Notes under the pieces: model-generated | The model's input: the letters and a program-made list of their open reading frames with translations, nothing else | The model's database searches: none | What the model was told of the DNA's origin: nothing | Made by a program: the position numbers and the translations under genes | Shown here: one piece after another, positions 1-64,000 of the stretch | Numbering within the stretch: position 1 is the stretch's first letter | Layout of the letters: the number at the start of each line of letters is the position of its first letter | From: an uncultured Candidatus Saccharibacteria bacterium | GTDB taxonomy: Bacteria > Patescibacteriota > Minisyncoccia > Phycocordibacterales > CAIZLB01 | DNA length: 64,000 nucleotides | Assembly (NCBI GenBank): GCA_964467385.1 | Contig: CAYXQC010000003.1 | Span: forward strand, 37,798 to 101,797 | Reading direction: 5' to 3'

Positions 1-1125
1 AGGTCTAACCTGTGACTGGCTCATACCCTCGATGTTGTATTCCACTGGGTCTTCGAGTGAAAGTACGTTTTGTGTTTCTCTATCAATTGCATTGATCATT
101 GAATACAGTGTTGTGGTTTTACCAGAACCAGTTGGCCCAGAGATAAGTATGAGACCATAGGGACGCTTGAGCGCTTTTTGAATCATCTCAAGACTTCGTG
201 CAGGAAGACCGAGTTTATCAAGTGCCTGCACACCCCTTTGTTGATCCAAGATTCGCATCACTACTTTTTCACCAAAATATGTTGGGAACGTAGAAACACG
301 GAAGTCAATTTTTCGCCCATCGATTCTTGCAGAAAATCGTCCGTCCTGAGGCTTTCGTTTTTCATCAAGCTTCATATTACAAAGCACTTTAATTCGTGCC
401 ACTACTGCATCGAGTACCTTGATCGGAAGGACAAGGCTTGTATTTAAAACACCATCTACTCGAAATCGCACACGTACCTTATCTCGAAGCGGTTCGATGT
501 GAATATCAGATGCCTCACCTTCAATTGCATATCGAAGTGTTGTAGCTACAATTTTTGTCACCGGAGCATCTTCGATAATATTAACCTGTCCATCAGCACC
601 AGTTTTTGTCACGATTTCATCATCACGACTCATTTCAATATTTGCACTTGCAGTATTGAATTCAGATTCGAGATCACCGAGCGCTTTATTTACTTCACCT
701 GTAAAACCCTTGTACGACTGAAGAACTTTCTGAAAGTCATCCTCAGAAACAACATATACCTTAAATGGCATATTTGCCTTAGCGGAGATGAAATTGAGAG
801 CGTCTCGAGCTTCAATATTGTCGGGATCAACCACACCCACTTCAAGCACTCCATCTTTTATATTGATCGGAATGATTTTGTAATGAAGCGCTGATTCTTC
901 TGGAATGAATTTAAGAATTTCAAATGGAACTTCCCTATCTTCAAGTGAAACACTTGGAATATTAAGAAGTTCGCTTTTTGCTTTAGCGATTGCGGATGCA
1001 CTAATACCACGTTCACGAAGCACTTCTTCTACAGGCCGCCCACTTGAAGCCGCTTCTTCTTTTATATATGTCACATCATCTGGTGTAATAATGTTCTGTT
1101 TTGCGAGTGTATCGAGAAAAGTCAT
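1..1125 (-). CDS. pilB: Type IV pilus assembly ATPase PilB/GspE family. The N-terminus is at 1125 and the C-terminus runs past the window start.
   Basis: Reverse translation from the ATG at 1125 gives an N-terminal GspII/MshE-like domain, then Walker A GPTGSGKTTT near 100-130 and typical GspE motifs. No stop codon before coordinate 1. Confidence 0.85.
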   Translation of the reverse strand, partial: MTFLDTLAKQNIITPDDVTYIKEEAASSGRPVEEVLRERGISASAIAKAKSELLNIPSVSLEDREVPFEILKFIPEESALHYKIIPINIKDGVLEVGVVDPDNIEARDALNFISAKANMPFKVYVVSEDDFQKVLQSYKGFTGEVNKALGDLESEFNTASANIEMSRDDEIVTKTGADGQVNIIEDAPVTKIVATTLRYAIEGEASDIHIEPLRDKVRVRFRVDGVLNTSLVLPIKVLDAVVARIKVLCNMKLDEKRKPQDGRFSARIDGRKIDFRVSTFPTYFGEKVVMRILDQQRGVQALDKLGLPARSLEMIQKALKRPYGLILISGPTGSGKTTTLYSMINAIDRETQNVLSLEDPVEYNIEGMSQSQVRP

Positions 1126-1148
1126 GTATTTTATTTTACGCTACGCAA

Positions 1149-1622
1149 TTATTTCTTTGTAGCAGGTTTTGTAGCAGGTTTTGTTGAGGTTGAGGTTGGT
1201 TTTGAAATTGTTTCAATACTTCCGACATCAAATGCATCACCGAAAGAGTTTGAAAGCGATGCACTGCCTCCAAGTGCAGAAAAGTCAGTATCAAGTGGCG
1301 CAAAAGGATTTTGGCGGCCTATTTCCTGAGGAATAATTTGCTTACTAAATGACCGAAGACCTTGATATACAGGATCAGCAAATAGATTAAGATTAAATTT
1401 AATACTTTGAATCGCTAAAAGCTGGGTAACGAATTCTTTACCAGGACCATCAAGTGCAGCTGAGCCAGCTTGACCAGCTTGTGCAAAAGCAATGGATTGT
1501 TTTGTAATCACCTTTGAATTCGAAGATGTGCTCGATCCCCCCTTTCCAGTTACCATACTATATCCCACAAATGCAAGCATGATGACGACAGCTATGATTA
1601 TGATTTTTTTGATATTAAACAT
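1149..1622 (-). CDS. Hypothetical membrane-anchored protein in the pilus operon. Single N-terminal TM helix and a Thr/Pro/Lys-rich C-terminal tail.
   Basis: ORF track; N-terminal hydrophobic helix IIIIAVVIMLAFVGYSMV; co-oriented and tightly packed between pilO-like and pilB. Confidence 0.4.
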   Translation of the reverse strand: MFNIKKIIIIAVVIMLAFVGYSMVTGKGGSSTSSNSKVITKQSIAFAQAGQAGSAALDGPGKEFVTQLLAIQSIKFNLNLFADPVYQGLRSFSKQIIPQEIGRQNPFAPLDTDFSALGGSASLSNSFGDAFDVGSIETISKPTSTSTKPATKPATKK

Positions 1623-1629
1623 GGTTTTA

Positions 1630-2178
1630 TTATTTGAGCCAATATGTTTGCAATGTTACATTAAACTCATATCGACCATCTTTATTTGAAGTAAATGTAA
1701 GTGCAGTTACATCAACCAAACGCTCGCTCGACTCCAAATCTTTTAGAAAAGCGATGAAGTTTTCGTAAGTTGAAGTAACTGAGAACGAAAGTGAGATGGT
1801 ACCGTATTTTTTTGAATCAGGACCAGCTACGACCGCTGCAGATTTTGACGCAGAAGTTGATCCGTCATTCACGCGAGTATTTCTAATCCGCATACCATAA
1901 ATACCGGCAATGTTATCGATGTCGATAATAAGGCCAACATTTTCAACACCATCAGGAAGCATCTTCTTGATCTTATCAGCATCGTCCTGTGAGATTTTCT
2001 TTCGATCGTCTGTAAGTTTTTGTCGAACTGCTCGGAGTGTAGCAGCTTTATTGTTTGCTTCTACGATTTTATCTCGATCGTCAACATGAGACTTTAATGT
2101 TTGATACTGTGGATTCGTGTAGAAAAAGAACAGTGCGATGGCTCCGAGTATAAAGATGATTGGCATTATTCTTTTCAT
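1630..2178 (-). CDS. pilO: PilO-like type IV pilus inner-membrane assembly protein
   Basis: 182 aa with N-terminal TM helix and coiled-coil, then a periplasmic domain; position after pilN-like and pilM in the same operon. Confidence 0.5.
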   Translation of the reverse strand: MKRIMPIIFILGAIALFFFYTNPQYQTLKSHVDDRDKIVEANNKAATLRAVRQKLTDDRKKISQDDADKIKKMLPDGVENVGLIIDIDNIAGIYGMRIRNTRVNDGSTSASKSAAVVAGPDSKKYGTISLSFSVTSTYENFIAFLKDLESSERLVDVTALTFTSNKDGRYEFNVTLQTYWLK

Positions 2179-2187
2179 GTTCTTGGT

Positions 2188-2964
2188 TTAATTATTTGAA
2201 GCTTTATTGGTGCCATTAGTCTTATCGCCTGATGTTTGCACAAAACCTTTACCATTATCAGCTGCACCTGCAGCACTTTCATCACCTACATTAAAATCTA
2301 CACCACTATCCATTCCGCCATTTACCCCAGTTGATCCAGAGTTAAAATTTGCCGGTGCACCATTTGCAGAATATTCTTCTTTCTTGAGTTTATAGTAATC
2401 AACTAGAAGAGGGTCGATATTTGTAGAAAATGTAAATGAAACATTGCCCTGATTATCAAGTGTCAGATCACCAAAGAGCGGGCTTCTAAATACATTTTTC
2501 AAATCTGGATTAGTGAACTCTTTTGACTGAAGTGCTACAGTTTCGTAGCTCGTCGCCTGTCCTTTCATCGTAAGGCTGATCTTGTCATCAGTTCCGGCAT
2601 ATGAAAAATCATTGAATCGAACATTTCTAAGTGTTGAATTGGCGAGCACAAGGAATAGAGTTGAGACGCTCTTGTGTTTCTTGAGCAGTGTTTCAGCAGC
2701 ATTGATTCGATCGTTTAGTCTCGTGAGCTCGCTGATCGTATTTGGATCAAATGCGTTCTTATTCAAAGTGAGCTGGTTTGTTCCAGCTTGAATGCTTTTA
2801 TTTACAACTTGTGCATATATAAAGACACCTCCGGCTGCGGCTACACTCGCCATAAACGCAATAAATGAGAGCAAGAAAAAGAGACTTGACGCCGAAGCAT
2901 GATGGGGAGCTTCTGCTGTCACTGGTTGTTTTGGAATAAATGATGTTTGGAATTTTGTTTCCAT
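2188..2964 (-). CDS. pilN: PilN-like type IV pilus assembly protein
   Basis: 258 aa, single TM helix (FFLLSFIAFMASVAAAGGVFIY) after a short cytoplasmic N-terminus; immediately downstream of pilM. Confidence 0.5.
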   Translation of the reverse strand: METKFQTSFIPKQPVTAEAPHHASASSLFFLLSFIAFMASVAAAGGVFIYAQVVNKSIQAGTNQLTLNKNAFDPNTISELTRLNDRINAAETLLKKHKSVSTLFLVLANSTLRNVRFNDFSYAGTDDKISLTMKGQATSYETVALQSKEFTNPDLKNVFRSPLFGDLTLDNQGNVSFTFSTNIDPLLVDYYKLKKEEYSANGAPANFNSGSTGVNGGMDSGVDFNVGDESAAGAADNGKGFVQTSGDKTNGTNKASNN

Positions 2965-3036
2965 GTGCGCTTATACCTATTTCGTGTTTTATTATATCAC
3001 TTCGTGGAAATAAACGACAATAGAGTTGTGTATATT

Positions 3037-4161
3037 TTAGTTCAATTCTTGCAATTTTCGAAGTGCGAGACCAAGTGCAGTAGAAAATTCGAGACCAGTA
3101 ACCTTTAACACATCTTCGAGAAAGGCTGGTGATTCTACTTTATTGAATGGAGTTCCCATTACAACTTCAGTTTGAAAATTCGCTCGTGCCATTTCAAGTA
3201 CCCCCTTCATTGATACACCCCCTCCTGTCAAAATCACCTTACTAATGGCTTTATTGAATTTTCGTTGATAGTTTAATATAACTGTATTTGCCTCAGAGAA
3301 AATATAATCAAGTGTCAAAGAAACAATCTCATAGATATTTTTTTCTTCACCTGGAGAACCTGCACCGAGATTTCGTTTCAAATGCTCCGCACGGTCAAAT
3401 GTCAGATTCATACCCTTCGAAATGCTTACGGTGATTTCCTGTGAGCCACGATTGATAATATGTGAATACTTCACAACCCCCTTTTCCAAAATATAAATCT
3501 TCGTAGAGGACGCACCCATATCAAAAATCATCACGGGCAGATTTTCACCAGCAAGAAGTGCACGTGTTGAGCTAAACATTTCTATTTCAAAGAAACTTGT
3601 GTTGAGTCCAGCATCACGCACAATTGAGCTGTACGTACTCAAGACATCATTGTGAATAGAGACCACAAGCACCTGAATCTTATGCTTATCTGAGACCTGA
3701 TTATTATCTTCATCAACACCCTCAGCAAAATCAAGATCGCTCGCAGAATCAGTTGGCACCACCCACCAATCCATAGTCACTTCATTGATAGGAACTGGAA
3801 TATATTTTCGTGCTTCAAGAGGAATCATTTCCTGAAGTTGATGCGGATCAGCTGACGGAAGATCAATAAGAGATACGAGACTTGATTTGAACGGAATAGA
3901 CACACCGGCGCTATTAGTAGTCACATTCGCCTCTTTGAGTACGTCTTTGATTGCCTCGGCAATTTTATCAGCCGGCAAGTTAGTAGATTGACCGACTGTC
4001 AACCCTGCGTATGGACCAAGTGCCAATTCACCATAGGTTTCAAGTACCGCTCGTCCTTTTTTCTTGCGAAGTTGTACAACTTTTATAGATGAAGAACCCA
4101 CATCAACACCAATGACACTCTCGTTAGGCTGCTTGAAGAAATTTTGAAGGAAATTTGACAT
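3037..4161 (-). CDS. pilM: Type IV pilus assembly protein PilM (actin-like ATPase fold)
   Basis: 374 aa; N-terminal IGVDVGSSSIKVVQL sugar-kinase/actin-fold phosphate-1 motif, overall PilM/FtsA-like pattern; first gene of the pilM-N-O arrangement. Confidence 0.8.
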   Translation of the reverse strand: MSNFLQNFFKQPNESVIGVDVGSSSIKVVQLRKKKGRAVLETYGELALGPYAGLTVGQSTNLPADKIAEAIKDVLKEANVTTNSAGVSIPFKSSLVSLIDLPSADPHQLQEMIPLEARKYIPVPINEVTMDWWVVPTDSASDLDFAEGVDEDNNQVSDKHKIQVLVVSIHNDVLSTYSSIVRDAGLNTSFFEIEMFSSTRALLAGENLPVMIFDMGASSTKIYILEKGVVKYSHIINRGSQEITVSISKGMNLTFDRAEHLKRNLGAGSPGEEKNIYEIVSLTLDYIFSEANTVILNYQRKFNKAISKVILTGGGVSMKGVLEMARANFQTEVVMGTPFNKVESPAFLEDVLKVTGLEFSTALGLALRKLQELN

Positions 4162-4223
4162 GTTCTAAGTACAATACGTCTACACGATGCGCTTGCTCTC
4201 TAGTATATATCACTCCCGTAACA

Positions 4224-5075
4224 ATGAAAATAGCAATTACTACATTAGCAATAAGGTTTTTTACAAATACAGTACGAATTATGCTCAATGGGCTCTTTTT
4301 CCTTATAGCTGTACTTTTTCCATCAAAGAGTATTAAACATAATGAAGTTGAAATAGGCGCAGAAATTTTCACGTCGCAAAGCAACAAACAATCAAAAGTT
4401 AAAATGGACAATTTGTGCACATTCACTGAAGCAAAAGTACCAGTTCTCTATAAATTTAACTATCGCAATCTAGAAATTAAACGACTGGTGTGGCAATTTA
4501 AATATTATAAAAATAAAGCATCTAGAGAAGCACTCGAAATACTCGGTGATCATCTGTATGACGAGCTTGTCTCTATAGTATCCGACCGTATCTGCGCAAT
4601 TCCCTTTCAAAAATCAGTTGTATTAGTACACTGTCCATCTTCGACTTATTTTAAAGGTGAAAAAGATTTTGATCATATGAAAGAATTACTTTTGTACATT
4701 GATTATGTCGGAAATACTCATTCGAAGGGATTCATCGAGCGACAATCTACGAATTTTTTTACAATTTGCACGCATGCCATTTTGCCAAATCTAAAAAGTG
4801 GCACACAGAAACAAGCACAACACTTTGGAAACCGTGCCGAAAGGTTTAAATGGTCAAAAGATAGATTTATAATTTCAGAAAGATTTGAAGAGTATTTTAG
4901 GCAATCTGTGATCGAAAATCCACTCGTAGAGCAACAAATGGCGTACAAACCGCATATACCATATATATATTGTATAGATGACGTAGTTACAACTGGGGCC
5001 AGTTTTGAAGCCATATCGGCTATGCTACAGTGCAAACTTGGCGTCAATGTAAATTGTGTCGCACTTTGCCACTAA
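4224..5075 (+). CDS. ComF-family phosphoribosyltransferase-domain protein (competence). Start uncertain: 4155, 4224 and 4404 are all possible.
   Basis: C-terminal PRTase signature IDDVVTTGAS; placement next to the pilus operon; no clear N-terminal zinc finger. Confidence 0.5.
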   Translation: MKIAITTLAIRFFTNTVRIMLNGLFFLIAVLFPSKSIKHNEVEIGAEIFTSQSNKQSKVKMDNLCTFTEAKVPVLYKFNYRNLEIKRLVWQFKYYKNKASREALEILGDHLYDELVSIVSDRICAIPFQKSVVLVHCPSSTYFKGEKDFDHMKELLLYIDYVGNTHSKGFIERQSTNFFTICTHAILPNLKSGTQKQAQHFGNRAERFKWSKDRFIISERFEEYFRQSVIENPLVEQQMAYKPHIPYIYCIDDVVTTGASFEAISAMLQCKLGVNVNCVALCH

Positions 5076-5104
5076 ATATGGTATCTTGTCTCTACAAACC
5101 ACAT

Positions 5105-5193
5105 GGAGACGTGTCAGAGTGGTCGAATGTGCCTCTTTGCTAAAGAGGTGGGCCTTTAAAAGGGTCCCGAGGGTTCGAATCCCTCCGTCTCCG
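5105..5193 (+). tRNA. tRNA-Ser (anticodon GCT), class II with long variable arm
   Basis: Acceptor stem GGAGACG/CGTCTCC, anticodon stem CCTCT/AGAGG with loop TTGCTAA, long variable arm, T-arm GAGGG-TTCGAAT-CCCTC, discriminator G. Confidence 0.8.
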
Positions 5194-5221
5194 CCTTGAC
5201 AATTTAGTATCGGCGTGACCC
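5174..5221 (+). repeat. attL-like direct repeat (tRNA-Ser 3' end plus downstream block)
   Basis: Identical 21 bp, then a diverged 9-nt patch and a second 18-bp block (TTAGTATCGGCGTGACCC) matching 18415-18432 at 16/18. Confidence 0.6.
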
Positions 5222-5270
5222 TATTACTCGCGGGAGTAGGGCGACCCACGTACCTACTAGATTGCACAAA

Positions 5271-5301
5271 ACACCAAGAGAATTCTCTTGGTGTTTTGTT
5301 G
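5271..5301 (+). terminator. Rho-independent terminator-like hairpin downstream of tRNA-Ser
   Basis: ACACCAAGAGA-ATT-CTCTTGGTGT followed by TTTGTTG. Confidence 0.5.
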
Positions 5302-5317
5302 TTTATATAATTATGAA

Positions 5318-6004
5318 ATGAATTTTGGGAAAGCTATTAAAACCATCACTAAACTTCTCAAGAAAGAAAAGCCTAAAACATTTAGCAGTTCTTGGATTTC
5401 TACCCGTTCTCCTCTCGTATATCACTTCATCAGAGTTAACTTTAGAACCGAAAATAACCACATAGACTGGGACAAGGTCACAGCGGCCCTCGATCCTAAG
5501 TATGCAAAGTGCTGGATGCGTTACAAACGCAAGGTTGCCAAGCCTTACGAGAATCAGATAGAGGTGGATATCATACTTACGAAGTACAAAGACAAGCTCT
5601 ACACCTTTGTCGCTCTTGTTGATGATGGTGATAAGGAAACAAGGAATCAGCTGATCATCGCTCTTGTCCGAATCGCCCAGAAAGGAAATATTCTCGCTCA
5701 ATTAGAACTTACGAAGTGGCTGAAGTATGTCGTCGATGATTGGGTCGATAAATATTACCCGCTATTTAAATGGAAGGGTTACACCGATGACATTGAAGAC
5801 AAGATCCATGGCTGTATTCGCTGTTACAAATACACCGGATCATTTCTTGGCTACTTGTTTAAAACGCTCGAATATTCTGGTCGTGGCATACGACCCCTTC
5901 AAGCATGGTCGCTTGATAAGAATGTCGGTGATGACGGTGCAACGATGATTGATTTCGTTGCTCAGGATAGTGAAACGGGAGAGGTGAAGTTGTTCGGGAG
6001 GTAA
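5318..6004 (+). CDS. Hypothetical protein (island cargo). Start probably at the internal ATG at 5318 rather than 5288, which overlaps the terminator.
   Basis: ORF track; no recognised motifs. Confidence 0.35.
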   Translation: MNFGKAIKTITKLLKKEKPKTFSSSWISTRSPLVYHFIRVNFRTENNHIDWDKVTAALDPKYAKCWMRYKRKVAKPYENQIEVDIILTKYKDKLYTFVALVDDGDKETRNQLIIALVRIAQKGNILAQLELTKWLKYVVDDWVDKYYPLFKWKGYTDDIEDKIHGCIRCYKYTGSFLGYLFKTLEYSGRGIRPLQAWSLDKNVGDDGATMIDFVAQDSETGEVKLFGR

Positions 6005-6023
6005 TTATTGATACTCGCTCTGT

Positions 6024-6866
6024 CTAAATTATTCTCCCGTCAATTTCGTGGAATAGATTACTGACCATGATAAGGCGACCGAGCGCATCGTGGTGCGGAA
6101 GTTGATCTTCGTCGCCGTGGCTAAGATTGTTTCTCCACCAGTGCATAATACCCATGGTGGTGAGCTTGAAGCCGAGTTGCTTATTGATCTCCTGCGGTGT
6201 TGATAGAGCGTTGAACTTTATTTTCGGGTTCTGTTCACTGAAAACAGCCGCCATCAAATCAGGTCCTTGCTTGTCATGAGTGCTTGTAAGGTCTTGGACC
6301 GTCTTCTCGAACCTTTCAAGAGCTTTCCTCACTGACTCGTTGATATGACCTTCGATGAACATCTTTTTGCAGTCAGGAAGAAGTGAGGGATGAAGAACGT
6401 ATGCATCCAAGATTTTCTGAATCGCTATCGGAGGCGGAACTGTCTTCGGTCTTTCCTTTGGAAGATTCATTGCCACAATTTCTGATTCAAGATCAATGTT
6501 GAGAGCCTTAAGTCGCGCTGAGAGTCCAAGAGCTTCAGCTTCCAATACGGGATCGCCTTTCTCGTGTCGCTTTTCTATCGCCTTCGGTAGCATCTCTCGC
6601 ACGAGGATTTTTATAGTTCTCGGCTTCTGGCAGTAAAGATTTCGCAGGAACTCGTAGAAAGATTCCTTTTTGTTGGCCGCCTTGGCGGGAAGATATTTCG
6701 ACAGACCCCTTTCTTTAGCAATGGTCGTCAAAGAAAAGGAGCTTCGGAATCCCGAAAGAGCAATGAGCTTCCCGAGCTGTTCCGCGAGTGCGCGGATTGC
6801 CTGAGTCTGCGGTGCTGTGACAGTTACTCTTTTCTTCGCAATCTTTTTCTTGGTTTTCTTTTTCAT
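6024..6866 (-). CDS. Hypothetical protein with a basic N-terminus and a C-terminal HEPN-like Rx4H motif. Possible Abi/toxin-like RNase domain.
   Basis: N-terminal MKKKTKKKIAKKR; C-terminal WRNNLSHGD fits the Rx4-6H HEPN signature; 4-nt gap to the upstream Zn-ribbon gene. Confidence 0.35.
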   Translation of the reverse strand: MKKKTKKKIAKKRVTVTAPQTQAIRALAEQLGKLIALSGFRSSFSLTTIAKERGLSKYLPAKAANKKESFYEFLRNLYCQKPRTIKILVREMLPKAIEKRHEKGDPVLEAEALGLSARLKALNIDLESEIVAMNLPKERPKTVPPPIAIQKILDAYVLHPSLLPDCKKMFIEGHINESVRKALERFEKTVQDLTSTHDKQGPDLMAAVFSEQNPKIKFNALSTPQEINKQLGFKLTTMGIMHWWRNNLSHGDEDQLPHHDALGRLIMVSNLFHEIDGRII

Positions 6867-6869
6867 AAA

Positions 6870-7400
6870 TTATTTGGTCGTGTGGACATGGAATCCGCAG
6901 GCTCGGCAGATTCCGTTTATGTTGGCATCTCCGTTTACGTGGAATTCAAAGTTTTCCTTACCGCAAACAGAGCAAACAACTCGACCGCCACTGCGTTTCG
7001 TGGCATCAATCGTATCCAGTATGTCTCTCACGTTCAGAACGTATTTGTTTACCTGTTCACGGTCGTTCAGGTATCCCTGCACCCAGAGATTCGTTGTGAT
7101 TCTTCCTGCAGATGTTTCCTTGTAGTGAATCTTTCCCTCGTTCAGAAGTTTCTCCCAGTACTGCCGTGTCTTGCCATATTCTCTAGCCACATCGCCAGAA
7201 GACATGAGTGAGGCGTTATGGGGAATATATCCCTGATTTTCCATATTTTCTACGCAGGCTCGGATGCCTTCAGCGAGCGCACTCTCTTTTTCCTCCTTGG
7301 AAAATTCGCCAGTCAAATCAACACCGAGGCTCAAAGTGCCACCACTGCTTGTGTTGGCGTGCCAATAGAATTTTCGTTTGTCGTCTTTGGTTGCAGACAT
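6870..7400 (-). CDS. Hypothetical protein with C-terminal CxxC...CxxC zinc-ribbon
   Basis: CSVCGKENFEFHVNGDANINGICRACGFHVHTTK at the C-terminus; co-transcribed orientation with 6024-6866. Confidence 0.4.
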   Translation of the reverse strand: MSATKDDKRKFYWHANTSSGGTLSLGVDLTGEFSKEEKESALAEGIRACVENMENQGYIPHNASLMSSGDVAREYGKTRQYWEKLLNEGKIHYKETSAGRITTNLWVQGYLNDREQVNKYVLNVRDILDTIDATKRSGGRVVCSVCGKENFEFHVNGDANINGICRACGFHVHTTK

Positions 7401-7538
7401 GGCATAAGTATATGCTTGTTGGTTTCTAAATGCAACCAGTTATCTAATACACACGATGTATCAGATAGTATTAGTTTGTATCAGATTAATACGGCTATAA
7501 GGTATGTAGCCGATTACGGCGGATTACAGCCGAAAGGC

Positions 7539-8888
7539 TTATTCCTTCACCAATGTCAGCGTTTTATCCTTGTATATAATTCTCGATCGCAGATTGGCCA
7601 ACAGCTCCCGCTTCTCACTCGTCATGCCTTCCTTGAGGATGTACTTGGCGTAGTTTCGGATATCGGTATCCTTGTCGGTCTTTATCTTCTCCGTTGCTCC
7701 AAGCACAGATCTTTGGAATATATTGTATCGATTTATCTCCTCCTCAAGCTTCTGCCTCATGCCAAGCTCGTTGATGTTCACCTTGTCGAGAATTTTCAGA
7801 AGTTCAGTAATCAGTTCTTCTTCACGAATATATTTGTTCTTGCAGTTTCGGTCCCTAGCTCGTGAGCATGAGTAGTAGATGTAGCGGTTGGCACCTCCGT
7901 CCTTTAGTTGCTTCCATTTCTCCTCAGCCGATATGCCTGATTGGCAGTATCCGCATGTGAAGAGTTTGGTGAAGGCGAACTCCTTCGTTTCTCGCACGAT
8001 CTGGTCGCGCTTCAACTGTGCTTTCGTTTTCTCGAACAGTTCTTGAGTGATCAAGGGCTGATGTTTTCCCTGATACCAGTTGCCGCTTTCCCTTGGTCTT
8101 TCAAATATTCCGTAGTAGAAGGGATTCTCTAGGATTCGATACACACCACTCAGGGTCAGAGGTCTGTTTCCACGTGTATGGAAATTCAGCTCGAACCTCA
8201 TCCAGTTGTATACCTTTCTTCCAGACCATTGCTCATATGCAACTTTCTCGAACATCTTCTTGATGATTGGCGCTCTCTGCGGATCCACAAGCACCTGACC
8301 TTTCTTGTCCATATGCTTTTGATTGAGATATCCAAGCGGTGCCGTTCCGACCCATAGTCCCATCTCGCATCGGGTTCTTAGTCCTCGCTTCACGTTGATG
8401 CCTCGATTGTCATTCTCCAATTTTGCTTGGCTACACAGAATCATCAGCATGAACTTGTCGTTCGGGCTGTTGGTGAATCTTTGGCCGTAGGTGCGGATGT
8501 CCTGCAGATAATTTCCGTCCATAAGATCGATCACTTTTCCGAGATCGCCTGCGTTTCTTGAAATACGGTCTGGTGCCCACGTCAGGATGCCGTTAAACTT
8601 TCCTTGCTTGATCTCATCCACGATCTCATTGAAGACGGGGCGCTGCCCAGTCTCCTTAGCCGAGTGCGATTCTCGCTTCATGGTCACGATCTCCAATCCT
8701 TCTCTTTCTGCCAGTTGGAGCATCTCATTGATCTGGCTATCAATGCTCAAAACCTGCCGTTCCTCCGATTCCGTCGACTTTCTTGCGTAAAGGCAGTATT
8801 TCACCTTTACGGGGCTTGCTACTTTGGCCGCAGTCCCTAATGGCTCTGGTCCTTGTATTTTTGTCATACAACACAAGGAATGACGCAA
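7539..8888 (-). CDS. Large serine recombinase (resolvase/invertase catalytic domain + recombinase domain + zinc-ribbon). True start may be an internal Met.
   Basis: N-terminal YARKSTESEE (the catalytic Ser within the Y-x-R-x-S-T motif), an approximately 450-aa multi-domain length, and C-terminal cysteine pairs CGYC...SCSRARDRNC. Confidence 0.8.
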   Translation of the reverse strand: MRHSLCCMTKIQGPEPLGTAAKVASPVKVKYCLYARKSTESEERQVLSIDSQINEMLQLAEREGLEIVTMKRESHSAKETGQRPVFNEIVDEIKQGKFNGILTWAPDRISRNAGDLGKVIDLMDGNYLQDIRTYGQRFTNSPNDKFMLMILCSQAKLENDNRGINVKRGLRTRCEMGLWVGTAPLGYLNQKHMDKKGQVLVDPQRAPIIKKMFEKVAYEQWSGRKVYNWMRFELNFHTRGNRPLTLSGVYRILENPFYYGIFERPRESGNWYQGKHQPLITQELFEKTKAQLKRDQIVRETKEFAFTKLFTCGYCQSGISAEEKWKQLKDGGANRYIYYSCSRARDRNCKNKYIREEELITELLKILDKVNINELGMRQKLEEEINRYNIFQRSVLGATEKIKTDKDTDIRNYAKYILKEGMTSEKRELLANLRSRIIYKDKTLTLVKE

Positions 8889-8959
8889 CTCGCCCCAAGA
8901 GTCCAGAGCGTCCCGAGTACCTCGAAGTTGGTAACTTTTGCCTGTGGAAAACCCAATAG

Positions 8960-9225
8960 GTGGTTAAGGAAGTTAACCAAAATCGGTAAATTTCGTTAAC
9001 CAGAACTGGTTAACTTTGTTAACACACAAAAGAAAGAGAAATATAGAGAAACTTAGTATTAGGTACAACCTGTGGAAAAACTAGTCTAGTAGGTAGACTA
9101 GTCTAAAATTCAGACTACTTTTGGTCTATTTAGTAGACCGCAAGTAGTCTACGAAGTAGACACACAAAATCTAGGAAACAAAGGGAAACCTAGTATTAGG
9201 GATCGGGTGTGGACAAAGGGTCAAA
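8960..9225. promoter_or_regulatory. Palindrome/repeat cluster upstream of the recombinase gene. Candidate operator or recombination site.
   Basis: - Four GTTAAC-containing palindromes, including the 20-bp GTTAACCAGAACTGGTTAAC at 8995-9014.
- A 23-bp palindrome CTAGTCTAGTAGGTAGACTAGTC around 9081-9105.
- Further GTAGAC/GTCTAC half-sites to 9172.
- About 37-bp imperfect direct repeats (ACYTAGTATTAGG...TGTGGA.AAA) at 9049-9087 and 9187-9223 bracketing them. Confidence 0.4.
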
Positions 9226-9531
9226 AGCCACGACCTCTTTCCTTAATTTCTCAAAATCTCTGAAAACCCTGTTGTATATCCTTATGACTTTTCCTTTGCG
9301 CTTCTTGGTATCGCCATTCTCAAGAAAATCGACGAGGTCATCGTCGATGAAGGAAGCGAGAGAAATGTATGAGGCGACCAATAGCCTAATCCGCTCCCTG
9401 ATCGCCATCTTCAGATGCCTCTTTGACTCAGGCAACTTTGAGATACGGTTAAAAGGAGTAGAGCCTGTTGGCTCATGGTATTTGAAATGCTTTGAGGCTT
9501 CTATGATTGCTTCGATATCATCGTCTTTCAC
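9196..9531 (-). CDS. Hypothetical small protein (island)
   Basis: ORF track only; acidic/basic mixed, no motif recognised. Confidence 0.3.
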   Translation of the reverse strand: MKDDDIEAIIEASKHFKYHEPTGSTPFNRISKLPESKRHLKMAIRERIRLLVASYISLASFIDDDLVDFLENGDTKKRKGKVIRIYNRVFRDFEKLRKEVVAFDPLSTPDP

Positions 9532-9634
9532 CCCCTAACTGATGACGCTGTTCGCAAAGCCTGTCTAGACCCCTCAAAAGTCTCGAGGTTGGTAACCGAC
9601 TACACAAATTCCGATATGTAAGTTATGGTACTAA

Positions 9635-10633
9635 ATGCCTCTAAAAATGCTTCACTTAAGGTCGTTTTTATGCTTTAATATAGCCATTATGGAATTAGTT
9701 CGACTATTCAAAAATCTTACTAAAAACGATGCTGCCATTGCAGGTGGCAAAGGAGCCTCTTTAGGTGAGATGTCCCAAGCAGGAATCCCGGTCCCTCCGG
9801 GATTTGTTGTATTGTCGGAATCCTTCGAGCAATTTCTTCGAGAAACTGATCTTATTCAGGAAATTGATGCAATTCTCGATAACTTAAGTCACAAGGAGAT
9901 TCATCTAGTGGAAGCAGCATCAGAAAAAATCCGCGCACTTATTCTTTCCAAAGAGATGCCGAAAGATATTGCAACTGAAATAAGTAAATCTTCCAAAGAA
10001 CTTGGTTCAGAATTTGTAGCCGTACGATCGTCGGCCACTGCAGAGGATGGCCAAGATCACTCATGGGCAGGTCAACTCGAGTCTTATTTGAACGTAAAAG
10101 AAAATGATGTACTTAATAAAGTTAAGCACTGTTGGGCTTCGCTCTTTACCCCACGTGCAATCTTTTATCGTTTTGAAAAAGAACTTCACACAACAAAGAT
10201 TTCTGTGGCGGTTGTGGTGCAAAAAATGGTTGATTCAGAAATTTCTGGAATTGCATTCTCGGTTCATCCTGTAACTGAAGACAAGAACCAACTTATTATT
10301 GAAGCAGGATATGGATTGGGAGAAGCAATAGTGTCGGGATCGATTACCCCCGATAGTTATGTGGTTGAAAAAGAACCTCGGAAAATTCTCGATATCAATA
10401 TAGCAACACAAACCGAGGCACTCTATAAAAATACGGCGGGAGGAAATACATGGAAAAACATCCATGAACCAAAGGCAAGCTCTCAGGTATTAAAGGAGGT
10501 TCAAATTCTTGAGCTTGCTGATATAATTTTAAATATCGAGAAACATTACGGATTCCCCTGTGACATCGAGTGGGCGTTTGAAAGCGGAAAGTTTTATATT
10601 GTGCAAAGCAGACCCATTACTACATTAACTTAA
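9635..10633 (+). CDS. PEP-synthase / pyruvate-phosphate-dikinase N-terminal ATP-binding (PPDK_N) domain protein. Forms the N-terminal part of a rifampin-phosphotransferase-like enzyme.
   Basis: AIAGGKGASLGEMSQAGIPVPPGFVV and VAVRSSATAEDG motifs are typical of the PPDK_N nucleotide-binding domain. The ORF ends at an in-frame TAA three codons before the next ORF. Confidence 0.7.
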   Translation: MPLKMLHLRSFLCFNIAIMELVRLFKNLTKNDAAIAGGKGASLGEMSQAGIPVPPGFVVLSESFEQFLRETDLIQEIDAILDNLSHKEIHLVEAASEKIRALILSKEMPKDIATEISKSSKELGSEFVAVRSSATAEDGQDHSWAGQLESYLNVKENDVLNKVKHCWASLFTPRAIFYRFEKELHTTKISVAVVVQKMVDSEISGIAFSVHPVTEDKNQLIIEAGYGLGEAIVSGSITPDSYVVEKEPRKILDINIATQTEALYKNTAGGNTWKNIHEPKASSQVLKEVQILELADIILNIEKHYGFPCDIEWAFESGKFYIVQSRPITTLT

Positions 10634-10642
10634 ATCAAATTT

Positions 10643-12181
10643 ATGAATACAAACATCGAACAATTATTACAAAAATATACATTAACTCCCGATTTACTCA
10701 CTGATCCATTGATGAGTCTTGATATGGCTAAACTTGGGGACGACATCACTTCTTTTAAAGAAGAAGGTCTTTCCCAAGGATTTATTCGTCGTCGCATCGT
10801 GCTTTTTATGGATGGCTATCGATATTCGCTTCGTGCAGCAGAAAAGAGATGGGGTATTGATTTTGGATTTTATGAAACTGGAAAAGAACCAGTGAAGAAA
10901 GTATATTTTTCAGGAAAATTTAACGATAATGCAGCCGTGGTTTGGTTACAGAAGATGAACGAAGATAAAGACTTTGGAAATAATCTCGTTGAAGAACTCA
11001 AGACAATAATTGAAATGGAGAAATACTTGGCCGCTTCTGTCTCACAAACAGAACTGTCTAAGGAACAAATTAAAAAACACTTGGAGAATCATCTTTCGTG
11101 GTGGATTCAATTTTTTGAATTTGGATTTCTGTGGTTTTGTGCAGAAAATATTCAACAAGACACAAACGCAAAAATAGAAAAGATCTGGAAAGATACACCA
11201 GAATCGCTTAAGGAATTTCTTGAGGGTGTTTACAGACCAATGGACTTACCTGTATCAAGTGTAGAACAGCGAGATATTCTTGATATCAGCCAATTACAAG
11301 GAGAGGAACTTGAAAAAGCGCTCGACGCCCATTGGAAGAAGTACAAGCACCTATCTCTCCATAATATTGATGATGAGCCTTTTGATAAGGACTACTATGT
11401 AAGTCGAATTAAATCTCTACAAAAAGAAGGAGAATATGCAAAACAAAAAGACTTATTAACCCATGCTGATGCAGAAATTGGTGAAGCGACAAGCCTTCTC
11501 AAGGGTGCGGATATTCCAGAGGAACTAAAAAATAGAATCGAGTTTGTTCGCTGGTTCATGTTTCTTCGAACTGAATCGGTCGACAATATGATGCTAGTGA
11601 ATTCCTCATACAGACATGTATTCGATTCTCTATCAAAGTTATTTGATTTACCGATAGAGGCAGTACTCAATATGACATACAAGGAAATATTTGAGAGTCT
11701 TGAGGCTGGTAAACTTACTCTTTCTAAAGAAGTTATACTGGATAGATTAGAAAATGGTTATGCTTACTTTATTGGATATCGAACTGAAGCATTGCTTACT
11801 GGAGATGATAGACAAAAACTTATTGATATCCTACATCCTGCAACAAACGAAGAAATTATTAAGGAAATAAAAGGACAGATTGCATACAAAGGTAAGATTC
11901 AAGCGATAGCACGAGTCATTCTTGACCGAAAAAATGCTTCCGAGCTACAAGAAGGTGAAATTCTTGTGACCGCCATGACATCTCCAGACTTCGTGCCAGC
12001 CATGAAGATTTCAGCGGGAATCATTACCAATGAAGGAGGAGTACTGTGTCATGCCGCTATCATGTCTCGCGAACTACGAAAGCCTTGTGTTATAGGTACT
12101 AAGACGGCTACCGATATAATAAAGACTGGGGATTTGGTTGAATTAGATGGTGATACTGGAATAATTAAAATTCTAAGCTAG
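10643..12181 (+). CDS. PEP-utilising-enzyme mobile (swivel His) domain protein. C-terminal part of the same RPH-like phosphotransferase.
   Basis: C-terminal GGVLCHAAIMSRELRKPCVIGT is the PEP-utilizers phosphohistidine domain signature, at the extreme C-terminus as in rifampin phosphotransferases. Same reading frame as 9635-10633. Confidence 0.7.
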   Translation: MNTNIEQLLQKYTLTPDLLTDPLMSLDMAKLGDDITSFKEEGLSQGFIRRRIVLFMDGYRYSLRAAEKRWGIDFGFYETGKEPVKKVYFSGKFNDNAAVVWLQKMNEDKDFGNNLVEELKTIIEMEKYLAASVSQTELSKEQIKKHLENHLSWWIQFFEFGFLWFCAENIQQDTNAKIEKIWKDTPESLKEFLEGVYRPMDLPVSSVEQRDILDISQLQGEELEKALDAHWKKYKHLSLHNIDDEPFDKDYYVSRIKSLQKEGEYAKQKDLLTHADAEIGEATSLLKGADIPEELKNRIEFVRWFMFLRTESVDNMMLVNSSYRHVFDSLSKLFDLPIEAVLNMTYKEIFESLEAGKLTLSKEVILDRLENGYAYFIGYRTEALLTGDDRQKLIDILHPATNEEIIKEIKGQIAYKGKIQAIARVILDRKNASELQEGEILVTAMTSPDFVPAMKISAGIITNEGGVLCHAAIMSRELRKPCVIGTKTATDIIKTGDLVELDGDTGIIKILS

Positions 12182-12183
12182 AT

Positions 12184-13026
12184 ATGAAAGAGTCTTTTCC
12201 AAACAATTCCGACGCTATAATCACCAGACATTCTATTCGAGGGGAAAACTCTGAATATGAAGGGCTGTCACCAGAAGGTATTGAGAAAGCAAAAGAAAGG
12301 GCAAAGGATTTCGTGGAAATTATTGAAAAATCTGAACCAGGTACGGTTATATTTTTTGGCGGTGGTTCAACAGAAGCTCGAACAACCTCCACTTTGGAAG
12401 TTTATGTGGATGAAACAAAAAGCTTGTTAAAAGAGAAAGAGGGTGTCTTGTTTTTCGATCAGGAATCAATATCAGAAAAAGCACAGCGTGGTCACCTGTC
12501 CGCAGCAGAAGAGCTTAAAAAAGAAGCAGATGATAATCCTGAGGCAAAAGTAGTTGTAGATCTACCGCTTGTTATTAAGGATTTTCTTAAAGACGAATGG
12601 TGGTATGAGGAAGATGGAACGGTTAAAGAGCCGTGGCAATCTTTATTAGATAAACATGGGAAAGATTACTCATCCATAGTTCGAGACTGGTTTGAGACTC
12701 AGGGAATGTATGATGGTGAGCAAAAGGTTCCTAAACCTATTGAAGTTGCTGAAAGCTATCTAAATGGAATTAAACGATTACAAGGTTTTGTTAGAAAGTT
12801 TTCAGGAGATAGGAACGTTAAAGTTGTAGTTGTCGGGCATAGCATTCAGATGGATGCTTTACTTACTTATTTGGCAAATGATGGGGTTGTAGATTTAGAA
12901 GGATTTGAAAATATCGGAGACAAAGTTGTAGATACAACTGAAATGTCTGTTATTGAACCTGATGAAGATGGAGGCATTCATCTTTCTTATAGGGGTAAAG
13001 AGTTTATTTTTGGAGAAAATCAATAA
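12184..13026 (+). CDS. Histidine phosphatase superfamily (phosphoglycerate-mutase-like) protein
   Basis: N-terminal ITRHSIRGEN (RHG-type catalytic motif) and VVVGHS later; start 2 nt after the preceding stop. Confidence 0.55.
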   Translation: MKESFPNNSDAIITRHSIRGENSEYEGLSPEGIEKAKERAKDFVEIIEKSEPGTVIFFGGGSTEARTTSTLEVYVDETKSLLKEKEGVLFFDQESISEKAQRGHLSAAEELKKEADDNPEAKVVVDLPLVIKDFLKDEWWYEEDGTVKEPWQSLLDKHGKDYSSIVRDWFETQGMYDGEQKVPKPIEVAESYLNGIKRLQGFVRKFSGDRNVKVVVVGHSIQMDALLTYLANDGVVDLEGFENIGDKVVDTTEMSVIEPDEDGGIHLSYRGKEFIFGENQ

Positions 13027-13031
13027 ATAAT

Positions 13032-15128
13032 CTAAATCCCAATATATGGAAATTGGGGTAAGTCATCTTCCTCAAAATCTTCCTGCTGTGCTGGTCTCTG
13101 AATAATTCTCTTGTCTTTTGCAATAGTGAGTACAAGCGCATCGGGAATAGACGAGTCGATACCTTCTTCAGTAAGTTCATCTCGATCAATCATTTTTCTC
13201 TTGCCATTCGTATCGGCATAAACCATGTACAGAAGATCATCGAAGACATGTCTCCCTACAAGCTTTCCAATCCTTAACCATCCTGTCAGTTTTGAATATG
13301 CCCTCGCCCAATTGTCGGCAAACAGGTTGCCATCAAACTGTGGTTGCTCATTCATAGTGATTCCGTACCGTTGTCGATTCCCATATTTGTTGATGTTGAA
13401 ATGACCAACTGCGAGATGTCTCAATAGATTGCACAATTCCTGCCCTCGATCTGCTTTGTCGATAAAAATGTTCTCGTCCGATATCGGCACGTCATGTATC
13501 TTTGCGAGTTCGATAACTTTTAAGACGACTGTCGTCACATCCTGCATCGGCTCATGATACAGAACCTCAGCCGCATTCTCAGCTCTAAGCACGATAGTTG
13601 AGTAAGTCCTGTTTTTGTCTGCCAACACCACTCCCAGTCTTTTGTCTCCGAAATACGAAACCCTTTCCTGATAGCTGTCATTAAGAAGTCTTTCATCAAA
13701 GAGTGCATGATACCCCTTTGGTATATTCGATTCCTGATCCATCATGCTCCATACGAGGATGCAGAATGCATCTGAAAGGTCATCGTGCTTTTCCGTGCCA
13801 AAGCCCACGAGCTGTTCGATCAGCTTCTCAGCGCCATATCGAGGGAAGAGCACTGTTCCTGATTGAATGTGGTGTGAGATGAGTGACAGTCTAGCTCGCT
13901 TATCCGATCCTTGAGTCTTGTATTCCTTTGCGGGAAAGTTTTCCGATTTCAGATGGTCGATGATCGACTTCTGGTATCCCGCGTTCTCGATCCATACGTG
14001 TGCGTTTCCTAAAGTCTTTGACAGCGACTTAATCTTCTCAATCGTCTTCGGGAAATCCATTCGCTCGTTCACAGGATTCGGCAACACATAAATCTTCAAT
14101 GCCTTCTTTCTGCCGTATATCTTTCCTGAAACCATCGCTGTATAGTCCGCATTGTCCTTCTCGCTGATTGCGGGATCAATGCCGGTAGCGGTGAACCGAC
14201 ACGCATCAGCAGGCAGTGAATCGTAATATCGTATCCATTCAGGACGAATTACTTGATCATCATCTGCAATAATCTGGAGCATGTATTCTCTCTGCCATGC
14301 TTGAAGGCTCGGTACTGATTTTCTCAAAGTTTCTACTTCAGCATCCGTTCGGTACTTGTCCTTCCATAAAGGCTGATTATTCTCATCAAGGAATGGATAC
14401 GCCCTTGCAACGCCATCCATTCGACCTTCGAGAATGGCTTTCTTCAATCTCATGATGATCGAATCGTTATGAAGCTTCGTGCCGATCACAATTAATCTCG
14501 TGTCCTTGTCTCCAAGAGGAATGATGTCTCCCATAAGCCAGTTGAACATCTTGTCTCGACTCTCTTGGGTTTTGACGATATCCAAATCCTCAAGGTCGTC
14601 AGCAATTATCAAATCTGGCCTATGCGCCCCGTGCTTGATACCTCGAATCGAGTTATCGATTGAAGCTACTGTCACTCTCGCTCCGTATTTCGGCAACACG
14701 ATTGATACCGCACGCCACTCATCATTCGGCTCCTCGAATGGTCCGAGGTCTAATCTAAGTAATCGGTTGTGCTCAAGCTCCAGTTTGATGTTTGCAAGAT
14801 ACTGCCGTGCTTGACTTTCGGTCTTGGCGATAATTAAAACAAATTTTCTCTGCTGCATTCCGAGGATAGACCAGATCGCATAGGAAGTCCCCATGATCGT
14901 GGTCTTTCCTGATCCTCGGAATGCTTCGATAACCATGGTCTTATGAGACGCTTCGGTGAGTTCAAACAATTCCTTATGAAATTGCGCCGTCTTGTATTTA
15001 ACATAGTGGGAAAAGTAGATGTGGAAGAACCAGTGATGACAGGCTCTTGTAGTCGCACGCCTCACTCGTTGATTCTTAACTATCTCATCAATCTTTTCTG
15101 CCGATACTTCGGTGTCGTGGTTATGCAT
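13032..15128 (-). CDS. Phage terminase large subunit-like protein (ATPase + nuclease)
   Basis: Walker A EAFRGSGKTT after an N-terminal extension of about 60 aa; Walker B-like LIIADDLED; approximately 700-aa length; immediately preceded by a small HTH protein with overlapping stop/start. Confidence 0.6.
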   Translation of the reverse strand: MHNHDTEVSAEKIDEIVKNQRVRRATTRACHHWFFHIYFSHYVKYKTAQFHKELFELTEASHKTMVIEAFRGSGKTTIMGTSYAIWSILGMQQRKFVLIIAKTESQARQYLANIKLELEHNRLLRLDLGPFEEPNDEWRAVSIVLPKYGARVTVASIDNSIRGIKHGAHRPDLIIADDLEDLDIVKTQESRDKMFNWLMGDIIPLGDKDTRLIVIGTKLHNDSIIMRLKKAILEGRMDGVARAYPFLDENNQPLWKDKYRTDAEVETLRKSVPSLQAWQREYMLQIIADDDQVIRPEWIRYYDSLPADACRFTATGIDPAISEKDNADYTAMVSGKIYGRKKALKIYVLPNPVNERMDFPKTIEKIKSLSKTLGNAHVWIENAGYQKSIIDHLKSENFPAKEYKTQGSDKRARLSLISHHIQSGTVLFPRYGAEKLIEQLVGFGTEKHDDLSDAFCILVWSMMDQESNIPKGYHALFDERLLNDSYQERVSYFGDKRLGVVLADKNRTYSTIVLRAENAAEVLYHEPMQDVTTVVLKVIELAKIHDVPISDENIFIDKADRGQELCNLLRHLAVGHFNINKYGNRQRYGITMNEQPQFDGNLFADNWARAYSKLTGWLRIGKLVGRHVFDDLLYMVYADTNGKRKMIDRDELTEEGIDSSIPDALVLTIAKDKRIIQRPAQQEDFEEDDLPQFPYIGI

Positions 15129-15558
15129 GGTCGATTGTAGTTAATCCGAGAGCCTCACGCACCATCTTTTCTTCTTGAGGAGTGAGAGCTTCTTCCTCTG
15201 CGGTCTTGGTGGTAAGTTCGACCTTGTTTCTATACTTAGGATGATGCTGTCTGAGCCACAATTGGATTGCAGGAAAATTCTTTTCCTTGATGAGTGTAAT
15301 GAGCTGACTTTCGGAAAGATCATTGATCATTTCCTCGCCGTCCTGCATGGCCTCGTCAGTCGCTTTCTTGAATTTCGCATCATCACGTCTCCATCGGTAG
15401 TAGGTGCTACGACCAATATTGCTTCTCTCACATGCAATCTGCACGATCGGTATCTTTCGGAGCTGTTCCAAGACGACTTTCTGTTCAACTTTGTTTCTTT
15501 TTAGGGTTGATTCTCTTTTCATAATTTCATTGCTTTTAAGTTTGTTAATTTTTCCCAT
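15121..15558 (-). CDS. Small HTH DNA-binding protein. Probable terminase small subunit.
   Basis: 145 aa; helix-turn-helix IACERSNIGRSTYYRWRR; 8-nt overlap with the terminase large subunit start. Confidence 0.4.
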   Translation of the reverse strand: MGKINKLKSNEIMKRESTLKRNKVEQKVVLEQLRKIPIVQIACERSNIGRSTYYRWRRDDAKFKKATDEAMQDGEEMINDLSESQLITLIKEKNFPAIQLWLRQHHPKYRNKVELTTKTAEEEALTPQEEKMVREALGLTTIDHA

Positions 15559-16349
15559 CTAATAATTGCGGTCTGTACGTACTCGGGATCAAGCTCTATG
15601 GCGATACATGCTCGCTTGGTCTGCTCGCACGCCAATAGACATGTTCCAGAGCCAAGAAAGGCATCGTAAACGACATTGCCAATGCGAGTGCTATTGAGGA
15701 TGAGATGTCGAATAAGTGGCACAGGCTTAGTCGTAGGGTGGAATGGACTCTTGTTCGGCTTCGGATGAACGATGACACTCTTGTCTTTTGATTTTAAGAA
15801 TTCATGCGTTCCATACCATCCGTATGCGATGAGTTCATGCATCGGTGCATAATCCATTCTTCCAACCACTGCTTGAGTTTTCACCCACACAATCAATTGA
15901 GCGAATTTACAGCCGATTGATTTCATTCCGTCACGCAAGGCGAATATCATCTTGTCGGAGTTGAAGATGTACAGAGCATTCTTCCGTTCAAGATGTGGAG
16001 TTACCGCACTAAGCCAGTCTTCAGTGAACTTCTTGTATTCCTCGTCAGACTGAAGGTGATCATTCTCAATCTTCTTGCCTTTGAGCAATGCTTTAAAGTT
16101 CTGCTTGCTCTCCGCAACCGCAACTCCGTAGGGCGGATCGGAAATGATTGCCTTAATTTTTCTTTTACTAACCACCCTTGAGACGAACTCCTTGTCTCTC
16201 GAATCACCGCAAGCAATCGTGTGTTCGCCAAGTTGAAAGATGTCTCCCGCCTTAATTGAGTTTTGTGACTTTTTCATTTGGAGAGAGTTGTCTAAAGCGG
16301 TTGATAATGAGTTGGCAGAATATCGGTTCCATTTCGCAGAGATACGCAA
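15519..16349 (-). CDS. DNA N6-adenine/N4-cytosine methyltransferase (N6_N4_Mtase family). Real start probably the internal Met near 16277.
   Basis: IISDPPYG catalytic motif and C-terminal FLGSGT SAM-binding motif. Confidence 0.75.
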   Translation of the reverse strand: MRISAKWNRYSANSLSTALDNSLQMKKSQNSIKAGDIFQLGEHTIACGDSRDKEFVSRVVSKRKIKAIISDPPYGVAVAESKQNFKALLKGKKIENDHLQSDEEYKKFTEDWLSAVTPHLERKNALYIFNSDKMIFALRDGMKSIGCKFAQLIVWVKTQAVVGRMDYAPMHELIAYGWYGTHEFLKSKDKSVIVHPKPNKSPFHPTTKPVPLIRHLILNSTRIGNVVYDAFLGSGTCLLACEQTKRACIAIELDPEYVQTAIIRWEKLTNLKAMKL

Positions 16350-17538
16350 TGCGTTTCAACTGTTCGCACGCTGACAGGATGCTTCCTGATCCGCCAGTAA
16401 TATCGAGGACGATATCACCAGGGCGACTACACCTACGCAATGCTTTCTCATGCAAGGTAGGAGGCTTCTGTGTCGGATGTGCATATTCCTGTGACGGCAG
16501 TCGCTTCACGAGCCAGATATTGAGCATGTCTAGAATATCCTCGACTAATCTGTTGCCAGTCGTGGTTTCTTTGTTCAATACTTCATTGAGATTTTTAATC
16601 TTGTCAGACAAGTAAGGTTTTCCTCTCGTGCCGTATACGCAATATTCGGTGACCTTGTTGAATGCCACCTGCGGTGTCGGGGAAGCATTGTCTTTAACCC
16701 ACAAGCAGAGTCGCTTTGAATCGATACCAAGCTCCTTGTAGAGTTCTTGGAATAGCCAAACGTATCGCTCATCGCACCAGAAGAAAACGTGAGCGTCTGG
16801 CTTGGTCACGCTCAATGCGTTTTGGATAAGTGTCTTTGCGAATGTTTTATACTCGTCATCCGTTTTGCTGTCGTCAGTTGTTCCACCATATTTAGCTTTA
16901 TTGCCGACACCTTTGTCATACGAGAGACCGATGTTGTATGGAGGATCGGTATTGATCATGTCGGCAAGATTTTCATTCATGAGAAACTTGATCATGTTTT
17001 GATCTGTAGAATTGCCGCAGAGAAGTCTGTGGCGACCGAGAGCAAAGTAGTCGCCGAATTTTATATCGGTTTCCTTTATTTTCTCCAACTCTTTTTCCTC
17101 ATCGAAGTTGTCGTCACTCACTTCGAGATTGTCATCAAAGATATTAGTGAGATCGGTTGAATCAAAGCCTGCCATGAGCAGGGTGTCGATGTCGAAGTCG
17201 CTCGCCAGTATCTCCCAGTCCCAAGAGCCGCCTGAACGATTGCTTGTTAATAAATATTGTTTGAACTCAGAAGGGGTGAGCTTGCGATTCGGTGTTCTCA
17301 CCTCGATTTCTTCTTCACCTCGACCTAGCAGTTGCAGCGCTTTGATGCGCTGATGGCCTGCGACGATCTTTCCGTCAGTGTTGATCGCAGGAAGCTCTGC
17401 AAGATTGAACTTCTTCAAGCTTTCCTTTAAGTCTTCCATCTGCTTGTCCGTGATTTTCCTCGGATTCTTCTCGTAGGGCAGAAGATCGTTTACCCGGCGC
17501 TTTTCGGTACGCCATACCAGTGGTGTTAATTTGGACAT
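16252..17538 (-). CDS. ParB-like nuclease domain fused to DNA methyltransferase (phage-type ParB-MTase)
   Basis: N-terminal ParB/Srx-like region (KITDKQMEDLKESLKKFNLAELPAINTDGKIVAGHQRIKAL), INTDPPYN catalytic motif, C-terminal DITGGSGS SAM motif. Confidence 0.75.
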   Translation of the reverse strand: MSKLTPLVWRTEKRRVNDLLPYEKNPRKITDKQMEDLKESLKKFNLAELPAINTDGKIVAGHQRIKALQLLGRGEEEIEVRTPNRKLTPSEFKQYLLTSNRSGGSWDWEILASDFDIDTLLMAGFDSTDLTNIFDDNLEVSDDNFDEEKELEKIKETDIKFGDYFALGRHRLLCGNSTDQNMIKFLMNENLADMINTDPPYNIGLSYDKGVGNKAKYGGTTDDSKTDDEYKTFAKTLIQNALSVTKPDAHVFFWCDERYVWLFQELYKELGIDSKRLCLWVKDNASPTPQVAFNKVTEYCVYGTRGKPYLSDKIKNLNEVLNKETTTGNRLVEDILDMLNIWLVKRLPSQEYAHPTQKPPTLHEKALRRCSRPGDIVLDITGGSGSILSACEQLKRIAYLCEMEPIFCQLIINRFRQLSPNEKVTKLN

Positions 17539-17599
17539 ATATATTTACGGTTATTAATAATAGGCACAGTATGCGTTCCACAACTTGATCTAAATGTAG

Positions 17600-17775
17600 G
17601 AATTACTCTTGCTCCTCACTTAATCATGCGTGTGAAAAAGTGATTTTTGTGTTGCATTACTCTTCTGTCCTGAGACAATGGTAAATCCCAAAAAGTGACA
17701 AATCGTGGTGCATTACTTTTGCCATCCATAATGCTACTCGTGAAAAAATGCAAAAAGGTGTGCATTACTTTCTCT
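17600..17775. repeat. Periodic iteron-like repeats upstream of the ParB-MTase/terminase operon
   Basis: Four copies of ..TGCATTACTYTT / ATTACTCTT at 17603, 17656, 17712 and 17764 (spacing 52-56 bp). The three downstream copies at 17630-17664, 17690-17720 and 17739-17772 are preceded by AAAAAGTGA-type blocks. Confidence 0.45.
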
Positions 17776-18172
17776 ACCCAGAATCGTATGCTGGCCAACG
17801 TATCCGATTAGTGGGTATTGAAAATGCTACTGGATAAAAAACGTGTAAAATCGTGCGGAATCAATTTCACTTTCTTATCCTCTAAAAGCGTAGCGGACCC
17901 GAACCCTTCTGTCTGGGGGAATTACCTGGCAGAGAATGAATATGAAAATCAGTCCAGCAATCCTCTGAAAATATGCAAAATCAAAATGGCACACTGCTTT
18001 GGCACAGTGTGCTGTTCCAATACCTCTGAAATACCCTTATGTTGCTTGGCGAAAGATGTCGAAACCATCCTTACGGGGCTTGTTTGAAACACTGCCCCTG
18101 CGTGTGCCAAATTGTGCCAATTTGGGAAAGGGAGACCCCGACCCACGAACCCCAAATTGATCAGTCCAAATA

Positions 18173-18229
18173 TGCTAAAATACCCTTACAAGGTCTCACC
18201 CATGGGGTACTTAACCCACGATGCCCGCA
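18173..18229 (+). repeat. Copy A of a 57-nt duplicated block with an extended -10 promoter-like start
   Basis: TGCTAAAATACCCTTA ... GGTACTTAACCCACGATGCCCGCA; followed by hairpin ACCAGTTTTAACTGGT. Confidence 0.4.
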
Positions 18230-18384
18230 TTGACGATACGAACCAGTTTTAACTGGTGAGTGTCGGCAACTTTCTGATACAGTAGGAAGCGAAGCTTTTG
18301 GGGATTCGAAAAGGTTCTCCCATATTTTCGAGAATGAGCGTAGCGAGTTTGAGAAAATGGGAAACCTGTACTGAAGCTGTAAGC

Positions 18385-18432
18385 TTCGAATCCCTCCGTC
18401 TCCGCATTAAGAACTTGGTATCGGCATGACCC
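18385..18432 (+). repeat. attR-like direct repeat (displaced copy of the tRNA-Ser 3' end, no 5' half)
   Basis: TTCGAATCCCTCCGTCTCCGC identical to 5174-5194; no complementary T-stem or acceptor 5' strand upstream. Confidence 0.6.
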
Positions 18433-18438
18433 GAGTGC

Positions 18439-19080
18439 CTAAGAAACCTTCTTAAATACCAAATCACCCGAGATTCTATCTTCGGTGTTAGGTCGCTTCC
18501 AAAGAAATATATTTTGAGTAAATTCAGTAGGATTTTGAATTTCTGAGGCTGAGTGATTGTAAATATTGATTCCTCGCCCCTTCATCATCTCGATTATTCT
18601 TGGTTCAAATTGCTCTAGTGATACGAAAATACTTTGTCGTGCCACTCTCTCAAATTCCTTCGCTAATTTTTCCCAATCCTCAATAAAGTAAAGGGAACTG
18701 AGTGCGATGATGTGGTCTACAGATTTATCCCTGAAAGTTTCAATGACATCCTCGACAGCCCCGATATGTCCCTCAAAACCTCGCTTTTTTGCCTCCTCAA
18801 TCATTGCGGGCGAAATATCAATTCCTTCGTATGTAAATGAGTCACCTAAATATTTCTTGAGCTTTCCCGTACCACAACCAATATCGAGCAAAGTTCCCTC
18901 GGTTATTCCATATTTTTGATATGTTTCCAGTAGAATTCTTGGAATCTGATATTCAGCTTTTCCTTCAAAGGATTCGTCGTAGACTGATGCGGCCTCGTCA
19001 TAAAAAAGGGTCACATTCCTCCTCTGTGTTTCAAGTTCTGTTTTTTCTGGACTTGGCGGTATTTTTTCCATATCTATCAT
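18439..19080 (-). CDS. Class I SAM-dependent methyltransferase
   Basis: LDIGCGTGKL motif I and DISPAMIEEAKKRGF; 213 aa. Confidence 0.6.
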   Translation of the reverse strand: MIDMEKIPPSPEKTELETQRRNVTLFYDEAASVYDESFEGKAEYQIPRILLETYQKYGITEGTLLDIGCGTGKLKKYLGDSFTYEGIDISPAMIEEAKKRGFEGHIGAVEDVIETFRDKSVDHIIALSSLYFIEDWEKLAKEFERVARQSIFVSLEQFEPRIIEMMKGRGINIYNHSASEIQNPTEFTQNIFLWKRPNTEDRISGDLVFKKVS

Positions 19081-19142
19081 ATTATCGCTAATGGCAAGAT
19101 TAGACTAGTGACCCACATACCTAATTTCAGTCTCAAAAAACT

Positions 19143-19199
19143 TGCTAAAATATCCTTAGGGGGTTTCGCCACTCTGGTACCTAACCCACGATGCCCGCA
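19143..19199 (+). repeat. Copy B of the same 57-nt block
   Basis: TGCTAAAATATCCTTA ... GGTACCTAACCCACGATGCCCGCA; same spacing as A with a 17-nt variable middle; followed by perfect hairpin GGACAGAATTTATTCTGTCC (19212-19231). Confidence 0.4.
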
Positions 19200-19309
19200 A
19201 CGATTCGCGAGGACAGAATTTATTCTGTCCGATGCGGAGCGTATCTTGGACATGATAGGTTGATGAGAAAGACGGAGCGGATGAGGCGAGCATCCTGTGC
19301 AGCAAGCCT

Positions 19310-20119
19310 CTATTTCAAAGCCTTTTTGATATTCTCTAGCTGAATTTCTACATCCTTCTCTGTCATATTTATATTTTTATCAAGATTTTTCAATATAATA
19401 GCCTCCTCCTTTGTGAGATTTCTGACACCTTTTGTATTTTGCAAGAGCTCTACAGTCATTTGCACATTATCCCGTAAAGCCTTGAAGCTCTTATGCAGGT
19501 GAATTTCTGTCTTTGAAACATCGTTTCTTATTTTTCTTCTTAAGGTGAAAAGCTTGGAAGCAAGGAACCATCCGAAGGCAATCAGGCACGCCAAAGTCGA
19601 CAAAATTATTATTCCAATTCCTAAATAATTTATTACGAGGCCCCCTATTCTAAACAGAGCTTTTTGCTTAACAAGGATTGTCACTGGCACTGTCTGTTCG
19701 CTTTTCGCTCCCCTTCTATCTTCTACAAGAGCTGTCATTGAATAGGTTCCTGGATCAATTTTTTTCGTCCAGATTAGCGCAAAGTCCCCCGAATCATTTG
19801 TCTCTATTGACTGGTATTCTATTTTTCCATTTTTGTCTTTCAGATAGACGGTTACTGTCGTATTAGGGTAAGAAGTTCCTTTAACTTGAAAAACTTCTCC
19901 TACTTCAAGTTCTTTCGGGTAATCGATCAATTTTGGGCTTGCTATCGCAAGAATACTGAAGTCAGCGGACTGGACCGTAGAATTTCCAGCCTTATCAACT
20001 GCTTTAACCAAAATACTGTGTTTTCCTGGATTCAAGGCAGGAGTTACATAAATTGTAGATGAAGCCTCAGAGTTTATGATAATGCAGGAAATTACAGTGA
20101 AAAGACAAAGATCATACAC
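19310..20119 (-). CDS. Membrane-anchored protein with an Ig-like extracellular region and a C-terminal coiled-coil
   Basis: ORF track; beta-rich N-terminal region, TM helix GIGIIILSTLACLIAFGWFL, charged C-terminal tail. Confidence 0.35.
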   Translation of the reverse strand: MYDLCLFTVISCIIINSEASSTIYVTPALNPGKHSILVKAVDKAGNSTVQSADFSILAIASPKLIDYPKELEVGEVFQVKGTSYPNTTVTVYLKDKNGKIEYQSIETNDSGDFALIWTKKIDPGTYSMTALVEDRRGAKSEQTVPVTILVKQKALFRIGGLVINYLGIGIIILSTLACLIAFGWFLASKLFTLRRKIRNDVSKTEIHLHKSFKALRDNVQMTVELLQNTKGVRNLTKEEAIILKNLDKNINMTEKDVEIQLENIKKALK

Positions 20120-20169
20120 GTAGAAAACAGCAGGTAGTCTGCCTTTTTAAAATAAACAGAAAAAGCCCT

Positions 20170-21276
20170 GTGTTCAGAATGACGATGTTATACTATTTTT
20201 ACATGATCAAATTTCATTTAAATAGAATGACTCGTCACTTCTTATCAGTGCTTATTTTTCTAATAGTATGTATACCTATCATCACTTTTGCGCATGAAGT
20301 ATACGTATTACAGCCGGATGATATACAACATGCGGTAACGACTGCATCCCCGAATCCATTCGATGTGATCCCATCACAAGAACAACAGTTTATCATTTGG
20401 GGAATACTAAGTATCATTATTGTTCTTGTTGTACTTACAATATCGATTTCTCCCCTCTTCGAACGAATGTTCGACCCGATACTTTTCCGGTTAAAGAAAA
20501 TTGCCCCTTTTATCTGTCGTATCACGGTTGGTATAAGTTTATACTCATCTGGATACCATCAAGCACTTTTCGGACCAGAACTTCCCTTATCACAGTTATT
20601 TACCAATCCACTAGAAATCAGCATTGTCTCCATTATGCTCATGTTTTTTGGAGTGTGTATCACATTCGGTTTTTTGACTCGATTCTTTTCTGTACTCGGT
20701 ATTTGTCTCTATATATATGCAAGCTTTGTACACCATACGTACATGCTTATGTATACTGACTACTTGGGCGCACTGCTCTTTTTGATTATCTACGGCGGAC
20801 ACATCTGGTCTATTGAAAATTTACTACCAATCAAACATAGATTCAATATCTTATTCAGCAAAATTAAACACCGTTTTGAGTCATATAGTTTTCTTATACT
20901 ACGTGTTTTCCTCGGAGTCGCCATATTCTATGCCTCTTTTTATGCCAAATTTTTGCATAGTAACTTGGCTCTGAGTACTGTACATAGTTACCAATTAACC
21001 GATTATTTTCACTTCACTCCACTCTTTCTAGTTTTAGGTGCCTTCATTCTAGAAGCTATTTCCGGCATCTGTATTGCGATCGGTTTTGAGATTAGATTCG
21101 TGGTACTCTTCTTAGCATTCTTTTTAACTCAATCACTTTTGTTTTTCGGAGAAGATCTCTGGCCGCATATTATCCTTTTCGGTTTAGCACTTTCCGTCTT
21201 CTTTCATGGGTATGATAGGTACACAATGGAAAAAGCATTATTCCAGAGACATAGAAAGGGTGAACCTGTACTATGA
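20170..21276 (+). CDS. Integral membrane protein (multi-pass), unknown function
   Basis: Approximately 9 hydrophobic helices throughout the 368 aa. Confidence 0.45.
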   Translation: MFRMTMLYYFYMIKFHLNRMTRHFLSVLIFLIVCIPIITFAHEVYVLQPDDIQHAVTTASPNPFDVIPSQEQQFIIWGILSIIIVLVVLTISISPLFERMFDPILFRLKKIAPFICRITVGISLYSSGYHQALFGPELPLSQLFTNPLEISIVSIMLMFFGVCITFGFLTRFFSVLGICLYIYASFVHHTYMLMYTDYLGALLFLIIYGGHIWSIENLLPIKHRFNILFSKIKHRFESYSFLILRVFLGVAIFYASFYAKFLHSNLALSTVHSYQLTDYFHFTPLFLVLGAFILEAISGICIAIGFEIRFVVLFLAFFLTQSLLFFGEDLWPHIILFGLALSVFFHGYDRYTMEKALFQRHRKGEPVL

Positions 21277-21295
21277 TTATGTTTAATAAAAAACA

Positions 21296-21529
21296 ATGAT
21301 GCAAAATATAAAAACTGGTTTATACCAACATTACAAAGGAAAGGAATATGAGGTTATTGGTATCGCAAAACACAGTGAGACCCTGGAAGAACTTGTCATT
21401 TATAAAGCACTGTATGACTCTGAAGATTTTGGTAAAAATGCTATTTGGGCAAGACCGGTTTCAATGTTCACAGATACTATTACAATAGATGGAAAAGAAA
21501 TTCCTCGATTTGAATACAAAGGAAATTAA
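21296..21529 (+). CDS. DUF1653-family small protein
   Basis: GLYQHYKGKEYEVIGIAKHSETLEELVIYKALY...WARPVSMF...IPRFEY matches the conserved DUF1653 pattern. Confidence 0.55.
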   Translation: MMQNIKTGLYQHYKGKEYEVIGIAKHSETLEELVIYKALYDSEDFGKNAIWARPVSMFTDTITIDGKEIPRFEYKGN

Positions 21530-21942
21530 AAAGCTATGAGATGTGTCTAGTAAATTCATCCAAATCCTTCCCTAAAGAATTCATCATCTTCGGCATCAAA
21601 CAAGCACAGCCATGAATTGTTGACCCATGAGCTCAAATGTCACCGTATCACAATCCCCTGATGGCGTATCATGAATAGTTGTAATATTTGTCACTTTTGA
21701 ATTCGGAAAAATGTTTGTATAGAAATTGACCGCCTCAACCGCTTGTGTATCAAACCAAAGATGCGTAATGATTTTTTTGACATGTTTTTTTAATTTAAGC
21801 TATTATCGCCCACTATTGTTATGAGCAACCAACTCATCTAACTAGCCATACTATACGGTGCAATGTTTTTAGGTTTATAATATGCCTGTAAGTATAACTC
21901 ATTTATTACTCATATATAGACAGCAGTCTAACCAATAAAACC

Positions 21943-22470
21943 ATGACTTCACCACACATGACTCGTGAAGAAATTATCGCTAAATATCCAGATATTTATG
22001 TCAACGAAAGTGGCGGTAGCGATAGCTATCAGGAAGGCCAGTCGATTATTGAACGTGATCCTGTAGCTGTGATTATCGAACATCCGACTGAAGAAAAAGT
22101 CCTTGTCTCTATGTGGAAAAAATCAAACTGGAATGGTTTTCTAACTGGTGGTATCGAAGGTGACGACACACTCGAACAAACTGTTGCTAAAGAAATTCAC
22201 GAGGAAACTGGTTTTAAAAATATTGCAAAAATAGTGCCAACTGATTTTATAGCACACGGCCTCTTTTTCCATCCGATTAAAAATGTAAATCGCCTCGCGC
22301 ATTATCATCTTGTGCTCGTAAAACTTGCAGACCTGGAACAAGACGAGGTTTCTGAAGAAGAAAAAGCTATTGCTGATTTTGAGTGGGTTGATAAATCTGA
22401 AGTTGAAAAAATGCTCACACAAAAAGACATGCGTATGTTGTGGCAATATTTTGTCGAGCACGCAAAGTAA
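21943..22470 (+). CDS. NUDIX hydrolase
   Basis: Nudix box GGIEGDDTLEQTVAKEIHEETGF (Gx5Ex7REUxEExGU pattern). Confidence 0.65.
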   Translation: MTSPHMTREEIIAKYPDIYVNESGGSDSYQEGQSIIERDPVAVIIEHPTEEKVLVSMWKKSNWNGFLTGGIEGDDTLEQTVAKEIHEETGFKNIAKIVPTDFIAHGLFFHPIKNVNRLAHYHLVLVKLADLEQDEVSEEEKAIADFEWVDKSEVEKMLTQKDMRMLWQYFVEHAK

Positions 22471-22614
22471 ATCCTTGAGGTTTTTTTCTTACTCTTTGAA
22501 ATTCACCTTCAGGCTTTGACCAACAAAACACCGCCAAATTTCCCTTTGCCTAAAATAAGGCGACATATCATCTCGCTCAAAAAATTCTCAAGAAACTTTA
22601 GAATGATTTAACTA

Positions 22615-23031
22615 TTACCACCCGATCACAATTCCCATCGCAAGCATCACCACAAGACTTGCAAAACATTCATAGATCCAAAGTTTATAGCTTCGTCCCA
22701 TCCAGATTACTTCCATTGATGTACTCGTGACGATAAATCCGAGCCATACAATAAATCCGCAAATCATTCCATTTACTACAGTTGATCCGCTAAGCGCACC
22801 TGAAGAAGCAGAGAGTGCAAACGCCACCGCAAGACCAGTAGCTGAAATGATATTTGAGACAAAATTCCAAGCCATATTTCCGATCATGTCAGAAAACTTT
22901 TCATTGCCAGTTGGCACAATATTTGCGAGTCGCATCCACATTTTCCCAAGGACAGGACCATGCAACAAGAATCCGATGATAAAAGCTACTACGGCTGCTA
23001 TAAATATTGAGAGGAAATTGATAGATAACAT
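22615..23031 (-). CDS. Small multi-pass membrane protein (DUF1761-like)
   Basis: Four hydrophobic helices in 138 aa. Confidence 0.4.
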   Translation of the reverse strand: MLSINFLSIFIAAVVAFIIGFLLHGPVLGKMWMRLANIVPTGNEKFSDMIGNMAWNFVSNIISATGLAVAFALSASSGALSGSTVVNGMICGFIVWLGFIVTSTSMEVIWMGRSYKLWIYECFASLVVMLAMGIVIGW

Positions 23032-23200
23032 ATATCTTTTGATTATCTGTTAATGTACATATTATATCACTCTTAGGAGACTACAATTTTGTACCAACTT
23101 AAACGCAAATAAAGCAAAACCGCCCACGTTTAGGACGGTTTCGCTCAATTATTTAACTACGAATCTCGAGTCTATTTGATTTGACCACCCAATCTACTAC

Positions 23201-24259
23201 TTACTGCGCATCCGTTGTGAATGAACCAGTAGCAGATGCTACAACGCTTGTACCTGTCGAGCTGGCATTTGCGTCAGCAGTAGCAGTACTCTGAATCACA
23301 TAGTAATACTTTGTATTAGGACCAAGATTGCTCACCGTTACGCTGTGCAAGAACACATTGTCGGCAATGGCGACTGTGGCTGTAGCACTTGTATCGACTG
23401 AAGAGTTTGTGCTAACCCACACCTTGCTATCAGCTTTGTGATTAGTAAACCATACAATTCGCGATGAATCTGAATCTGTTTCAATACTTGTACTGAAGAA
23501 GATACGTAGATTCGCAATGATCTTAGCTTCTGATTTTGTATGGAATTTCATAACACCTGTTACTTTTGTATTTCCATTTGAATCCTTAGCTGAGATTGTG
23601 AAGAAGTATTTTGTATCTGTTTTAAGATTTGGAATGAATACAGAGTGACTCGTCGAAGCAGTTGCGTCAACCGCTACACTATCGTATACATCAACCTTTT
23701 CATCAGTACTGTATCGTACTTCACCTGTTGTAACTTCATTTGTGTTCCATGTGATTGTTACAGTTGAGGTTCCAGCAACAGCATCTATCTTTCTAATGTT
23801 TGGAAGTGAAGCATCTACTGTGCTACTAGCTGTAGTTGTAGCATGTATACCAAACTTTCGAGTAAACCATCCCCAAAGACCTGAAGGAAGTCCTTTACCG
23901 TCCTCAATTCGCTTCTCGATACCTGGAGCATGCTGGATACCAGCTGGAAGAGTTGAACTGGCACCAACTTTCCATGTACTTGAAGCATTCACTCTGCCAC
24001 TATCACCTCGCATATCTCTATCGCCTTTGAAATCAATTTCTGTTCTTGAATTTACATTTCCATTCACATCGATACGAGTATTCGAACCTCGATTGAAACT
24101 GCCTGAGGCATTGACGTTTCCTGAAACTCCGAGATCGGCACCAAGTGCCGTCAACGTCATCGGTTGAGCATCAGCAAATGAAGGGCTACATACAAATGCG
24201 AATGCTACCATGACGGAGACGATGCTGAATATATTTTTTTTGTAAGTAATGTTTTTCAT
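23201..24259 (-). CDS. Secreted protein with fibronectin-type-III-like repeats
   Basis: N-terminal signal peptide; two repeats of the ..TITWNTNEVTTGEVRYSTD.. / ..TKYFFTISAKD.. FN3-like pattern. Confidence 0.5.
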   Translation of the reverse strand: MKNITYKKNIFSIVSVMVAFAFVCSPSFADAQPMTLTALGADLGVSGNVNASGSFNRGSNTRIDVNGNVNSRTEIDFKGDRDMRGDSGRVNASSTWKVGASSTLPAGIQHAPGIEKRIEDGKGLPSGLWGWFTRKFGIHATTTASSTVDASLPNIRKIDAVAGTSTVTITWNTNEVTTGEVRYSTDEKVDVYDSVAVDATASTSHSVFIPNLKTDTKYFFTISAKDSNGNTKVTGVMKFHTKSEAKIIANLRIFFSTSIETDSDSSRIVWFTNHKADSKVWVSTNSSVDTSATATVAIADNVFLHSVTVSNLGPNTKYYYVIQSTATADANASSTGTSVVASATGSFTTDAQ

Positions 24260-24438
24260 GGTAGTGATTTATTAAGTCATAAGGTAGGAATATACATGTA
24301 TATCTTTCCTACACACACTACAAAGACGTCGGCACATACAACTGCTTACCACTCATATATACAAGCGTATTTTATGTAAAGCATTTGTATACTTCGCAAA
24401 TTATCAAAATATGATAAATAATATAATTAAAATTATCT

Positions 24439-24476
24439 AAAAAAACAAAACCGCACGCCAGTTATAGTGACGTGCG
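24439..24476 (-). terminator. Rho-independent terminator for the minus-strand gene 24556-25215
   Basis: On the minus strand CGCACGTCACTATAACTGGCGTGCGG followed by TTTTGTTTTTTT. Confidence 0.55.
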
Positions 24477-24555
24477 ATTCTGCTTTGTTCTTTTCCCCTC
24501 TGGCCCAACACCTTTTATCCGGTGCCAGTACCCCGCTATCTAGGCTTTTGTCCGA

Positions 24556-25215
24556 CTAAATAGCGGTGAAGGATCGTGGAAGTGTAACTGTTACATTACC
24601 TGCCGCGTCTGTCGCGTGGACAACATACCAATACTGTTGACCAGCTGTCAAGTTAGGAAGAGCGATACTCTGTCCAGCTGAAAGTCCTGTACCTACATTT
24701 ACATATGCAGCACTAATTCCTACTTGTGATGTGCCTTCAAGGGCTTCAGTCATAGTAATAGGCTTTGAGTCGAAGTATACACGGCCCATAACAGCTTCGT
24801 TTGAAGTCCAGCTAACAGTAGCCTGACCTGAAGAAACGATACCGTTAAGGTTATAAAGCATAGGTGCAGTGTTATCCATAGAAGCACCAAGTGAACCACC
24901 TGTAAGGATCATGTTGTTAATCGCAGCAAGAGTAAGAGGTCCTACTCGTCCGACCTGTGGAAGACCAACCATTGCCTGGAATCGTGCCACGGCTCTAGAT
25001 GTCAGTATTCCGAAGTAACCAGTAACTAGACCCTCAGGATAGATCGAAGAATTAGTTCCGAGAAACGCCTGCAAGTTTGAGACGTTAACTCCTCGTGAAC
25101 CAATACCCATCTGGGCGGTTAGTGCGGTGGCAGCAGAAACTCCAGAGGCACTAAATACAAGTGCAAATGCTGTGAGCATAACCGCCACCTTAAGATTCCA
25201 ATTGTTCTTTTTCAT
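24556..25215 (-). CDS. Secreted protein with a peptidoglycan-binding (PG_binding_1-like) domain and an FN3-like domain
   Basis: Signal peptide; LQAFLGTNSSIYPEGLVTGYFGILTSRAVARFQ PG-binding-like motif; C-terminal VSWTSNEAVMGRVYF...QYWYVVHATDAAGNVT. Confidence 0.5.
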   Translation of the reverse strand: MKKNNWNLKVAVMLTAFALVFSASGVSAATALTAQMGIGSRGVNVSNLQAFLGTNSSIYPEGLVTGYFGILTSRAVARFQAMVGLPQVGRVGPLTLAAINNMILTGGSLGASMDNTAPMLYNLNGIVSSGQATVSWTSNEAVMGRVYFDSKPITMTEALEGTSQVGISAAYVNVGTGLSAGQSIALPNLTAGQQYWYVVHATDAAGNVTVTLPRSFTAI

Positions 25216-25548
25216 AGTTATGAATTAATTAATGTGTGATTATTAATTTGATATTGAACATTCCCGTTATTGTTATATCAGTCGCAATAACCGACCTTTA
25301 CGTACATAAAGACGGCGGTTCTTATCAGTGCTTACCAGTCTCACAAATAAGATAAAAATTTATAAGGCTTAAACTTCAGACATTTTAATAGACATAGTAT
25401 GGTTATGGAAAAGACTAGACATATATAATGGGAGGAGTACAGTGTAATTAAGAGAAAGGTAATTTACACCTTTGAGCTACAACATAAATGCTCATAAATA
25501 GAACCGGCGCTTTCCAGAAATCATTTAAGCCTTTCTTCGTCTTATAGC

Positions 25549-26079
25549 ATGGAGGATCTAAAAAACAAGTTTGATGAAGCCTATACTACTCATGCAGATC
25601 CAATCTTTCGCTTCTGCTTTTTTAAGCTGAATGATCGTGAATTGGCTAGAGATATGATGCAAGAAACATTCATGAAAGCATGGACGACAGCATCAAAGGA
25701 AGGATCCAACATTGAAAGCATGAAAGCTTTGCTATATAAAATAGCAGGAAACCTTGTAATAGATGAATATCGGCGCAGAGGTCGACGTGGCCAAGAGCCA
25801 TCCCTTGACGTTCTCCACGAAGAAGGATTTGATCCTTCTTTCGACGATACCTCATCACTCCTTGATATTATTGACGGGAAAGAGGCTATAAGACTTATAA
25901 GCCAAGTACGTGAGCCATATGGTGAAGCTGTGTTTATGAGATATGTGCAAGACCTCACACTCCCCGAAATAGCCAATATCACCGGTGAGACCGAAAATAC
26001 CATATCGGTAAGAGTACATAGGGGGATAGCTATACTAAAGAAGATATTCAATCACGAACAGGAACACGCAAATACATGA
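25549..26079 (+). CDS. RNA polymerase ECF-type sigma-70 factor
   Basis: Region 2 (ADPIFRFCFFKLNDRELARDMMQETFMKAW) and region 4 HTH (LTLPEIANITGETENTISVRVHRG). Confidence 0.75.
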   Translation: MEDLKNKFDEAYTTHADPIFRFCFFKLNDRELARDMMQETFMKAWTTASKEGSNIESMKALLYKIAGNLVIDEYRRRGRRGQEPSLDVLHEEGFDPSFDDTSSLLDIIDGKEAIRLISQVREPYGEAVFMRYVQDLTLPEIANITGETENTISVRVHRGIAILKKIFNHEQEHANT

Positions 26080-27734
26080 AAAAGAATAATTTATACAAGA
26101 TCATAGAACAAATGAATAATGAAGATGATAGTGAGATTCTCATACATGGTGAACTCTCACAGGTGCCCTCAGAGGATCTTTTATCTCTCCTCGAAAAAGC
26201 AAATGACATTTCGTTAACTACTGAAGAAAAAACAGCAGGTGCTTCAGCGTTCCGTGCATTTATGGAGATAAATACTCCAGCCAATGTTCCCGCCGAATCT
26301 ATCGAATCCACCGAATCTGTCAAAACCTCAAATGTACAGAAACCAAAAGAGAAGCTTAAGTCTTTATATACAAGCTGGGATATTTTAACCATGAAAGCTT
26401 CTCGAGAAGCTTCACGAGCTCTCGTTTTCATAAAAAAGAATCATATGGCATACACAGCTGTGGTGTTACTATTTGCATTCCTCTTCACTTCAAGCATAGC
26501 GTACGCTTCCCAAGATTCACTTCCGGGCGATATCCTCTACCCTGTTAAAATTCATGTACATGAAAAAATTGAGTCTGTTCTCGCAACTAAAACTGAAGAT
26601 AAAGCGCGAGTAGCCGTAAAACATGCGGTTAATCGTGTAAAAGAGGCTGAAACACTTGCTTCAGAAGGAAAAATCGACAAGGAAAACAGAGCGTCCATAG
26701 ATGCAGCCATTGAAAAAGATAGCTCAAAAGCAGAAGCTAGTCTCGCAAGACTCTCAGACGAAGGAAAGGCTGACTTGGCAGTACAAATCAGTTCTGATTA
26801 CGAAGATTCACTTAGTATATTTGCAAAAAATATTGAAAACATCAGTGCCAAAGAATCAGCTCGAGTCGCCATTTCTGTAAATGAAAAAGCTACACGAATC
26901 ACGAAGCTCGCCACAACTATGGAAAGATCTAACAAGTCTGAGGATACAAACAACACCATCGAAACAGAAAATGAAGTGGAAAAAGCAAGTATTACAAAAA
27001 ATATTGAAATTAAACTTCAGAATAAATTAAAGGTTTTAGCTGAACAACGAATCGCCCTTGAAGCTAAACTCTCAGCATCAAGCACAATTGTTGCCACTAA
27101 GAAAAACGCAAATAGCGAGCAAGATTCTTCTAAGCAAAAAATTGATAATATTGAAAAATACGTTAAAGTTCCTGATGAAAATTTCACCATATCTGCTACA
27201 GAAATAAAAGAAATTAAAGACAAAGTGGAAGTGGCTAAAAATACATATCAGCAAGGAACCCAGAAAATGAATGTTGGTGCCTACGGAAACGCTTTAACCC
27301 TCTTCAAAAATGCCAAGACAGATGCTGAAAATGCTGAGAAAAAACTCATTAATTCATATAAAAAAATAGTACCGGCTGATTCAGCAAACCCAGGAAATTC
27401 TTATGGTGCAACATATGTAGGCAGTTCAAAAAAACGAGATGGTACTACTACAACGCTCCTCAACATAAAATCTCTCACCATTGTTGACCTTGATGCTTTT
27501 GGATCATCAACACAATCAAATACAGTGGCGAGTTCAAGTTCGTCAACCAATATTGAAATAAATTCTAGTGCAGCAGGTTCTGCAAGCTCTGGCGTTCCCC
27601 CGACAAGTGGACAAAACTCATCCGTGACAACACCCACAGCATCAACACCAGCCGTTTCAACTCCTGCAGGAACTGTCCCAAGTGCTTCTATACCAGCGGT
27701 TTCAGCACCCGCTGTTTCTGTGCCTGGATTATAA
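26076..27734 (+). CDS. Putative anti-sigma-factor-like membrane protein with a coiled-coil ectodomain and a Ser/Thr/Pro/Ala-rich tail
   Basis: ATGA start/stop overlap with the sigma-factor gene; single TM helix (YTAVVLLFAFLFTSSIAYA); low-complexity C-terminal PTASTPAVSTPAGTVPSASIPAVSAPAVS. Confidence 0.45.
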   Translation: MKKNNLYKIIEQMNNEDDSEILIHGELSQVPSEDLLSLLEKANDISLTTEEKTAGASAFRAFMEINTPANVPAESIESTESVKTSNVQKPKEKLKSLYTSWDILTMKASREASRALVFIKKNHMAYTAVVLLFAFLFTSSIAYASQDSLPGDILYPVKIHVHEKIESVLATKTEDKARVAVKHAVNRVKEAETLASEGKIDKENRASIDAAIEKDSSKAEASLARLSDEGKADLAVQISSDYEDSLSIFAKNIENISAKESARVAISVNEKATRITKLATTMERSNKSEDTNNTIETENEVEKASITKNIEIKLQNKLKVLAEQRIALEAKLSASSTIVATKKNANSEQDSSKQKIDNIEKYVKVPDENFTISATEIKEIKDKVEVAKNTYQQGTQKMNVGAYGNALTLFKNAKTDAENAEKKLINSYKKIVPADSANPGNSYGATYVGSSKKRDGTTTTLLNIKSLTIVDLDAFGSSTQSNTVASSSSSTNIEINSSAAGSASSGVPPTSGQNSSVTTPTASTPAVSTPAGTVPSASIPAVSAPAVSVPGL

Positions 27735-27785
27735 ATTACAAGATGATTTAACAGCGACGGATTTGTGTTAATTTCAGCAGTTATC

Positions 27786-28376
27786 TTAGGCAGATTTTTC
27801 AAAATCAAGCATCACTTTTTTACGTTCACTTCCCCATCTGTACCCACCGAGCTCCCCGTCCGATTTCAAGATTCTGTGACATGGAACAATAAAAGCAATT
27901 GGATTATTGCCGATAGCAGTTCCGACCGCACGATATGATTTCGGTGACCCAATCTTTTTTGCCAGTCCAGCATATGAAGAAGTTTTACCAAAAGGAATAG
28001 TAATGAGTGCTTCCCAGACTTTTATTTGAAAATCCGTACCTCGTACATAAAAAGTTAGACCTGTGTTGATTTCTTCACACCCTGCCTGAAGATTTGAAAA
28101 ATATTTTACAATTTCTTCATGTGTACCATGATTCTTTTTCAGAATCTTTGCCTTTGGCCAGCGATCTTTTAGGTCGGCAACAATATCACCTGCACTATTT
28201 CCTGTTTCTGCAAAAAGCACATTACAGATATCATTATTCAAAGAAGCAACAAGGCATCTACCAAAAGGTGTCTCACATGTAGTGTAGTGAATCTCTAAAT
28301 TTGCTAAGTCTGTTGGTTGCATTTTTCTTAGCTTAATTTTTGGAACCCTTCTCGGGACATGAGATTTTCTTTTCAT
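27786..28376 (-). CDS. ogt: Methylated-DNA-protein-cysteine methyltransferase
   Basis: Active-site PCHRILKSDGELGGYRWG (PCHR motif) in the C-terminal DNA-binding domain. Confidence 0.7.
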   Translation of the reverse strand: MKRKSHVPRRVPKIKLRKMQPTDLANLEIHYTTCETPFGRCLVASLNNDICNVLFAETGNSAGDIVADLKDRWPKAKILKKNHGTHEEIVKYFSNLQAGCEEINTGLTFYVRGTDFQIKVWEALITIPFGKTSSYAGLAKKIGSPKSYRAVGTAIGNNPIAFIVPCHRILKSDGELGGYRWGSERKKVMLDFEKSA

Positions 28377-28457
28377 GGCGCTATTGTATAATGCCGATAT
28401 TGAACCGCCTAGTCTAGCCAGATAAATAGATTAAAGAATACTAGGTATCATCAGCCC

Positions 28458-29282
28458 ATGTCCACATCACCGACTAAGATCAGAGAATTCAAAAAACTTA
28501 TCTGGAACTACTATAAAGAATATGGCCGTGATCTACCTTGGCGAAAGACCACAGATCCATACAAGATTTTAGTTTCAGAGATAATGCTCCAGCAAACACA
28601 GGTCTCTCGAGTTATCCCAAAGTATAAGGAATTTCTCAAAAAATTCCCTAATATAACCGCACTTGCTGAAGCAGACAGGACTGCTGTACTAAAAGTTTGG
28701 ATTGGTCTTGGCTATAATCGCCGAGCACTTTTTTTGAAGCGAGCAGCCGAAGAAGTGGTGATTAATTTTCAATCAAGATTTCCTAAAGATCGAGAAACTC
28801 TGATGAGATTAGCAGGTATTGGGCAATCCACAGCTGGCGCAATCATGGCATTTTCATTCAACCAACCAGTTACATTTATTGAAACAAATATCCGTTCAGT
28901 TTTTCTTTATCATTTTTTTAAAGAAAAAACAGATGTCAGTGATGTAGAGATTTTACCCATTATCGAACAAACAAGTGATACAAAAAATTCTCGTGAATGG
29001 TACTACGCCTTATACGATTACGGCTCAATGCTAAAAGCAAAATTAGGTAGACAAAAAACAATACTCCACAAACAAAGTAAACACTATGTAAAACAGAGTA
29101 CATTCAAAGGCTCGAATCGCCAGATCCGGGCAGCTATCGTGCGATATGCACTGGAACATCCTACTGGAACAAAGAAGGATCCTGCGGCAATTTTCAAGAA
29201 TCTTAAAAAAGATTTACCACACCTAACCTTAAGCAATCTTAAAGAAAATCTAAAGAGGTTAACAGCGGAAGGATTGATTTAG
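28458..29282 (+). CDS. HhH-GPD superfamily DNA glycosylase (MutY/Nth-like) without a C-terminal Fe-S cysteine cluster
   Basis: LPWRKTTDPYKILVSEIMLQQTQVSRV and LAGIGQSTAGAIMAF (HhH-GPD); no Cx6Cx2Cx5C cluster. Confidence 0.6.
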   Translation: MSTSPTKIREFKKLIWNYYKEYGRDLPWRKTTDPYKILVSEIMLQQTQVSRVIPKYKEFLKKFPNITALAEADRTAVLKVWIGLGYNRRALFLKRAAEEVVINFQSRFPKDRETLMRLAGIGQSTAGAIMAFSFNQPVTFIETNIRSVFLYHFFKEKTDVSDVEILPIIEQTSDTKNSREWYYALYDYGSMLKAKLGRQKTILHKQSKHYVKQSTFKGSNRQIRAAIVRYALEHPTGTKKDPAAIFKNLKKDLPHLTLSNLKENLKRLTAEGLI

Positions 29283-29346
29283 GCAAAAAAGCACAATTAA
29301 AACACCATTTTTATGTACTTTGTCCATACCCCATCCGTGATATAAT

Positions 29347-29856
29347 TTGTATATGTTAAGAAATACGGCTATAAATCTAAGTTTAAAGATCGGCCTAGCT
29401 ATCCCTTTCATGTATACCTGCCTTGCCTCATTTTTCGTACCTGATCATGTGCTTTCTTTCTGGCCCAAATTCATAGTACGACACATCAATGAAACAGTTA
29501 TTCTCTTCATAACAGGACTCGGCACCCTCATCTTTGTCGTTTCCATGCTTTTTTTCCGATCTTCAGATCATCAGAAATTTGTCGTCTCAAGTTCTGGCAT
29601 GATTGCAATTGCATTAGTAGGACTTTCAAATCTCGACAATGTACCCTTCTTGATCGACCTCGTCCCTCTCTTTTTCATCGCGCTTGCACTTACCCTCCGA
29701 TACTATCCTAGAGTTCGAGTCGTGGCGGAAACAAAAATTACACCGCTTGCAAATGTAACCATTCAAAAACATAAGTATGCCGAAGTGAAAGACACTGTTG
29801 TTGAAGTAGGTATCGATGCAGAACATGATCAACATATTTTTGTCCCAAAGCAGTAA
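29347..29856 (+). CDS. Hypothetical membrane protein
   Basis: Four hydrophobic helices; ORF track. Confidence 0.35.
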   Translation: MYMLRNTAINLSLKIGLAIPFMYTCLASFFVPDHVLSFWPKFIVRHINETVILFITGLGTLIFVVSMLFFRSSDHQKFVVSSSGMIAIALVGLSNLDNVPFLIDLVPLFFIALALTLRYYPRVRVVAETKITPLANVTIQKHKYAEVKDTVVEVGIDAEHDQHIFVPKQ

Positions 29857-32143
29857 AGAGTTTTTTCGCCTGACGCCAAATCAGCAAAGCGCTCTCAGAA
29901 AAATTGGTATCGAGAGTATTCGCGATGTCTTGTATCATTTACCAAAAAGATACGAATATGCCTCGTCTGCGAAACTGATCCAAGACCTTGTCCCAGATGA
30001 ACATATCACCGTATATGGTCGCATAAGCGGACTTAAAACTGGAAAATCTTTTCGCACAAAAGTCTCAAAAGCGGAAGGAAAATTAAATGATGAAACAGGT
30101 ACTTTAAAATTACTCTGGTTTCATCAGCCGTATATTGCAAAGATTATTCAAGACGAAAGTCTCGTACGTGTTCATGGAAAAGTGAGTGAACGAAATGGGG
30201 AGCTATCGATGTTGAATCCCGAGATCGAGTCCATCTCGGCTATCCCAGATAATATCGGGCAAAATTTATTTGCTGATGCGATTGCAAATGGAGTTAAAAT
30301 CGAAAGTATCAATGGCGTCAATAATAGCACATCACTGACAACTCCGATTCCAATTTATCCAGAAAGCAAAGGGATCACATCGCGATGGTTCTATCATGCC
30401 GTGCAGAAAGTTTTCAAACATCCTGAATTCGCCCGTATTGAAGATCCTATACCTGAAGAAATTCGCAAAAAATACAATCTTCCCTCTTTGCAAACAGCAC
30501 TTGTATGGATTCATACGCCGAAAAAATCAGAAGATGCAAAAGTGGCCGAGAAACGCTTTGCTTTTGAAGAAATATTTTACATACAACTGCGCAATGAATT
30601 TACCCGTGCACTCCATGCTCGTGAAAAAAGTTTTGCTATTGAAAAACCAGCTAATGAAATAGATGCATTTACTGAGCGATTCCCTTTTGCTCTCACTGAA
30701 GGACAGCAAGTAGCTATCTCACATGTTTTAGCTGATTTTAAAACTGGTCACCCAATGTCGCGACTCCTCGAAGGTGATGTAGGATCTGGAAAAACTGCCG
30801 TTGCAGCCGTAACAACTTATGCATGTGTAGCTTCACGTCCACGTGGACAAAACTTTGGCACGCTTCAAGTTGCATATATGGCACCGACCGAGATTTTAGC
30901 GCGACAACATTTCGAATCATTTATTCAATACTTCAAGCACATGCCAATTTCGATCGGACTCATAACTGGGAATGGCTGTAGAAAATTTCCATCAAAAGTA
31001 AATCCTAGCGGTTGGACCGATATTTCTCGTGCGCAATTTTTGAAATGGGTAGCAAATGGCGAAATTTCAGTAGTAATTGGAACGCATGCACTTATTCAAA
31101 AAACTGTTCGTTTTAAACATCTCGCATATGTAATCATCGACGAGCAACACCGCTTCGGTACCGAGCAAAGACAAAAACTTGCTCGTAAAGAAAAAGTGAT
31201 GCCTCACCTTCTTTCAATGACAGCTACTCCGATTCCGCGAACACTCGCACTTACTATGTATGGCGATCTCGATCTGTCTGTGCTCGATCAAATGCCAAGC
31301 GGTCGTAAAAAAGTTATTACTGAAATTGTAAACAGCGGAGGTAGTGTGGGACAAAGATCAAATCGACATAAAGTATACGAACATATTCGCAGCGAACTTA
31401 AGGCAGGTCGGCAAGCATATGTAATTTGTCCACGTATCAACGAACCTGATCCAGAAAAAGAACAGACTGTCATGGCACGTTCCGTGAAAGAAGAAGCTAA
31501 GCGACTTCGTGAAGATACTTTCAAAGAATTTCGCATTGATATTATGCATAGCAAAATGAAACCGACAGAAAAAGAAGCCGTGATGGAAAAGTTTGCACGA
31601 CATGAAATTGATATTTTAGTTTCAACTTCTGTAGTTGAGGTGGGAGTGAATGTACCAAACGCTTCTGTAATTGTGATTGAAGGTGGTGAACGTTTCGGTC
31701 TTTCTCAGCTTCATCAGCTTCGTGGACGAGTGATTCGAGGAAATCATCAGCCGTATTGTTATGTATTTACAAGCGACAGCAAACGCGTTTCAAATGGGCC
31801 AAGTAAAGGTGCGACTGCAAAAAATCAAAGTTCAAGTAGTGCAGGCGCTGGGAAGAGTGACAAGACAATTGAACGTCTTCACGCATTGGCTACCGCCAAA
31901 AATGGTTTTGAACTAGCCGAACTCGACTTGGCGCAGCGAGGTGCCGGAGAATTATATGGCGGAAAACAATGGGGGCTTTCAGATATTGCCATGAATGCTA
32001 TTAAAAATCTCAAGATGGTTGAAGCCGCTCGAACTGAATCTCAAGCATTAGTGCGTGAGCATGAGACTATGGAAAAGTTAGCTACAGCCGTTCCGGCACT
32101 TGGTGCCATTTTGCAAAGCAAAAAGGAGGTACATATGGAGTAA
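29816..32143 (+). CDS. recG: ATP-dependent DNA helicase RecG
   Basis: N-terminal wedge/OB domain, helicase motifs GDVGSGKT, DEQHRFG, TATPIPRTL, QLHQLRGRVIRG; 775 aa. Confidence 0.85.
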   Translation: MQNMINIFLSQSSKEFFRLTPNQQSALRKIGIESIRDVLYHLPKRYEYASSAKLIQDLVPDEHITVYGRISGLKTGKSFRTKVSKAEGKLNDETGTLKLLWFHQPYIAKIIQDESLVRVHGKVSERNGELSMLNPEIESISAIPDNIGQNLFADAIANGVKIESINGVNNSTSLTTPIPIYPESKGITSRWFYHAVQKVFKHPEFARIEDPIPEEIRKKYNLPSLQTALVWIHTPKKSEDAKVAEKRFAFEEIFYIQLRNEFTRALHAREKSFAIEKPANEIDAFTERFPFALTEGQQVAISHVLADFKTGHPMSRLLEGDVGSGKTAVAAVTTYACVASRPRGQNFGTLQVAYMAPTEILARQHFESFIQYFKHMPISIGLITGNGCRKFPSKVNPSGWTDISRAQFLKWVANGEISVVIGTHALIQKTVRFKHLAYVIIDEQHRFGTEQRQKLARKEKVMPHLLSMTATPIPRTLALTMYGDLDLSVLDQMPSGRKKVITEIVNSGGSVGQRSNRHKVYEHIRSELKAGRQAYVICPRINEPDPEKEQTVMARSVKEEAKRLREDTFKEFRIDIMHSKMKPTEKEAVMEKFARHEIDILVSTSVVEVGVNVPNASVIVIEGGERFGLSQLHQLRGRVIRGNHQPYCYVFTSDSKRVSNGPSKGATAKNQSSSSAGAGKSDKTIERLHALATAKNGFELAELDLAQRGAGELYGGKQWGLSDIAMNAIKNLKMVEAARTESQALVREHETMEKLATAVPALGAILQSKKEVHME

Positions 32144-32284
32144 ATGGTGGTCACGGATATTTTCTTGCTACCCGCTCTAAAATTCCTCGACCCTAGCTCG
32201 TCTATTTTTCCTACTGGAAAAATATGACTCCGCCTCGCCAAAAGTAAACAAAAACCCAGACTGCTCTGGGTTTTTGAATCTTTG

Positions 32285-32358
32285 TGCGCGTGCATGGACT
32301 CGAACCATGGACCGCCGAGGTATAAGCTCGGTGCTCTAACCAACTGAGCTACACGCGC
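32285..32358 (-). tRNA. tRNA-Ile with anticodon UAU (TAT)
   Basis: Reverse complement GCGCGTG-T-AGCTCAGTTGGTTAGAGC-A-CCGAG-CTTATAC-CTCGG-CGGTC-CATGG-TTCGAGT-CCATG-CACGCGC-A folds as a canonical cloverleaf; positions 34-36 of the loop are TAT. Confidence 0.7.
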
Positions 32359-32450
32359 ATCTTTGGAAGACAGCATTGATAATACCACCTTCCAACATTG
32401 TTTCAACTTCCACTTTCTACCGAACATTTTCGCAATATTGCGCCGGTACA

Positions 32451-34488
32451 CTACCCCACTATGGTCTGAGGCTCCTCCACTATAACCGCTTTCTTTTTTG
32501 GCATAATTCCGTTGGCAATCAAGATTTTTTCATACTCTGCTTGCTCAAGAGTTTCAGCTTCAACAAGCTCTTTAGCAATGGCATCGAGCGCTCCACGCTT
32601 TTCTGTAATAATTTTAAACGCACGATCGTATGCTGCATTCATGATTCCTGAGACTTCAGCATCAATAGTTGCACCAACCGTTTCTGAATATTCTTTATCA
32701 CTTACTCCAGCACCAAACATTGTTCTACCAGTAGCTGCTTCAAGTGCAATTGGACCGATCTTATCTGACATACCATATCGAGTCACCATATCGCGCGCGA
32801 GCGCTGTTGAAACTTGGAGATCGTTTGATGAGCCTGTTGTTAGATCGCCGAAAATATTTTTCTCGACTACATATCCACCAAGCGATACGACAATATCATC
32901 AAGAAATTCATTCTTTGATTGCATTCGTCGCTCTTCAAGTGGAAGCTTCATGGTGTAACCCGCAGCTCGGCCTCGAGAGATGATTGAGACTTTGTGCACG
33001 GGATCAGCATGTTCAAGAACAGAGGCAAGGAGCGCATGACCAGCTTCATGATATGCCGTGAGTTCTTTTTCTTTTTTGCTGAGCAAATGACTTTTTCGCT
33101 CTGGACCAATCATTACTTTTTCAATAGATCGGATGAGATCGTACTGACCAATCTTTGTTCTATTTTCTCGCGCAGCGACAATGGCCCCTTCATTCATTAA
33201 TGAATACAAATCAGCACCTGAGAATCCAGGAGTTCTTTCAGCTACCACTTCAAGATTTACATCTTCAGCAAGTGGCTTGTTTTTTGCATGTACATGAAGA
33301 ATTGCCAATCGATCACCTCGATCAGGAAGGTCGATAGTTACCCGTCGATCAAATCGTCCCGGTCTAAGGAGCGCAGGATCAAGCACATCCGGTCGGTTTG
33401 TTGCAGCCATAACAATCACTTTTTCATTTGGTTCGAATCCATCCATTTCCACCAAAATCTGGTTTAAAGTTTGCTCTCGCTCATCATTTCCACCCCCAGT
33501 TCCCACTCCTCTACTTCGTCCAACCGCATCAATTTCATCAATGAAAATAATAGCAGGTGCAGTTGTCTTGGCTTGTCGGAAAAGATCTCGCACTCGTGAT
33601 GCGCCAACACCTACAAACATTTCTACAAATTCTGAACCTGACATTGAGAAGAACGCTACACCAGCTTCACCAGCAACCGCTCGTGCGAGCAAAGTCTTTC
33701 CAGTTCCCGGTTGACCCATAAGTAAAATTCCTTTAGGAATTCGTGCGCCAATATCAATGAATTTTTTAGGATTTTTTAGGAAGTCTACAATTTCTGAAAG
33801 TTCCGACTTCGCTTCTTTGGCACCAGCCACATCTTTAAATGTAATCTGCACTTTATTGTCCTCTGGCAAAGTGAGTCGTGCACGTGACTGACCAAAACTC
33901 ATCGCTTGCATACCCGCACCACGAACTTGTCGAGTTAAAAACCAAACCATGAAAAGGAAAATCAAAATCGGAAATGCGAATGGCAAAATATTTCCAAGCC
34001 AATATGCAAGTCCGGTATCGGATACACTTTCGATTTTCACAGTTGCCAACTTTTCTTTTGGTACACCAAGATTTGAAAGTGTCTCTGTAAGTGAACTCTG
34101 TGTTTCTTTTTTAGATTCCTTCACTGACTTGTCGAGGTATGTAACAGTAAGATCATCATCAGTTACTTTCACACTTTCAACTTTTCCATCAGCAATATCA
34201 GTTGCGATCTGACTAATGGCCACCTTTTCCGTTTCAACCTGCTTATCAGCTACAAATGTATAGAGTGAGATAAGGGCGACAAAAATCAAAAAAGCTCCGA
34301 ACACATTATTGAAAAAACTTCGTCGTACTTCTTTTCTCGACGGCTTGTTTTTAGATGAATTGGACGAGTTTTGGCTCTGCGAGTTTGTAGAATTCTGAAC
34401 TTCTCCATGCTCATTTTCTTTAGATACTTCAATTGGATTATCACCTTTTTGGCCTTTATTTTGAGGTTTTTTTGATTCTTTCATCATG
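32451..34488 (-). CDS. ftsH: ATP-dependent zinc metalloprotease FtsH. Start taken at the internal MMKESKK.
   Basis: AAA motifs [23 protein letters not shown], second region of homology, zinc-binding HEAGHAL; two N-terminal TM helices. Confidence 0.9.
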
Positions 34489-34654
34489 GGATGAGTATAC
34501 AGCAATATATATAGTATTGAAAGATTTGCTATACTGGCTAACAACCAGACGTTTTGAGGCAAAAACGGTGACAAAAGTCCTCAAAAAAGGGGCAAAAAAG
34601 CAATAAAACACCGATCGAAGCAGTGCAGCCAAACGTCGAACAAGCAAAGCTAAC

Positions 34655-35122
34655 ATGAAGCATCAGACCACTTATATTCATAACAAAAAGGCACTCTTTA
34701 ACTACGAAATCCAAGACACTATCGAAGCCGGAATCGAGCTTTTTGGTCATGAGGTCAAGTCAATCAAAAACAACCAAGGGTCACTCGAAGGTGCGTACGT
34801 GATTGTACGTGGAGGCGAAGCATATCTTATCAATATGAACATTCCTGCGTATCAAACTGGAAATATTCCAGCAGATCATGAACTAACACGAAACCGGAAA
34901 TTAATTCTCCATAAAGAAGAAATAAAGAAATTGGCAGATGTCGGAGACAAAGGCGGCAAAGGAAATGGTGGTTTAACTATCATTCCCCTTTCTATATACA
35001 ACAATCGTGGACGCATCAAGGTTGAGATCGCAATCGCTCGCGGTAAGAAAAAAATTGATAAGCGTGAGACTATTAAAAAACGAGAAACTGATCGTGAGAT
35101 ACGGAGGGAAATGAAGAGGTAA
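34655..35122 (+). CDS. smpB: SsrA-binding protein SmpB
   Basis: KKALFNYEIQDTIEAGIELFGHEVKSIK..., RNRKLILHKEEIKKL, GRIKVEIAIARGKKKIDKRE are all typical SmpB blocks. Confidence 0.85.
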   Translation: MKHQTTYIHNKKALFNYEIQDTIEAGIELFGHEVKSIKNNQGSLEGAYVIVRGGEAYLINMNIPAYQTGNIPADHELTRNRKLILHKEEIKKLADVGDKGGKGNGGLTIIPLSIYNNRGRIKVEIAIARGKKKIDKRETIKKRETDREIRREMKR

Positions 35123-35162
35123 GTTTTACAAGTCGCCGAGTTTATAAACATAAATAAGAGTA

Positions 35163-35212
35163 CCCCGGAAACCTTTATGGTCGCCGGGGCGGGCCGTAGC
35201 CCAAATTTTTTT
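35163..35212 (+). terminator. Tandem hairpin terminator after smpB
   Basis: CCCCGGAAACCTTTATGGTCGCCGGGG then CGGGCCGTAGCCC followed by AAATTTTTTT. Confidence 0.55.
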
Positions 35213-35459
35213 ACTTTTGCTTTTTTGCCCTATTTTGGGCTTTTTCTTTTCTTTTCTTTTTCCTTTTTATTCCAGTGCCCACAAAGTGAGCGACCACACT
35301 TTCACATCAACCCAATACACTTACCTCTGATACTTAGATGTGTTACGCAAAAAACATTACGTAGGTGGAGTCCGGAGCTTGTAAGGCATGACTCTACACG
35401 GCCATCCAGAACTATATACCTGTATGAACAGTGAACATATTATACATAATAATATAGTA

Positions 35460-35487
35460 TTGTCAACCTACAAGAGCGTGGTATACT
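35460..35487 (+). promoter_or_regulatory. Sigma70-like promoter upstream of ssrA
   Basis: TTGTCA, 16-nt spacer, TATACT; about 90 nt upstream of the tmRNA 5' GGGG. Confidence 0.45.
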
Positions 35488-35585
35488 TTCCCCGTTTGCA
35501 AGGTTTGTACCTTTCAGACGTCTTTGAAAAAGTAGGCTCTTGAAGCGAAATTTATCGCAGATAGGAAGCCTCACATAGACACAAT

Positions 35586-36026
35586 GGGGATGACAGGCAT
35601 CGACATGCAAGTTCCCTTGTTTGTGCGCAATCGAGTATTCTGAAACCTCGCTAAACTTTCAGGAAACCTAAGTGCTAACGCACGAAAAGCAGTCGCTTCT
35701 CCATTCTATGGAGTAAACGATTTTGCATTTGCTACAGCCCGAGCCTAACTTCGGTTACTCCGCTCTAGCAACATCTCGCTTCTCTTTTTTCGCTGGAGAA
35801 GTTGGGGTGATATACCCGCGAAATAGGCTGGTGAGTTTCTTCACTCAACTACCGAAACCTTAGAAGATCGGTTTGAAAATGTTTTGTGTATTTCCTAGTT
35901 TTCAAACTTAAAGTCGTGACGCGGACATCTTCGGGTGACGCCTCTCTCGGCGAGAAATACAACACGTTGCGTAGACTCACTCAAGAACCTTACATGCACG
36001 CGAGTTCGAATCTCGCCGTCTCCACA
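35586..36026 (+). ncRNA. ssrA: tmRNA (transfer-messenger RNA, standard one-piece)
   Basis: 5' GGGGATGACAGGCATCGACATG resembles the tmRNA 5' consensus. The 3' T-arm is GCGAG-TTCGAAT-CTCGC and the acceptor CGTCTCC pairs with GGGGATG, including a G3:U70 wobble. An internal reading frame ends ..NDFAFATARA-TAA at 35746-35748. The gene sits immediately after smpB. Confidence 0.7.
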
Positions 36027-36037
36027 GTAATACAAAA

Positions 36038-36060
36038 GGCCGACCTGCGTCGGTTTTTTG
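36038..36060 (+). terminator. Terminator hairpin after tmRNA
   Basis: GGCCGAC-CTGC-GTCGG then TTTTTT. Confidence 0.5.
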
Positions 36061-36182
36061 TATTACCTAGTTTGAGAGAGACAGAGAGACGAGAAAGGCG
36101 GAGCTAATGTCGATTCAGCAGACGAGACAGCGAGCCGGGGTCGCGGAAATTTCTGAGCGATGGCGAAGAAATTATCTGTGAC

Positions 36183-36202
36183 CGAATCTCGCCGTCTCCA
36201 CA
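36183..36202 (+). repeat. Direct repeat of the tmRNA 3' terminal 20 nt (CGAATCTCGCCGTCTCCACA); the other copy is 36007-36026
   Basis: Exact 20/20 match 176 bp downstream, without the 5' T-stem strand; followed by its own hairpin AAATAAAATAACCACCTTACGGTGGGTATTTTATTT (36203-36239). Confidence 0.6.
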
Positions 36203-36273
36203 CAAATAAAATAACCACCTTACGGTGGGTATTTTATTTGTACTGATTCTATGGCTTTCAAGAAAAGATAACC

Positions 36274-37014
36274 CTATCTCGCCAAAATATGATTCTGTAC
36301 ATGAAGCACAACCGTTTCTGAAAGTGTTGGAGTCGCTGTATCCGGCTCACCATTTTTCCGATCAAGGTACGAGACACTCAGGTTATAACCTGTAGCACTA
36401 ATCATATATGCCAACTGTTTTGGTTGGTAAGCTGCTTTTTCATTCGGAGTTGCTGTAACACTATTCAAGATCACCCGATCACCGATTGAAATTGCCCCGC
36501 TGTACATAACTGCTTGGCCCACATTTCTAAAAAGCGCCACATGCTTGATCTCAGCGAGCTGTCTGTCCTGAGTTACTGTCATTTCTACAAATACATCATA
36601 TCCACTATCGGTTGCAACTTTTCCGAGAATTTTTCCAATAGTCACTTTTCCTTTAATTGCACTGTCAGTGTAATTTGCTACACCACCAGAAAGTGTAACT
36701 TCAGCACCAGTCACAGGCACTTTGATTTTTGCAGTATTAATAAGAGCGAGTAGGCTTGCATCACTTGGAGCTACTGGAAGTGAAGTCTGTCGAGAGGTAC
36801 TTGTTGTTTTGGTTTTTGAAGAATTTGAACCAGTTGCACCTACTCCATTTACACTAGTCGATGAAGCACTCATGTCTCCATCTTCTATAGTCGACCCATT
36901 CTGCAAATCAGCTGCACTTTTTCCAAAAGGATTCATTCCAGCTACGCTGAAAATGATACCAACAACCACAACTGCTGTCACAATAATTAACACGGTCTTA
37001 AGATTTGAATTCAT
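36274..37014 (-). CDS. Hypothetical membrane-anchored protein (N-terminal TM helix, Ser/Thr-rich linker)
   Basis: ORF track; MNSNLKTVLIIVTAVVVVGIIFSVAG N-terminal anchor. Confidence 0.35.
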   Translation of the reverse strand: MNSNLKTVLIIVTAVVVVGIIFSVAGMNPFGKSAADLQNGSTIEDGDMSASSTSVNGVGATGSNSSKTKTTSTSRQTSLPVAPSDASLLALINTAKIKVPVTGAEVTLSGGVANYTDSAIKGKVTIGKILGKVATDSGYDVFVEMTVTQDRQLAEIKHVALFRNVGQAVMYSGAISIGDRVILNSVTATPNEKAAYQPKQLAYMISATGYNLSVSYLDRKNGEPDTATPTLSETVVLHVQNHILAR

Positions 37015-37240
37015 TGTATATACTTAATATTAAGGCTGATTTTAAGCCGAAGCCAAGGCTCTAATCAAACGAGCTAAAGGCTCTGCCAAAATGAGCTAAT
37101 ACTATAAGTCTACACCCTCCGTAGTAAATTGCATACCGTAAAAGTATAGCAAATTGACACCTTACCTCTAAACTTATACGCTTACATTCAGATCAAAAGC
37201 ACATCACAACGAGTAACCAAAATATAGAGAGGAAATCGAA

Positions 37241-38269
37241 ATGGAACCGCAAACTGAACCCATAAAAACAGAATTGACAAAAACGATCGAACAAATTAGG
37301 GGGATAGCTTTACCCGTCCTACCAATACCTATATCTGTTCGCCGAATCACTGAGGATGACAGACAAAACGGGTGGCACAGAAACAACCGTTCAGGTTGGG
37401 TCACGGAAAAACCATTGGTGCGCTTTGGAGATATTCCAACCATCAACATTCCCTGCCCGACAATAAGAAAACCGGTCGGACCAGATCAGGTGCAATACAG
37501 TAGCCACGAATGTATTGTCGCACTATCGAACCATCTAGGATTCGAAGCTTCTGAAAGCTTTACTGACGGAACCTTACCTCCCTCCACATACGACGCTTTC
37601 AATATGTCGCGATTTGGAATCTTCCGTTTTGAATCTGATCAAGTCACATCGAAAGATGTGCTGGCTTTTTTTACAGCAAATCACATCAAACGAGCCACAA
37701 CCCGCGATCTTCTTATGTTTGAAGAACATTACAAGATGGTTGTTGGTGATAAATTGATCGCACTCGGATGCTCAAATGCAAGTCAAATAGAGCTGGCAAC
37801 CAGCGGTATCTGCAGCTTGCACAACATAGCGAGAAAGATAATCGGTTCAAAAAAATACATCGATCCGCGAAAAATATCCTATCCAATGCTCGCAAAACCA
37901 AGAAGACACGAGCTTAGACTCGATCTGACACACGATCATCCAACTCCCTGGAATTGCGAACATCTCTTTCTTGGAAAGATCATGTGCATAGCGAAATACG
38001 ACGAGTGGATGAACCGTCTGGCTATATCCCTCAAAGAATATCGAGCGTTACCCACACGGGAGAAACTCCCGAAAAACCCATTCTGCAAAGAATGTTTAGG
38101 TAAACGCTATGTTACGGAACAAGGTTGGGTCTGCGAGATCATCAGAGGAGAGGAGGTAGACTATCAGCAAGCACTTCTGCAAGGATTCGACCCTGTTCAC
38201 ACCATTCCGGATTACGCCGGACGAATGTACAGACCAGTCTTCACTGAACTTGGTCTTGCACGTTCGTAG
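37241..38269 (+). CDS. Hypothetical Cys/His/Trp-rich protein, composition looks GC-richer than its neighbours
   Basis: ORF track; several CxxC/CxH-like pairs (CKECLGKRY...CEII; WNCEHLFLGKIMC); terminator hairpin 38303-38338 after it. Confidence 0.35.
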   Translation: MEPQTEPIKTELTKTIEQIRGIALPVLPIPISVRRITEDDRQNGWHRNNRSGWVTEKPLVRFGDIPTINIPCPTIRKPVGPDQVQYSSHECIVALSNHLGFEASESFTDGTLPPSTYDAFNMSRFGIFRFESDQVTSKDVLAFFTANHIKRATTRDLLMFEEHYKMVVGDKLIALGCSNASQIELATSGICSLHNIARKIIGSKKYIDPRKISYPMLAKPRRHELRLDLTHDHPTPWNCEHLFLGKIMCIAKYDEWMNRLAISLKEYRALPTREKLPKNPFCKECLGKRYVTEQGWVCEIIRGEEVDYQQALLQGFDPVHTIPDYAGRMYRPVFTELGLARS

Positions 38270-38302
38270 TTACACTGACAGTTGAACACGACATACAACT
38301 CA

Positions 38303-38338
38303 AAATCCCTGATAGCTTCACGGCCGTCAGGGATTTTT
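38303..38338 (+). terminator. Rho-independent terminator
   Basis: AAAATCCCTGA-TAGCTTCACGGCCG-TCAGGGATTTTT. Confidence 0.5.
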
Positions 38339-38383
38339 AATTTCTCCTACCTGCTATAGAAATAGACTATTGTTTCTTTTGAA

Positions 38384-38809
38384 TTATAATTTCTCAGCTT
38401 GAACCGGCTCGTTCTTTTCGTCAGACTTGTCATGATGTTCTCCGTTTGCATGGTGTGTCCCATTGTGATGCATTTTATTTTTTGGTTGGAACCACACTTT
38501 GGCAAACCAAATCATGTAGACCAATTCAAGAATACCACACGTATTGATAAGAAGGAGCGCGATAAACCACCACTTTTCATTCCTCTTTGCTGCAGTCCAA
38601 AGTGAGTAACCTTTGAGAGCAACTAAAGCAAGAAACAACACAAGTCCAATAATAAAGAAGATAGACAGTGTAAACATCCCAATCGGACCGAATCCGCCCC
38701 AGAAAGAGTCAAATCCACCGAAATCTCCACCACGTGCCCACATGAAGCCATGTCGACTACTGAAACCATTACCGCCACTTAACATGTAAAAATCGTTGAA
38801 ATTATTCAT
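38384..38809 (-). CDS. Hypothetical membrane protein with a Gly/Phe-rich N-terminus and His-rich C-terminal tail
   Basis: ORF track; two TM helices; HHNGTHHANGEHH tail. Confidence 0.35.
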   Translation of the reverse strand: MNNFNDFYMLSGGNGFSSRHGFMWARGGDFGGFDSFWGGFGPIGMFTLSIFFIIGLVLFLALVALKGYSLWTAAKRNEKWWFIALLLINTCGILELVYMIWFAKVWFQPKNKMHHNGTHHANGEHHDKSDEKNEPVQAEKL

Positions 38810-38942
38810 ATATGTTTGATTATGACCCTAATTATACCCCTTAAAAGACGCTAGGCAACGCCTTCACATACCAACCCTTGATGCTCTAGGCCTGATGGAT
38901 GCAAAAGTTCAACCTTCGCCACCTTATGATCACCACGATCTG

Positions 38943-39974
38943 TTAGTACCCAAACACACCCATCAATTCGCCTGAATAATAGAACTCATACGCAAGACCT
39001 CCAAATGTATATGTCTCCCCTTCTACTACAACTGATGAACCTGCAACTTGAGGATTCGGCTTTGGATCTGATTTTTCAAAACCTAGATTGAAAATAGTGG
39101 CAATAATTTCTGGTCGATACTGTATATCAAATCCAGCTCGATTCCACTGTTCGATGATCTGTCGTACAAAAAGTGCAGTGTATAAATATGAATAATAATG
39201 ATCACGAGCATCAGTTAATCGTGCAAAGCGTAAATCACCTATTGTGGTAGAAGTCGCTTCGAGAAGATGTTCATAAGATTTTCCAAGATAATAAGGAGAC
39301 GAAGAATCCTTCAAGTGATCCTCAATAAGTTCTGCCGTTTCTGGTTTTACACCACTTACACCAAGTGAAAATTGAGACAGACTTCCAAGAATCTTCAGAG
39401 GCTCGAAGAATTTTTTAAATGACTCCCTGTCGGATGTAAAAAATCGCATTTGCTCAGCAATAACCACACTCACCAAAAGTCGTGGAGAAATTCCAGCAGT
39501 ATTTGAGGCTTTTTTGATAACATCTTTATCTTTAATCAAAGCCGCAGAAAGTGTTTGCCATTCGCTACTTTGAATCCAGGTAAATTTTTTATCAGGAAAT
39601 GCTTGTTTCCGAATTTTTGCGAGATTATCACGAAGTGCATTTTGCAAAAGAGCGACCGTGTATAGATTCTCTGCCTGCCACTCTTCACTGATAGTGCGAA
39701 CATCTTCCGCTTCAGGATTTGCCCCTTGATGAAAAGTAGCCTTTGCTCGATCAAAAAATTGATTTCGTTCATCGATCGAACCTCTCACATTAAAAAGTCC
39801 AAATTTCATTCCAAAAAACACAATAAAGAAAATAGCACCAAGCGCAGCACAAAGCGCAAAAACGATTTCAAAAATAAAAGAAAATCGATGTTCCTGTAGC
39901 GTCTTATACACCGCATTTCGTGTCACAGAATATAGATACGAGAGTTTTGAAAAAATTTTTATAAAGGTCTGCAT
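38943..39974 (-). CDS. Hypothetical membrane-anchored protein
   Basis: ORF track; single TM helix near the N-terminus (IVFALCAALGAIFFIVFFGM). Confidence 0.35.
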   Translation of the reverse strand: MQTFIKIFSKLSYLYSVTRNAVYKTLQEHRFSFIFEIVFALCAALGAIFFIVFFGMKFGLFNVRGSIDERNQFFDRAKATFHQGANPEAEDVRTISEEWQAENLYTVALLQNALRDNLAKIRKQAFPDKKFTWIQSSEWQTLSAALIKDKDVIKKASNTAGISPRLLVSVVIAEQMRFFTSDRESFKKFFEPLKILGSLSQFSLGVSGVKPETAELIEDHLKDSSSPYYLGKSYEHLLEATSTTIGDLRFARLTDARDHYYSYLYTALFVRQIIEQWNRAGFDIQYRPEIIATIFNLGFEKSDPKPNPQVAGSSVVVEGETYTFGGLAYEFYYSGELMGVFGY

Positions 39975-40026
39975 GAGATGTGCTATCTTATATACTGTAT
40001 TATATACAGATATACCACATATCGCT

Positions 40027-40719
40027 ATGGCAAAAAAACTATTTTATATGATTAGACATGGCGAAAGTATCCTGAACGCCGAGAGAAAACGACAAGGACC
40101 AGATGGGAGCTTGAGCCAACGCGGACAAGAACAAGCTGCAGCAACAGGAAAACGTCTCGAGAATCAAAAGTTCGATGCTGTTCTCGTAAGCCCTTATACC
40201 CGAACTCGCGAGACCGCTGAGATTATCTGTTCATATATAAAGACAAAGAAACCTTTGGAGCTAGTCGACCTTTTAACAGAACGACGGAATCCAAGTGAAA
40301 TCGTAAACCAATCAGCTGACGATCCAAAAGTAAAATACATAGTTGACATCATTGATAGAAGCTTTCACAAAGATAATTATCGCTATTCTGACGAGGAAAA
40401 TTTTGAAGATCTAAAGAACCGAGCACATAACCTTCTCATATATCTTGCACACAGACCATCAAATGAACATAAGGTTTTAGTTGTGACACATAGTATCTTT
40501 TTGAAAATGATTGCCTCGTACATTCTGTACCATGATAAACTCGATGCCCACAAATACAATCTTTTGAGTTACACGAATGCTTCGAACAACGCCTCAATCA
40601 CGATCTGTGAATACAATAGTGGTTGGCTCGGTGATGGACTTCTTGGCCGCATCTTCTTCCCTCCCGAAAGACGATGGAGACTATTGGCATGGGATGATTA
40701 CACAATTAGCACCAATTAG
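40027..40719 (+). CDS. Histidine phosphatase superfamily (phosphoglycerate-mutase-like) protein
   Basis: MIRHGESILN (RHG catalytic motif), SPYTRTRETAEII, VVTHS. Confidence 0.6.
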   Translation: MAKKLFYMIRHGESILNAERKRQGPDGSLSQRGQEQAAATGKRLENQKFDAVLVSPYTRTRETAEIICSYIKTKKPLELVDLLTERRNPSEIVNQSADDPKVKYIVDIIDRSFHKDNYRYSDEENFEDLKNRAHNLLIYLAHRPSNEHKVLVVTHSIFLKMIASYILYHDKLDAHKYNLLSYTNASNNASITICEYNSGWLGDGLLGRIFFPPERRWRLLAWDDYTISTN

Positions 40720-40761
40720 CGTTGCAAGAGATACAATAGATACAATTTACGCGAACAGTAT

Positions 40762-41490
40762 TTAAGCGTGCAATACCTGTGTGATTGAAAAAACTACAAC
40801 AACTCCAAGAATAGTCATAAGTATAGTCTTGAATGAAGAATTATGGCTGTGTGCCTCTGGCAAAATGTCTGATGCACCAATATATAGGAGAAATCCAGCA
40901 AAGAATCCGAGATACATTACAAGAAAATTCGGTGAAAATGTAATGAAGAGAGTTGAAATACCTCCAAGAACCGGTGCAATAGCATTGATAAACAAAAATC
41001 GAAGCGCCTGTTTTACAGAATTTTTATGCGCCAACATAAGAGAAACTGTGTTTAGACCATCTGTGAAATTGTGAGCGAGAACTGCAAGTGCAGTCGCAAT
41101 CCCAAGTGCATCTGAGATCTGAAACCCTAAACCAATACCTACACCATCAAGAAAGGAGTGAGCAGAGAGTGCTAATGCCGAGAAAATACCAACAGTTGGA
41201 TGGTGATGGTGACCGTACTGATCCTCATGCGCATGATGAATGAGTAACACTTTTTCAGCAATATGGAAGAGTAGAAAACCGGCAACCATTGAAAGCATTG
41301 CTGTATGTACATCAAAACCATACTCTCCAGCCAGCTCAAAAAGCTCTGGCAAAATATCAAATGCCACCACAGCAATAAGGACACCCGCTGTGAAGCCGAG
41401 AGTTAGATGCATCTTGTCTTTCCACTTGAGACCAATGAGTCCGCCAAGACAAGCAGAGAAGAATGTCAGACCAATGAATATGAATGCCAT
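40762..41490 (-). CDS. zupT: ZIP-family divalent metal transporter (ZupT-like)
   Basis: HSFLDGVGIGLGF and HNFTDGL signature helices, His-rich loop HHAHEDQYGHHHH. Confidence 0.7.
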   Translation of the reverse strand: MAFIFIGLTFFSACLGGLIGLKWKDKMHLTLGFTAGVLIAVVAFDILPELFELAGEYGFDVHTAMLSMVAGFLLFHIAEKVLLIHHAHEDQYGHHHHPTVGIFSALALSAHSFLDGVGIGLGFQISDALGIATALAVLAHNFTDGLNTVSLMLAHKNSVKQALRFLFINAIAPVLGGISTLFITFSPNFLVMYLGFFAGFLLYIGASDILPEAHSHNSSFKTILMTILGVVVVFSITQVLHA

Positions 41491-42716
41491 ATGAATGTAT
41501 AGTATTATATAAACACATTATGCGAAAGGTCATAGAAAAGATAACCGGAGTGGCAGAACATGCAGCTCACAAAGTTGCTCATGTTGCCCATAAAATCAAA
41601 AAAGTTGTTGGATTAGAGCCGAGATACGAATTCATCGATGAGGCACCCACCACCTGGTCTTTTGCAACCACCACCGAGGATTCTTGGCGTATGCTTCAAA
41701 AAGCATTTAACGAGGCTCGCGAATCTATTTATATAGAGCAGTTTTTATTTTTCCCGGATACTATTGGTCAGCAGTTTATAGAACTTCTCATCAAAAAAGC
41801 GCGAGCCGGTGTCCATGTAAAAATCATCGTTGATTCAGTAGGCAGCTTTCCACTCGGCCGTTCTATGTATTTAGAAAAAATGGAAGAGGCTGGAATTAAA
41901 ATAAAATTTTTTAATTGGATGCTGCCATTTTCAAAGAACAGTAAAAAACTTTGGTATTTTAGAAATCATCGCCGATTGTTTATCATAGATCGTTCTGTCC
42001 TCTTAACTGGTGGTACATGCATCGGCAGTCAAATGACAGAATGGCGAGAAACTCAGATTCAACTCGAAGGACCAGCTGTGCAACAAGCAGTGAAAGTTTT
42101 TGATCAAACTTGGAAGAAAGTGTACAAGAAACGTACATTGAATCTTGGTATCCAGTACAAAAGCGGTATCGATGGATTTTCATATATCACCCAGGCACCG
42201 CTTCCTTCTGAACGACATGTGTACTATCGACTGATTGATGCAATTCGATCAGCAAAGAAACGTGTATGGCTCACGACACCGTATTTTTTGCCTGACAATA
42301 GACTTGAGCGAGTACTTGTCCTCGCAGCAAAACGAAAAGTTGATGTACGTATCCTTACACCAAAAGAGACAAATCACATACTTGTTAATACCGGTTCACA
42401 TACATACTACGATCATCTCTTACAGAGGGGCGTGAAAATTTTTAATTACCTCCCTTGCATGCTCCATTCAAAAACTGCTGTTATAGATGATGAATGGGCT
42501 ATGGTTGGCACTATGAATCTCGACAATATCAGCCTTAGATACAATTTCGAATCTGCATTAATCATTAGCAACAGTCTTTGTGTTTCAGAACTGGCAGAGC
42601 ATTTTGAATACGATCTTCGAAAATCAGAAGAAATCACCTTGGCAGAGTGGCGAGAACGGCCACTTTTACACAAGATCAAAGAGGCTATCGTTTGGCCGAT
42701 TAGAAAGTTTTTGTAG
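41484..42716 (+). CDS. Phospholipase D / cardiolipin-synthase-like protein (two HKD-type motifs). Start may be the internal Met near 41520.
   Basis: NHRRLFIIDRSVLLTGGTCIG and HSKTAVIDDEWAMVGTMNLD (HxKx4Dx6G). Confidence 0.65.
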   Translation: MPYECIVLYKHIMRKVIEKITGVAEHAAHKVAHVAHKIKKVVGLEPRYEFIDEAPTTWSFATTTEDSWRMLQKAFNEARESIYIEQFLFFPDTIGQQFIELLIKKARAGVHVKIIVDSVGSFPLGRSMYLEKMEEAGIKIKFFNWMLPFSKNSKKLWYFRNHRRLFIIDRSVLLTGGTCIGSQMTEWRETQIQLEGPAVQQAVKVFDQTWKKVYKKRTLNLGIQYKSGIDGFSYITQAPLPSERHVYYRLIDAIRSAKKRVWLTTPYFLPDNRLERVLVLAAKRKVDVRILTPKETNHILVNTGSHTYYDHLLQRGVKIFNYLPCMLHSKTAVIDDEWAMVGTMNLDNISLRYNFESALIISNSLCVSELAEHFEYDLRKSEEITLAEWRERPLLHKIKEAIVWPIRKFL

Positions 42717-42795
42717 AAAAACCCGTGCTTTTTCCAAAAAACGTGATATAATCAGGCTCTATTATATAAATCCATAAATTCCCCACTTTACTACA

Positions 42796-43308
42796 TTGCA
42801 GACACCATCAGTTAGAATCAACCACCAAATACGAGCAGCTGAACTTCGGGTCATTGGCCCAAAGGGCGAAAATCTAGGCGTTATGTCAGTTTCTGATGCC
42901 CTTCGAGCTGCCCATGAAAGCAATCTGGACCTTATTGAAATCTCACCAAAAGCCCTCCCTCCCGTTGCAAAAATCGCAGATTATGGTAAATTCCAGTATG
43001 ACGAAAACAAGAAGCAGAAGGCTGCAAAAGCCAACGCTAAGACGGTTGAAGTCAAGAACCTCCAGGTAAAAATAGGCACCGGCGAACACGATCTTATCTT
43101 GAAAGCCAAGAAAGCATCGGAGTGGCTCGGTGAAGGTCATCGACTTCGAATTGACCTATTCCTTCCAGGCAGAACCAAGTATCTCGATGAGAATTTTCTC
43201 AAAGACAGAATGGAACGACTCCTTAGGCTCGTAAGCGTTGATTTCAAAATCAATGAACCAGCTAAGAAGAGCCCTAAAGGGATGTCTATTGCTATCGAGC
43301 GAGCATAA
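42796..43308 (+). CDS. infC: Translation initiation factor IF-3 (apparent TTG start)
   Basis: INHQIRAAELRVIGPKGENLGVMSVSDALRAAHESNLDLIEISPKALPPVAKIADYGKF; the codon at 42796 is TTG. Confidence 0.85.
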   Translation: MQTPSVRINHQIRAAELRVIGPKGENLGVMSVSDALRAAHESNLDLIEISPKALPPVAKIADYGKFQYDENKKQKAAKANAKTVEVKNLQVKIGTGEHDLILKAKKASEWLGEGHRLRIDLFLPGRTKYLDENFLKDRMERLLRLVSVDFKINEPAKKSPKGMSIAIERA

Positions 43309-43387
43309 TTATTAACAACAAGGCACTATAAGTTTCAAGCATATAAGCCTGAACGCCTCGCGTATACGGACGTAAACATATTCAATA

Positions 43388-43579
43388 ATGAAAACAAACA
43401 AATCATATTCGAAGCGAATCAAGGTTACCAAAAACGGTAAACTTGTAGCTCGAAAGGCAGGACACAACCACTTCAACGCAAAAGAAAGTGGCCGAACACA
43501 GATCAAAAAGCGTCGAACACTATCAATCGTAATGACACAGCGAGACAAGCGACGATACTTCGCACAGGCGAGCATCTAG
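43388..43579 (+). CDS. rpmI: 50S ribosomal protein L35
   Basis: Small basic protein KRIKVTKNGKLVARKAGHNHFNAK between infC and rplT. Confidence 0.7.
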   Translation: MKTNKSYSKRIKVTKNGKLVARKAGHNHFNAKESGRTQIKKRRTLSIVMTQRDKRRYFAQASI

Positions 43580-43615
43580 TTATTGGATCGAATTTTCTAA
43601 CATAATCAAACTACC

Positions 43616-43963
43616 ATGGTACGAGTAAAAAAAGGTGTTAACGCACTCAAAACACGACGAAATATTTTAAAAGCAGCTAAAGGTTTCCGAGGTCCTCGAA
43701 AAAACAAGGAAAAACTAGCGTACGAACAGCTCGTTCACTCATATGCCAGCGCTTTTGCTCACCGACGAGACAAGAAGGGTGACTTCCGACGACTTTGGAA
43801 CGTGCGAATCAACGCAGCGCTCCGACCACTCGGTCACTCTTATAGCAAGTTTATTGGCACAATGAAGAAGAAGGGTATGGAAGTAGACCGAAAGACACTT
43901 GCAGACCTTGCACAGAATGCTCCAGCTTCATTCGAACGACTTGTGAAGCAGGTGGTCGCTTAG
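43616..43963 (+). CDS. rplT: 50S ribosomal protein L20
   Basis: MVRVKKGVNALKTRRNILKAAKGFRG...RRLWNVRINAALRPLGHSYSKFI. Confidence 0.9.
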   Translation: MVRVKKGVNALKTRRNILKAAKGFRGPRKNKEKLAYEQLVHSYASAFAHRRDKKGDFRRLWNVRINAALRPLGHSYSKFIGTMKKKGMEVDRKTLADLAQNAPASFERLVKQVVA

Positions 43964-43984
43964 TTAAGCCATACAACTTATATA

Positions 43985-44015
43985 AAAAATCCCGCAGAAA
44001 TTGTGGGATTTTTTA
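43985..44015. terminator. Bidirectional rho-independent terminator
   Basis: AAAAAATCCCGCA-GAAAT-TGTGGGATTTTTT between convergent genes. Confidence 0.6.
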
Positions 44016-44032
44016 TATAAGAGCTTATTATT

Positions 44033-44689
44033 TTAGAGGACCGCAGCCATCTGCTCCTTTGAAGCATCTACCCCATCATAGTTCTTGTATCCTCGCAAAA
44101 TCTTTCGATCCTCTGCCACAAGTTGCAGGAGTCGAGTTACAAGTCGTTTTGGATTATCATCAAAAATGATTTTCTTGTTTGGACGATGACTTTTATTTAT
44201 CATAGTGTGTAAAATCTCATCTGTCTCCCATTTTCCATCTCCTGCCAAAATACCAATCGGCTTCTGATCTTCGAAAGAAATAGTGAATTCGTGATATGTA
44301 CCTATTCGGCCAGGGCCGATAATGATCGCATCACATGATCGTGTAAAAAGAAGGTCTCTCCCGCTATATCCGAAACCGGTATACGTGATGAAATCCATAT
44401 TTTCAAGCGGCAATCTATAAACCTCGGTATGTTCACGCACAGATGCAGCCGGTGAGAGACCTACTGAAACACCGCACTCCGCCTTGCAACCAACTGCTGC
44501 CCAGTACGGAAAACCTGTTGTAGCACCTGACATCATGATTGCCCCTTGTCGAGCGATTTCCTTCCCTACTTCTTTTGCTAATTCATAGGCTTCAGGACCA
44601 AGAAATCCCATGTCCGCCGCACCAGAAACACCAATTTTAGGAATAAGATAATTTTTTGAATTTGTATTGTTTAAGCAAACTGATCCCAT
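44033..44689 (-). CDS. LOG/TIGR00725-family Rossmann-fold nucleotide-binding protein
   Basis: IGVSGAA...GAIMMSGATTGFPYWAAVG and IIGPGRIGTYHEF resemble the TIGR00725/LOG-like fold. Confidence 0.45.
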   Translation of the reverse strand: MGSVCLNNTNSKNYLIPKIGVSGAADMGFLGPEAYELAKEVGKEIARQGAIMMSGATTGFPYWAAVGCKAECGVSVGLSPAASVREHTEVYRLPLENMDFITYTGFGYSGRDLLFTRSCDAIIIGPGRIGTYHEFTISFEDQKPIGILAGDGKWETDEILHTMINKSHRPNKKIIFDDNPKRLVTRLLQLVAEDRKILRGYKNYDGVDASKEQMAAVL

Positions 44690-44802
44690 ATGTGTGTAGT
44701 ATAGCAGATTTTTTCCACGCTGCGCTTAATTGCGAATTTTTTGCATATTTTTATGCTCCTCTAGTGTGTCTTTTGTACACAAATACACAAACTACGTACA
44801 GA

Positions 44803-45792
44803 TTACAATTCTACATTCCCAAAAGGTTTCTTCCCTTCAAATACAGAGACAATATTTTCCGCAGCCAATCGCGCCATTTCATCTCGTGCGCTTTTTCGCG
44901 CTGATGCAATATGCGGAGTAAGAACTACGTTTGAAAATTTTGTTAAGCCTTTTGCAATCTTAGGTTCATCCTCAAATACATCTATGCCAGCACCTGCAAT
45001 TGTTCCCTTTTTGAGTGCCAGGACCAATGCTTTTTCATCAACTACTGGACCACGAGCTGTATTTATGAGAAAAGCTGTCGGCTTCATCATAGCTAGAGTT
45101 TCCTTATTTATCATATGTCTTGTCTGCGGCAAAAGCGGTACATGGAGACTTAAAATATCAGCCTCTCGAATTACCTGCTCAGGTTTTTCACAGAAAATTG
45201 CACCATACTCTTTCTCGAGTGTGTCGTTTCGACGTACATCGTAGTACATCACTTTCATAGCAAAACCCTTACCAAGATGCATCGCGACTCGTTCGCCGAT
45301 ATGCCCCGCACCAAGAATTCCCAAGGTTTTACCTGACAAATCCGTACCAGTAAAAATCATCGGATCCCAACCTTTGTATTTTCCAGCTCGAGTGAATTTA
45401 TCCGCCTCAACGATTCGAGTTGTCAAAGCAAGAGTGAGTGCAACCGTATGTTCAGCGATTGTATCACTAAACGATCCAGGTGTATTTGTGATTGCAATAC
45501 CTGCTGCCTTTGCATCAGCAAGCACAATATTGTTGTATCCAACTGCATAATTCGAAACGATCTTAAGTTGCGAACCAGCAGCTTTGATAAGCTTCTTATC
45601 GATCTTGTCTGTGAGTAATGTCAAAAGCGCATCGTATTGAATACCTTTCTTATTTTGTTTTTTGAGAAAATCTATAAGCTGTTTTTGCGTCGGAGGAATC
45701 TTATATGCACCAATGTCTACATTGTACCCTTTATCTTTTAAAATTTGGATGCCTATTTCAGGGATTCTTCGTGTTACAAAAATTCGTTTCAT
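44803..45792 (-). CDS. D-isomer-specific 2-hydroxyacid dehydrogenase (glycerate/hydroxypyruvate reductase-like). Start taken at MKRIFVT.
   Basis: NAD-binding GILGAGHIGERVA and the catalytic region ...NTARGPVVDEKAL...TPHIASA. Confidence 0.75.
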   Translation of the reverse strand: MKRIFVTRRIPEIGIQILKDKGYNVDIGAYKIPPTQKQLIDFLKKQNKKGIQYDALLTLLTDKIDKKLIKAAGSQLKIVSNYAVGYNNIVLADAKAAGIAITNTPGSFSDTIAEHTVALTLALTTRIVEADKFTRAGKYKGWDPMIFTGTDLSGKTLGILGAGHIGERVAMHLGKGFAMKVMYYDVRRNDTLEKEYGAIFCEKPEQVIREADILSLHVPLLPQTRHMINKETLAMMKPTAFLINTARGPVVDEKALVLALKKGTIAGAGIDVFEDEPKIAKGLTKFSNVVLTPHIASARKSARDEMARLAAENIVSVFEGKKPFGNVEL

Positions 45793-45805
45793 ATTTTTAT
45801 GTATA

Positions 45806-46585
45806 TTAATTTTCTTCTGATATATGTTCTGCTTTAACAACCATGGTTAGACCGTCCCATGCTGGCAAAAGACTCACCTGCTTTTGGAATGTCTCAAAAA
45901 TCCACGTATTAAATTCTTTGATATGTTCAGCACTATTGTCACCGGATTCTTCATATCGGACAAGTCCTTTGTTTAGGGTGTTGTCAACCAAAAGCGTACC
46001 ACCCGGACGGAGAAGTTTCCATGCTTCGAGTGTATATTCTTTATAATTTTCCTTATCTGCGTCTATGAAGACTACATCAAAAAATTCTAAAGTTGGTTCA
46101 TCTTTGGTCAATTTTTCCAACACACCCTTCGCCATACCGAGCTCAAAATGAATCTTCTCTTCTACACCCATTGCTTGCCAAAATCGCCGAGCAAAAGGAA
46201 CAGGTCGTGCGTCTTCATCACAAGCAAATACTTTTCCATCTTTAGCTAAACCTCGAGCGATGAATGCAGTACTAAAACCACGGAATGTACCGATCTCGAG
46301 CGCATGTTTTGCACCAAGCGCCTTCATCAAGACCTCAAGAAACCTAGCCTCTGAAAGTGGTACATTGAGATACGAACGTTCATGCTTTTGATTGCTCCGG
46401 ATACTGAAATTGTCCTCAGGAGTTTCTGTGAGCCGAATCAGCTGTTCTATGTACTGGTTTACATGCATATTTACTTGCACATGACCACCACTTGATCGGC
46501 TTTTTTGATAGTGAATTGCCTTTCGTACTTTCACTGGATGCAATTGTTTAAAAAATTTTCTGATTTTTGAAACTAACTCTTTCAT
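45806..46585 (-). CDS. Class I SAM-dependent O-methyltransferase (family 3, caffeoyl-CoA-OMT-like)
   Basis: ALEIGTFRGFSTAFIARGL, FDVVFIDADKENYKEY, LRPGGTLLVDNTL. Confidence 0.6.
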   Translation of the reverse strand: MKELVSKIRKFFKQLHPVKVRKAIHYQKSRSSGGHVQVNMHVNQYIEQLIRLTETPEDNFSIRSNQKHERSYLNVPLSEARFLEVLMKALGAKHALEIGTFRGFSTAFIARGLAKDGKVFACDEDARPVPFARRFWQAMGVEEKIHFELGMAKGVLEKLTKDEPTLEFFDVVFIDADKENYKEYTLEAWKLLRPGGTLLVDNTLNKGLVRYEESGDNSAEHIKEFNTWIFETFQKQVSLLPAWDGLTMVVKAEHISEEN

Positions 46586-46662
46586 GCTGTGTTTCTGAAT
46601 TTATTATTTATAATTTTCACTTCGCAGTCTGCACTCCCTTTTTTAAAGATAACAATGAGTAC

Positions 46663-48141
46663 CTACTCCAGTGTAACAGTATCTCCTTCTTCAGGATGAA
46701 CAGCGTGCACACCAACATAATCACGAAGTTTTTGTGCCAAGAAAAGCGAGGAACCTGTTTCACCCATAACGACAAATACTTTACGCAAAGTAGCAGCTGA
46801 TTTATCAACAAACTCTACAAGATGGTCCGAATCCTTATGTGATGAATAGCCATCAATTTTTTCAATACGAGCACGTATCGGAACAGCTGTGCCGAGAATG
46901 TTGACCTCTTTCATTCCCTCTTGAATCAAACGCCCAAGTGTCCCAACAGCCTGATAGCCAATAAACACAATAGTGTTTTTAGGATCATTAAGATAATGCA
47001 TTTCATGATGCTGAATCCGTCCACCGCTCGACATCCCTGACCCTGCCATAATGATCTTTGGACTCGGCTGCTTCACAATACTTTTTGACTCTTCAGCACT
47101 ACCAACCACATGCAAACCTGGGAATGAAAAGATATCATGATGATGTCCTCTATGCGCATCAGTCTGAGCTCGCGCATTTAAGTCACCTATCATTGAACGA
47201 TAGATTTCTGTAAGTTTAATAGCAAGTGGCGAATCCATATACACTGGAGTTTTTGGAATCTTTCCGGTTTCTGAAAGAGTATGTATTTCAAAGAGAATTT
47301 CCTGTGCTTTTTCGAGTGAAAATATTGGCATCAAAAGAACACCGCCTTTTGTATGATTTTCTTTGATTACTTTCGCAAGTTTTTCAAGCCGATGTTCTCG
47401 ATCTTCGTGATTTTTGTCACCATATACGCTTTCCATCAACAAATAATCCGCATCTGTTACATCCTCAGTGTCACGAAGAAGTGGCGTTGGACTATTTCCC
47501 AAATCTCCTGTAAATACAATTTTTCGTTGTTTATCTTTCCCTTCCGCCGTGTATGTAAGCTCATACATAGATGAACCAAGAACATGTCCAGAATCTTTCA
47601 GATATACTGAATATCCAGGGGCAAGTTCGTGATGTGTATGATACGGAATAGTTTTCCAAAGCTTGAATGTCTCCATGACATCCTCTTCTTGATAGAGAGG
47701 TGGAACATCTTTTTTTATAGAATCCTGTAACGTCAATTTGAGTGCATCTTGGAGCATTACTTCAGAAAGCTTTCTTGTTTCTGGTGTCGAATAAATCACA
47801 CCCGCAAAACCTTCACGTACAAGCTTTGGTACGCGTCCAATATGATCCATGTGCGCATGAGTGATAAGGAGAAAATCCGCATCAGATGGATTGTACATAA
47901 AATCACGATGATTATTTGATTCAGCTTCATGTGTCCCCTGTTCGAGTCCGCAATCTACAAGAATACGAAGTTCACCATCAGAGTTTGCACCTGCATGTGA
48001 AGTACTCACTGTTCTTGGACCAGTAAGGAGAAAATTTGCGCCGGTTACAGATCCAACTCCACCACAAAACGTCAGTTTCAATTTTTTTATTTTTGAATCA
48101 TGTTCACTTCGTCGGTTTGATGCGGTGGTAGTCTGTTCCAT
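46663..48141 (-). CDS. MBL-fold beta-CASP family RNA-processing nuclease (RNase J / CPSF-like)
   Basis: HAHMDHIG (HxHxDH); beta-CASP-length C-terminal half with conserved His. Confidence 0.55.
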   Translation of the reverse strand: MEQTTTASNRRSEHDSKIKKLKLTFCGGVGSVTGANFLLTGPRTVSTSHAGANSDGELRILVDCGLEQGTHEAESNNHRDFMYNPSDADFLLITHAHMDHIGRVPKLVREGFAGVIYSTPETRKLSEVMLQDALKLTLQDSIKKDVPPLYQEEDVMETFKLWKTIPYHTHHELAPGYSVYLKDSGHVLGSSMYELTYTAEGKDKQRKIVFTGDLGNSPTPLLRDTEDVTDADYLLMESVYGDKNHEDREHRLEKLAKVIKENHTKGGVLLMPIFSLEKAQEILFEIHTLSETGKIPKTPVYMDSPLAIKLTEIYRSMIGDLNARAQTDAHRGHHHDIFSFPGLHVVGSAEESKSIVKQPSPKIIMAGSGMSSGGRIQHHEMHYLNDPKNTIVFIGYQAVGTLGRLIQEGMKEVNILGTAVPIRARIEKIDGYSSHKDSDHLVEFVDKSAATLRKVFVVMGETGSSLFLAQKLRDYVGVHAVHPEEGDTVTLE

Positions 48142-48488
48142 ATGTAAATTGATATTAACCCTCCTATAGTATCATCGATTAAGTCTTTTAGGGTATCGAG
48201 CCAGTAGAAAAGTCCGAGAACTTCAACTTTGTACCACAATTCTAGAATTTCCCAAGCTATACCAATTATAAATACACCGATCAGAAGGTTATGAAGACTT
48301 TCTTGAAGTTTAAGTGCACGCAAAAATACGAATACAAAAAGTCCTGACATGATACCACCAAGGATATGCATAGGGATATCTACCCATCGATAGGTCCAAT
48401 ACAAATAATATTTCGAAGCTAAGAGGTGAAGAGCGATTACAAAAACAGCAGAACTAAGTGCTATGTAGAATAATTGGCGATTGGACAT
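48087..48488 (-). CDS. Hypothetical small membrane protein
   Basis: ORF track; 4 predicted helices; overlaps the start region of 46663-48141. Confidence 0.3.
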   Translation of the reverse strand: MSNRQLFYIALSSAVFVIALHLLASKYYLYWTYRWVDIPMHILGGIMSGLFVFVFLRALKLQESLHNLLIGVFIIGIAWEILELWYKVEVLGLFYWLDTLKDLIDDTIGGLISIYIWNRLPPHQTDEVNMIQK

Positions 48489-48758
48489 AGGGTTTTTACG
48501 GAGTATGTTTTTTCTCTATTATACAAGCTAATAACAAAAATACCCATCGCGAGGATGGGAATCTTTGGTGGTATCTCGGGTATCATACCTAGCTATTAAG
48601 TCTAGGGTGGGTACTCCCTACGGGCATAGCTTAAAGCAAATGCACGAAGCGGGATCCCTTATTTTTTGTATAGAAGTTGATACTTCAAGATACCTGTTCC
48701 TATTATGTTCTTTTGAAAAAATTCTGCAAACTTTACAAGCAAATCTAGTGTTTTCTAA

Positions 48759-49400
48759 TTAATTTTTAGCTGCCAAAATACCGTTCATATCGGGCGCGTA
48801 AAGGATTTCTTCGGAAATCATTTTGTAATCCACAATTTCTTCAGGTTTAAACCAAAAATTGATCTCATCTTCAGCTTCTTTCACTGATCCTGAAGCGTGG
48901 ACAAGATTTCTAATTGATCTATTGTCAGTTTCTGACATTTGATATGAATCGAGCATAAAATCTCCACGAATAGTACCAACATCTGAGGTTAATGGCTCCG
49001 TGCCGCCGGTAATTTTTCTTACAATCTTCACAGCATGTGCACCTTGCCACACCATAGCCACAACCGGACCAGCCGTAAGATATCGTGTAAGCCGTTCGAG
49101 AATATCTGCGGCTAGTTTTTTCGGATCATCAGTTGGCGGAGTAAGGCCTTTATCTAAAAAGCCTTTAATACTCTTATTTCCAACCGCATCGAACCATCCC
49201 GGATCAAGAGTATAATGCTGTCTGACCATATCCGCAGTTGGGACCATCAGTTTCATTGCTACAAGTTTGAGACCAATCCGTTCATATCGACTAATAATCT
49301 CACCCATCAAGCTTCGCTGAATACCATCTGGTTTAATAATTACAAATGTTCGTTCGTGTTTGTGGTGCTGTGCAGTTTTTTCTGATGTATTCATGCACAC
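48759..49400 (-). CDS. ndk: Nucleoside diphosphate kinase (long form with internal insertions)
   Basis: ERTFVIIKPDGIQRSLMGEIISRYERIGLKLVAMK, GPVVAMVWQG, GTIRGDF, NLVHASGS (active-site His), FWFKPEE. Confidence 0.75.
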   Translation of the reverse strand: MCMNTSEKTAQHHKHERTFVIIKPDGIQRSLMGEIISRYERIGLKLVAMKLMVPTADMVRQHYTLDPGWFDAVGNKSIKGFLDKGLTPPTDDPKKLAADILERLTRYLTAGPVVAMVWQGAHAVKIVRKITGGTEPLTSDVGTIRGDFMLDSYQMSETDNRSIRNLVHASGSVKEAEDEINFWFKPEEIVDYKMISEEILYAPDMNGILAAKN

Positions 49401-49435
49401 AATATACTACTAAATAGCCTTTGCCTCCAAACGAG

Positions 49436-49657
49436 CTATTTTATACGGAAGATTTCATGTTCTTTGGCATTTTCATCACTATCTTTGCTGCGCTGGTCCA
49501 AGAGCATACTAATCCCTTCGGCTATTACATCCATTCGGTGATTGAACTCTTCAGCTAAGGCGCCCACATAACGTTCATATGTTTTTCGTTGCTCCTCACG
49601 TTTTGTGTCAATTATTTCAGCCATCTTTGTGCATATATTACTTCTAATAATGCACAC
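49436..49657 (-). CDS. Hypothetical small protein
   Basis: ORF track only. Confidence 0.25.
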   Translation of the reverse strand: MCIIRSNICTKMAEIIDTKREEQRKTYERYVGALAEEFNHRMDVIAEGISMLLDQRSKDSDENAKEHEIFRIK

Positions 49658-49819
49658 AGTCTATCGAATCAAGATGAAGACACTATCAAAAAATTCTAAG
49701 GAAATAGGCTTATAATTAGGCGTATTTTCGCTATAAAAAAATTAATGAAAATTTTATCCACAAGTTATCACATCACAAAAATTCCAGGGTGCAAAAAGAT
49801 AAGAATCAAAAAAATTAGA

Positions 49820-52780
49820 CTAAATACTGAATGAAGATGTACTTGCGGGCGATACAGAGCGCCCTACTGAAGCAGCGGAAATTGACGCCACTGGTTCCTT
49901 CTTATATTTTTCCATAATCAACCCTTCGACAAGTTCCCTTTCTTGACCGTACTTGAGATATGATAATTCTTTAAGACTTTCAACTATTTCTGGGTTACCC
50001 TTTTCCGGCCATGTAAATTCAATATTGAATGGTCGAACTGGTTTGCCACCAGAAAGAAGCTTCATGTAACAATTCATGTTGTCTATGTTCATAATGTCAT
50101 TTGCACTAAATACTGGTTCAAATTGTTTTTGCAAAAATTCTGCATCTTCTGCACCCACACGAAATACCCCCATATTTCCAACGTTTCCGAATACAGCATC
50201 CTTAATCTTGTCATCGAGTTGAGCAATAAACTGGTGAGCAACCGTAAGCGAAAGCTTGTATTTTCGTGCCTCTGAAAGGATGGTTGAAATAGACGGTGTT
50301 GTAATGTTTTGGAATTCATCAATATATAGATAGAACGGTGGCATATCTTTTCCAAATGAATCGACACGAGAAAGTGCCGCCATCAAAATCTTTCCAACCA
50401 AAATAAGTCCGATAAGTGAAGAGTTAATGTCACCGAGTCGCCCTTTTGCAAGATTTACAAGCAAAATCTTTTTGTTGTCCATAATCTCTCGGAAATTGAA
50501 GCTTGATTTTTCCTGTGCAATAATCGGCCGCATAATATCGTTTGCCAAAAACACATCGAACTTGCTTGTGATATATGGCACCATGTTCTGAAGCGACCCT
50601 TCACCTCCTGCTTTCTCGGCAATATCTTTCCAGAATTGCACGACGATTGGATTTTTACATCGACTGATCTTCATATCACGGAAACTTTTAACCGCCATCA
50701 CTCGTGACACATCGAGAAGCGTCGAGCCACTGTCAGGATCTTCAATCACAAGCATCGTAGCATTTCGGAAATACTGTTCGAACATTGGACCCATAGATTC
50801 AGGTACACCACCATAAAGCTTTTGGAAAATACTGAAAAGCTCATTCACTACGAACGTCTTTTGTTCAGGATTTGAGCGATTGTATTCGAGCATATTAAGC
50901 GCCATCGGTCGATCAGTATGACTCGGGTCAAAGTAGATCACGTCCTCATAACGCTCTTTTGGAATATGGGCCAAAATATCCTGTACATCAGAGCCGTGCG
51001 GATCTATGAAACAAACACCTTCGCCATTCTTGATATCCTGAAGAATCATATTTCGAAGCATGGTTGATTTACCTGTTCCGGTCTGACCGATTGCATAGAA
51101 ATGTCGAAGTCGATCTTCTGGAGTTAAGAATACCGGTGTAGCAGTGTTCCGATGCTTGTTTGTACCGAGAAAGAGGTTTCGTTTTGATGAGCCGTCTGGT
51201 AACTTTGTGAAATCACCTGGCATACCAAGTGGTGCAGGTGCACTACCTGCTTTTGTCTGCTTGAGCTGATGCGCACCAACCACCGCTTCAGTTGGAAAGT
51301 GCATGATTGTAGTAAGTTCTCGAATAGAAGCAGGCATGACAATATTCTTATCAAACAATCGATATGTGTAGGCATGTGCAAAACTTGTTATCTCACCCTC
51401 TTTTTTGCGAGAAAATACTATAGTATTCCCGAGCGAATTTTCAAATTGACCAAAAGATGACTCGATACTAGTTAGAATTTCTTCAGCTCTCTGGCGATTT
51501 TCAGCGGAAGCGAGCACACGAATATTACTCTCAATGACAGGCGTCTGAAGCTTAGCTGTGATCTGCTCAACCGCAATAGCGTCAACAACCTTAGGTTCAT
51601 CTTTTTCTTCTTTATCCTTTTTTGTTAGCTCTTTGTAAGTGTCTTTTGTAACCTGCTTAAAAGTTTTTGTGAGATTACCCCAAACAGTGTGACGGATGTC
51701 CGTTGCTTTCTTCACACTCTCCCCTTTTTGAATACTGTCGAGAGCTTCTTTGTACTGCTTATTGAAATATTCACCAGCAGGATTAAATACGAGTTGAATT
51801 GCAGCTCCTTCACCATATTTAGAAATTTTTGAAAGAGCATTCAAGATGACATTGAGCGGATCATGATCGAATTGTTCGTATGTTTTAATCGGAAAGATTT
51901 CTCGTCGTCCTTGCTTTGCCGATGAACCAACTGTCACACCGGCTTCATTGAAAATATTGTAATTATCTTTTTTCTCTTCGAGTTTAGCATCTGGGAAAAT
52001 AGAAAGGAATTGTTTTTCAAAAATCTCCCGCTTTGTATCAGGAACTGTTACGTAAAACACAAACTCATCCGCACCATTGGAAACTGCAAGCTCAATGGTA
52101 AATTGATTTTCAACTTTTTCGCTTCCGTACTCTGATTTTCCTGACGGCAAAGAATTTGCGAGCATGCCAGCATAAAATTGTTCCATTGAAGAAATAAGTT
52201 CTTTGAGGGTTTTTCGTCTATCTTCATCTGTATTCGACTCAGGCAAAGCAACTTCGTAAAGTGTCTGCTTGAGTGACTTGGCGATCGGAAGTGTTTCCTT
52301 TAGACCCTGCGCCGGATAACCCTTCTTAAGGTATTCAACCAAAAAACGATGGAAATCAGTGTCGATATGAGGATTATTCATACCATAAGCAACCTGAATA
52401 GCATTCAGGATCCCCTTTTCGTGCATAATTTTCATCAATTCTTCCATACGACTATCGTGAAGTTCTGGTGAGAGATCGAGAATAATTTCCCATTGCTCTT
52501 GAGCTGGCATCTTAAAATGCTCATGCAAAACCTTGTCAGCATCTTGCTGGCTATAGTGTGCAATTTCTTCGCTAATGATCTGCTCTTGCTGATGCGCCCG
52601 CTCAGCCGACTCAGGACTTGAGGTTAGATGCTGTTCCCGACTCTGCACAACACTACGCAAATAACTCAACTCCTCTTCAAGAGAAGCAAATTTTTTATTT
52701 TCATAAATTGCACTTGAATTTGCACCGTGATTTTTAAGATCACTTTTAGCATCTTTAAAATTGCCTTGCTCGTAAGACAT
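49820..52780 (-). CDS. VirD4/TraG/TraD-like P-loop ATPase (type IV secretion DNA-binding-domain family), 986 aa
   Basis: Walker A GQTGTGKST, Walker B LYIDEFQN, downstream LTVAHQ; large non-conserved N-terminal region. Confidence 0.5.
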   Translation of the reverse strand: MSYEQGNFKDAKSDLKNHGANSSAIYENKKFASLEEELSYLRSVVQSREQHLTSSPESAERAHQQEQIISEEIAHYSQQDADKVLHEHFKMPAQEQWEIILDLSPELHDSRMEELMKIMHEKGILNAIQVAYGMNNPHIDTDFHRFLVEYLKKGYPAQGLKETLPIAKSLKQTLYEVALPESNTDEDRRKTLKELISSMEQFYAGMLANSLPSGKSEYGSEKVENQFTIELAVSNGADEFVFYVTVPDTKREIFEKQFLSIFPDAKLEEKKDNYNIFNEAGVTVGSSAKQGRREIFPIKTYEQFDHDPLNVILNALSKISKYGEGAAIQLVFNPAGEYFNKQYKEALDSIQKGESVKKATDIRHTVWGNLTKTFKQVTKDTYKELTKKDKEEKDEPKVVDAIAVEQITAKLQTPVIESNIRVLASAENRQRAEEILTSIESSFGQFENSLGNTIVFSRKKEGEITSFAHAYTYRLFDKNIVMPASIRELTTIMHFPTEAVVGAHQLKQTKAGSAPAPLGMPGDFTKLPDGSSKRNLFLGTNKHRNTATPVFLTPEDRLRHFYAIGQTGTGKSTMLRNMILQDIKNGEGVCFIDPHGSDVQDILAHIPKERYEDVIYFDPSHTDRPMALNMLEYNRSNPEQKTFVVNELFSIFQKLYGGVPESMGPMFEQYFRNATMLVIEDPDSGSTLLDVSRVMAVKSFRDMKISRCKNPIVVQFWKDIAEKAGGEGSLQNMVPYITSKFDVFLANDIMRPIIAQEKSSFNFREIMDNKKILLVNLAKGRLGDINSSLIGLILVGKILMAALSRVDSFGKDMPPFYLYIDEFQNITTPSISTILSEARKYKLSLTVAHQFIAQLDDKIKDAVFGNVGNMGVFRVGAEDAEFLQKQFEPVFSANDIMNIDNMNCYMKLLSGGKPVRPFNIEFTWPEKGNPEIVESLKELSYLKYGQERELVEGLIMEKYKKEPVASISAASVGRSVSPASTSSFSI

Positions 52781-52846
52781 ACTAAACTACATTATACAGG
52801 CAGTTTGGAGCAAGCGAAAGAAGTAGTGAAAGAAATTACGATTAAT

Positions 52847-53416
52847 TTAATTTGATTTTTTGCCCGCACGACCCACGTCCTTGTTTCGACGCAAGAACTT
52901 TGAATTTTTCGGTAAGAATTCTCCAAGCCACTCAAGCTTTTCTTCGTGTGAATTAATTTTTGTATCAATTTCCGCATATTTTCGCTCGCACTTTTCCCAA
53001 ATAAGATCAACTTTTTCTCCTACGGCCGAGATACGCCACTGATACTCTTCAGTCAATGCTCCAATATGACGGGCAGTGTCTTCGTTGAACTGCAAACGCT
53101 GCTTTGTGAGAGCCTTTTCGAGAGCTTCGTCCAAGGTTTCCTTCATTTGTTTCTTCATATCTTCCTGAAACCACAAACGCTGCAGCTGCAACTGTTTTTT
53201 CATTTCATTTGTATAGATAATTCCCTGATTTTCTATATCAAGCCTAAGAAGCGCAACAAACTCGGCCAGTTTATCTTCAAAAGACTTAGAGTGCTCTCGA
53301 AATCGTGTATCGAGCATAGTCTCTAGCTCTTCGTGTGTTACATATTCTGTTGTATGTGCCGTGCTCATATGTATGATTGACAACATAATAGCACCAGCAC
53401 ATGAAGCCACTATCAA
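52847..53416 (-). CDS. Hypothetical coiled-coil protein
   Basis: ORF track; heptad-rich, charged. Confidence 0.3.
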   Translation of the reverse strand: MIVASCAGAIMLSIIHMSTAHTTEYVTHEELETMLDTRFREHSKSFEDKLAEFVALLRLDIENQGIIYTNEMKKQLQLQRLWFQEDMKKQMKETLDEALEKALTKQRLQFNEDTARHIGALTEEYQWRISAVGEKVDLIWEKCERKYAEIDTKINSHEEKLEWLGEFLPKNSKFLRRNKDVGRAGKKSN

Positions 53417-53532
53417 AAAATTCTAAAGAAACTTGTGTATAAATATAAACTGAACCTAGAAATAAAGCTCAAATACGAAACGAAAATACTAGTTGTCTAG
53501 TTCTCCGTAATCCTCCAACACCTTGTCGCCAA

Positions 53533-54378
53533 TTAAATCTCTGTCAAAACTTCCGCACCATCTTCAGTAATAGCAATAGTATGCTCAAAGTGTACACTCC
53601 TTTTTCCATCCTTAGTTTTCACCGTGTATCCATCTGATTCTAGGATAATTTTTTCTGAACCTTCGTTAATGATTGGTTCAATCGCAACAACGGCACCAGG
53701 CACAAGTACAGGGCCTTGGCCTTTTTTGCCAAAATTTGGAATGAACGGATCTTCATGAACTGCAAAACCTACACCATGTCCACCAAGGTACTCTGCCATA
53801 TGAAAACCATACGTCTTTGTGTAGTACGAAAGCGCTTGCTCGATGACATTTCCAATATCGCCCGTTTTGATGCCATTTGGAAAATCTGTTCGCCAATTTT
53901 TACACGCTTCAACTGCGGCATTTAGAGATTCTCTCCCCGCTTGAAGAAGTTTTCGCCCTTTTTCATTAGTCTTATCCTCGCCTCCGGCGCAAATAGTAAC
54001 GGCACTGTCTACAATTCGCCCTTTATAAGAAATTCCCATATCAAGAGTAACAATATCACCAGGAAGAATCACCTGAATCTTTTCATTCGGAATACCATGG
54101 ACTACCACATCGTTTACAGAAAGTACAAGTGCAGCTGGAAACGGTCGATCGGCACCTTCAGGGGTATAGCCAAGAAAAGCGGGGGTTGCCCCAGCCTCAG
54201 CAGTTAGTTTTCGAGCCAAATTCTCAAGATCAAGAGAAGTTATAGACTTTGCAGATTCACCTGGGGCCACGTTGAAAGCATCCTGGACTGCTGCCTCAAG
54301 CGCTTTCAAAACACCAGCCAAAATCTTCCCCGCTTGGCGTAAAATCTCAATATCTTCCTGTGTTTTAGTCTGTAACAT
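53533..54378 (-). CDS. map: Methionine aminopeptidase type I
   Basis: M24 motifs: ...DIVTLDMGISYKGRIVDSA..., GHGVGFAVHEDPFIPNFG, AIEPIINEG. Confidence 0.85.
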   Translation of the reverse strand: MLQTKTQEDIEILRQAGKILAGVLKALEAAVQDAFNVAPGESAKSITSLDLENLARKLTAEAGATPAFLGYTPEGADRPFPAALVLSVNDVVVHGIPNEKIQVILPGDIVTLDMGISYKGRIVDSAVTICAGGEDKTNEKGRKLLQAGRESLNAAVEACKNWRTDFPNGIKTGDIGNVIEQALSYYTKTYGFHMAEYLGGHGVGFAVHEDPFIPNFGKKGQGPVLVPGAVVAIEPIINEGSEKIILESDGYTVKTKDGKRSVHFEHTIAITEDGAEVLTEI

Positions 54379-54417
54379 TGACCCTACTGTACACCAATCT
54401 GGCCTTATAGACCAGAT

Positions 54418-55029
54418 TTACCAACTCAGCCTTTTCTCGATGTCAGTAGCAACTTGATCAATAGTTTGCTCACCTTTTACATGTACAAATTTGTAACCTG
54501 GATGCTTTTGGAAAAATTGAACTGCAGGCATCACATCAGTGTCAAACCACTCGAGTCGTCGCTCGATAAGTTCCATACTTGCATCATCACCTCTACCCTC
54601 TGTTTTACTTCGGGCCATAAGGTGTTTCTTTGACCATTCTCGACTGACATCGATATAAATAACAGTAGGCTTCTCGCGACCATAAAAAGAAATTGCTGAA
54701 TCGAACACAAGCGCTTCATCACATGAACGTGGCATGCCATCCACTACAAGATGCTCCTCACCTTTCATCTCCTCAATAAGCACATGTGCCCAGTTCCAGA
54801 TGGCCAAAAAGTCTGGCTGCCGACCGCCATTCTTAGCTACCCGAGCAGCTATCTTATTTGTATATCCATCGAGTTTTATAAATTCACGGAAACGTGCACC
54901 TGTTTCAAGATACATGATATTTCGTTTTTGCGGATCGTGTTTTTCCAAATGCTCACGCAAAATTTTAGCCTGTGTTCCCTTTCCACAACCAGATCGTCCG
55001 ATAAAAATAAAAGTTTTAGGTGCAAACAT
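54418..55029 (-). CDS. adk: Adenylate kinase-like nucleoside monophosphate kinase
   Basis: P-loop GRSGCGKGTQA and conserved position between map and secY. Confidence 0.6.
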   Translation of the reverse strand: MFAPKTFIFIGRSGCGKGTQAKILREHLEKHDPQKRNIMYLETGARFREFIKLDGYTNKIAARVAKNGGRQPDFLAIWNWAHVLIEEMKGEEHLVVDGMPRSCDEALVFDSAISFYGREKPTVIYIDVSREWSKKHLMARSKTEGRGDDASMELIERRLEWFDTDVMPAVQFFQKHPGYKFVHVKGEQTIDQVATDIEKRLSW

Positions 55030-55311
55030 GTTTTGTTACGTGCCGAGTTTTTTAATGCGCGCTTGATTTACGAATTTATTTTATCACATATAACGTTTCA
55101 AATTTTTGCGTAGCGATTTTATACAGAGAATAAATCTAGCAGCTTCACAAGATAGACAAAATACCGCAGACACCAATAAACGTACAAATAGACACCCTAC
55201 ACAAATATGCTAGGATAACGCCAAAGCACATGTGTGCTTTGTTCAGAAACTTTACACGTTAATTCAGTCCAACCCTTAGCGGCCATTAAACGGCCATAGA
55301 AAGTTAGCTCT

Positions 55312-55944
55312 ATGACAATTCAATTCATTAGTCTCGGTCTTGCAAACGATCATGAGTTTGGCGACATTGTTGCCTTTCTCACCAAGATCAGGCATCTCGT
55401 GACACCAACCGCTGCGGTTATCTGCGGACTGATTGGAATCCTTCTCGGATCCATGTTTCGTCGTGTTTGGGAGATCCGACATGCGTACGAAATCTCCGAG
55501 AAGGATTGCCATTCTCCAAAAACCTACGATGATGCAGTTGCTCACTATGTGATGCTCACCATCAAAGCTGTGGGCTATAGCTGCGTTGCGTACGCAATCA
55601 CGATTGCAGCAATCGACCTAAGAATCTGGTTCACCCTATGCTCAGGCGCATTGATCTTCATTCTCCTGAAAACACCTCACGTGTTCAAGCCGAAAGAAAA
55701 CTATCCTCCGAGCACAGTACCCCAGCTTTTGTTCGATAGAGTGTCCGCGTTACACCTTGAGGTTCTGGTGTTTTCTATAGGATTTCACATCTGTGGATAC
55801 AGGGACACTCCGCCGATCTCGCTTCTTGTTGTCGCAATCGGGCTCGTTTTTTTCGACTGGATACACATCACCCGTCGTGAAGAAGAGGTTTGTCGAGAAA
55901 AGACAAAAGTGACCAACTCCAGGAAAACCGTTACCTCATCTTAA
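55312..55944 (+). CDS. Hypothetical membrane protein
   Basis: ORF track; 4-5 hydrophobic helices. Confidence 0.3.
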   Translation: MTIQFISLGLANDHEFGDIVAFLTKIRHLVTPTAAVICGLIGILLGSMFRRVWEIRHAYEISEKDCHSPKTYDDAVAHYVMLTIKAVGYSCVAYAITIAAIDLRIWFTLCSGALIFILLKTPHVFKPKENYPPSTVPQLLFDRVSALHLEVLVFSIGFHICGYRDTPPISLLVVAIGLVFFDWIHITRREEEVCREKTKVTNSRKTVTSS

Positions 55945-55986
55945 CGTCCTTTACTTTTTCTCGGATTTACCGAATTCGGTCGATAT

Positions 55987-56026
55987 AAAACCACCTCTTA
56001 GGAGAAATCCTTCGAGGTGGTGTTTT
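55987..56026. terminator. Bidirectional terminator hairpin
   Basis: AAAACCACCTC-TTAGGAGAAATCCTTC-GAGGTGGTGTTTT. Confidence 0.45.
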
Positions 56027-56352
56027 AATTCCCAGAAGCGTATGTGCGTCCATTCATTTACGAAACCTGCCAAACATGTCCGCCATTTTCCAATACAGAA
56101 AACAAATTCCTTGCAAAAGCAGTGCAAATATTCCAGAGAATTCTGATTCCAGGCCAGTAAAAATACCCGCCGTTTTTGATACACGTCGTTTTGTTTTTTT
56201 CATAGCAATGCAATCTATGTGTAGTTTTTAGTGCTTGTTTGTGTAGTTCTATGGTCGTATATTTTGAACAAAAATGTCCGAACAACATCATACAAAAGCG
56301 AGATGAATTCTCTATAAAATTTATCTAAAAAATTTCCAATCATCATTCACGC

Positions 56353-57282
56353 CTATGCCAACTTCAACACAGGTACAATCTGCTTCTTTCGAGAAACAAC
56401 TCCTTGAAGTACATGAGTATCGCCTTCTACGTTTACACCAAATGAAGCCGCTACCACACTTTTTGTAAAATCATTGTACGTAAACACAGTCGCTTCTTCT
56501 TTGAGAATATCAATTACAAAGAAAAGCACATCATCGATGTCACCATCTTTTGCAATCACTTCACCAATCGCTTTCACGATGCCATCTTTTCGCGCAAGAA
56601 TAGATGCAGGATCAGTAGTTTCAACAACTGAGATTCGGATATTTTTATCCCCTACTTCGAACTTCTTGCTATCGATATGAATGAGACCTGTATCAGTAAA
56701 ATCTGAAACGTCTGACTTTGCTTTGAACATTTCATTAGCGTATTCGGTGATGTTGAGTCCAAGTCGTGTGGCTAGCTTTTCAGCAATCGCCTTATCATGA
56801 GGAGTAGTAGTCGGTGATCGAAACTCGAGCGTATCAGAGAGAATACAAGAGAGCATAATACCGGCGATATCCTCCGGCATAGTATCAGCGTGAGCACCCA
56901 TAAGGTCATGCATAACCGTCGCTGTAGAAGCTACAGGCCGTATAGTCATTTCGATAGGTCCTTTGGTTTCAAGGCCTCCTACGAGCTTGTGGTGGTCAAT
57001 AATCTGCATAATATTCGCCTCATTTACTCCAGCTAGGAGCTCCTGAGGGTTGTTCGTATCCACAATCACAATATTGTCGTCTGGAGTAATTTTTTCAAGA
57101 AGTTGAGGTTCGCTGTGACCCCAACGGTTGAGTACAAACTGAGTTTCTTTGTTGAGTCCGCCAAGCACGTAGCTTTCAGCTTTATAAGTAGTGTGGGTAT
57201 TGAGATACCAAGTCCAAATAATGGCGCAGCTTGTCGCATCGGTATCAGGTGAAATATGGCCGAAAACTTTGATTGTTGTCAT
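56353..57282 (-). CDS. ppaC: Manganese-dependent inorganic pyrophosphatase (family II, DHH)
   Basis: VFGHISPDTDA (DHH motif I), DHH, C-terminal QGVVSRKKQIVPVL close to the family II PPase C-terminus. Confidence 0.8.
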   Translation of the reverse strand: MTTIKVFGHISPDTDATSCAIIWTWYLNTHTTYKAESYVLGGLNKETQFVLNRWGHSEPQLLEKITPDDNIVIVDTNNPQELLAGVNEANIMQIIDHHKLVGGLETKGPIEMTIRPVASTATVMHDLMGAHADTMPEDIAGIMLSCILSDTLEFRSPTTTPHDKAIAEKLATRLGLNITEYANEMFKAKSDVSDFTDTGLIHIDSKKFEVGDKNIRISVVETTDPASILARKDGIVKAIGEVIAKDGDIDDVLFFVIDILKEEATVFTYNDFTKSVVAASFGVNVEGDTHVLQGVVSRKKQIVPVLKLA

Positions 57283-57352
57283 GGCTACATCATACAGAAA
57301 ATCGCCGGTTTGACAAAGGATTTTTGGTGAAATTTAGGTGAAAATTATTTGA

Positions 57353-58657
57353 CTAGTACTCCCGCATCGACAACTGTGCATCAACCTTTTTTGTAATATC
57401 AAGTACCACTGACACTACGATAAGGAGACTTGTACCACCAATCGTCAAAAACTGAATACCGGTAAACGCTTGGATAAGCGGAGGAAGAACTGCAATGATA
57501 CCAAGGAAAAGAGCACCTACGAGAGTAATTCGAGTTACAACTTTACCAAGATACTCTTCAGTTGACTGACCTGGTCGAACACCTGGAATAAATGCCCCAC
57601 TTTTCTGAAGATTCTCTGAAATACCCTTTGGATCAAAAGTCACAGCTGTATAGAAGAATGTAAAGAAGAATACAAGCACAAAGTATGCACCAGCATAGAA
57701 CCATTGATTTTTCATCAAATCAGTTACAAACGCATGCACCATATTGATAGTTGGATTCTGCAAATATGTAAGGAAGTTAAGAACCATCTGTGGCAAGAGG
57801 AGGATAGAAAGCGCAAAGATGATAGGAATCACACCAGCCTGATTAAGTCGAAGTGGAAGATATGTAGAACCGGCACCACCAAGAGTACGTCCACCGTGAA
57901 CCTGCTTTGCGTATGTCACAGGAATCGGTCGTTCCGCTTCAGTAATAAGCACCACAAGGAAAATCATAAGAAGAGCAAATACCGCGAGTGCGATATAAGT
58001 GAAGAGTTGGTCCTGAGTGAAGGCATAGAAAATATTTGAAGCAGCTCGAGGAATAGCAGCAACGATACCTGCAAAGATAATCATTGAAAGACCGTTACTA
58101 ATACCAAACTCAGTCATAATTTCACCAAGCCACATCAAGAAAACAGATCCTGAAACAATCACAAGTACGTTTGTTGCAAGTCCAAACATATCGAGATTTG
58201 CGACAATCCCCTGCCGTTGCAAGATCACGATAAAACCAAAAGCCTGAGCAAACGCAAGTGGAACCGTTAGAAGTCGTGAATACTGCGCAAATTTTCGTCG
58301 GCCAATCGCACCTTCTTCTTGATACATCGCCTTGAGTCTAGGAGACATCATTGTGAAGAGCTGCATGATGATAGAGGCGGTGATATATGGACCAACACCA
58401 AGCATTACAAGAGAAAGTGTCGAGAGACCACCTCCAGAAAAGATATTGAGAAGACCGAAGAATTGGTTATTATTCAAAAATTCTGTAAGAGCAAGTTGGT
58501 TTACTCCTGGAATCGGAATTGCTGAAAGAAGTCGAAACACCGCTAGGAGACCAACTACACAAAGTAGTCGCTTTCGAAGAGTTGAATCCTGGAACATATG
58601 CTTAATTTTCTGTATGAATTTTGACATGGTTTTATATACGATATGATTCAGTATCAT
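57353..58657 (-). CDS. secY: Preprotein translocase subunit SecY
   Basis: 10-TM pattern with GGGLSTLSLVMLGVGPYITASIIMQL and the conserved C-terminal region. Confidence 0.9.
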   Translation of the reverse strand: MILNHIVYKTMSKFIQKIKHMFQDSTLRKRLLCVVGLLAVFRLLSAIPIPGVNQLALTEFLNNNQFFGLLNIFSGGGLSTLSLVMLGVGPYITASIIMQLFTMMSPRLKAMYQEEGAIGRRKFAQYSRLLTVPLAFAQAFGFIVILQRQGIVANLDMFGLATNVLVIVSGSVFLMWLGEIMTEFGISNGLSMIIFAGIVAAIPRAASNIFYAFTQDQLFTYIALAVFALLMIFLVVLITEAERPIPVTYAKQVHGGRTLGGAGSTYLPLRLNQAGVIPIIFALSILLLPQMVLNFLTYLQNPTINMVHAFVTDLMKNQWFYAGAYFVLVFFFTFFYTAVTFDPKGISENLQKSGAFIPGVRPGQSTEEYLGKVVTRITLVGALFLGIIAVLPPLIQAFTGIQFLTIGGTSLLIVVSVVLDITKKVDAQLSMREY

Positions 58658-58785
58658 ACCGCCAAATTGGATAAATAGCTACCTTTTAAACCGTCTTTTT
58701 GTGGCCTGTTAGAGGACAATCGAGAACATTCTAAAATACCCCTGGAACGCAAAAACTTCGGTCGCCCGAAGTTTTTTGAACTCTA

Positions 58786-59223
58786 CTATGCAATTTTACC
58801 ACCAGCTTTTTCAATAGAAGCCTTGGCTGAAGCTGAGATTTCACAAGCTCGTACTGTAAGGGCTACAGCTACATCGCCAGTACCGAGGAGTTTTACTCGT
58901 GGGAATCGGCCATTGATTGTAGAAATCACACCTTTTGAAACAAGAGCTGAAGGAGAGACAATTTCCCCAGCCTTAAATACTGATAGTACAGAAATATCAA
59001 GTGTTACAGGCTTAGTCTGGATAGATTTGTTTGAATTAACACCACGACCTCGAAGCTTTGGAAGTCGCTTGATCATATCTCGAATTTCAGGTCGGATCTT
59101 GTGACCAGCTCGAGCCTTTTGACCTTTTGTACCTCGGCCAGAAGTTTTACCTCGCTTGCCTCCTCGGCCAACTTGAGTCTTACCTTTATTTTCAGTTTTT
59201 CGTTTTAGTGAGTGAATTTGCAT
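58786..59223 (-). CDS. rplO: 50S ribosomal protein L15
   Basis: Gly/Arg-rich N-terminus GRGGKRGKTSGRGTKGQKARAGH; position after secY. Confidence 0.85.
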   Translation of the reverse strand: MQIHSLKRKTENKGKTQVGRGGKRGKTSGRGTKGQKARAGHKIRPEIRDMIKRLPKLRGRGVNSNKSIQTKPVTLDISVLSVFKAGEIVSPSALVSKGVISTINGRFPRVKLLGTGDVAVALTVRACEISASAKASIEKAGGKIA

Positions 59224-59267
59224 GGTCGTATTTATTAATTAAGCAAGATTATATATCTCAGTTGAAA

Positions 59268-59882
59268 TTATTTGCTGTAAGACCGAGGCTTTTTGAGCAT
59301 CTTCAAAGCTTCGACAGCTGCTCGCGCGTTATTGAGCTTATTTTTTGTACCAGATCGAAGTTTTGCTGTGATGTTCTTGATACCAGCAAGATCGATGACG
59401 TCTCGAACTGAGCTACCAGCTACAACTCCTTTACCTGGAGCAGGCATAAGATGCACTACTGAGCTACCAAGCTTCTTCTGAACTTCGTGAGGGATGCTGC
59501 CTGATTTCGTAAGAGAGAGTGTGATCATGTTCTTCTTAGCGCTTCGAGCAGCTTTGTCTACTGCCATAGCTGTATCACCTCCTTTTCCTGTTCCTACACC
59601 AACTTTACCTTTTCGATCACCAGCAACAAGAGATACGGCGAAGCTAAATCGTCGTCCTCCTGATGCAACTCGAGTCACTCGTCGAATATCGATAATCTTC
59701 TGATCGTACTCAGGTTTAGCTCGTGGTTCTCGCCGTGGACCTCCTCGTTCACCTCCTCGGCCTCGTGGAGCACCTCTTCGTGGAGCAAAACCAGCTCGTG
59801 GAGCTTGAGGATTTGTCTGCGCTGATGCTGAAGGAGCTACTGCAGGGGTTGTTGTATTTGATTCTTGAGTATTTTCTGTCAT
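59268..59882 (-). CDS. rpsE: 30S ribosomal protein S5 (with Arg/Pro/Gly-rich N-terminal extension)
   Basis: IDIRRVTRVASGGRRFSFAVSLVAGD, GSSVVHLMPAPGKGVVAG. Confidence 0.85.
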   Translation of the reverse strand: MTENTQESNTTTPAVAPSASAQTNPQAPRAGFAPRRGAPRGRGGERGGPRREPRAKPEYDQKIIDIRRVTRVASGGRRFSFAVSLVAGDRKGKVGVGTGKGGDTAMAVDKAARSAKKNMITLSLTKSGSIPHEVQKKLGSSVVHLMPAPGKGVVAGSSVRDVIDLAGIKNITAKLRSGTKNKLNNARAAVEALKMLKKPRSYSK

Positions 59883-59894
59883 ATATGTTTTGTA

Positions 59895-60239
59895 TTAAAA
59901 TTCTAGTCCACCTTCTCGTGCACCATCTGCAAGAGCCTTGATTCGACCTGTGTAGATAAATCCACCTCGATCAAATACGATCTTAGAAACTCCTTTTGCT
60001 TTTGCTAGTTTAGCTATTTCAGAACCAACTACTTTAGCAGAAGTTGTCTTGTTACCTTTCTGACCCATAGATGAAGCAGCCGCAAGAGTTACACCCGCTG
60101 TATCGTCGATAAGCTGAGCATATGTTGCTGTATTTGACTTGTACACAGAAAGACGAGGTCGTTCTGCCGTACCTGAAACCTTCGCTCGAATTCGCTTTCG
60201 TCGTCGGTCTCGTGAAATTGTGATTATTGACTGCTTCAT
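59895..60239 (-). CDS. rplR: 50S ribosomal protein L18
   Basis: [46 protein letters not shown]. Confidence 0.85.
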
Positions 60240-60290
60240 GATTTTATAATTATTTTTATCTTATTGCGTTGATGTGCCGGACTATTTATG

Positions 60291-60824
60291 TTATGCGGCT
60301 TTCTTACCCTGCTTTCGTCGGATAACTTCACCTTCATATCGGAATCCTTTACCCTTATATGGTTCAGGTTTCTTCAAAGCTCGGATCTGTGATGCAAACT
60401 GGCTTGTAACTTCCTTGTCAGCACCTGTAATAGTAACAATACCCTTTTCAGATGTAACAGTAACTCCTGCTGGAATTTCTTTTTTAACAGGATGTGAGAA
60501 GCCGAGGGCCATGTTAAGAGTTGAGCCCTGAACATCAGCTTTGTATCCAATACCTTCAAGGATAAGTTTTTCAGTGTAGCCTTCATTTACACCTTTGATC
60601 ATGTTCTTGATATGAGATGCGTATGTACCCCAAAGTGCTGTAGTAGCAATATCGTTTTTCTGTGGTACGAGAGTAATTTCAGAACCATTGATATTGATAG
60701 CAATGACAGATTTGAAATTTCGCTTAAGTTCAGCTTTTGGTCCTTTCACAGTCAACACACCATCAAGAAGGGTAACTTCTGTTTTTGCTGGGATTATGAT
60801 GATTTGCTTTCCTACTCGTGACAT
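60291..60824 (-). CDS. rplF: 50S ribosomal protein L6
   Basis: MSRVGKQIIIIPAKTEVTL... two-domain L6 pattern. Confidence 0.85.
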   Translation of the reverse strand: MSRVGKQIIIIPAKTEVTLLDGVLTVKGPKAELKRNFKSVIAININGSEITLVPQKNDIATTALWGTYASHIKNMIKGVNEGYTEKLILEGIGYKADVQGSTLNMALGFSHPVKKEIPAGVTVTSEKGIVTITGADKEVTSQFASQIRALKKPEPYKGKGFRYEGEVIRRKQGKKAA

Positions 60825-60871
60825 GTTGGTTGTTTAAGTTAATTAATGTTTATTATGATTGTGTTGATCGA

Positions 60872-61261
60872 CTACCACATTTTGAAAAGAGGCTCTCCTC
60901 CAACTTTTGCTTTTCGAGCTTCTGCATCTGTCATTACACCCTTTGGAGTTGTAAGAACAAGGATACCGTAGCCGTTTCGCACACCATGCACATCAGCTGC
61001 GCTTGTGTATAGTCTTCGTGAGTTTTTTGAGATCTGCTGCACACCTTCAATCTTTGACTTACCATCTTCGTATGCGAGTTCAATTTCAAGAGTTTTAATA
61101 GCTTTTTTGCCTTTCTTTGAGAAAGACTTGATGTAGCCAGTTTTTTCGAGAGTCTTAAGAATCTCTTCTGTATAGTTTGAATGAGGAAGTGAAAGAATCT
61201 CCTTGCCGGCAAGGTTAGAAACTTTAAGGTTATGGATGAGTTGTGAAATTTTGTCTACCAT
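60872..61261 (-). CDS. rpsH: 30S ribosomal protein S8
   Basis: Conserved S8 C-terminus GYGILVLTTPKGVMTDAEARKAKVGGEPLFKMW. Confidence 0.85.
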   Translation of the reverse strand: MVDKISQLIHNLKVSNLAGKEILSLPHSNYTEEILKTLEKTGYIKSFSKKGKKAIKTLEIELAYEDGKSKIEGVQQISKNSRRLYTSAADVHGVRNGYGILVLTTPKGVMTDAEARKAKVGGEPLFKMW

Positions 61262-61440
61262 GATGCTTTTTTAATACCTGGAATAAGACCTTCATTTGCA
61301 GCCTCTCGGAAGCAGATTCGGCACATGTCAAAGTCTCGCATGTAGCCTCGTCCTCGACCACATCGAAAACATCGTCGAGTTACTCGACTCTTGAATTTCG
61401 GTGTCTTTTTTGATCGTGCTACTGTTGATGTCTTTGCCAT
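61255..61440 (-). CDS. rpsN: 30S ribosomal protein S14 type Z (zinc-binding)
   Basis: 61 aa with CFRCGRGRGY...CRICFRE cysteine pairs. Confidence 0.85.
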   Translation of the reverse strand: MAKTSTVARSKKTPKFKSRVTRRCFRCGRGRGYMRDFDMCRICFREAANEGLIPGIKKASW

Positions 61441-61476
61441 AATTTTGATTAAATGTGTTCGTTGATGCTAACAATT

Positions 61477-62031
61477 CTACTTCGCTGTGTCAATCTTCTT
61501 GAAGAGAAAACCGAGGAGTTTTAATACTTCTTCAGTTTCCGCCTTTGTCTTTGCTGTAGTTACGATATTAACAGCAAAACCAAACACATCCTTAATATCC
61601 TCATCCGCTGTTTCAGGGAAAACTGTGTGTTCCTTGATACCGAGCGTGTAGTTACCCATAGCATCGATTGACTTAAGCTCAATACCTCGAAAGTCTCGAG
61701 TTCGAGGAAGTGCAATATTCACAAGTTTTTCAAGGAAGCTCCACATTCGTTCACCACGAAGAGTAACCTGCCAACCTACCGCATCACCCTGTCGAACTTT
61801 GAATGAAGCAATGGATTTCTTTGCAGATTTAACAGTTGCTTTCTGACCAGCGATTTTTGTAAGTCGGTCTCCAATAAGAGCTTTTCGCTTTTGATCCTTG
61901 ATAGAACCGGTAGTTGAAGAAAGAGTTACCTTTACTATTTTTGGAGCCTGAAGAGGATTTTTGTAACCAAATTTCCCTTTCATTGCTTCGTAAAATCCTG
62001 CTTGTTTTTGTTTTGCTGTATCGTGTTTCAT
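61477..62031 (-). CDS. rplE: 50S ribosomal protein L5
   Basis: Conserved L5 blocks (...GYKNPLQAPKIVKVTLS..., RDFRGI). Confidence 0.85.
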   Translation of the reverse strand: MKHDTAKQKQAGFYEAMKGKFGYKNPLQAPKIVKVTLSSTTGSIKDQKRKALIGDRLTKIAGQKATVKSAKKSIASFKVRQGDAVGWQVTLRGERMWSFLEKLVNIALPRTRDFRGIELKSIDAMGNYTLGIKEHTVFPETADEDIKDVFGFAVNIVTTAKTKAETEEVLKLLGFLFKKIDTAK

Positions 62032-62067
62032 GGCTTTTGTATTATTTCGCTTTTAGCTAGGATTGAT

Positions 62068-62322
62068 CTATTTCTTTGCAACGTTAGAAACGTGAATTGG
62101 AGCTGACCTTTCGATAAGCTGACCTTTCTTATCTTTTGTTCGCGCTTTCTGGTGCTTTTTCTGAAGATTCACGCCTTCAACAACAACACGATCAACCTTA
62201 GGCATAGCCTTGATGACCTTTCCTGTCTTGCCTTTATCCTTTCCGGCAATCACTATTACGTTGTCTCCTTTTTTGATCTTCATGTTGATTTTGTTAATTA
62301 TTGAATGGTTTGAATTTTGCAA
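62068..62322 (-). CDS. rplX: 50S ribosomal protein L24
   Basis: [25 protein letters not shown] motif. Confidence 0.8.
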
Positions 62323-62341
62323 CTCTGTTCAGAGTTATAGA

Positions 62342-62722
62342 CTATACGATTTCTGGTGCAAGTGAAGCGATCTTCTGATAGCCTCGTTCTGCGAGTTCTC
62401 GTGGAATTGGACCGAAAATACGACCTGCAAGTGGTTCGGTCTTGTCTTTTCCACCTTTTGTAAGGACAACTACTGCATTTTCATCGAATCGAACGTATGA
62501 ACCGTCTTTTCGTCGGTATGCTTTTCGCTGTCGAACAACTACACCAGTAAGAACGTCCTTTTTCTTCACAGCTTTTCGAGGCTGAGCCTTCTGAACTGAG
62601 AATACTACAGTGTCGCCGATTTCAGCGTATCGCTTTTTTGAGCTGCCAAGCACTTTGAAAATTCGGCCAATTGTTGCTCCTGAGTTATCTGCTATTGAAA
62701 CGAGTGATCGATCTTGAATCAT
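62342..62722 (-). CDS. rplN: 50S ribosomal protein L14
   Basis: MIQDRSLVSIADNSGA... Confidence 0.9.
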   Translation of the reverse strand: MIQDRSLVSIADNSGATIGRIFKVLGSSKKRYAEIGDTVVFSVQKAQPRKAVKKKDVLTGVVVRQRKAYRRKDGSYVRFDENAVVVLTKGGKDKTEPLAGRIFGPIPRELAERGYQKIASLAPEIV

Positions 62723-62741
62723 GGTGGTATTGTTATGCGAT

Positions 62742-62990
62742 TTACGCGATTACGATAAAGTGTTTATCTTTTGAAATAGGTCGACATTCCTCAATAGATA
62801 CCTTGTCACCAATCTTCTTGGTGTTTCCAGGGTTATGAGCCTTATATTTCTTTGTTCGTACAATGTACTTATTGTACTTCGGAGCCTTGATAAATCGTTC
62901 TACCAAAACAGTTGCAGTATCTTTCATCTTGTCAGATACAACAATTCCCTTGAGTACTTTTTTCTTTGTAGTTGTTTGTGCTTTTGTCAT
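62742..62990 (-). CDS. rpsQ: 30S ribosomal protein S17
   Basis: KVLKGIVVSDKMKDTATVLVER...KYKAHN. Confidence 0.85.
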   Translation of the reverse strand: MTKAQTTTKKKVLKGIVVSDKMKDTATVLVERFIKAPKYNKYIVRTKKYKAHNPGNTKKIGDKVSIEECRPISKDKHFIVIA

Positions 62991-62998
62991 GGTAGTGA

Positions 62999-63238
62999 TT
63001 ATTTATTTTCAACTTTAGTTGCTGCAGCTTTCTCAGCGACCGATGCTTTATCAAGAGTTGTAAGAACAGTCATGATCTGCGCGATTTCCTTTCGGATATT
63101 CTTACCTTCTTTTACATTCTTAGTCTTAGAACGAGTGTTGCCAAGCTTGAAAGACTGCAAAGCATCCTTCTTTTCAGTAAGAAGCTTGATGAGATCTTTC
63201 TTGTTTTTATCTGCAATTTTTTGAAATGACTTTGACAT
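62999..63238 (-). CDS. rpmC: 50S ribosomal protein L29
   Basis: Small helical basic protein between rpsQ and rplP. Confidence 0.65.
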   Translation of the reverse strand: MSKSFQKIADKNKKDLIKLLTEKKDALQSFKLGNTRSKTKNVKEGKNIRKEIAQIMTVLTTLDKASVAEKAAATKVENK

Positions 63239-63276
63239 GGCTCGTTCTTTATTTTTATAAATTATATATTCGCGTT

Positions 63277-63699
63277 TTAGTGTGATCGTGCAATGATCTT
63301 TGTCTTCAAAGGAAGCTTTGTGCCAGCCTTTCGGAGAGCTTCTTTTGCCTCAGCATCAATGATGCCGTCTACTTCGAAGATCACTCGACCTGGTCGGATC
63401 TCTACGCAGAATCCCTGTGGATCACCTTTACCCTTACCCATCGGTACTTCGGCAGCCTTTTGTGTCCATGGTCGGTCTGGGAATACTCGAATCCAGATTC
63501 GGCCAGTCTTTCCAGCTGAACGTGCGATAACCTTTCGTGCAGATTCAATCTGATTAGAAGTGATGTGGTTGTATGTGACAGCCTTAAGACCAAATGATCC
63601 GAAGCTAAGGTCAGTACCTCGTGTTTCAGGAGCCAAGAACTTTGGGTTCTGTCGGTTCTTTTGCCATTTTCGGAATTTTACTTTCTTTGGATACAACAT
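63277..63699 (-). CDS. rplP: 50S ribosomal protein L16
   Basis: MLYPKKVKFRKWQKNRQ..., GKGKGDPQGFCVEIRPGRVIFEV. Confidence 0.9.
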   Translation of the reverse strand: MLYPKKVKFRKWQKNRQNPKFLAPETRGTDLSFGSFGLKAVTYNHITSNQIESARKVIARSAGKTGRIWIRVFPDRPWTQKAAEVPMGKGKGDPQGFCVEIRPGRVIFEVDGIIDAEAKEALRKAGTKLPLKTKIIARSH

Positions 63700-63733
63700 G
63701 GTAGTTTAGTTAATCGTAGTGAAAAAACTGATG

Positions 63734-64000
63734 TTATTTATTGAAAACATCACCCTGATAAATCCAGACCTTGATACCGATATTACCGTATGGCAAGTTT
63801 GCTTCATATCGCTTGAAGTCAATATTTGCTCGGAATGTCTGTAGCGGGATTCGACCTTTTTTGAGTTCCTCCTGTCTAGCCATTTCTGCTCCACCGAGAC
63901 GGCCTGAAAGGAAGATTCGAACACCCTTTACCTCTCGACATGCCATAACTTTATCGATCATCTGCTTCATTACTCGTCGGAATGGCATTCGTTTTTCAAG
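63734..64000 (-). CDS. rpsC: 30S ribosomal protein S3, C-terminal part only. The N-terminus lies beyond the window end.
   Basis: [30 protein letters not shown]...[10 protein letters not shown] matches the S3 C-terminal domain; the ORF is open to coordinate 64000. Confidence 0.8.

Follow-up and report, generated by a model that had tools for sequence, protein, structure and literature searches.

A mobile cassette of Patescibacteria that probably encodes a two-component RPH-like dikinase and a histidine-phosphatase-fold partner

Three forward-strand genes form a single operon-like cassette within the window, the whole 64,000-nucleotide stretch of DNA analysed here. ORF1 (9689-10633) encodes a stand-alone ATP-grasp (PPDK_N) subunit of 314 aa and closes with a TAA at 10631-10633. 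A 9-nt spacer on the same strand (10634-10642; ATCAAATTT, in codons ATC AAA TTT) separates it from ORF2 (10643-12181), the 512-aa product of which combines a helical, predicted substrate-binding domain (approximately residues 1-400) with a C-terminal phosphohistidine swivel domain carrying His470. ORF3 (12184-13026) starts 2 nt past the TAG of ORF2 (12179-12181) and encodes a 280-aa histidine-phosphatase-superfamily protein with a large insertion. This succession of a PPDK_N gene, a TAA, nine nucleotides, a gene ending in a swivel domain and a phosphatase gene 2 nt further on had been described by the first-pass annotation and is confirmed by the sequence, the ORF list and Pfam. The size of ~845 aa given there for the first two products together was too large: homologues and public gene calls open with MELVR..., so the true start of ORF1 is the ATG at 9689 rather than 9635, and the two products come to ~826 aa. 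The RPH-like domain order proposed along with that size does hold. Domain identities in the cassette are backed by Pfam, NCBIfam and high-confidence structure models, and a search around it for promoters and terminators returned none that was convincing.

The cassette is the variable cargo of a 13.2-kb integrative element inserted at a tRNA-Ser gene. The integration target, tRNA-Ser(GCT), was located by ARAGORN at 5105-5195 (+), and its 3' end constitutes the first 22 nt of a 48-nt direct repeat at 5174-5221, the putative attL. The second copy at 18385-18432, the putative attR, is 88% identical (repeat search, family D2) and holds the duplicated tRNA-Ser 3' end. GC content climbs at the left repeat from ~0.39 to 0.44-0.48 and falls back to ~0.40 past the right repeat, whereas the cassette stands at 0.36-0.41 against the 0.44-0.48 of the remainder of the element; the cassette is DNA of the host lineage, Patescibacteria. 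Upstream of it lie a large serine recombinase (7539-8888, -; Pfam Resolvase, Recombinase and Zn_ribbon_recom), 59-99% identical in sister elements, and a 111-aa gene (9196-9531, -) that bounds the cargo slot, has no match in Pfam and PHROG searches and is 88-92% identical in the sister elements L120, L121, L122 and L129. Downstream lie the large terminase subunit TerL (13032-15128, -; phrog_38, 1.1e-77), 62-95% identical in sister elements, a small terminase subunit-like HTH protein, TerS (15121-15558, -; phrog_4044, 2.6e-10), and two DNA methyltransferase genes (15519-16349 and 16252-17538, -; PF01555, 6.8e-31 and 3.4e-29), the last three genes also being kept in sister elements. The sister elements (L120-L129) have this backbone in common and carry different genes in the slot, with cargo of a housekeeping type (aaRS, ThyX and the like) rather than resistance genes. 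The tRNA-flanking repeats, the recombinase, the GC contrast and the shared backbone with differing cargo bear out the mobile-element setting that had been suspected for these genes.

The only Pfam family that matches ORF1 is PPDK_N (PF01326, 1.3e-99), with no second domain, and ORF1 spans just the N-terminal third of PEPS and RPH models. On the PEP synthase side, its match to NF005057 (7.7e-101) covers model positions 5-338, and on the RPH side it scores 290.4 bits against the equivalog model NF041857 (cut-off 999) and 199.7 bits against NF000283 (cut-off 1700). Orthologues in related loci (L007-L011) are 314 or 315 aa long, and the dN/dS of ORF1 against L007 is 0.076.

The C-terminal part of ORF2 is matched by the PEP-utilizers mobile domain (residues 436-506, 6.2e-25), which includes GGVLCHAAIMSRELRKPCVIG; the protein ends 6 residues beyond this swivel domain, and Pfam finds no PEP/pyruvate TIM barrel (PF02896) after it. 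The segment T462-N-E-G-G-V-L-C-H470 fits the motif T/SxxGGxxxH defined in PMC12167813. Its T, G, G and H are kept in 84 of 84 ORF2-family sequences, so that His470 is invariant, and Leu468, two positions before the histidine, is found in 81 of the 84 where PEPS and PPDK have a regulatory Thr. What, then, does the rest of ORF2 resemble? In the PDB comparison RPH was the sole match of the helical domain, and the PEP-synthase TIM barrel was not matched, which answers in favor of an RPH-type middle region a check proposed at the outset. ORF2 therefore has the layout of a second subunit, a swivel domain preceded by an N-terminal helical domain that is a homologue of the rifampin-binding domain of RPH. 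The superposition on that RPH domain takes in just ~160 of the 400 N-domain residues, and the first ~145 residues have no RPH counterpart. R309-T310-E311 of ORF2 (conserved in 75/84, 76/84 and 58/84 sequences, respectively) align to R666/E667 of RPH, which contact phosphate and are required for the second half-reaction (PMC4844700). Among the conserved N-domain residues, charged or polar ones predominate (R51, E208, Q209, H230, Y234, R255, R303, E348 and R368). Against the two RPH equivalog models ORF2 scores 67.2 bits (NF041857, cut-off 999) and 50.7 bits (NF000283, cut-off 1700). It also falls outside the PpsA/CreH/HpeH clade, judged by ~45% pairwise identity and PRK08296-type models: PpsA-type models have no sequence match in its N-domain, the PRK08296 models match the swivel region alone (86 bits vs a cut-off of 578), and NF006149-NF006153 match only residues ~389-511 (59-86 bits vs cut-offs of 578-730). 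The helical domain forms a small Patescibacteria clade. In related loci, modules that join a substrate domain to a swivel His are found as tandem arrays, with up to 6 genes each, and as single polypeptides with four modules.

ORF3 is matched in Pfam by His_Phos_1 (PF00300, 3e-5) at 24.2 bits (cut-off 21.7), and a sequence search of the PDB gave no match. Its AF2 model (pLDDT 92.6) retrieves 4ij6, 1h2e, 4qih and dPGM/BPGM as top Foldseek matches in the PDB, all with probability 1.0, although TM-scores reach just 0.38-0.58 and the protein contains an insertion of ~80-100 residues. The alpha/beta fold is thus that of branch 1 of the superfamily, with PspA (phosphoserine phosphatase), PhoE, GpgP and dPGM/BPGM among its matches, but sequence similarity to these is barely detectable. 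The motifs comprise the nucleophile His in RH, a second Arg in an R-T-x-S-T helix and a second His in GHS. Across the 18 members of the family H16 and G218-H219-S220 are invariant and R66 is present in at least 90%, whereas R15 of the RH motif, unlike the corresponding Arg of branch 1, is not universal (15/18, with Glu in the other 3/18). T252-E253 is also invariant and may hold the acid/base residue. Genes of this family adjoin ORF2-type or other swivel genes in the loci examined (adjacency is seen in L001-L016), and for 9 of the 18 members the longest contig is as long as the longest one of an ORF2 homologue, suggesting that the genes lie on common contigs. The coupling of the kinase genes to a PGM-type histidine phosphatase, noted in the first pass, is therefore real and conserved across loci. 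The partner itself is variable: in L007 a canonical 202-aa His_Phos_1 stands in the place of ORF3, and an ORF2 with 92% identity is paired with an ORF3 at 48%, which shows no co-divergence of the two. In wider arrays swivel genes adjoin several His_Phos types and a PGM/PMM phosphohexomutase, and HAD and HD phosphatases are present as well.

Does the TAA at 10631-10633 interrupt one gene, or does it separate two? The reading frames listed as 9635-10633 and 10643-12181 share one frame (each begins at a position that is 2 mod 3), and a single stop plus three codons is all that lies between them. This layout, together with fused relatives in the wider superfamily such as the 760-830-aa proteins in L025 and L048, would suit a recent nonsense mutation and pseudogenisation of a once-fused ~830-aa RPH-like gene; with its short spacer, it would equally suit programmed readthrough or other recoding that yields a fused three-domain protein beside the ORF1 product. 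The junction comparison argues against both. In relatives with 82-92% protein identity both the TAA and the ATG recur, but a spacer of 4 nt places the two genes in different frames (+1 in L007 and in L008-L013). Stop and start are thus kept, out of frame, at dS of 0.8-1.3, and dN/dS is 0.05-0.08 on either side of the stop, such that ORF1 and ORF2 alike are under strong purifying selection. Moreover, stand-alone forms of 314 aa and ~512 aa are the norm: more than 80 homologues of ORF2 with 45-92% identity are separate proteins of 495-515 aa, and almost every relative of the N-domain is 460-510 aa long. The nonsense reading is for these reasons extremely improbable and already refuted by the junctions. 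Readthrough is just as improbable, since the 4-nt spacer would lead to out-of-frame products in every relative examined; in addition, spacer size varies between relatives, no recoding signal was seen and neighboring genes end normally at TAA and TAG. Nor is the TAA an assembly artefact of one contig, because ORF1 products with the ...PITTLT end come from both a 185-kb and a 313-kb contig at NCBI and diverged relatives have the stop too. Adjacent genes share a frame by chance in one case out of three, and the frame shared in the window is, as judged from the aligned junctions, an accident of the 5-nt difference in spacer length. The comparison accordingly indicates that the TAA is the native subunit boundary of a two-subunit family and that the gene is not broken. 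We hold this native split and the cargo status with high confidence. Of the three readings of the stop that had been offered, the domain-boundary split stands and the other two do not, and the question of fused or split homologues resolves to close relatives split at the same stop. Reinitiation from ORF1 to ORF2 by translational coupling is plausible. For annotation, the case shows clearly that an in-frame stop between the halves of a known multidomain enzyme can be a native subunit boundary, which should not be put down to pseudogenisation, sequencing error or recoding.

Two-component small-molecule dikinases have already been described, namely PpsAB of Thauera, CreHI of Corynebacterium and HpeHI (PMC12167813), as well as AcvAB with its phosphatase AcvF (10.1101/2022.04.28.489975); the hosts of HpeHI and AcvAB are Rhodococcus and Sphingobium. 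Like PpsAB, CreHI and HpeHI, the cassette has a separate ~35-40 kDa ATP-grasp subunit and a partner with an RPH-like helical domain and a C-terminal swivel His in T/SxxGGxxxH without the regulatory Thr, and as with AcvAB the operon also codes for a phosphatase-type protein. However, ORF2 is 512 aa long rather than ~600-640 aa, the ATP-grasp gene comes first, the phosphatase partner has a histidine-phosphatase fold rather than HAD, and the host organisms, Patescibacteria or DPANN, lack aromatic catabolism. With RPH-Lm (PDB 5FBS/5FBT/5HV1) the cassette shares the order of ATP-grasp, helical substrate domain and C-terminal swivel His, as well as the aligned R666/E667 region, but RPH is one ~865-aa polypeptide without a phosphatase partner, whereas here two genes are divided by a conserved stop and restart. 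PEP synthase and PPDK have the ATP-grasp and swivel domains in common with the cassette, and differ in their C-terminal TIM barrel, central swivel domain and regulatory Thr in place of Leu; the cassette scores far under their equivalog cut-offs.

We hypothesize that the cassette encodes a two-component RPH-like dikinase with a histidine-phosphatase-fold partner, carried as mobile cargo, and we consider this explanation probable as a whole. By analogy with RPH, PpsAB and HpeHI, ATP would be bound by ORF1, the swivel domain of ORF2 would dock on ORF1 so that His470 attacks the beta-phosphate, Pi would be freed from the gamma-phosphate and AMP would depart, and the swivel domain would then return to the helical domain of ORF2 and hand its phosphate to a bound small molecule, where R309/T310/E311 would sit in the place of the RPH phosphate-contacting pair. 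Such chemistry for ORF1 and ORF2 is likely, and the substrate is probably polar or anionic and not a rifamycin. ORF3 may then strip this phosphate off, whether at the product or at some later intermediate, or undo the modification in another way, in parallel with the phosphatases that accompany known two-component dikinases; this action of ORF3 on the ORF1/ORF2 product is put forward tentatively, at somewhat less than an even chance. Several observations run counter to the overall explanation. The ORF2 N-domain superposes on the RPH domain only in part, the Arg of the ORF3 RH motif gives way to Glu in 3 of 18 family members, and the cassette showed no convincing promoter or terminator. In addition, a kinase and a phosphatase on one molecule with no enzyme between them would form a futile cycle. 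The characterized two-component systems have a carboxylase or oxidase between the two steps, and the cassette in the window has none.

How else could the partner be explained? Because a kinase and phosphatase acting on one metabolite without an intermediate step are hard to rationalize, ORF3 might be an acceptor rather than a phosphatase, a dPGM-like mutase or phosphotransferase to which phospho-His470 of ORF2 passes its phosphate at His16, priming that would replace an otherwise needed bisphosphate cofactor. The finding of ORF3-family genes solely beside swivel genes in the loci examined, and the phospho-enzyme types (His_Phos, PGM/PMM) next to swivel genes in wider arrays, would agree with such a relay. 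It is nevertheless unlikely: the helical domain of ORF2 itself still has a phosphate-contact motif like that of RPH, along with a polar pocket that is conserved, ORF2 and ORF3 do not co-diverge, HAD and HD phosphatases occur in the arrays too, and the replacement of ORF3 by a canonical His_Phos_1 suggests that its catalytic role is generic and not tied to one protein partner. SixA, a member of the histidine-phosphatase superfamily, dephosphorylates phospho-His proteins, and the fold of ORF3 and its tight linkage to ORF2 would fit a similar protein that discharges phospho-His470 to regulate the dikinase. We regard this as quite unlikely, since a co-transcribed constitutive discharger would turn the system into an ATPase, the lack of co-divergence speaks against it as well, and no similarity to SixA was detected in the ORF3 sequence. 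The suggestion of an antibiotic-modifying cargo, for which the RPH-like architecture and the mobile location would speak, fares worse. Rifamycin modification is unsupported because the ORF2 helical domain falls under the RPH model cut-offs, and both subunits score far below them; the ~145 N-terminal residues unmatched in RPH, conserved residues that are polar where the RPH pocket is described as hydrophobic (PMC4844700), a phosphatase that a resistance kinase would not need and the housekeeping-type cargo of sister elements make a mobilized rifamycin or other drug phosphotransferase very unlikely. A broader reading, itself improbable, sees in the cassette the smallest mobile form of a modular phosphorylation system, so far undescribed, in Patescibacteria and DPANN archaea. 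One ATP-grasp charger would there serve many interchangeable modules of substrate domain and swivel His. The His-phosphatase-fold partners would be more than simple phosphatases: in a protein-histidine relay they would accept the phosphate or be the enzymes that it primes, as in cofactor-independent mutase priming in organisms whose metabolism is minimal. If the arrays do constitute such a shared-charger, multi-module system, they would add something new to the metabolism of ultra-small symbionts.

The dikinase explanation that we prefer would extend two-component small-molecule dikinases beyond aromatic catabolism, to a new and small clade confined to Patescibacteria with a different substrate domain and an obligate histidine-phosphatase-fold partner, encoded by a cassette that a small integrative element can carry from genome to genome. 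In DPANN genomes such genes have been read as phenylphosphate synthase, even where the remaining steps of the phenol pathway are absent (PMC8091004).

The three genes of the cassette, namely ORF1 encoding a PPDK_N ATP-grasp protein, ORF2 (10643..12181, +) encoding a helical and swivel-domain protein, and ORF3 (12184..13026, +, 280 aa) encoding a histidine-phosphatase-fold protein, are separated by only a few nucleotides. The sequence and ORF list bear out the first-pass annotation in that two same-frame ORFs, 9635-10633 and 10643-12181, are parted only by a TAA (10631-10633) and the codons ATC AAA TTT, and that a third ORF begins at 12184, 2 nt past the TAG closing ORF2. The end of ORF1 at 10633 likewise stands, but its start at 9635 does not, the functional start being the ATG at 9689 (314 aa), as in homologues and public gene calls. 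How, then, should the in-frame stop be understood? The closest relatives are split at the same point, and in every relative compared the junction consists of the same TAA after ...PITTL(N/S), followed by the same ATG. The spacer between ORF1 and ORF2 is 9 nt in the window versus 4 nt in the relatives, such that the second gene of the relatives lies in the +1 frame. This conserved TAA and ATG with a frame-shifting spacer excludes both programmed readthrough and a lesion in a once-fused gene, two explanations the first-pass annotation had offered, and the frame common to ORF1 and ORF2 in the window simply follows from the 5-nt difference in spacer length. The same TAA is on record in two NCBI contigs of unequal length. 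Moreover, purifying selection is strong on ORF1 and ORF2 at divergences where synonymous sites are nearly saturated, as seen in comparisons with the related loci L007 (ORF1, dN/dS 0.076, dS 1.07; ORF2, dN/dS 0.072, dS 1.28) and L008 (ORF2, dN/dS 0.053, dS 0.79). The stop is a gene boundary rather than a lesion, and its in-frame position is ordinary. A scan for promoters and terminators gave fewer promoter-like sites than shuffled sequences, none of them upstream of 9689, and nothing usable.

ORF1 matches Pfam PPDK_N (1.3e-99) and aligns to the N-terminal third only of the PEP synthase, rifampin phosphotransferase (RPH) and PigC models; the protein is solely an ATP-grasp subunit. The ORF2 model (pLDDT 94.6) comprises a mainly helical N-terminal region of ~400 residues and a beta-rich C-terminal swivel domain, residues 436-506 of which match the Pfam PEP-utilizers mobile domain (6.2e-25). 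Positions 145-497 of the ORF2 family profile align with residues 499-866 of RPH-Lm, and this alignment places R666/E667 of RPH, which are in contact with the phosphate of the product and indispensable to the second half-reaction (PMC4844700), onto R309-T310-E311 of ORF2 (conserved in 75/84, 76/84 and 58/84 family members, respectively). The swivel motif T462-NEGGVLC-H470 is invariant in the ORF2 family and conforms to the T/SxxGGxxxH signature shared by RPH and the two-component dikinases, and ORF2 carries a Leu in place of the regulatory Thr of PEP synthase and pyruvate phosphate dikinase (PMC12167813). A Pfam search for the TIM-barrel PEP/pyruvate domain found none. An RPH-type and a PEP synthase-like middle domain had been set against each other beforehand, and the RPH type is favoured. 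Yet ORF1 and ORF2 reach 290 + 67 bits in the RPH equivalog models, where the cut-off is 999, so ORF2 is not itself an RPH, and its first ~145 residues have no counterpart in RPH. Most of the residues conserved in the ORF2 family are charged or polar (R51, E208, Q209, H230, Y234, R255, R303, E348 and R368), which suggests, by inference, a polar or anionic ligand rather than a hydrophobic macrocycle. PHROGs returned a generic "kinase" family only, via the ATP-grasp and swivel parts, and PADLOC returned no defence-system match for ORF1-3. A transcription-factor role like that of haloarchaeal PspR was rejected, since the catalytic motifs are intact and nothing suggests DNA binding.

A search with the ORF2 sequence retrieved 542 relatives; of the top 120, over 80 are stand-alone proteins, 495-515 aa long and 45-92% identical, in which PF00391 is present and PF01326 is absent; those with named sources belong to Patescibacteria or Pacearchaeota. 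Contigs of the closest relatives share the three-gene order of the window, with genes of 315 aa (PPDK_N), 511 aa and 287 aa in L008-L011 (92% ORF2 identity) and of 314 aa, 512 aa and 202 aa (His_Phos_1) in L007 (82%). When the first 400 residues of ORF2 served as query in a whole-library search, only 40 cluster representatives were recovered among 1.84 billion, and nearly all full-length ones measured 460-510 aa, which identifies the substrate domain as a small clade that normally stands alone. The ORF2 substrate domain is novel and narrowly distributed. A genome-contig scan with the ORF2 alignment was dominated by the universal swivel motif and returned distant paralogues and no orthologues, making it useful for gene arrays only. 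The idea of a typical phage gene was rejected, as the ORF2 family, scanned against viral contigs, gave swivel-domain-level matches only (35-55% identity over ~100 aa).

ORF3 matches Pfam His_Phos_1 marginally (3e-5, 24.2 bits versus a cut-off of 21.7), and a sequence search against the PDB found nothing significant. Its model (pLDDT 92.6) is matched by Foldseek with probability 1.0 to the histidine-phosphatase superfamily members PspA phosphoserine phosphatase, PhoE, GpgP and dPGM/BPGM, at TM-scores of 0.38-0.58 that reflect a large insertion. Within the ORF3 family, which comprises no more than 18 members among 5.8 billion clusters, H16 (in T-R-H-S) and G218-H219-S220 are invariant; in the R66-T67-x-S69-T70 segment, R66, T67 and S69 are at least 90% conserved and T70 is present in 18/18, and the Arg of the RH motif is replaced by Glu in 3/18. 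An hhalign comparison with the canonical His_Phos_1 of L007 covered 53 columns only, around the GHS motif, at a probability of 1.7%, and the predicted tie between the two families rests on fold and motifs.

For nine of the 18 ORF3-family members the longest contig has the same length as that of an ORF2 homologue, suggesting that the two genes share contigs. In HMM scans, ORF3-family genes follow ORF2-type genes directly in L001, L004, L008-L013 and the window, and lie next to other swivel genes in L023, L049, L055 and L072. The three genes differ in their nearest relatives: ORF1 is 87% identical to L007 and 76% to L008, ORF2 is 92% identical to L008 and 82% to L007, and ORF3 is 63% identical to L004 and 48% to L008. 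Judged from sequence, the cassette is a mosaic. L007 carries its canonical 202-aa His_Phos_1 gene (1.1e-37) where ORF3 would be; L004 encodes a 691-aa protein in which the ATP-grasp is fused to a different helical-plus-swivel module, then the ORF2 orthologue and further swivel and histidine-phosphatase pairs; and a 53%-identical relative in L001 (4155-8385) is an ORF2-ORF3 pair with no ATP-grasp gene within 6 kb. It follows that the triad of functions is kept, with individual components being swapped, fused or provided in trans. The L001 pair is divergent to an adjoining cofactor-independent phosphoglycerate mutase gene.

The best-supported reading of our analysis is that the cassette would constitute a two-component RPH-like dikinase with a dedicated histidine-phosphatase-fold partner, carried as element cargo. 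The mechanism described for RPH and the two-component dikinases PpsAB and HpeHI (PMC4844700; PMC12167813) is the template for ORF1 and ORF2. Building on the fold, motif and architecture seen in the proteins, we infer a chemistry in which ORF1 would present ATP, His470 would take the beta-phosphate with release of Pi and AMP, and the swivel domain would ferry the phosphate to the helical domain of ORF2 for transfer to a bound small molecule, from which ORF3 would later remove it.

What would be gained if a phosphatase simply followed a kinase, no other enzyme acting in between? Such a pair looks futile, which is the main weakness of this reading and keeps two rivals alive, one in which a phosphorelay passes the phosphate to ORF3 and one in which ORF3 discharges phospho-His470. 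ORF3 is non-orthologously replaced by a canonical His_Phos_1 and shows no co-divergence with ORF2; these observations argue for a generic catalytic role of ORF3 and speak against a specific protein pair.

Array counts were made in 78 genome loci retrieved via the swivel motif. Tandem stand-alone swivel-domain genes number at least two in 30 of these loci, at least three in 22 and at least four in 14, and a single stand-alone ATP-grasp gene adjoins swivel genes in 12. Patescibacteria/DPANN loci within L019-L089 (e.g. L028, L035, L049, L058 and L065) contain tandem arrays of 2-6 stand-alone helical-plus-swivel (PF00391) genes together with one stand-alone ATP-grasp gene, and one ATP-grasp is fused to four swivel domains in L026 (2938-8922, 1994 aa) and L041 (4366-10425, 2019 aa). 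Interleaved in the arrays are genes for several His_Phos types, HAD and HD hydrolases, PGM/PMM phosphohexomutase, phosphotransacetylase and hexapeptide transferase. We found no description of swivel-gene arrays in the CPR/DPANN literature searched; in one DPANN study such genes were labelled phenylphosphate synthase, with the remark that the carboxylase was missing (PMC8091004). The related loci suggest a shared-charger, multi-module system, which, if real, would raise interest in the cassette. The 76-kb L009 contig of P0009 (JGI) carries at least nine consecutive PF00391 genes of 330-498 aa on one strand, interrupted on the opposite strand by LMWPc, His_Phos_1 and a 201-aa gene matching no named family.

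The window derives from the chromosome of a Paceibacteria-like member of the Patescibacteria and encodes ribosomal proteins L6 and S5, FtsH, RecG, RNase J, PilM/PilO and SecY; the host assignment rests on SecY, which shares 82% identity with proteins named Candidatus Pacebacteria. A 48-nt direct repeat of 88% identity, at 5174-5221 (the tRNA-Ser 3' end) and 18385-18432, bounds a 13.2-kb integrative element with a GC content of 0.44-0.48 versus 0.36-0.40 outside. The element codes for a large serine recombinase, a HEPN-like protein, TerS, TerL (phrog_38, 1.1e-77) and two DNA methylases; capsid, portal and tail genes are absent from 5174-18432, and the element is either satellite-like or degraded. 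A viral contig scan with TerL gave no match. The backbone, MT2-MT1-TerS-TerL-[slot]-111-aa gene-recombinase, recurs in eleven related loci, and the slot, the cargo position between TerL and the 111-aa gene, holds quite different genes, always on the opposite strand and in 0/11 cases ORF1-3: CysRS and GluRS in L120, a ThyX-like protein in L121/L122, AAA and VWA proteins in L129, and a NUDIX-like protein (sequence only) with a methyltransferase (Pfam) in L126. The cassette has host-like GC (0.36-0.41), and its close relatives lie amid ordinary cellular genes (FtsW and SecDF in L004, NUDIX genes in L007). Given this GC, the other cargo of the sister elements and these cellular settings, the cassette is cargo of host-lineage origin, recently taken up into a variable slot. 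The proposal of mobile-element cargo with an antibiotic-modifying role thus holds for the cargo, but a resistance function is unindicated.

The HEPN-like protein (6024-6866, -) matches Pfam Hypoth_Ymh (9.9e-21) and PADLOC PD-Lambda-3_B and Aga_HEPN, and may be an element-borne defence or abortive-infection gene. In the gap that separates the recombinase gene from the 111-aa gene, five TAGTCTAC-type half-palindromes lie within ~70 nt (9077-9152); the motif occurs at chance level across the whole window, and the cluster may act as an operator or as a recombination-directionality site. A 62-nt direct repeat of 79% identity (18168-18229 and 19138-19199) has one copy on either side of the right att site. 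Further along, a 985-aa protein (49820-52780, -) bears TraG/TraD-type coupling-protein and HerA-like ATPase signatures, suggesting that the window contains another mobile or conjugative region.

Follow-up and report, generated by a model that had tools for sequence, protein, structure and literature searches.

The closest described systems are the PICIs/SaPIs and the capsid-forming PICIs (cf-PICIs), integrative islands of ~10-15 kb with their own integrase and att sites. In the case of PICIs and SaPIs, a packaging gene (TerS) redirects encapsidation, the island is a hotspot of defence or resistance cargo, and there is no full virion module. Most described satellites have a replication module, and SaPI iterons are element-specific sequences matched to their cognate protein. 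In known phages, repeated or bent sequences near pac or cos assist terminase assembly, and the pac signal of Mu lies just inside the left genome end. The PLE of Vibrio cholerae and the marine VEIMEs are satellites whose integration relies on a large serine recombinase. VEIMEs, which are small, occur inside phage particles, and some of them have TerS homologues and methyltransferases; TerL has not been reported for PLEs and VEIMEs (PMC6002521, PMC9618062).

The window analysed here (the whole 64-kb stretch, in its own numbering; named beside its relatives, which carry L-numbers, "window" denotes its element) contains an element of ~13 kb (~5195-18228) occupying the 3' end of a tRNA-Ser(GCU) on a Patescibacteria (CPR) chromosome. 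It shares with PICIs and SaPIs the size range, an integrase and att sites of its own, a packaging gene (TerS) that would redirect encapsidation, a hotspot of defence or resistance cargo and the lack of a full virion module. The element has a large serine recombinase, whereas PICIs have a tyrosine integrase, and it carries a complete terminase (TerS and TerL) with no capsid, portal or protease genes, whereas cf-PICIs carry all of these. It further differs from PICIs in having two DNA methyltransferases (MTases), in its host phylum, Patescibacteria, and in that neither a primase-replicase or ori module nor a master repressor was recognised in it. It shows no sequence relationship to PLE or VEIMEs, and its association with particles is putative. 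The architecture is phage-satellite-like, and the element probably parasitises phages. On the gene strand, the left end (P' arm) is followed by a 686-nt non-coding control region, then ParB-MTase, MTase, TerS and TerL, then variable cargo, and finally o9196, the serine recombinase, accessory genes and o5288, up to the right end at the tRNA:

5105..5195, plus strand: tRNA-Ser(GCU), the integration target (ARAGORN and Rfam)
5195..5290: element end (P arm), with a conserved GGGTCACGCCGATACTAAATTGTCAAG half-site, then a hairpin and T-run upstream of o5288 (alignment of three right ends)
5318..6004, plus strand: o5288, 228 aa, partner of the serine recombinase (>600 homologues, no Pfam match)
6024-6866, minus strand: Hypoth_Ymh/HEPN-like defence-type protein (Pfam PF09509 1e-20; PADLOC PD-Lambda-3_B, Aga_HEPN)
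6870-7400, minus strand: small HTH and zinc-ribbon-like protein (HTH and Zn-ribbon read from sequence)
7539..8888, minus strand: large serine recombinase (integrase; Pfam Resolvase, Recombinase, Zn_ribbon_recom; phrog_95 integrase 2e-60)
9196..9531, minus strand: o9196, conserved 111-aa protein upstream of the recombinase (no family match)
9635-10633 and 10643-12181, plus strand: rifampicin-phosphotransferase/PEP-synthase-like enzyme, split into two ORFs (Pfam PPDK_N 2e-99, PEP-utilizers)
12184-13026, plus strand: histidine phosphatase, cargo (Pfam His_Phos_1)
13032..15128, minus strand: TerL, terminase large subunit (phrog_38 1e-77, aa 19-469; NCBIfam termin_lrg_T7, psiM2_ORF9)
15121..15558, minus strand: TerS, terminase small subunit, N-terminal HTH (phrog_4044 3e-10; Pfam HTH_Tnp_1_2; likely start 15522)
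15519..16349, minus strand: second DNA MTase, beta-class, DPPY motif (PF01555 7e-31; phrog_498; likely start 16277)
16252..17538, minus strand: DNA MTase, DPPY motif, with a fused ParB-like domain at its N-terminus (PF01555 N6_N4_Mtase 3e-29; phrog_498 7e-86)
18175..18228, minus strand: left end, P' arm GCATCGTGGGTTAAGTACCCCA... (T-arm-like dyad) and recombination core
18229..18405, plus strand: 173-nt remnant outside the element, in which the last 21 nt of the tRNA-Ser recur exactly

At the recombinase-side junction, the recombination core is the terminal CCGC of the tRNA (5191-5194), and right junctions of the form ...CCGATACTAAnTTGTCAAk/GCGG/tRNA-Ser were found in the window as well as in L003 and L013, each at its own tRNA-Ser isoacceptor. 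The left border lies at a second core, CCGC on the plus strand (18225-18228), 686 nt upstream of ParB-MTase. Identical left junctions, host/GCGG/GCATCGTGGG, were present in L002, L004, L005 and L037, whose left flanks are unrelated, while the remaining lineages have a variant left junction, GCGG/TGTATGTGAGTTAAGTACCCC. Beyond this border, positions 18385-18405 repeat the last 21 nt of the tRNA-Ser (5174-5194), a match for which a pattern search gave 0 expected by chance; the remnant segment is missing from L005. The G+C content of the core genes is 0.43-0.48, against 0.36-0.41 in the flanks. The window copy of the recombinase is complete, and the gene is kept downstream of TerL in relatives. 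Homologues of o5288 always adjoin a Resolvase+Recombinase+Zn_ribbon gene, and in L003 and L013 o5288 lies beside tRNA-Ser; it is a possible directionality factor. The protein o9196 is 82-90% identical in L001, L002, L004, L005, L007 and L009. The cargo (9635..13026), whose split enzyme matches RIF_Ptrans_rph and PEP synthase in NCBIfam, is window-specific, lies on the strand opposite to the operon and is missing in 32/32 related loci.

The four-gene operon is the conserved packaging and methylation core of the element. A sequence-only reading of this DNA had described four minus-strand genes overlapping by 98, 40 and 8 nt as one transcription unit, and the longest ORFs (16252-17538, 15519-16349, 15121-15558 and 13032-15128) confirm these values. 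The gene caller of the source assembly places later starts (second MTase ATG 16277, TerS ATG 15522). The overlaps then become 26, 4 and 8 nt, so that the genes overlap under either set of starts. The same order and overlaps recur in ~26/32 genome loci and in 8 IMG/VR contigs, in agreement with a tightly coupled unit. The ParB-like part of the first MTase matches phrog_620 (9e-24, aa 11-159), with no HTH or parS-binding part detected in it, and homologues of the fusion protein occur in 538 phage records at ~31% identity. A restriction-endonuclease domain was detected in none of the element's genes, and both MTases are orphan there, as had been proposed. TerL has Walker A, Walker B and nuclease Asp residues that are invariant across 13 relatives, and bears a ~230-aa C-terminal extension to which no function was assigned. 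Its closest cultured relatives are Mu-like transposable phages, a remote likeness of ~27% identity; unlike these phages, the element has no transposase and integrates site-specifically.

Related elements number ~40 in Patescibacteria assemblies and IMG/VR contigs (32 genome loci, at least 8 IMG/VR contigs), all built on the same four genes and the recombinase with variable defence or antibiotic-modification cargo. The cargo differs from one element to the next (APH, GNAT and SAM-MTases; nSTAND3-Mrr; an Eco57I-like enzyme; type I RM; RT plus AAA/VWA; HEPN; an RPH-like enzyme); its exchange always takes place at a single site, which lies between TerL and the recombinase. Genomes whose neighbouring PilM proteins are only ~50% identical have element proteins of 84-95% identity, a contrast that points to recent mobility of the family.

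A ParB-like-MTase fusion directly upstream of terS and terL is ordinary in real phages, where it heads the late/packaging region (e.g. Streptococcus phage Javan178, Clostridium phage CWou-2020b). The whole locus might be a decaying prophage remnant, with a terminase module that outlived the structural genes and with no current mobile-element role for genes or repeats: the operon is how phage late regions usually begin, several elements have remnants and gene-less mini copies beside them, and L003 has lost TerL and recombinase. We consider this very unlikely. In tailed phages, portal and head genes come after the terminase genes, whereas here cargo and the recombinase do; searches with Pfam and PHROGs detected no portal, capsid or tail gene in the element and no virion protein in any relative. 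The locus is thus not a phage late operon inside a prophage. The same compact architecture with intact ORFs recurs in ~40 loci, down to 47% protein identity, and the invariant TerL catalytic residues, the single site of cargo exchange and the excess of element over host-neighbour identity likewise argue against decay.

The control region, upstream of ParB-MTase, contains the following features:

17551..17561, minus strand: ATTATTAATAA box shared by most related elements, 13-23 nt upstream of the ATG (alignments)
17559..17830, minus strand: repeat array, cores AARAGTAAT(G/T)C, each followed by a T-tract
17824..17884, minus strand: 61-nt hairpin-forming insert (GGATAAGAAAGTGAAATTG...CGATTTTACACGTTTTTTATCC; stem in fold)
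17885..17962, minus strand: conserved type-1 block ...TGGACTGATTT..ATATTCATTCTCTGCCAGGTAATTCCCCCAGACAGAAGG (alignments)
17963..18143, minus strand: conserved left-end module, 300-500 bp upstream (covariance model)

Four ATTACT blocks 52-56 bp apart had been reported in this region. They start on the plus strand at 17602 (not 17603), 17656, 17712 and 17764, the fourth copy being ATTACTTTC, and their gene-strand core is AAAGTAAT. Written as AARAGTAATKC, the cores lie at 17600-10, 17654-64, 17710-20 and 17762-72; the last has 1 mismatch, and successive cores are 54, 56 and 52 bp apart. The motif described as preceding three of the copies, AAAAAGTGA, is exact in two of them (17635 and 17690), and the third reads AAAAAATGC. 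The units share a ~34-nt core region of 74-88% identity plus the T-tract, and a more degenerate unit is found at 17775-17830. Allowing one mismatch at most, the core motif has 15 matches in 64 kb against 8.4 expected, and four copies on one strand within 173 nt have a Poisson probability of ~7e-10 per scanning interval, or ~5e-7 corrected for all such intervals. The clustering is thus far beyond chance, and the repeats are genuine, imperfect direct repeats. The array goes uncalled by Tandem Repeats Finder, since outside the core its units are <70% alike.

Conservation of the repeats among homologous elements, on which the earlier proposal had been made to depend, was found in part: they are kept in the 8 closest elements, with invariant cores and diverging spacers, and are missing from all others, including sister lineages whose genes are 84-93% identical. 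Between near-identical elements the copy number varies from 3 to 5 through indels of exactly one unit; since, in addition, whole lineages have no array, any function that it has is dispensable or replaceable. The repeats could even be functionless relics of local duplication and slippage, conserved only through the kinship of the eight elements, as the clean unit-sized indels, the restriction to one lineage and the missing Tandem Repeats Finder call would allow. This explanation seems to us unlikely, given that in L001 and L008 the spacers have diverged to ~50% column identity while the 9-nt cores, and how far each lies from the ATG, are kept in 4/4 units (core positions -233, -181, -125 and -72 in the window, L008 and L001).

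The promoters of the family also speak against such relics. A promoter had been proposed in 17539-17800; it is not visible there, because the gene strand of 17539-18440 contains no sigma-70-like promoter. Type-1 elements (window, L004) have no sigma-70-like promoter on this strand and no other recognisable one. In type-2 and type-3 elements, the module is directly followed by TTGACA-16-TACAAT (11/12) or TTTACG-17-TATGAT. Where the repeats would lie, sister lineages have a sigma-70-type promoter, in some cases together with an additional ORF and a hairpin that a T-run follows. On the plus strand, the ATTATTAATAA box doubles as the -10 of a promoter-like TGGACA-18-AATAAT. The 61-nt insert is present in the window and L002 and cleanly missing from L003 and L004, and the type-1 block holds one more GTAATTCC core (17925-17918).

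The repeats are best read, from these comparisons, as a lineage-specific cis-regulatory array and not as iterons, parS or pac; the array showed neither RNA covariation nor a conserved ORF. We give an even chance to the overall reading of the locus as a capsid-less, phage-satellite-like integrative element in which the repeats act, in one lineage, as an operon-control array. When a helper phage supplied capsids, the operon would be switched on, and the two orphan N6-adenine-type MTases would modify the DNA of the element. TerS would recognise this DNA, most plausibly at the 7-bp direct and inverted boxes of the module (17963-18143), and TerL would cut it and pump it into the helper capsids, after which the recombinase would insert it into the tRNA-Ser of a new host. 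The excised element would be expected to have the circular junction ...TTGTCAAG/GCGG/GCATCGTGGG.... Each repeat, with its T-tract, would serve as one binding site of a tandem array for a trans-acting factor controlling operon transcription. No element gene specific to the repeat-bearing lineage was found, and this putative factor would likeliest be an activator or polymerase of the host or helper phage. Counting against the overall reading, no helper phage was identified: in IMG/VR, 15-mer matches were at chance level and no array was found, and none of the ten largest other ORFs of the window is a virion gene. The element also has no replication module, unlike most described satellites. A late activator is the only option of the sequence-only reading for the repeats that survives in this tentative form.

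That reading had also offered a replication origin or binding sites for the ParB-like domain. Direct repeats in a non-coding region adjacent to a ParB-like protein do recall iterons or centromere-like sites, and short repeats of this kind lie beside packaging genes in SaPI ori iterons, lambda cosB R sites and P2/P4 late-promoter activator sites. Unlike such arrays, however, the AAAGTAAT units lie at intervals of 52-56 bp, vary in number and are confined to one lineage; they co-vary with no element protein, and no cognate initiator is encoded. An origin is unlikely because there is no Rep or primase gene, nor a helicase gene or other replication module, in the element; the spacing and the 9-12-bp cores are unlike iterons of 17-22 bp, and no DnaA box is conserved, the only 7/9 match sitting in the dispensable hairpin. 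Binding by the ParB-like domain is unlikely because this N-terminal domain is 88-96% identical with and without the repeats and has no detected HTH; the cores, moreover, are not palindromic like parS. Taken together, iterons or centromere-like sites are a most improbable explanation.

The repeats might be part of the packaging signal, as an accessory bent-DNA array that promotes the assembly of TerS and TerL on a pac site. They are located in the one large non-coding stretch of an element with TerS and TerL genes of its own, each unit has a T-tract, with a ~54-bp periodicity, the array adjoins a box module that tracks TerS, and the Mu-like relatives of TerL use a pac at the left genome end. 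Against this, sister lineages with equally conserved TerS and TerL have no array, and no 10-11-bp A/T phasing was found within it. Binding of TerS is further made unlikely by L001 and L008, in which the cores persist alongside a TerS of only 55-60% identity and differing boxes. The repeats thus track neither the ParB domain nor TerS, and we judge a part in packaging to be decidedly unlikely for them.

The left-end module is a better candidate for pac (TerS recognition), or may be a structured RNA. It lies 80-260 bp inside the left end of the element, a placement like that of Mu pac. In order, it comprises an anchor, GGTCGGGGTCT, two direct TTGGCACA boxes 11 bp apart (18118-18098), a AAGGGTATTT box and then two inverted TGTGCCA boxes (18007-17985). 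The module is non-coding, has no Rfam match and was detected with the covariance model in 18 elements, with 94.9% pairing and double changes in 8 pairs, which 0/500 shuffles matched. G.U and A.C counts were 16 and 6 cells, which are not independent, and the covariation is equally compatible with an RNA or a single-stranded-DNA structure. As in SaPI iterons, the 7-bp boxes are element-specific: their sequence differs between elements, and direct and inverted copies are the same within one element. TerS similarity follows box class best of all genes (78.8% within versus 61.5% between classes, permutation p<0.0002), a correlation confounded by linkage, as all genes show some box-class signal (p<0.01), and with L013 and L015 as exceptions. 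The variants of the TerS HTH recognition helix match the box classes, for example in L021, whose TerS is otherwise of the other clade.

The final 21 nt of the tRNA-Ser(GCU) gene (5105-5195) recur without mismatch at 18385-18405, where chance would produce no copy. The following features of an integrative element lie in the interval.

7539-8888: large serine recombinase, complete, between the tRNA-Ser gene and its 21-nt copy
13032-15128, minus strand: TerL (phrog_38, 1e-77 over aa 19-469; weaker T7-type and psiM2-type NCBIfam matches)
15121-15558, minus strand: TerS, with an N-terminal HTH (phrog_4044; Pfam HTH_Tnp_1_2)
15519-16349, minus strand: second MTase, a beta-class N6_N4 DNA methyltransferase
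16252-17538, minus strand: ParB-MTase, a beta-class N6_N4 DNA methyltransferase with a ParB-like N-terminal domain

The four minus-strand ORFs that a sequence-only reading had assigned to one operon were all found, and the overlaps of 98, 40 and 8 nt reported between them were reproduced for the longest ORFs; with the starts of the source assembly's gene caller the overlaps are 26, 4 and 8 nt. The operon as such is ordinary, because tailed phages commonly have a ParB-MTase gene immediately before terS/terL. The ParB-like part of the first protein is an N-terminal domain only (aa 11-159). Walker A, Walker B and the nuclease aspartates of TerL are invariant among 13 diverse members, and TerS and TerL are predicted to be packaging genes with intact catalytic motifs, as in phage satellites that hijack the packaging of a helper. 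Both MTases match PF01555 and carry DPPY motifs, and the element's only nuclease domain is that of TerL. The claim of two methyltransferases without a restriction endonuclease was thus borne out, and both appear to be orphan phage MTases, with no cognate endonuclease encoded within the element. TerL, TerS and the small ORFs matched no defence system in PADLOC. A C-terminal extension of TerL of about 230 aa (13032-13724, minus strand) matched no family; it is kept in the close clade and missing in the distant clade, where TerL is about 490 aa long. Two TerL-like genes lie in tandem downstream of TerS in two related IMG/VR contigs (L045, 3158-6189; L054, 3833-6725).

The ends of the element were defined by aligning junctions on the gene strand. 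Left junctions from several genomes read host/GCGG/GCATCGTGGGTTAAGTACCCCA... or, in sister lineages, /GCGG/TGTATGTGAGTTAAGTACCCC..., and the host sequence beside them is unrelated between genomes. All three available right junctions read ...CCGATACTAAnTTGTCAAk/GCGG/, and continue into a tRNA-Ser gene in reverse complement, with a different anticodon in each of the three. The two sets of junctions therefore place the crossover at the CCGC ending the tRNA, and such a very short shared core would fit a serine recombinase. On this alignment, the element in the window is placed at about 5195-18228. An integrase and defined att sites, as expected of satellites, are present in the form of the serine recombinase, GCGG-core junctions at the tRNA-Ser 3' end and arms conserved across genomes. 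Excision is predicted to give the circular junction ...CCGATACTAAATTGTCAAG/GCGG/GCATCGTGGGTTAAGTACCCC...; exact-protein look-ups for an empty integration site returned the source contig alone.

The element carries 13 genes in 13 kb, none of them structural or lytic, and the G+C of its core genes exceeds that of the flanks. Other genes of the interval encode a HEPN/Ymh-type protein, a small HTH/zinc-ribbon-like protein, two conserved small proteins and, as cargo, a rifampicin-phosphotransferase/PEP-synthase-like enzyme in two ORFs and a histidine phosphatase. Searches against Pfam, PHROGs and NCBIfam revealed no portal, capsid, protease, tail, lysis or replication families in the element of the window, where several small ORFs stayed unannotated, and the same searches detected no primase/helicase or other replication module of its own. 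An intact prophage was rejected, since the att-bounded element has no virion, lysis or replication module. The cargo of the window (9635-13026, plus strand) was found in none of the other related loci when 32 loci were compared. Its enzyme ORFs are 9 nt apart, one with a PPDK_N domain and the other with a PEP-utilizers domain, and the histidine phosphatase follows them; at 0.37-0.39, their G+C is below that of the element core.

A genome scan, with one genome per species and the taxonomy labels of MAGs taken as deposited, identified 32 related loci, all from Patescibacteria/CPR-type assemblies. The same four genes occur in the same order in about 26 of them; downstream of the operon, the relatives carry a variable stretch and then homologues of o9196, an element protein encoded near the recombinase (9196-9531, minus strand), and of the serine recombinase. 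In IMG/VR, a profile scan added more contigs of the same capsid-less layout and an exact-word scan gave no close TerL relative; a metagenome scan contributed one further relative (L037). What the variable stretch encodes depends on the locus: L004 has APH, GNAT and SAM-dependent methyltransferases, L016 an nSTAND3-Mrr protein, L023 an Eco57I-like enzyme, L050 a reverse transcriptase with AAA/VWA proteins, and L047 and L048 each have a complete type I restriction-modification system. Portal, capsid, protease and tail families were absent from the cargo of these six loci and of L013. Between genomes in which the neighbouring PilM is only about 50% identical, the element proteins share 84-95% identity, which points to recent horizontal spread. 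The rival explanation, that the locus is a decaying prophage, has to be weighed against this set of relatives, in which the operon recurs and no virion gene was found in any member examined. We consider it highly probable that the locus is a satellite-like integrative element with a self-contained packaging module as its conserved core.

The non-coding left-end region measures 686 nt in the window (18224 down to 17539) and consists of a box module and a stretch before the first gene; no conserved ORF was found in the 900 nt upstream of the ParB-MTase. A covariance model showed that the box module (17963-18143), located 80-260 bp inside the left end, is common to 18 elements. It is made of an invariant anchor, GGTCGGGGTCT, two direct 7-bp boxes 11 bp apart and two inverted copies about 100 nt further on. 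The box sequence is TGGCACA in the window, CCGAACA in L001, GGGACA in L007, L020, L008 and L015, GAGACA in L010-12 and TGTGACA in L030, and all copies of one element change together. Long-range pairing and a local hairpin of the module are 94.9% paired, with eight positions showing double changes, which no shuffle equals. Such a pattern would be expected of an RNA or single strand that folds, but also of sites bound by a single sequence-specific protein. The protein-site reading is favoured because the two direct copies are identical in five independent box classes; counts of G.U versus A.C do not decide the strand. Rfam gave no match at E<=10 in 17400-18600 except a spurious lncRNA. Coding potential of 17885-18228 was rejected, substitutions being even over the codon phases (36/34/37), and candidate ORFs there were ruled out by stops in relatives.

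The similarity of TerS follows the box class best of all genes (78.8% within versus 61.5% between classes, p<0.0002); the sample is 18 elements of shared ancestry, and linkage gives every gene some of this signal. The variable positions in the HTH recognition helix of TerS also sort by box class: GRSTYYRWRR occurs with GGCACA, GKSTYYRWRQ with GGGACA, SRPTYYRWRN with GAGACA and GRTTYYDWRN with CGAACA. The TerS of L021 otherwise belongs to the other clade, yet has RWRR together with GGCACA boxes; L013 and L015 are exceptions to the rule. Because box class follows both TerS similarity and the recognition helix, we regard the box module as a better candidate for the terminase recognition site (pac) than the AAAGTAAT array described below. 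The pac location of Mu-like phages resembles the place of the module near the left end, and the closest cultured relatives of the element TerL are those of Mu-like phages, at about 27% identity.

The stretch between the box module and the first gene exists in three interchangeable versions. Type 1 (the window, L001-L005, L008 and L037) carries the AAAGTAAT array. Type 2 (L006, L013 and L021) has a near-consensus promoter (TTGACA-16-TACAAT in L013), a leader of about 430 nt and a hairpin with a T-run immediately upstream of the gene. Type 3 (L007, L009-L012, L020 and L024, with L015 similar) has a promoter (TTTACG-17-TATGAT in L012), an extra ORF of 278-297 aa, an inverted repeat and a hairpin with a T-run. 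Decay of this extra ORF as the origin of the non-coding region of the window was rejected, tblastn showing no similarity. A promoter for the operon had been placed in 17539-17800; there is no sigma-70-like promoter on the gene strand there, nor on the gene strand of type 1 as represented by the window and L004. On the opposite strand, a promoter-like TGGACA-18-AATAAT (10/12) is present at 17532-17561 (plus strand) and also in L004 (10007-9978). It overlaps the ParB-MTase start codon, its -10 being the conserved ATTATTAA box, and would drive transcription through the repeats to the element end and, in the circular form, towards the gene o5288.

The repeat blocks reported upstream of the operon are real; the first had been placed one base off, and the fourth copy departs from the consensus proposed for them. 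On the gene strand, the core AARAGTAAT(G/T)C occurs at 17600-10, 17654-64, 17710-20 and 17762-72, with spacings of 54, 56 and 52, and the corrected chance probability of four matches on one strand within 173 nt is about 5e-7. The units share a core region of about 34 nt and one T-tract each. Tandem Repeats Finder did not call the array, its units being too divergent, and no helical A/T phasing was detected in it, the period of about 54 nt being the sole periodicity. Conservation in homologues held in part: the repeats are kept in type 1 and absent from types 2 and 3 and from 12 more distant elements, none of which has a repeat array upstream of its ParB-MTase. In type 1 the cores are invariant and the spacers divergent. 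L008 and L001 keep all four cores at -233, -181, -125 and -72 from the ATG, with a between-unit column identity of only about 50%. One 56-nt unit is missing in L002, L003, L004 and L037, and 118 nt are missing in L005, L037 and L001, so that copy number varies by clean unit-sized indels. The rival explanation of the repeats as neutral duplication relics is favoured by the unit-sized indels and opposed by the invariance of the cores between divergent spacers. No ORF of the array survives the indels. The array folds as a single sequence with z = -4.0; RNA structure was rejected, since 0 compensatory pairs were counted in the alignment and its covariation term was unfavourable.

The sequence-only reading had offered the repeats as sites for the ParB-like domain or for a late activator, or as a packaging or replication origin. 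Across the three control-region types the ParB-like domain keeps 88-96% identity and is hence not tied to the repeats, being the same in elements with and without them. A ParB-parS-type site is further disfavoured by cores that are not palindromic and by the lack of a detected HTH in the domain. Iterons are several 17-22-bp direct repeats beside an AT-rich unwinding region and a cognate initiator gene; here cores of 9-12 bp are spaced by 52-56 bp, with neither an initiator gene nor a conserved DnaA box, which argues against an origin. As for packaging, L001 and L008 have the same cores, yet their TerS proteins are only 55-60% identical and their box classes differ. TerS is thus not tied to the repeats, and this lack of co-variation with the cognate TerS speaks against the array as pac and also against the rival view that it has an accessory role in packaging. 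We tentatively regard the AAAGTAAT array as a regulatory site array for a trans-acting factor, a reading to which we give somewhat less than an even chance; no element gene specific to type 1 was found.

Other non-coding features were noted in the same region. The window and L002 carry a near-perfect hairpin insert of about 61-64 nt (17824-17884, minus strand), which is precisely missing in L003 and L004 and holds the region's only DnaA-box-like 9-mer (7/9). The block TGGACTGATTT..ATATTCATTCTCTGCCAGGTAATTCCCCCAGACAGAAGG (17900-17962, minus strand), which contains one further GTAATTCC core, is kept throughout type 1, even in the divergent L001 and L008. TAAGGGTATTTyAG occurs in two copies (18172-18186 and 18023-18037, minus strand), 149 nt apart and flanking the first half of the box module. 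Its AAGG is nearly invariant among 15 aligned elements, and the motif matches the AAAGTAAT core at 6/9 positions.

In the mechanism that we propose, the operon would be switched on and the MTases would then modify the DNA; TerS would bind the box module and TerL would package the DNA into capsids supplied by a helper phage, after which the recombinase would integrate it at a tRNA-Ser of the new host. In type 1, the AAAGTAAT array would take the place of an ordinary promoter, with tandem sites that a trans-acting activator or non-host polymerase would recognise. IMG/VR scans with the module word and a core 15-mer, which gave no or chance-level single matches, identified no helper phage. The full reading is that of an undescribed phage-satellite family of Patescibacteria with TerS and TerL, two MTases, a serine-recombinase module and no capsid genes, which would move cargo genes for defence and antibiotic modification among very divergent hosts. 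Its members would be packaged from a left-end box module specific to TerS and, in one lineage, would have their operon tied to a helper-phage factor through the AAAGTAAT array replacing the normal promoter. Taken as a whole, we think it rather unlikely that this reading holds in every part.

Satellites with TerS are the PICIs, and those with TerS, TerL and capsid genes the cf-PICIs. The element shares with PICI-like satellites site-specific integration, the lack of a complete virion gene set and packaging genes, but differs in having no replication module of its own; unlike cf-PICIs, it has no detected major capsid, portal, protease or head-tail connector genes. We have not assigned it to either group, because the defining replication or capsid modules were sought and not found. 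Serine-recombinase satellites are known from PLE and some marine VEIMEs (PMC6002521, PMC9618062). A full-text literature search returned no account of a Patescibacteria element that combines a complete terminase with two MTases and a serine recombinase and has no capsid or replication module; the combination in these bacteria appears new, the operon, serine-recombinase satellites and TerS satellites being already known. Patescibacteria (CPR) are episymbionts with tiny genomes, whose mobile elements and gene flow are poorly known, and to our knowledge few plasmids or conjugative systems have been recognised in them. If the proposal is correct, a widespread, recently mobile family of elements of about 9-16 kb would be a concrete vehicle of horizontal transfer in this group; the family has a cargo of restriction-modification, HEPN, STAND, reverse-transcriptase and antibiotic-modifying genes and appears built for packaging by its own terminase. 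Satellite architectures would also extend to a terminase without capsid, mobilised by a serine recombinase. Since the 7-bp boxes co-vary with the TerS recognition helix, the family would offer a natural experiment on terminase specificity, and another on control logic, with a repeat array, a promoter and leader, or a promoter and extra ORF before the same operon. If the elements are inert remnants, the finding is an ordinary one.

Copies without genes accompany several elements. The 21-nt tRNA copy of the window lies in an extra segment of about 173 nt (18229-18405) missing in L005. This segment has the last 21 nt of tRNA-Ser at its start and a P-arm-like ...GTCAAT/GCGG at its end; lying outside the element, it looks like a remnant. 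The sequence TTCGAATCCC upstream of the operon is a duplicated tRNA-Ser 3' fragment and no gene, and no known RNA was recognised in the upstream region by tRNA/tmRNA or Rfam scans. Gene-less mini copies of about 500 nt, comprising a left end and a right end, stand in tandem with the full element in L010 (8236-8734) and L037 (about 500 nt upstream of the left end), and a further remnant or mini copy does so in L013 (9112-9260). Either mobilisation in trans of non-autonomous derivatives or decay of tandem insertions might account for them. In L007, a further large serine recombinase (7233-8801), divergent and 35% identical, lies immediately beyond the left end of the element and suggests that another element was inserted adjacent to it.

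The o5288 family (5318-6004, plus strand, in the window; loci L202-L206) comprises more than 600 unannotated CPR proteins, always adjoining a large serine recombinase, and in two of the related loci the homologue abuts the tRNA-Ser gene. The idea of o5288 as a sigma-like regulator specific to the repeats was rejected, as it matches no family and accompanies serine recombinases generally, in many unrelated CPR elements. The protein is a candidate recombination directionality factor or regulator. One o5288-recombinase pair lies beside a diversity-generating retroelement (RVT_1 plus bAvd).

Follow-up and report, generated by a model that had tools for sequence, protein, structure and literature searches.

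The window analysed here (the whole stretch of 64 kb) contains two co-oriented copies of a sequence block, one on either side of a methyltransferase gene, and the question is what these copies represent. The preliminary description had reported two copies with an extended -10-like start, a 17-nt variable segment and an identical end, and this is indeed what is found: the box TGCTAAAAT occurs in both (18173-18181 and 19143-19151), followed by a variable stretch of equal length (17 nt) and an identical 24-mer. The copies align directly over 62 nt (18168-18229 vs 19138-19199, 79% identity, spacing 970 nt), and GGTACYTAACCCACGATGCCCGCA occurs exactly twice in the 64 kb, still only twice when up to 3 mismatches are allowed, with 0 matches in 100 shuffles. 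The block, originally given as 57 nt, is real but longer: as the similarity between the copies reaches left to about 18139 and 19109, taking in a GACCCAC..ACC motif, the unit is about 95 nt long (18135-18228 and 19107-19198), the last 23-24 nt being identical in both copies. The strong hairpin said to follow each copy exists in both cases (ACCAGTTTTAACTGGT at 18242-18257, GGACAGAATTTATTCTGTCC at 19211-19230), but both hairpins fall beyond the conserved unit. Several details of the surroundings were also borne out. The perfect hairpin to the left was located at 17989-18012, where it scores as a terminator-like site on the minus strand; the degenerate copies of a CTGAAATACCCTTA / TGAAAAAATGCAAAA motif are genuine (6 matches vs 1.3 expected) and correspond to repeat families D5 and D7; and the roughly 900 bp reported as lacking convincing ORFs (17540-18440) have ORFs of at most 89 aa, the largest of which (17818-18087) is broken by a 62-nt indel relative to a homologous locus (L002; other loci are designated in the same way).

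Three readings had been offered for the block: paralogous small-RNA genes or leaders, duplicated promoters, and ends of a mini-cassette carrying the methyltransferase. We favour an explanation that is closest to the third, namely that both blocks are the right ends (RE) of two tandem site-specific integrative units behind a tRNA-Ser(GCU) gene, and that small recombinase-less units with the same ends, among them the 0.8-kb methyltransferase cassette, are non-autonomous relatives of a larger element. We assign this explanation as a whole a probability of about 0.7. Units of this type are probably mobile, stacked behind tRNA-Ser genes in ultra-small (CPR) bacteria and placed there by a serine recombinase. 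The features concerned are as follows.

5105..5195, plus strand: tRNA-Ser(GCU) gene (ARAGORN, Rfam) with the 3' end ..GGTTCGAATCCCTCCGTCT-CC-GC, the proposed insertion target (attB left arm); putative crossover dinucleotide CC at 5191-5192.
5193..5262, plus strand: LE1, left end of the 13-kb element, GCCTTGACAATTTAGTATCGGCGTGACCC...GGGCGACCCACGTACCTAC, adjoining the tRNA 3' end and containing a putative P' half-site and two GACCC..CCTA motifs.
7539..8888, minus strand: gene for a large serine recombinase (LSR), 449 aa, the candidate integrase of the system.
13032..17538, minus strand: right-hand gene module of the 13-kb element (Pfam, PHROGs), composed of the next three entries.
13032-15128, minus strand: terminase large subunit-like gene (Pfam, PHROGs).
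15121-15558, minus strand: small-terminase/HTH-like gene (Pfam, PHROGs).
15519-16349 and 16252-17538, minus strand: two N6/N4 DNA methylase genes (Pfam, PHROGs).
17539..18134, no strand: non-coding right arm of the 13-kb element, with degenerate direct repeats of ~52-56 nt (17620-17860) and the hairpin at 17989-18012.
18135..18228, plus strand: RE1 (copy 1), right end of the 13-kb element (RE profile E=5e-23), with the GACCCAC motif (18140-18154), the TGCTAAAAT box (18173-18181), the variable 17 nt and a putative P half-site GGTACTTAACCCACGATGC-CC-GC (18206-18228, CC at 18225-18226).
18229..18405, plus strand: unit x, 176 nt, ORF-less, containing the hairpin at 18242-18257.
18404..18445, plus strand: LE2, left end of the methyltransferase cassette, GCATTAAGAACTTGGTATCGGCATGACCCGAGTGCCTAAG, truncated past the first GACCC motif.
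18439..19080, minus strand: cargo of the methyltransferase cassette, a class I SAM-dependent methyltransferase of 213 aa (Pfam Methyltransf_11, Methyltransf_25 and others).
19107..19198, plus strand: RE2 (copy 2), right end of the methyltransferase cassette and last in the array (RE profile E=1.1e-23), with the GACCCAC motif (19110-19124), the TGCTAAAAT box (19143-19151) and a putative P half-site (19176-19198, CC at 19195-19196).
19199..19300, plus strand: host flank, presumably the original tRNA-Ser trailer (attB right arm), containing the hairpin at 19211-19230.

A unit follows the tRNA-Ser 3' end (..CTCC|GC) and consists of a conserved left end (LE) of ~70 nt, a cargo of usually one gene, and the RE (..GCCC|GC), after which either host DNA or the next LE begins; as an RE may directly precede the next LE, units stand in tandem arrays. 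Three units are present in the window: the 13-kb LSR element (5193-18228), the ORF-less 176-nt unit and the methyltransferase cassette (18404-19198), which has an LE, an RE and a single methyltransferase ORF and carries no recombinase gene. Both left ends match the LE profile (LE1 at 5196-5262 with E=1.9e-15; LE2 at 18407-18445, model positions 2-40, with E=2e-9). RE2 is of the class found at most metagenome loci. Beyond it, 19258-19292 resembles the sequence downstream of tRNA-Ser in L012, and elsewhere a terminator hairpin comes after the final RE of a locus. The two blocks thus do not mark the two ends of one cassette: the methyltransferase cassette extends from a separate LE at 18404 to copy 2, while the preceding, recombinase-bearing element has copy 1 as its right end.

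The “attR fragment” of the preliminary description does lie between the two copies but belongs to the third unit, unit x. It is a 21-nt copy of the tRNA-Ser 3' end (18385-18405, identical to 5174-5194) that makes up the last 21 nt of this unit, a tRNA-like right end which we call RE type B to distinguish it from the block (type A). An exact tRNA 3'-end copy of at least 15 nt is present at the right boundary of unit x, whereas type A has none. Unit x, which folds as RNA with z = -3.2, has relatives in L021, L012 and L008/L026, and type-B right ends also occur in L044, L029 and L046. Such ends have little symmetry, finish in sequence identical to the 3' end of the host tRNA and look more like a classical direct-repeat att site. 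As an aside for annotation, the true boundary of the 13-kb element lies ~180 nt before the tRNA fragment, and equating a tRNA fragment with a prophage end is not a safe assumption.

Members of the RE family turned up at 27 further loci in genomes and metagenomes. In about 20 of the 25 block-bearing metagenome loci a co-oriented tRNA-Ser gene (GCU, UGA or CGA) is located 0.3-1.9 kb upstream of the RE. In the tRNA-Ser loci the LE adjoins the tRNA 3' end, and at about 15 cassette loci it starts at ..CC|GC. At least 30 RE copies have their breakpoint after GCCCGC, and the homology between the window (13036-18228) and L001, L002, L023 and L027 likewise ends exactly after this hexamer. The last 23 nt of the RE served as the search pattern, so that their conservation among the metagenome loci is set by construction; copies found by the profile alone vary more in that stretch. 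Tandem RE copies on the same strand number three each in L001 and L009 and two each in L016, L023 and the window, direct RE|LE junctions occur in arrays, and L021 has one empty unit consisting only of LE and RE. At a syntenic tRNA-Ser(UGA) site the cargo between LE and RE is unrelated between loci, and one Zn-ribbon cassette stands beside other genes in L001 than in L009, an indirect hint that such cassettes may be moved in trans.

Small units of <2.5 kb at other loci (n=22, 297-1811 bp), which come mostly from short contigs, have their longest ORF in forward orientation in 16 cases, in reverse in 5, and lack one in a single case; the methyltransferase gene is thus inverted relative to most cassette cargo. 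This census is among the points that make us doubt that the small units are scars, left behind when LSR elements repeatedly integrated at tRNA-Ser, lost their interiors by deletion and became fixed with only their end-proximal genes retained. Most of the 22 units hold one ORF and the forward bias is 16:5, the stop codon of the cargo repeatedly falls on the first bases of the RE (TAGACCCCGACCC), LE and RE are near full length in most units, and the cargo consists of host-type metabolic genes, unlike the end-proximal genes of known full-size elements. That the same cassette stands between different neighbours in two genomes also speaks against scars. We therefore regard this origin as rather unlikely, although it would account for the presence of the same LE and RE on full-size elements, for the truncation of LE2 in the window and for degenerate RE copies (L001b, L009c, L023b and one in L020), and would agree with the expectation that ordinary serine integrases should not insert beside an existing attL or attR.

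The 13-kb element encodes the LSR, a full-length member of the serine-integrase family by its domains (Pfam Resolvase, PF00239; Recombinase, PF07508; Zn_ribbon_recom, PF13408), by a PHROG integrase match (1.9e-60) and by the alignment of residues 34-394 to SPbeta SprA/YokA, which includes the catalytic YxRxS serine motif. There are more than 8000 homologues, the best 120 of which all show at least 81% identity. Between hosts the LSR is 84-85% identical while the flanking PilM reaches only 33-52%, a disparity that fits horizontal spread; for SecY, the second-best match is down to 82%. The right-hand module of the element is found with 87-99% amino acid identity in L002, L023 and L027, and its non-coding right arm is 86% homologous in L001 and L002, apart from the 62-nt indel. 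A weak RE-like copy is present near 18024-18070 (profile match L028 12086-12039, same contig). In INPHARED the terminase and the LSR reach only ~26-27% identity, so neither has a close phage relative there, and a scan of IMG/VR viral contigs for the conserved end found none.

Six LSR lineages, five besides the window's own, can be compared (window/L029, L031-36, L037/38, L041/43, L044/45 and L046). In all six, 1.4-3 kb separate the LSR gene from an LE on the opposite strand, and in five the LE starts at the ..CC|GC of a tRNA-Ser(GCU); the exception is L029, where it adjoins a degenerate tRNA-like end. In L037 an RE is also present, 14 kb away. A gene of the excisionase family (HTH_17, 67-68 aa) in L031-38 adjoins the LSR gene in L031-36 and is ~5 kb away from it in L037/38. 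No recombination directionality factor was recognised in the window, where a 111-aa ORF (9196-9531) has no Pfam match.

From these features we propose the following mechanism. The RE would be the P half of attP together with ~70 nt of accessory sequence. As the LE starts at the GC after the ..CTCC of the tRNA and the RE ends ..GATGCCC|GC, a circular unit would carry attP as RE joined to LE, with the form GGTACT-N9-ATGC CC GCAT-N9-AGTAYC. The element-encoded LSR (7539-8888) would recombine this site with the outermost 3' bases of tRNA-Ser, at the CCGC common to both sites or right beside it, and the tRNA would stay intact after insertion because the LE restores G73 and the bases that follow. 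Arrays would arise by repeated insertion, the small units without a recombinase being presumably moved in trans or else fixed remnants. To our knowledge, attL and attR are not targets of canonical serine integrases, and a hypothetical relaxed specificity would therefore be needed for arrays to grow. The predicted circle junctions are ..GGTACTTAACCCACGATGCCC|GCCTTGACAATTTAGTATCGG for the 13-kb element and ..GGTACCTAACCCACGATGCCC|GCATTAAGAACTTGGTATCGG for the methyltransferase cassette, and the predicted empty joints are tRNA-Ser..CGTCTCC|GCATTGACGATACGAACC and ..CGTCTCC|GCAACGATTCGCGAGG. Neither circular overlaps nor an excision product or a circular junction were observed among the fetched contigs. 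A search for an empty site gave none: exact-protein look-ups with the flanking genes returned nothing or the source contig, and loci sharing the flanking PilM were too diverged or rearranged.

The symmetry of the reconstructed attP is modest. In 5 of 8 junctions the CC of GC-CC-GC is the best dyad centre (9-12 matches among 20 positions, p 0.02-0.6 for each junction taken singly); in L009b and L037 the best centre lies elsewhere. A centre at the AA of AAGAAC (+8) ties with it in the consensus but was rejected, as it clashes with the breakpoints after GCCCGC. The RE half-site matches the tRNA 3' end of its own locus at 12.9 of 23 positions on average (shuffles, 8.8 +/- 1.9), with only CCGC contiguous for type A, a resemblance which suggests the relation of attP to attB half-sites rather than a copy.

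The weak dyad leaves room for the view that the att sites are real but that the catalyst is a tyrosine integrase or another recombinase encoded elsewhere, the LSR being only a frequent cargo. Tyrosine integrases classically target tRNA 3' ends, exact copies, 18-24 nt long, of the 3' end of the host tRNA are present in unit x and the type-B ends, and each unit has three direct GACCC..CCTA repeats (GACCC[AG]N[AG]T[AG]CCT[AC]A) that resemble arm-type sites. We nevertheless consider such a catalyst improbable, as no tyrosine recombinase was found in any LSR-bearing unit scanned or in the L014 island, the LSR gene is LE-proximal in all six lineages, and the identity between type-A RE and tRNA (CCGC plus scattered matches) is too short for the overlap and direct repeat typical of a tyrosine integrase. 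Other recombinase families were also not found among the ORFs scanned in the window and in LSR-bearing elements.

The RE contains an extended -10 box (TGnTAnAAT) that faces outward and may be a promoter, and in the proposed arrangement it would transcribe over the junction into the next unit. The box is conserved in promoter-like fashion over 28 copies (T24 A26 (A20) A28 A23 T27; upstream G in 26 of 28; variant GCTATAAT in L037). This pattern is no specific proof of a promoter, since the adjoining CCTTA is equally conserved. No conserved -35 element was found at the RE, and a generic promoter scan passed over the box because there is no -35 match. The methyltransferase gene of the window runs antisense to the proposed promoter. 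Duplicated promoters, one of the readings initially offered, may thus describe a sub-function but do not explain the block as a whole.

A promoter-like box that is followed in many loci, within 10-40 nt of the last RE, by a terminator-like hairpin makes a short transcript physically plausible, and paralogous ~90-nt small RNAs (or 5' leaders) starting after TGCTAAAAT and ending at the downstream hairpin would be the corresponding interpretation. We consider it very improbable. Rfam gave no match at either copy (gathering threshold and E<=10). RNAalifold on 28 homologues yielded on both strands only 3-6 invariant pairs, without compensatory change and without a covarying pair. On either strand, each copy folds less stably than its shuffled versions (MFE z +0.4 to +1.5). 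The hairpins are unrelated flanking sequences, missing where an LE follows the RE, and conservation reaches 35 nt upstream of the -10 box and stops sharply at a recombination-type breakpoint. A structured RNA is thus not supported by sequence or predicted folding, and the suggestion of small-RNA genes or leaders can be dropped. In annotation, the RE should not be labelled as an sRNA.

Several further candidates were rejected. A tRNA or tRNA-like gene is not found, as ARAGORN is blank at the blocks and threading by hand onto a cloverleaf gives no D, anticodon or T stem on either strand; neither the likeness of TGCTAAA to a GCU anticodon loop nor that of CAGAGTGGT (minus strand) to a Ser D-arm grew into an alignment. 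A short peptide ORF across the block has its ATG restricted to the phage-end class, and indels of 1, 5 and 6 nt among the copies break any reading frame. An inverted copy of the 24-mer, as expected for a transposon end with inverted repeats, is absent from the 64 kb at up to 3 mismatches. A GGTG/CACC mini-hairpin in the variable segment is not kept across copies, and the block has neither the palindrome nor the fold of an integron attC.

That RE and LE are conserved, vertically inherited sequences by which the host regulates or insulates the surroundings of tRNA-Ser, without relation to mobility, is hardly credible: the RE is consistently downstream of tRNA-Ser, but copy number and cargo vary between loci, LSR identity is far above that of host proteins, and LSR elements of 13-14 kb are flanked by these ends in hosts whose annotations place them in different CPR groups (Giovannonibacteria and Saccharibacteria, with Pacebacteria/Paceibacterota as the closest SecY matches of the window and Minisyncoccia for one LSR homologue).

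The closest known analogues of these integrative units are the SCC arrays, the ssrA islands of Dehalococcoides and the tycheposons. SCC/SCCmec and pseudo-SCC arrays sit at rlmH (orfX) and depend on the serine recombinases CcrAB/CcrC. As in our case, insertion occurs at the 3' end of a conserved gene that is not inactivated, composite tandem arrays lie between repeated att sequences, and there are recombinase-less units with the same sites; SCC differ in having a protein-coding target, a size of 20-60 kb and Firmicutes hosts, and in lacking long conserved LE/RE modules and single-gene cassettes. SCC and ssrA islands have also been compared with each other (PMC3146451). The ssrA-specific genomic islands of Dehalococcoides use the serine recombinase DsiB/DsiA (McMurdie et al. 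2011, PMC3146451) and share with the units described here a reverse-strand integrase gene of LSR type beside attL, a small stable-RNA gene whose 3' end is the insertion site, several islands in tandem downstream of this target, and members without an integration module, discussed as cis-mobilisable elements (PMC3146451). Their target, however, is tmRNA (ssrA), of which 20 bp recur as an exact direct repeat at each boundary (PMC3146451), while the type-A RE has ~13/23 matches plus CCGC. Moreover, a unit in a CPR host may hold no more than one gene, measure 0.3-1.8 kb and have a -10 box as well as conserved ends (~70 and ~95 nt), and only one recombinase gene is present in the system described here, no DsiA/CcrA-like partner having been seen.

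Tycheposons, which are elements of Prochlorococcus, likewise integrate site-specifically at tRNA genes including tRNA-Ser and form islands by repeated insertion; they are either cargo carriers or PICI-like forms with terS, and large serine recombinases serve a minority of them (Hackl et al., bioRxiv 10.1101/2020.12.28.424599). The 13-kb element is tycheposon-like in that it has terminase genes and no capsid genes. Unlike it, 910 of 937 tycheposons use tyrosine recombinases, they have partial tRNA copies at their ends and replication modules, and single-gene arrays with conserved LE/RE are not described (10.1101/2020.12.28.424599).

Integron cassettes (IntI, attI, attC) resemble the small units in being mostly co-oriented one-gene units, each bounded by a conserved recombination sequence, that accumulate at one fixed platform site with highly diverse cargo. 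They differ in that no IntI-type tyrosine recombinase is present in the units of the window or in the other arrays scanned, the boundary is no imperfect palindrome and does not fold as attC does, the platform is a tRNA 3' end rather than attI next to intI, and an outward -10 box apparently comes with every unit, where integron cassettes depend on the platform promoter Pc. Cis-mobilisable elements (CIMEs) are deletion derivatives of conjugative elements with tyrosine integrases, for example from ICESt1/ICESt3. The term is used in PMC3146451 and PMC5704250. They too have functional-looking attL/attR of an autonomous element, lack recombination genes and stand in tandem with that element (accretion), but no conjugation module is found here, and compared with CIMEs the units are much smaller and occur in much larger numbers.

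In CPR bacteria, whose genomes are tiny, gene exchange is poorly understood. The units described here would provide a concrete route for it, based on a single recombinase family, the last bases of tRNA-Ser as the only target and two searchable end sequences. The RE and LE profiles would delimit flexible gene pools in CPR metagenome-assembled genomes, including antibiotic-modifying, restriction-modification or defence cargo, and the LSR with its putative attP (RE::LE) and a universally available attB-like tRNA-Ser site is a candidate for the serine-integrase toolbox. We further suggest, tentatively and as a possibility only, that LE-cargo-RE represents an LSR-based, integron-like system of cassette capture in CPR/Patescibacteria, in which tRNA-Ser is the platform, RE::LE the recombination site and an outward promoter is supplied with each cassette, so that one LSR family (81-99% identity, in distant CPR lineages) may shuffle single genes, including those of resistance type and for defence. 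If the small units are mobile, they would constitute a second, mechanistically independent path to integron-like arrays of single-gene cassettes.

A repeat search of the window recovers the duplicated block as a direct pair of 62 nt (18168-18229 and 19138-19199) with 79% identity and a spacing of 970 nt. Across the 64-kb window there are exactly two occurrences of the 24-mer GGTACYTAACCCACGATGCCCGCA, also with up to three mismatches, and none of the shuffles has a match. In a pairwise alignment the likeness reaches left to ~18139 and ~19109, via a GACCCAC..ACC motif, so that the unit is ~95 nt long and not 57 nt as given in the preliminary description, which had placed both copies correctly. 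What had been observed there is otherwise confirmed: the TGCTAAAAT boxes and the 17-nt variable stretch, the two hairpins flanking the block copies, a perfect hairpin (17989-18012) and degenerate motif copies in the non-coding region are all present, and 17540-18440 holds no convincing ORF (longest ≤89 aa); in comparison with a homologous locus, the largest is disrupted by an indel of 62 nt.

When one genome per species was scanned, two related loci were found, one in a Saccharibacteria metagenome-assembled genome (MAG; L001) and one on a 649-kb contig of an unclassified MAG (L002). The latter is 82% identical to the window over 13036-17823 and 87% over 17885-18228, and its likeness ends exactly 3' of GCCCGC. 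A metagenome scan with the pattern GGTACNNAACCCACRATGCCCGC returned 25 loci, which also show an abrupt loss of similarity past GCCCGC; in this set the 23-nt end of the block, being the search pattern, is conserved by construction, and the ~70 nt 5' of the pattern are likewise conserved in all 25. The consensus of this right end (RE) is GAnCCCGACCCACATACCTCA..TGCTAAAATACCCTTAC..CTCTGGTACTGAACCCACGATGCCCGC. Copies detected by profile only (L001b, L009c, L016b, L023b and L037) keep GGTAC..AAC...CCGC, while the rest varies.

A co-oriented tRNA-Ser gene (GCU, UGA or CGA) stands 5' of the RE in ~20 of the 25 metagenome loci, 16 of them with a distance of 0.3-1.9 kb. The order is tRNA-Ser 3' end (..CTCC/GC(CA)), left end (LE), cargo and RE, the LE being a conserved sequence of ~70 nt that reads A[TC]TAAGAACTTAGTATCGGCATGACCCGAGTG..GGGCGACCCGATTACCTAA. 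The RE is followed either directly by the next LE or by unrelated sequence, often with a terminator hairpin; past the last RE this is presumably the original tRNA trailer. Located by nhmmer profile searches, REs form same-strand tandem arrays (three copies each in L001 and L009, two each in L016, L023 and the window), and LEs occur at tRNA ends or RE ends (in the window at 5196-5262 and 18407-18445).

Features of the tRNA-Ser locus in the window
5105-5195: tRNA-Ser(GCU), the start point, with three units downstream
5193-18228: unit (i), the 13-kb element, beginning with LE1 and closing with RE1 (block copy 1)
7539-8888, minus strand: large serine recombinase (LSR) gene of the 13-kb element
9635-13026: variable cargo of the 13-kb element (split PPDK_N and PEP-utilizers ORFs, histidine phosphatase)
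13032-17538: conserved right module of the 13-kb element (terminase large subunit-like, small-terminase/HTH-like, two DNA methylases)
18229-18405: unit (ii), termed unit x, 176 nt, ORF-less, its last 21 nt equal to the tRNA 3' end
18404-19198: unit (iii), methyltransferase cassette (truncated LE2, inverted methyltransferase gene, RE2, which is block copy 2)
5217-5231, 5241-5255, 18140-18154, 18427-18441, 19110-19124: copies of the GACCC motif

The suggestion that the copies are ends of a mini-cassette carrying the methyltransferase gene was essentially right, with the boundaries redrawn to LE2-RE2 (18404-19198). A census of non-redundant loci, restricted to units <2.5 kb, gave 22 units of 297-1811 bp, the longest ORF being forward in 16 and reverse in 5; the unit of the metagenome locus L021 is empty, with LE and RE alone. 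Cargo differs without relation between loci, the syntenic tRNA-Ser(UGA) site included, and includes methyltransferases, beta-lactamase-like, histidine phosphatase and shikimate-kinase-like proteins, small membrane proteins and a serine hydrolase; its stop codon (TAG) frequently overlaps the RE start (TAGACCCCGACCC). L001 and L009 have a Zn-ribbon cassette in common (81% identity over 547 nt); the shared stretch takes in the RE before the cassette, the cassette and its own RE, and both flanks differ. The 15-nt motif GACCC[AG]N[AG]T[AG]CCT[AC]A is present in three direct copies per unit, two in the LE and one at the RE start; it may be a site at which an accessory protein acts or a joint at which cargo is exchanged.

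At two metagenome loci (L012 and L021) the order is tRNA, unit x, LE-cargo-RE, and the large element is absent. This hints, short of proof, at a later insertion of the 13-kb element into an array already in place, at the joint nearest the tRNA. The split PPDK_N and PEP-utilizers ORFs of the 13-kb element are rifampin-phosphotransferase- or PEP-synthase-like. Between its right module and RE1 lie ~600 nt of non-coding, repeat-rich sequence. About four degenerate direct repeats of ~52-56 nt (17620-17860; ..GTGAAAAA.TG...GTGCATTACTTT..), near the ParB-methylase and terminase genes, are reminiscent of iterons or of a packaging site; L001 and L002 share them. Relatives of unit x (L021 907-1035, L012 2259-2436, L026 12504-12612) are ORF-less, 130-180 nt long, and located directly past tRNA-Ser or past an RE. 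At its 5' end unit x imitates the 5' strand of the tRNA-Ser acceptor, its final 18-24 nt are identical to the 3' end of the host's own tRNA-Ser, and its fold is a long hairpin with branches (-41.9 kcal/mol, z = -3.2).

Elsewhere in the window we noted a tRNA-Ile with the rare UAU anticodon (32284-32358), a tmRNA gene (35586-36027), a 492-aa beta-CASP RNase (46663-48141) with weak 'Cas14/type VII' and aCPSF1 model matches below the cut-offs, and a 986-aa protein (49820-52780) that weakly matches a TraD-like coupling protein and may belong to a further mobile element. At L023 (3879-9091) the PilM neighbourhood follows the array in a relative orientation opposite to that of the window, perhaps the outcome of a chromosomal inversion between arrays associated with tRNA-Ser.

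The LSR has >8000 homologues, the best 120 clusters all being 81-100% identical, with source annotations that include several CPR groups, among them Giovannonibacteria and Minisyncoccia. Five further lineages were fetched and scanned for context, making six with the window's own. In five of the six, tRNA-Ser(GCU) is followed by an LE starting exactly at ..CC/GC; at L029 the LE adjoins a degenerate tRNA-like end instead. The distance from the LSR gene to an LE on the other strand is 1.4-3 kb, and no other recombinase family was found in the units of these six lineages. At L037 an RE 14 kb from the tRNA closes an element in which the same module recurs (ParB-methylase, HTH, terminase and LSR). 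L044 contains four LEs spaced by tRNA-like right ends of a second class, type B (..AGTTCGAATCGCTTTGTCTCCGC/LE), of which unit x is on this basis a member; it may be such a type B end (as at L044, L029 and L046), a tRNA pseudogene or a small RNA.

The 13-14-kb LSR elements (window 13032-17538; L029 1-4469; L037 5568-8768) carry small-terminase-like, large-terminase-like and ParB-methylase genes, and no capsid, portal or tail genes were found in these three, a satellite-like gene set with, unusually, its own large terminase. The terminase has only ~27% identity to any INPHARED phage. What the large elements carry as variable cargo has a flavour of resistance or defence.

Cargo of large elements at three other loci
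L029, 4471-8664: APH kinase, acetyltransferase
L041, 12829-14270: diversity-generating retroelement (bAvd and RVT)
L044, 11326-19182: restriction-modification genes, AAA_15 ATPase, Fic and AEP primase genes

Hosts with LSRs of 84-85% identity share only 33-52% in the adjacent PilM (next to the tRNA), and identity to the window's SecY drops from 82% at the second match to ~64% by rank 100. The element is therefore far better conserved than its hosts, an indication of recent, wide horizontal spread. By SecY similarity, the window's host is placed among Paceibacteria-type CPR bacteria.

In a circular form, the putative attP would be RE joined to LE, GGTACT-N9-ATGC CC GCAT-N9-AGTAYC. A scan for dyad symmetry put the best centre at the CC of GC-CC-GC in five of eight junctions (9-12 of 20 matches), just inside the homology breakpoints and within the CCGC common to tRNA and RE. 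The crossover dinucleotide of a serine integrase should be non-palindromic, and CC is. The symmetry is consistent with the integration model, with modest statistical support, and is not proof of it. The RE half-site matches the tRNA-Ser 3' end of its own locus at 12.9 of 23 positions (shuffles 8.8 ± 1.9), a resemblance expected of an attP-attB half-site relation rather than of a duplicated tRNA fragment, if the model holds. Insertion at CC would leave the tRNA intact, as the LE supplies G73 and the following bases. Growth of arrays by repeated insertion would depart from the behaviour of canonical serine integrases, which are not known to act on attL or attR. RE conservation reaches ~70 nt beyond the half-site.

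The block had also been read as duplicated promoters, which survives as a possible sub-function. In 28 RE copies an outward-oriented -10 box is conserved (T in 24, A in 26, any base, A in 28, A in 23, T in 27), preceded by TG (G in 26 of 28); the divergent L037 end has GCTATAAT. A transcript from the box would read through the junction and the following LE into the cargo of the next unit, and the cargo gene is forward in 16 of 21 units. An outward promoter for the next cargo is plausible, if unproven; against it, no -35 element is conserved among the RE copies, the adjoining CCTTA is conserved equally with the box, and the window's methyltransferase gene is antisense to the box.

Paralogous small-RNA genes, a further proposal, are rejected, as the block has no match in Rfam (at the gathering threshold or at E≤10) or by ARAGORN, the covariation analysis with RNAalifold on 28 non-identical RE sequences gave, for either strand, no compensatory change and just 3-6 pairs, all invariant, and dinucleotide shuffles fold better than the window copies, whichever strand is taken (z +0.4 to +1.5). 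A conserved reading frame through the RE is excluded, the copies differing by indels of 1, 5 and 6 nt. With neither RNA structure nor conserved frame, conservation of the RE is at the level of primary DNA sequence.

In the literature on CPR, Saccharibacteria, tRNA-Ser, serine recombinases and cassettes, coverage of which was incomplete so that novelty is not proven, we found no account of such a system. The single-gene arrays work like integron cassettes but lack two of the features that define integrons, IntI and a folding attC. SCC and pseudo-SCC arrays are also close to the LE/RE arrays. Of the systems described so far, the ssrA genomic islands of Dehalococcoides come closest; they have a serine recombinase next to attL, stand in tandem behind a stable-RNA gene and in some cases are without an integration module (PMC3146451). 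The tRNA-targeted tycheposons are close as well: a minority depend on a large serine recombinase, and terS is present in some (bioRxiv 10.1101/2020.12.28.424599). We classify the LE/RE system as serine-recombinase integrative elements with non-autonomous tandem derivatives, unusual in their tRNA-Ser target, their long conserved ends and their integron-like one-gene units in CPR bacteria.
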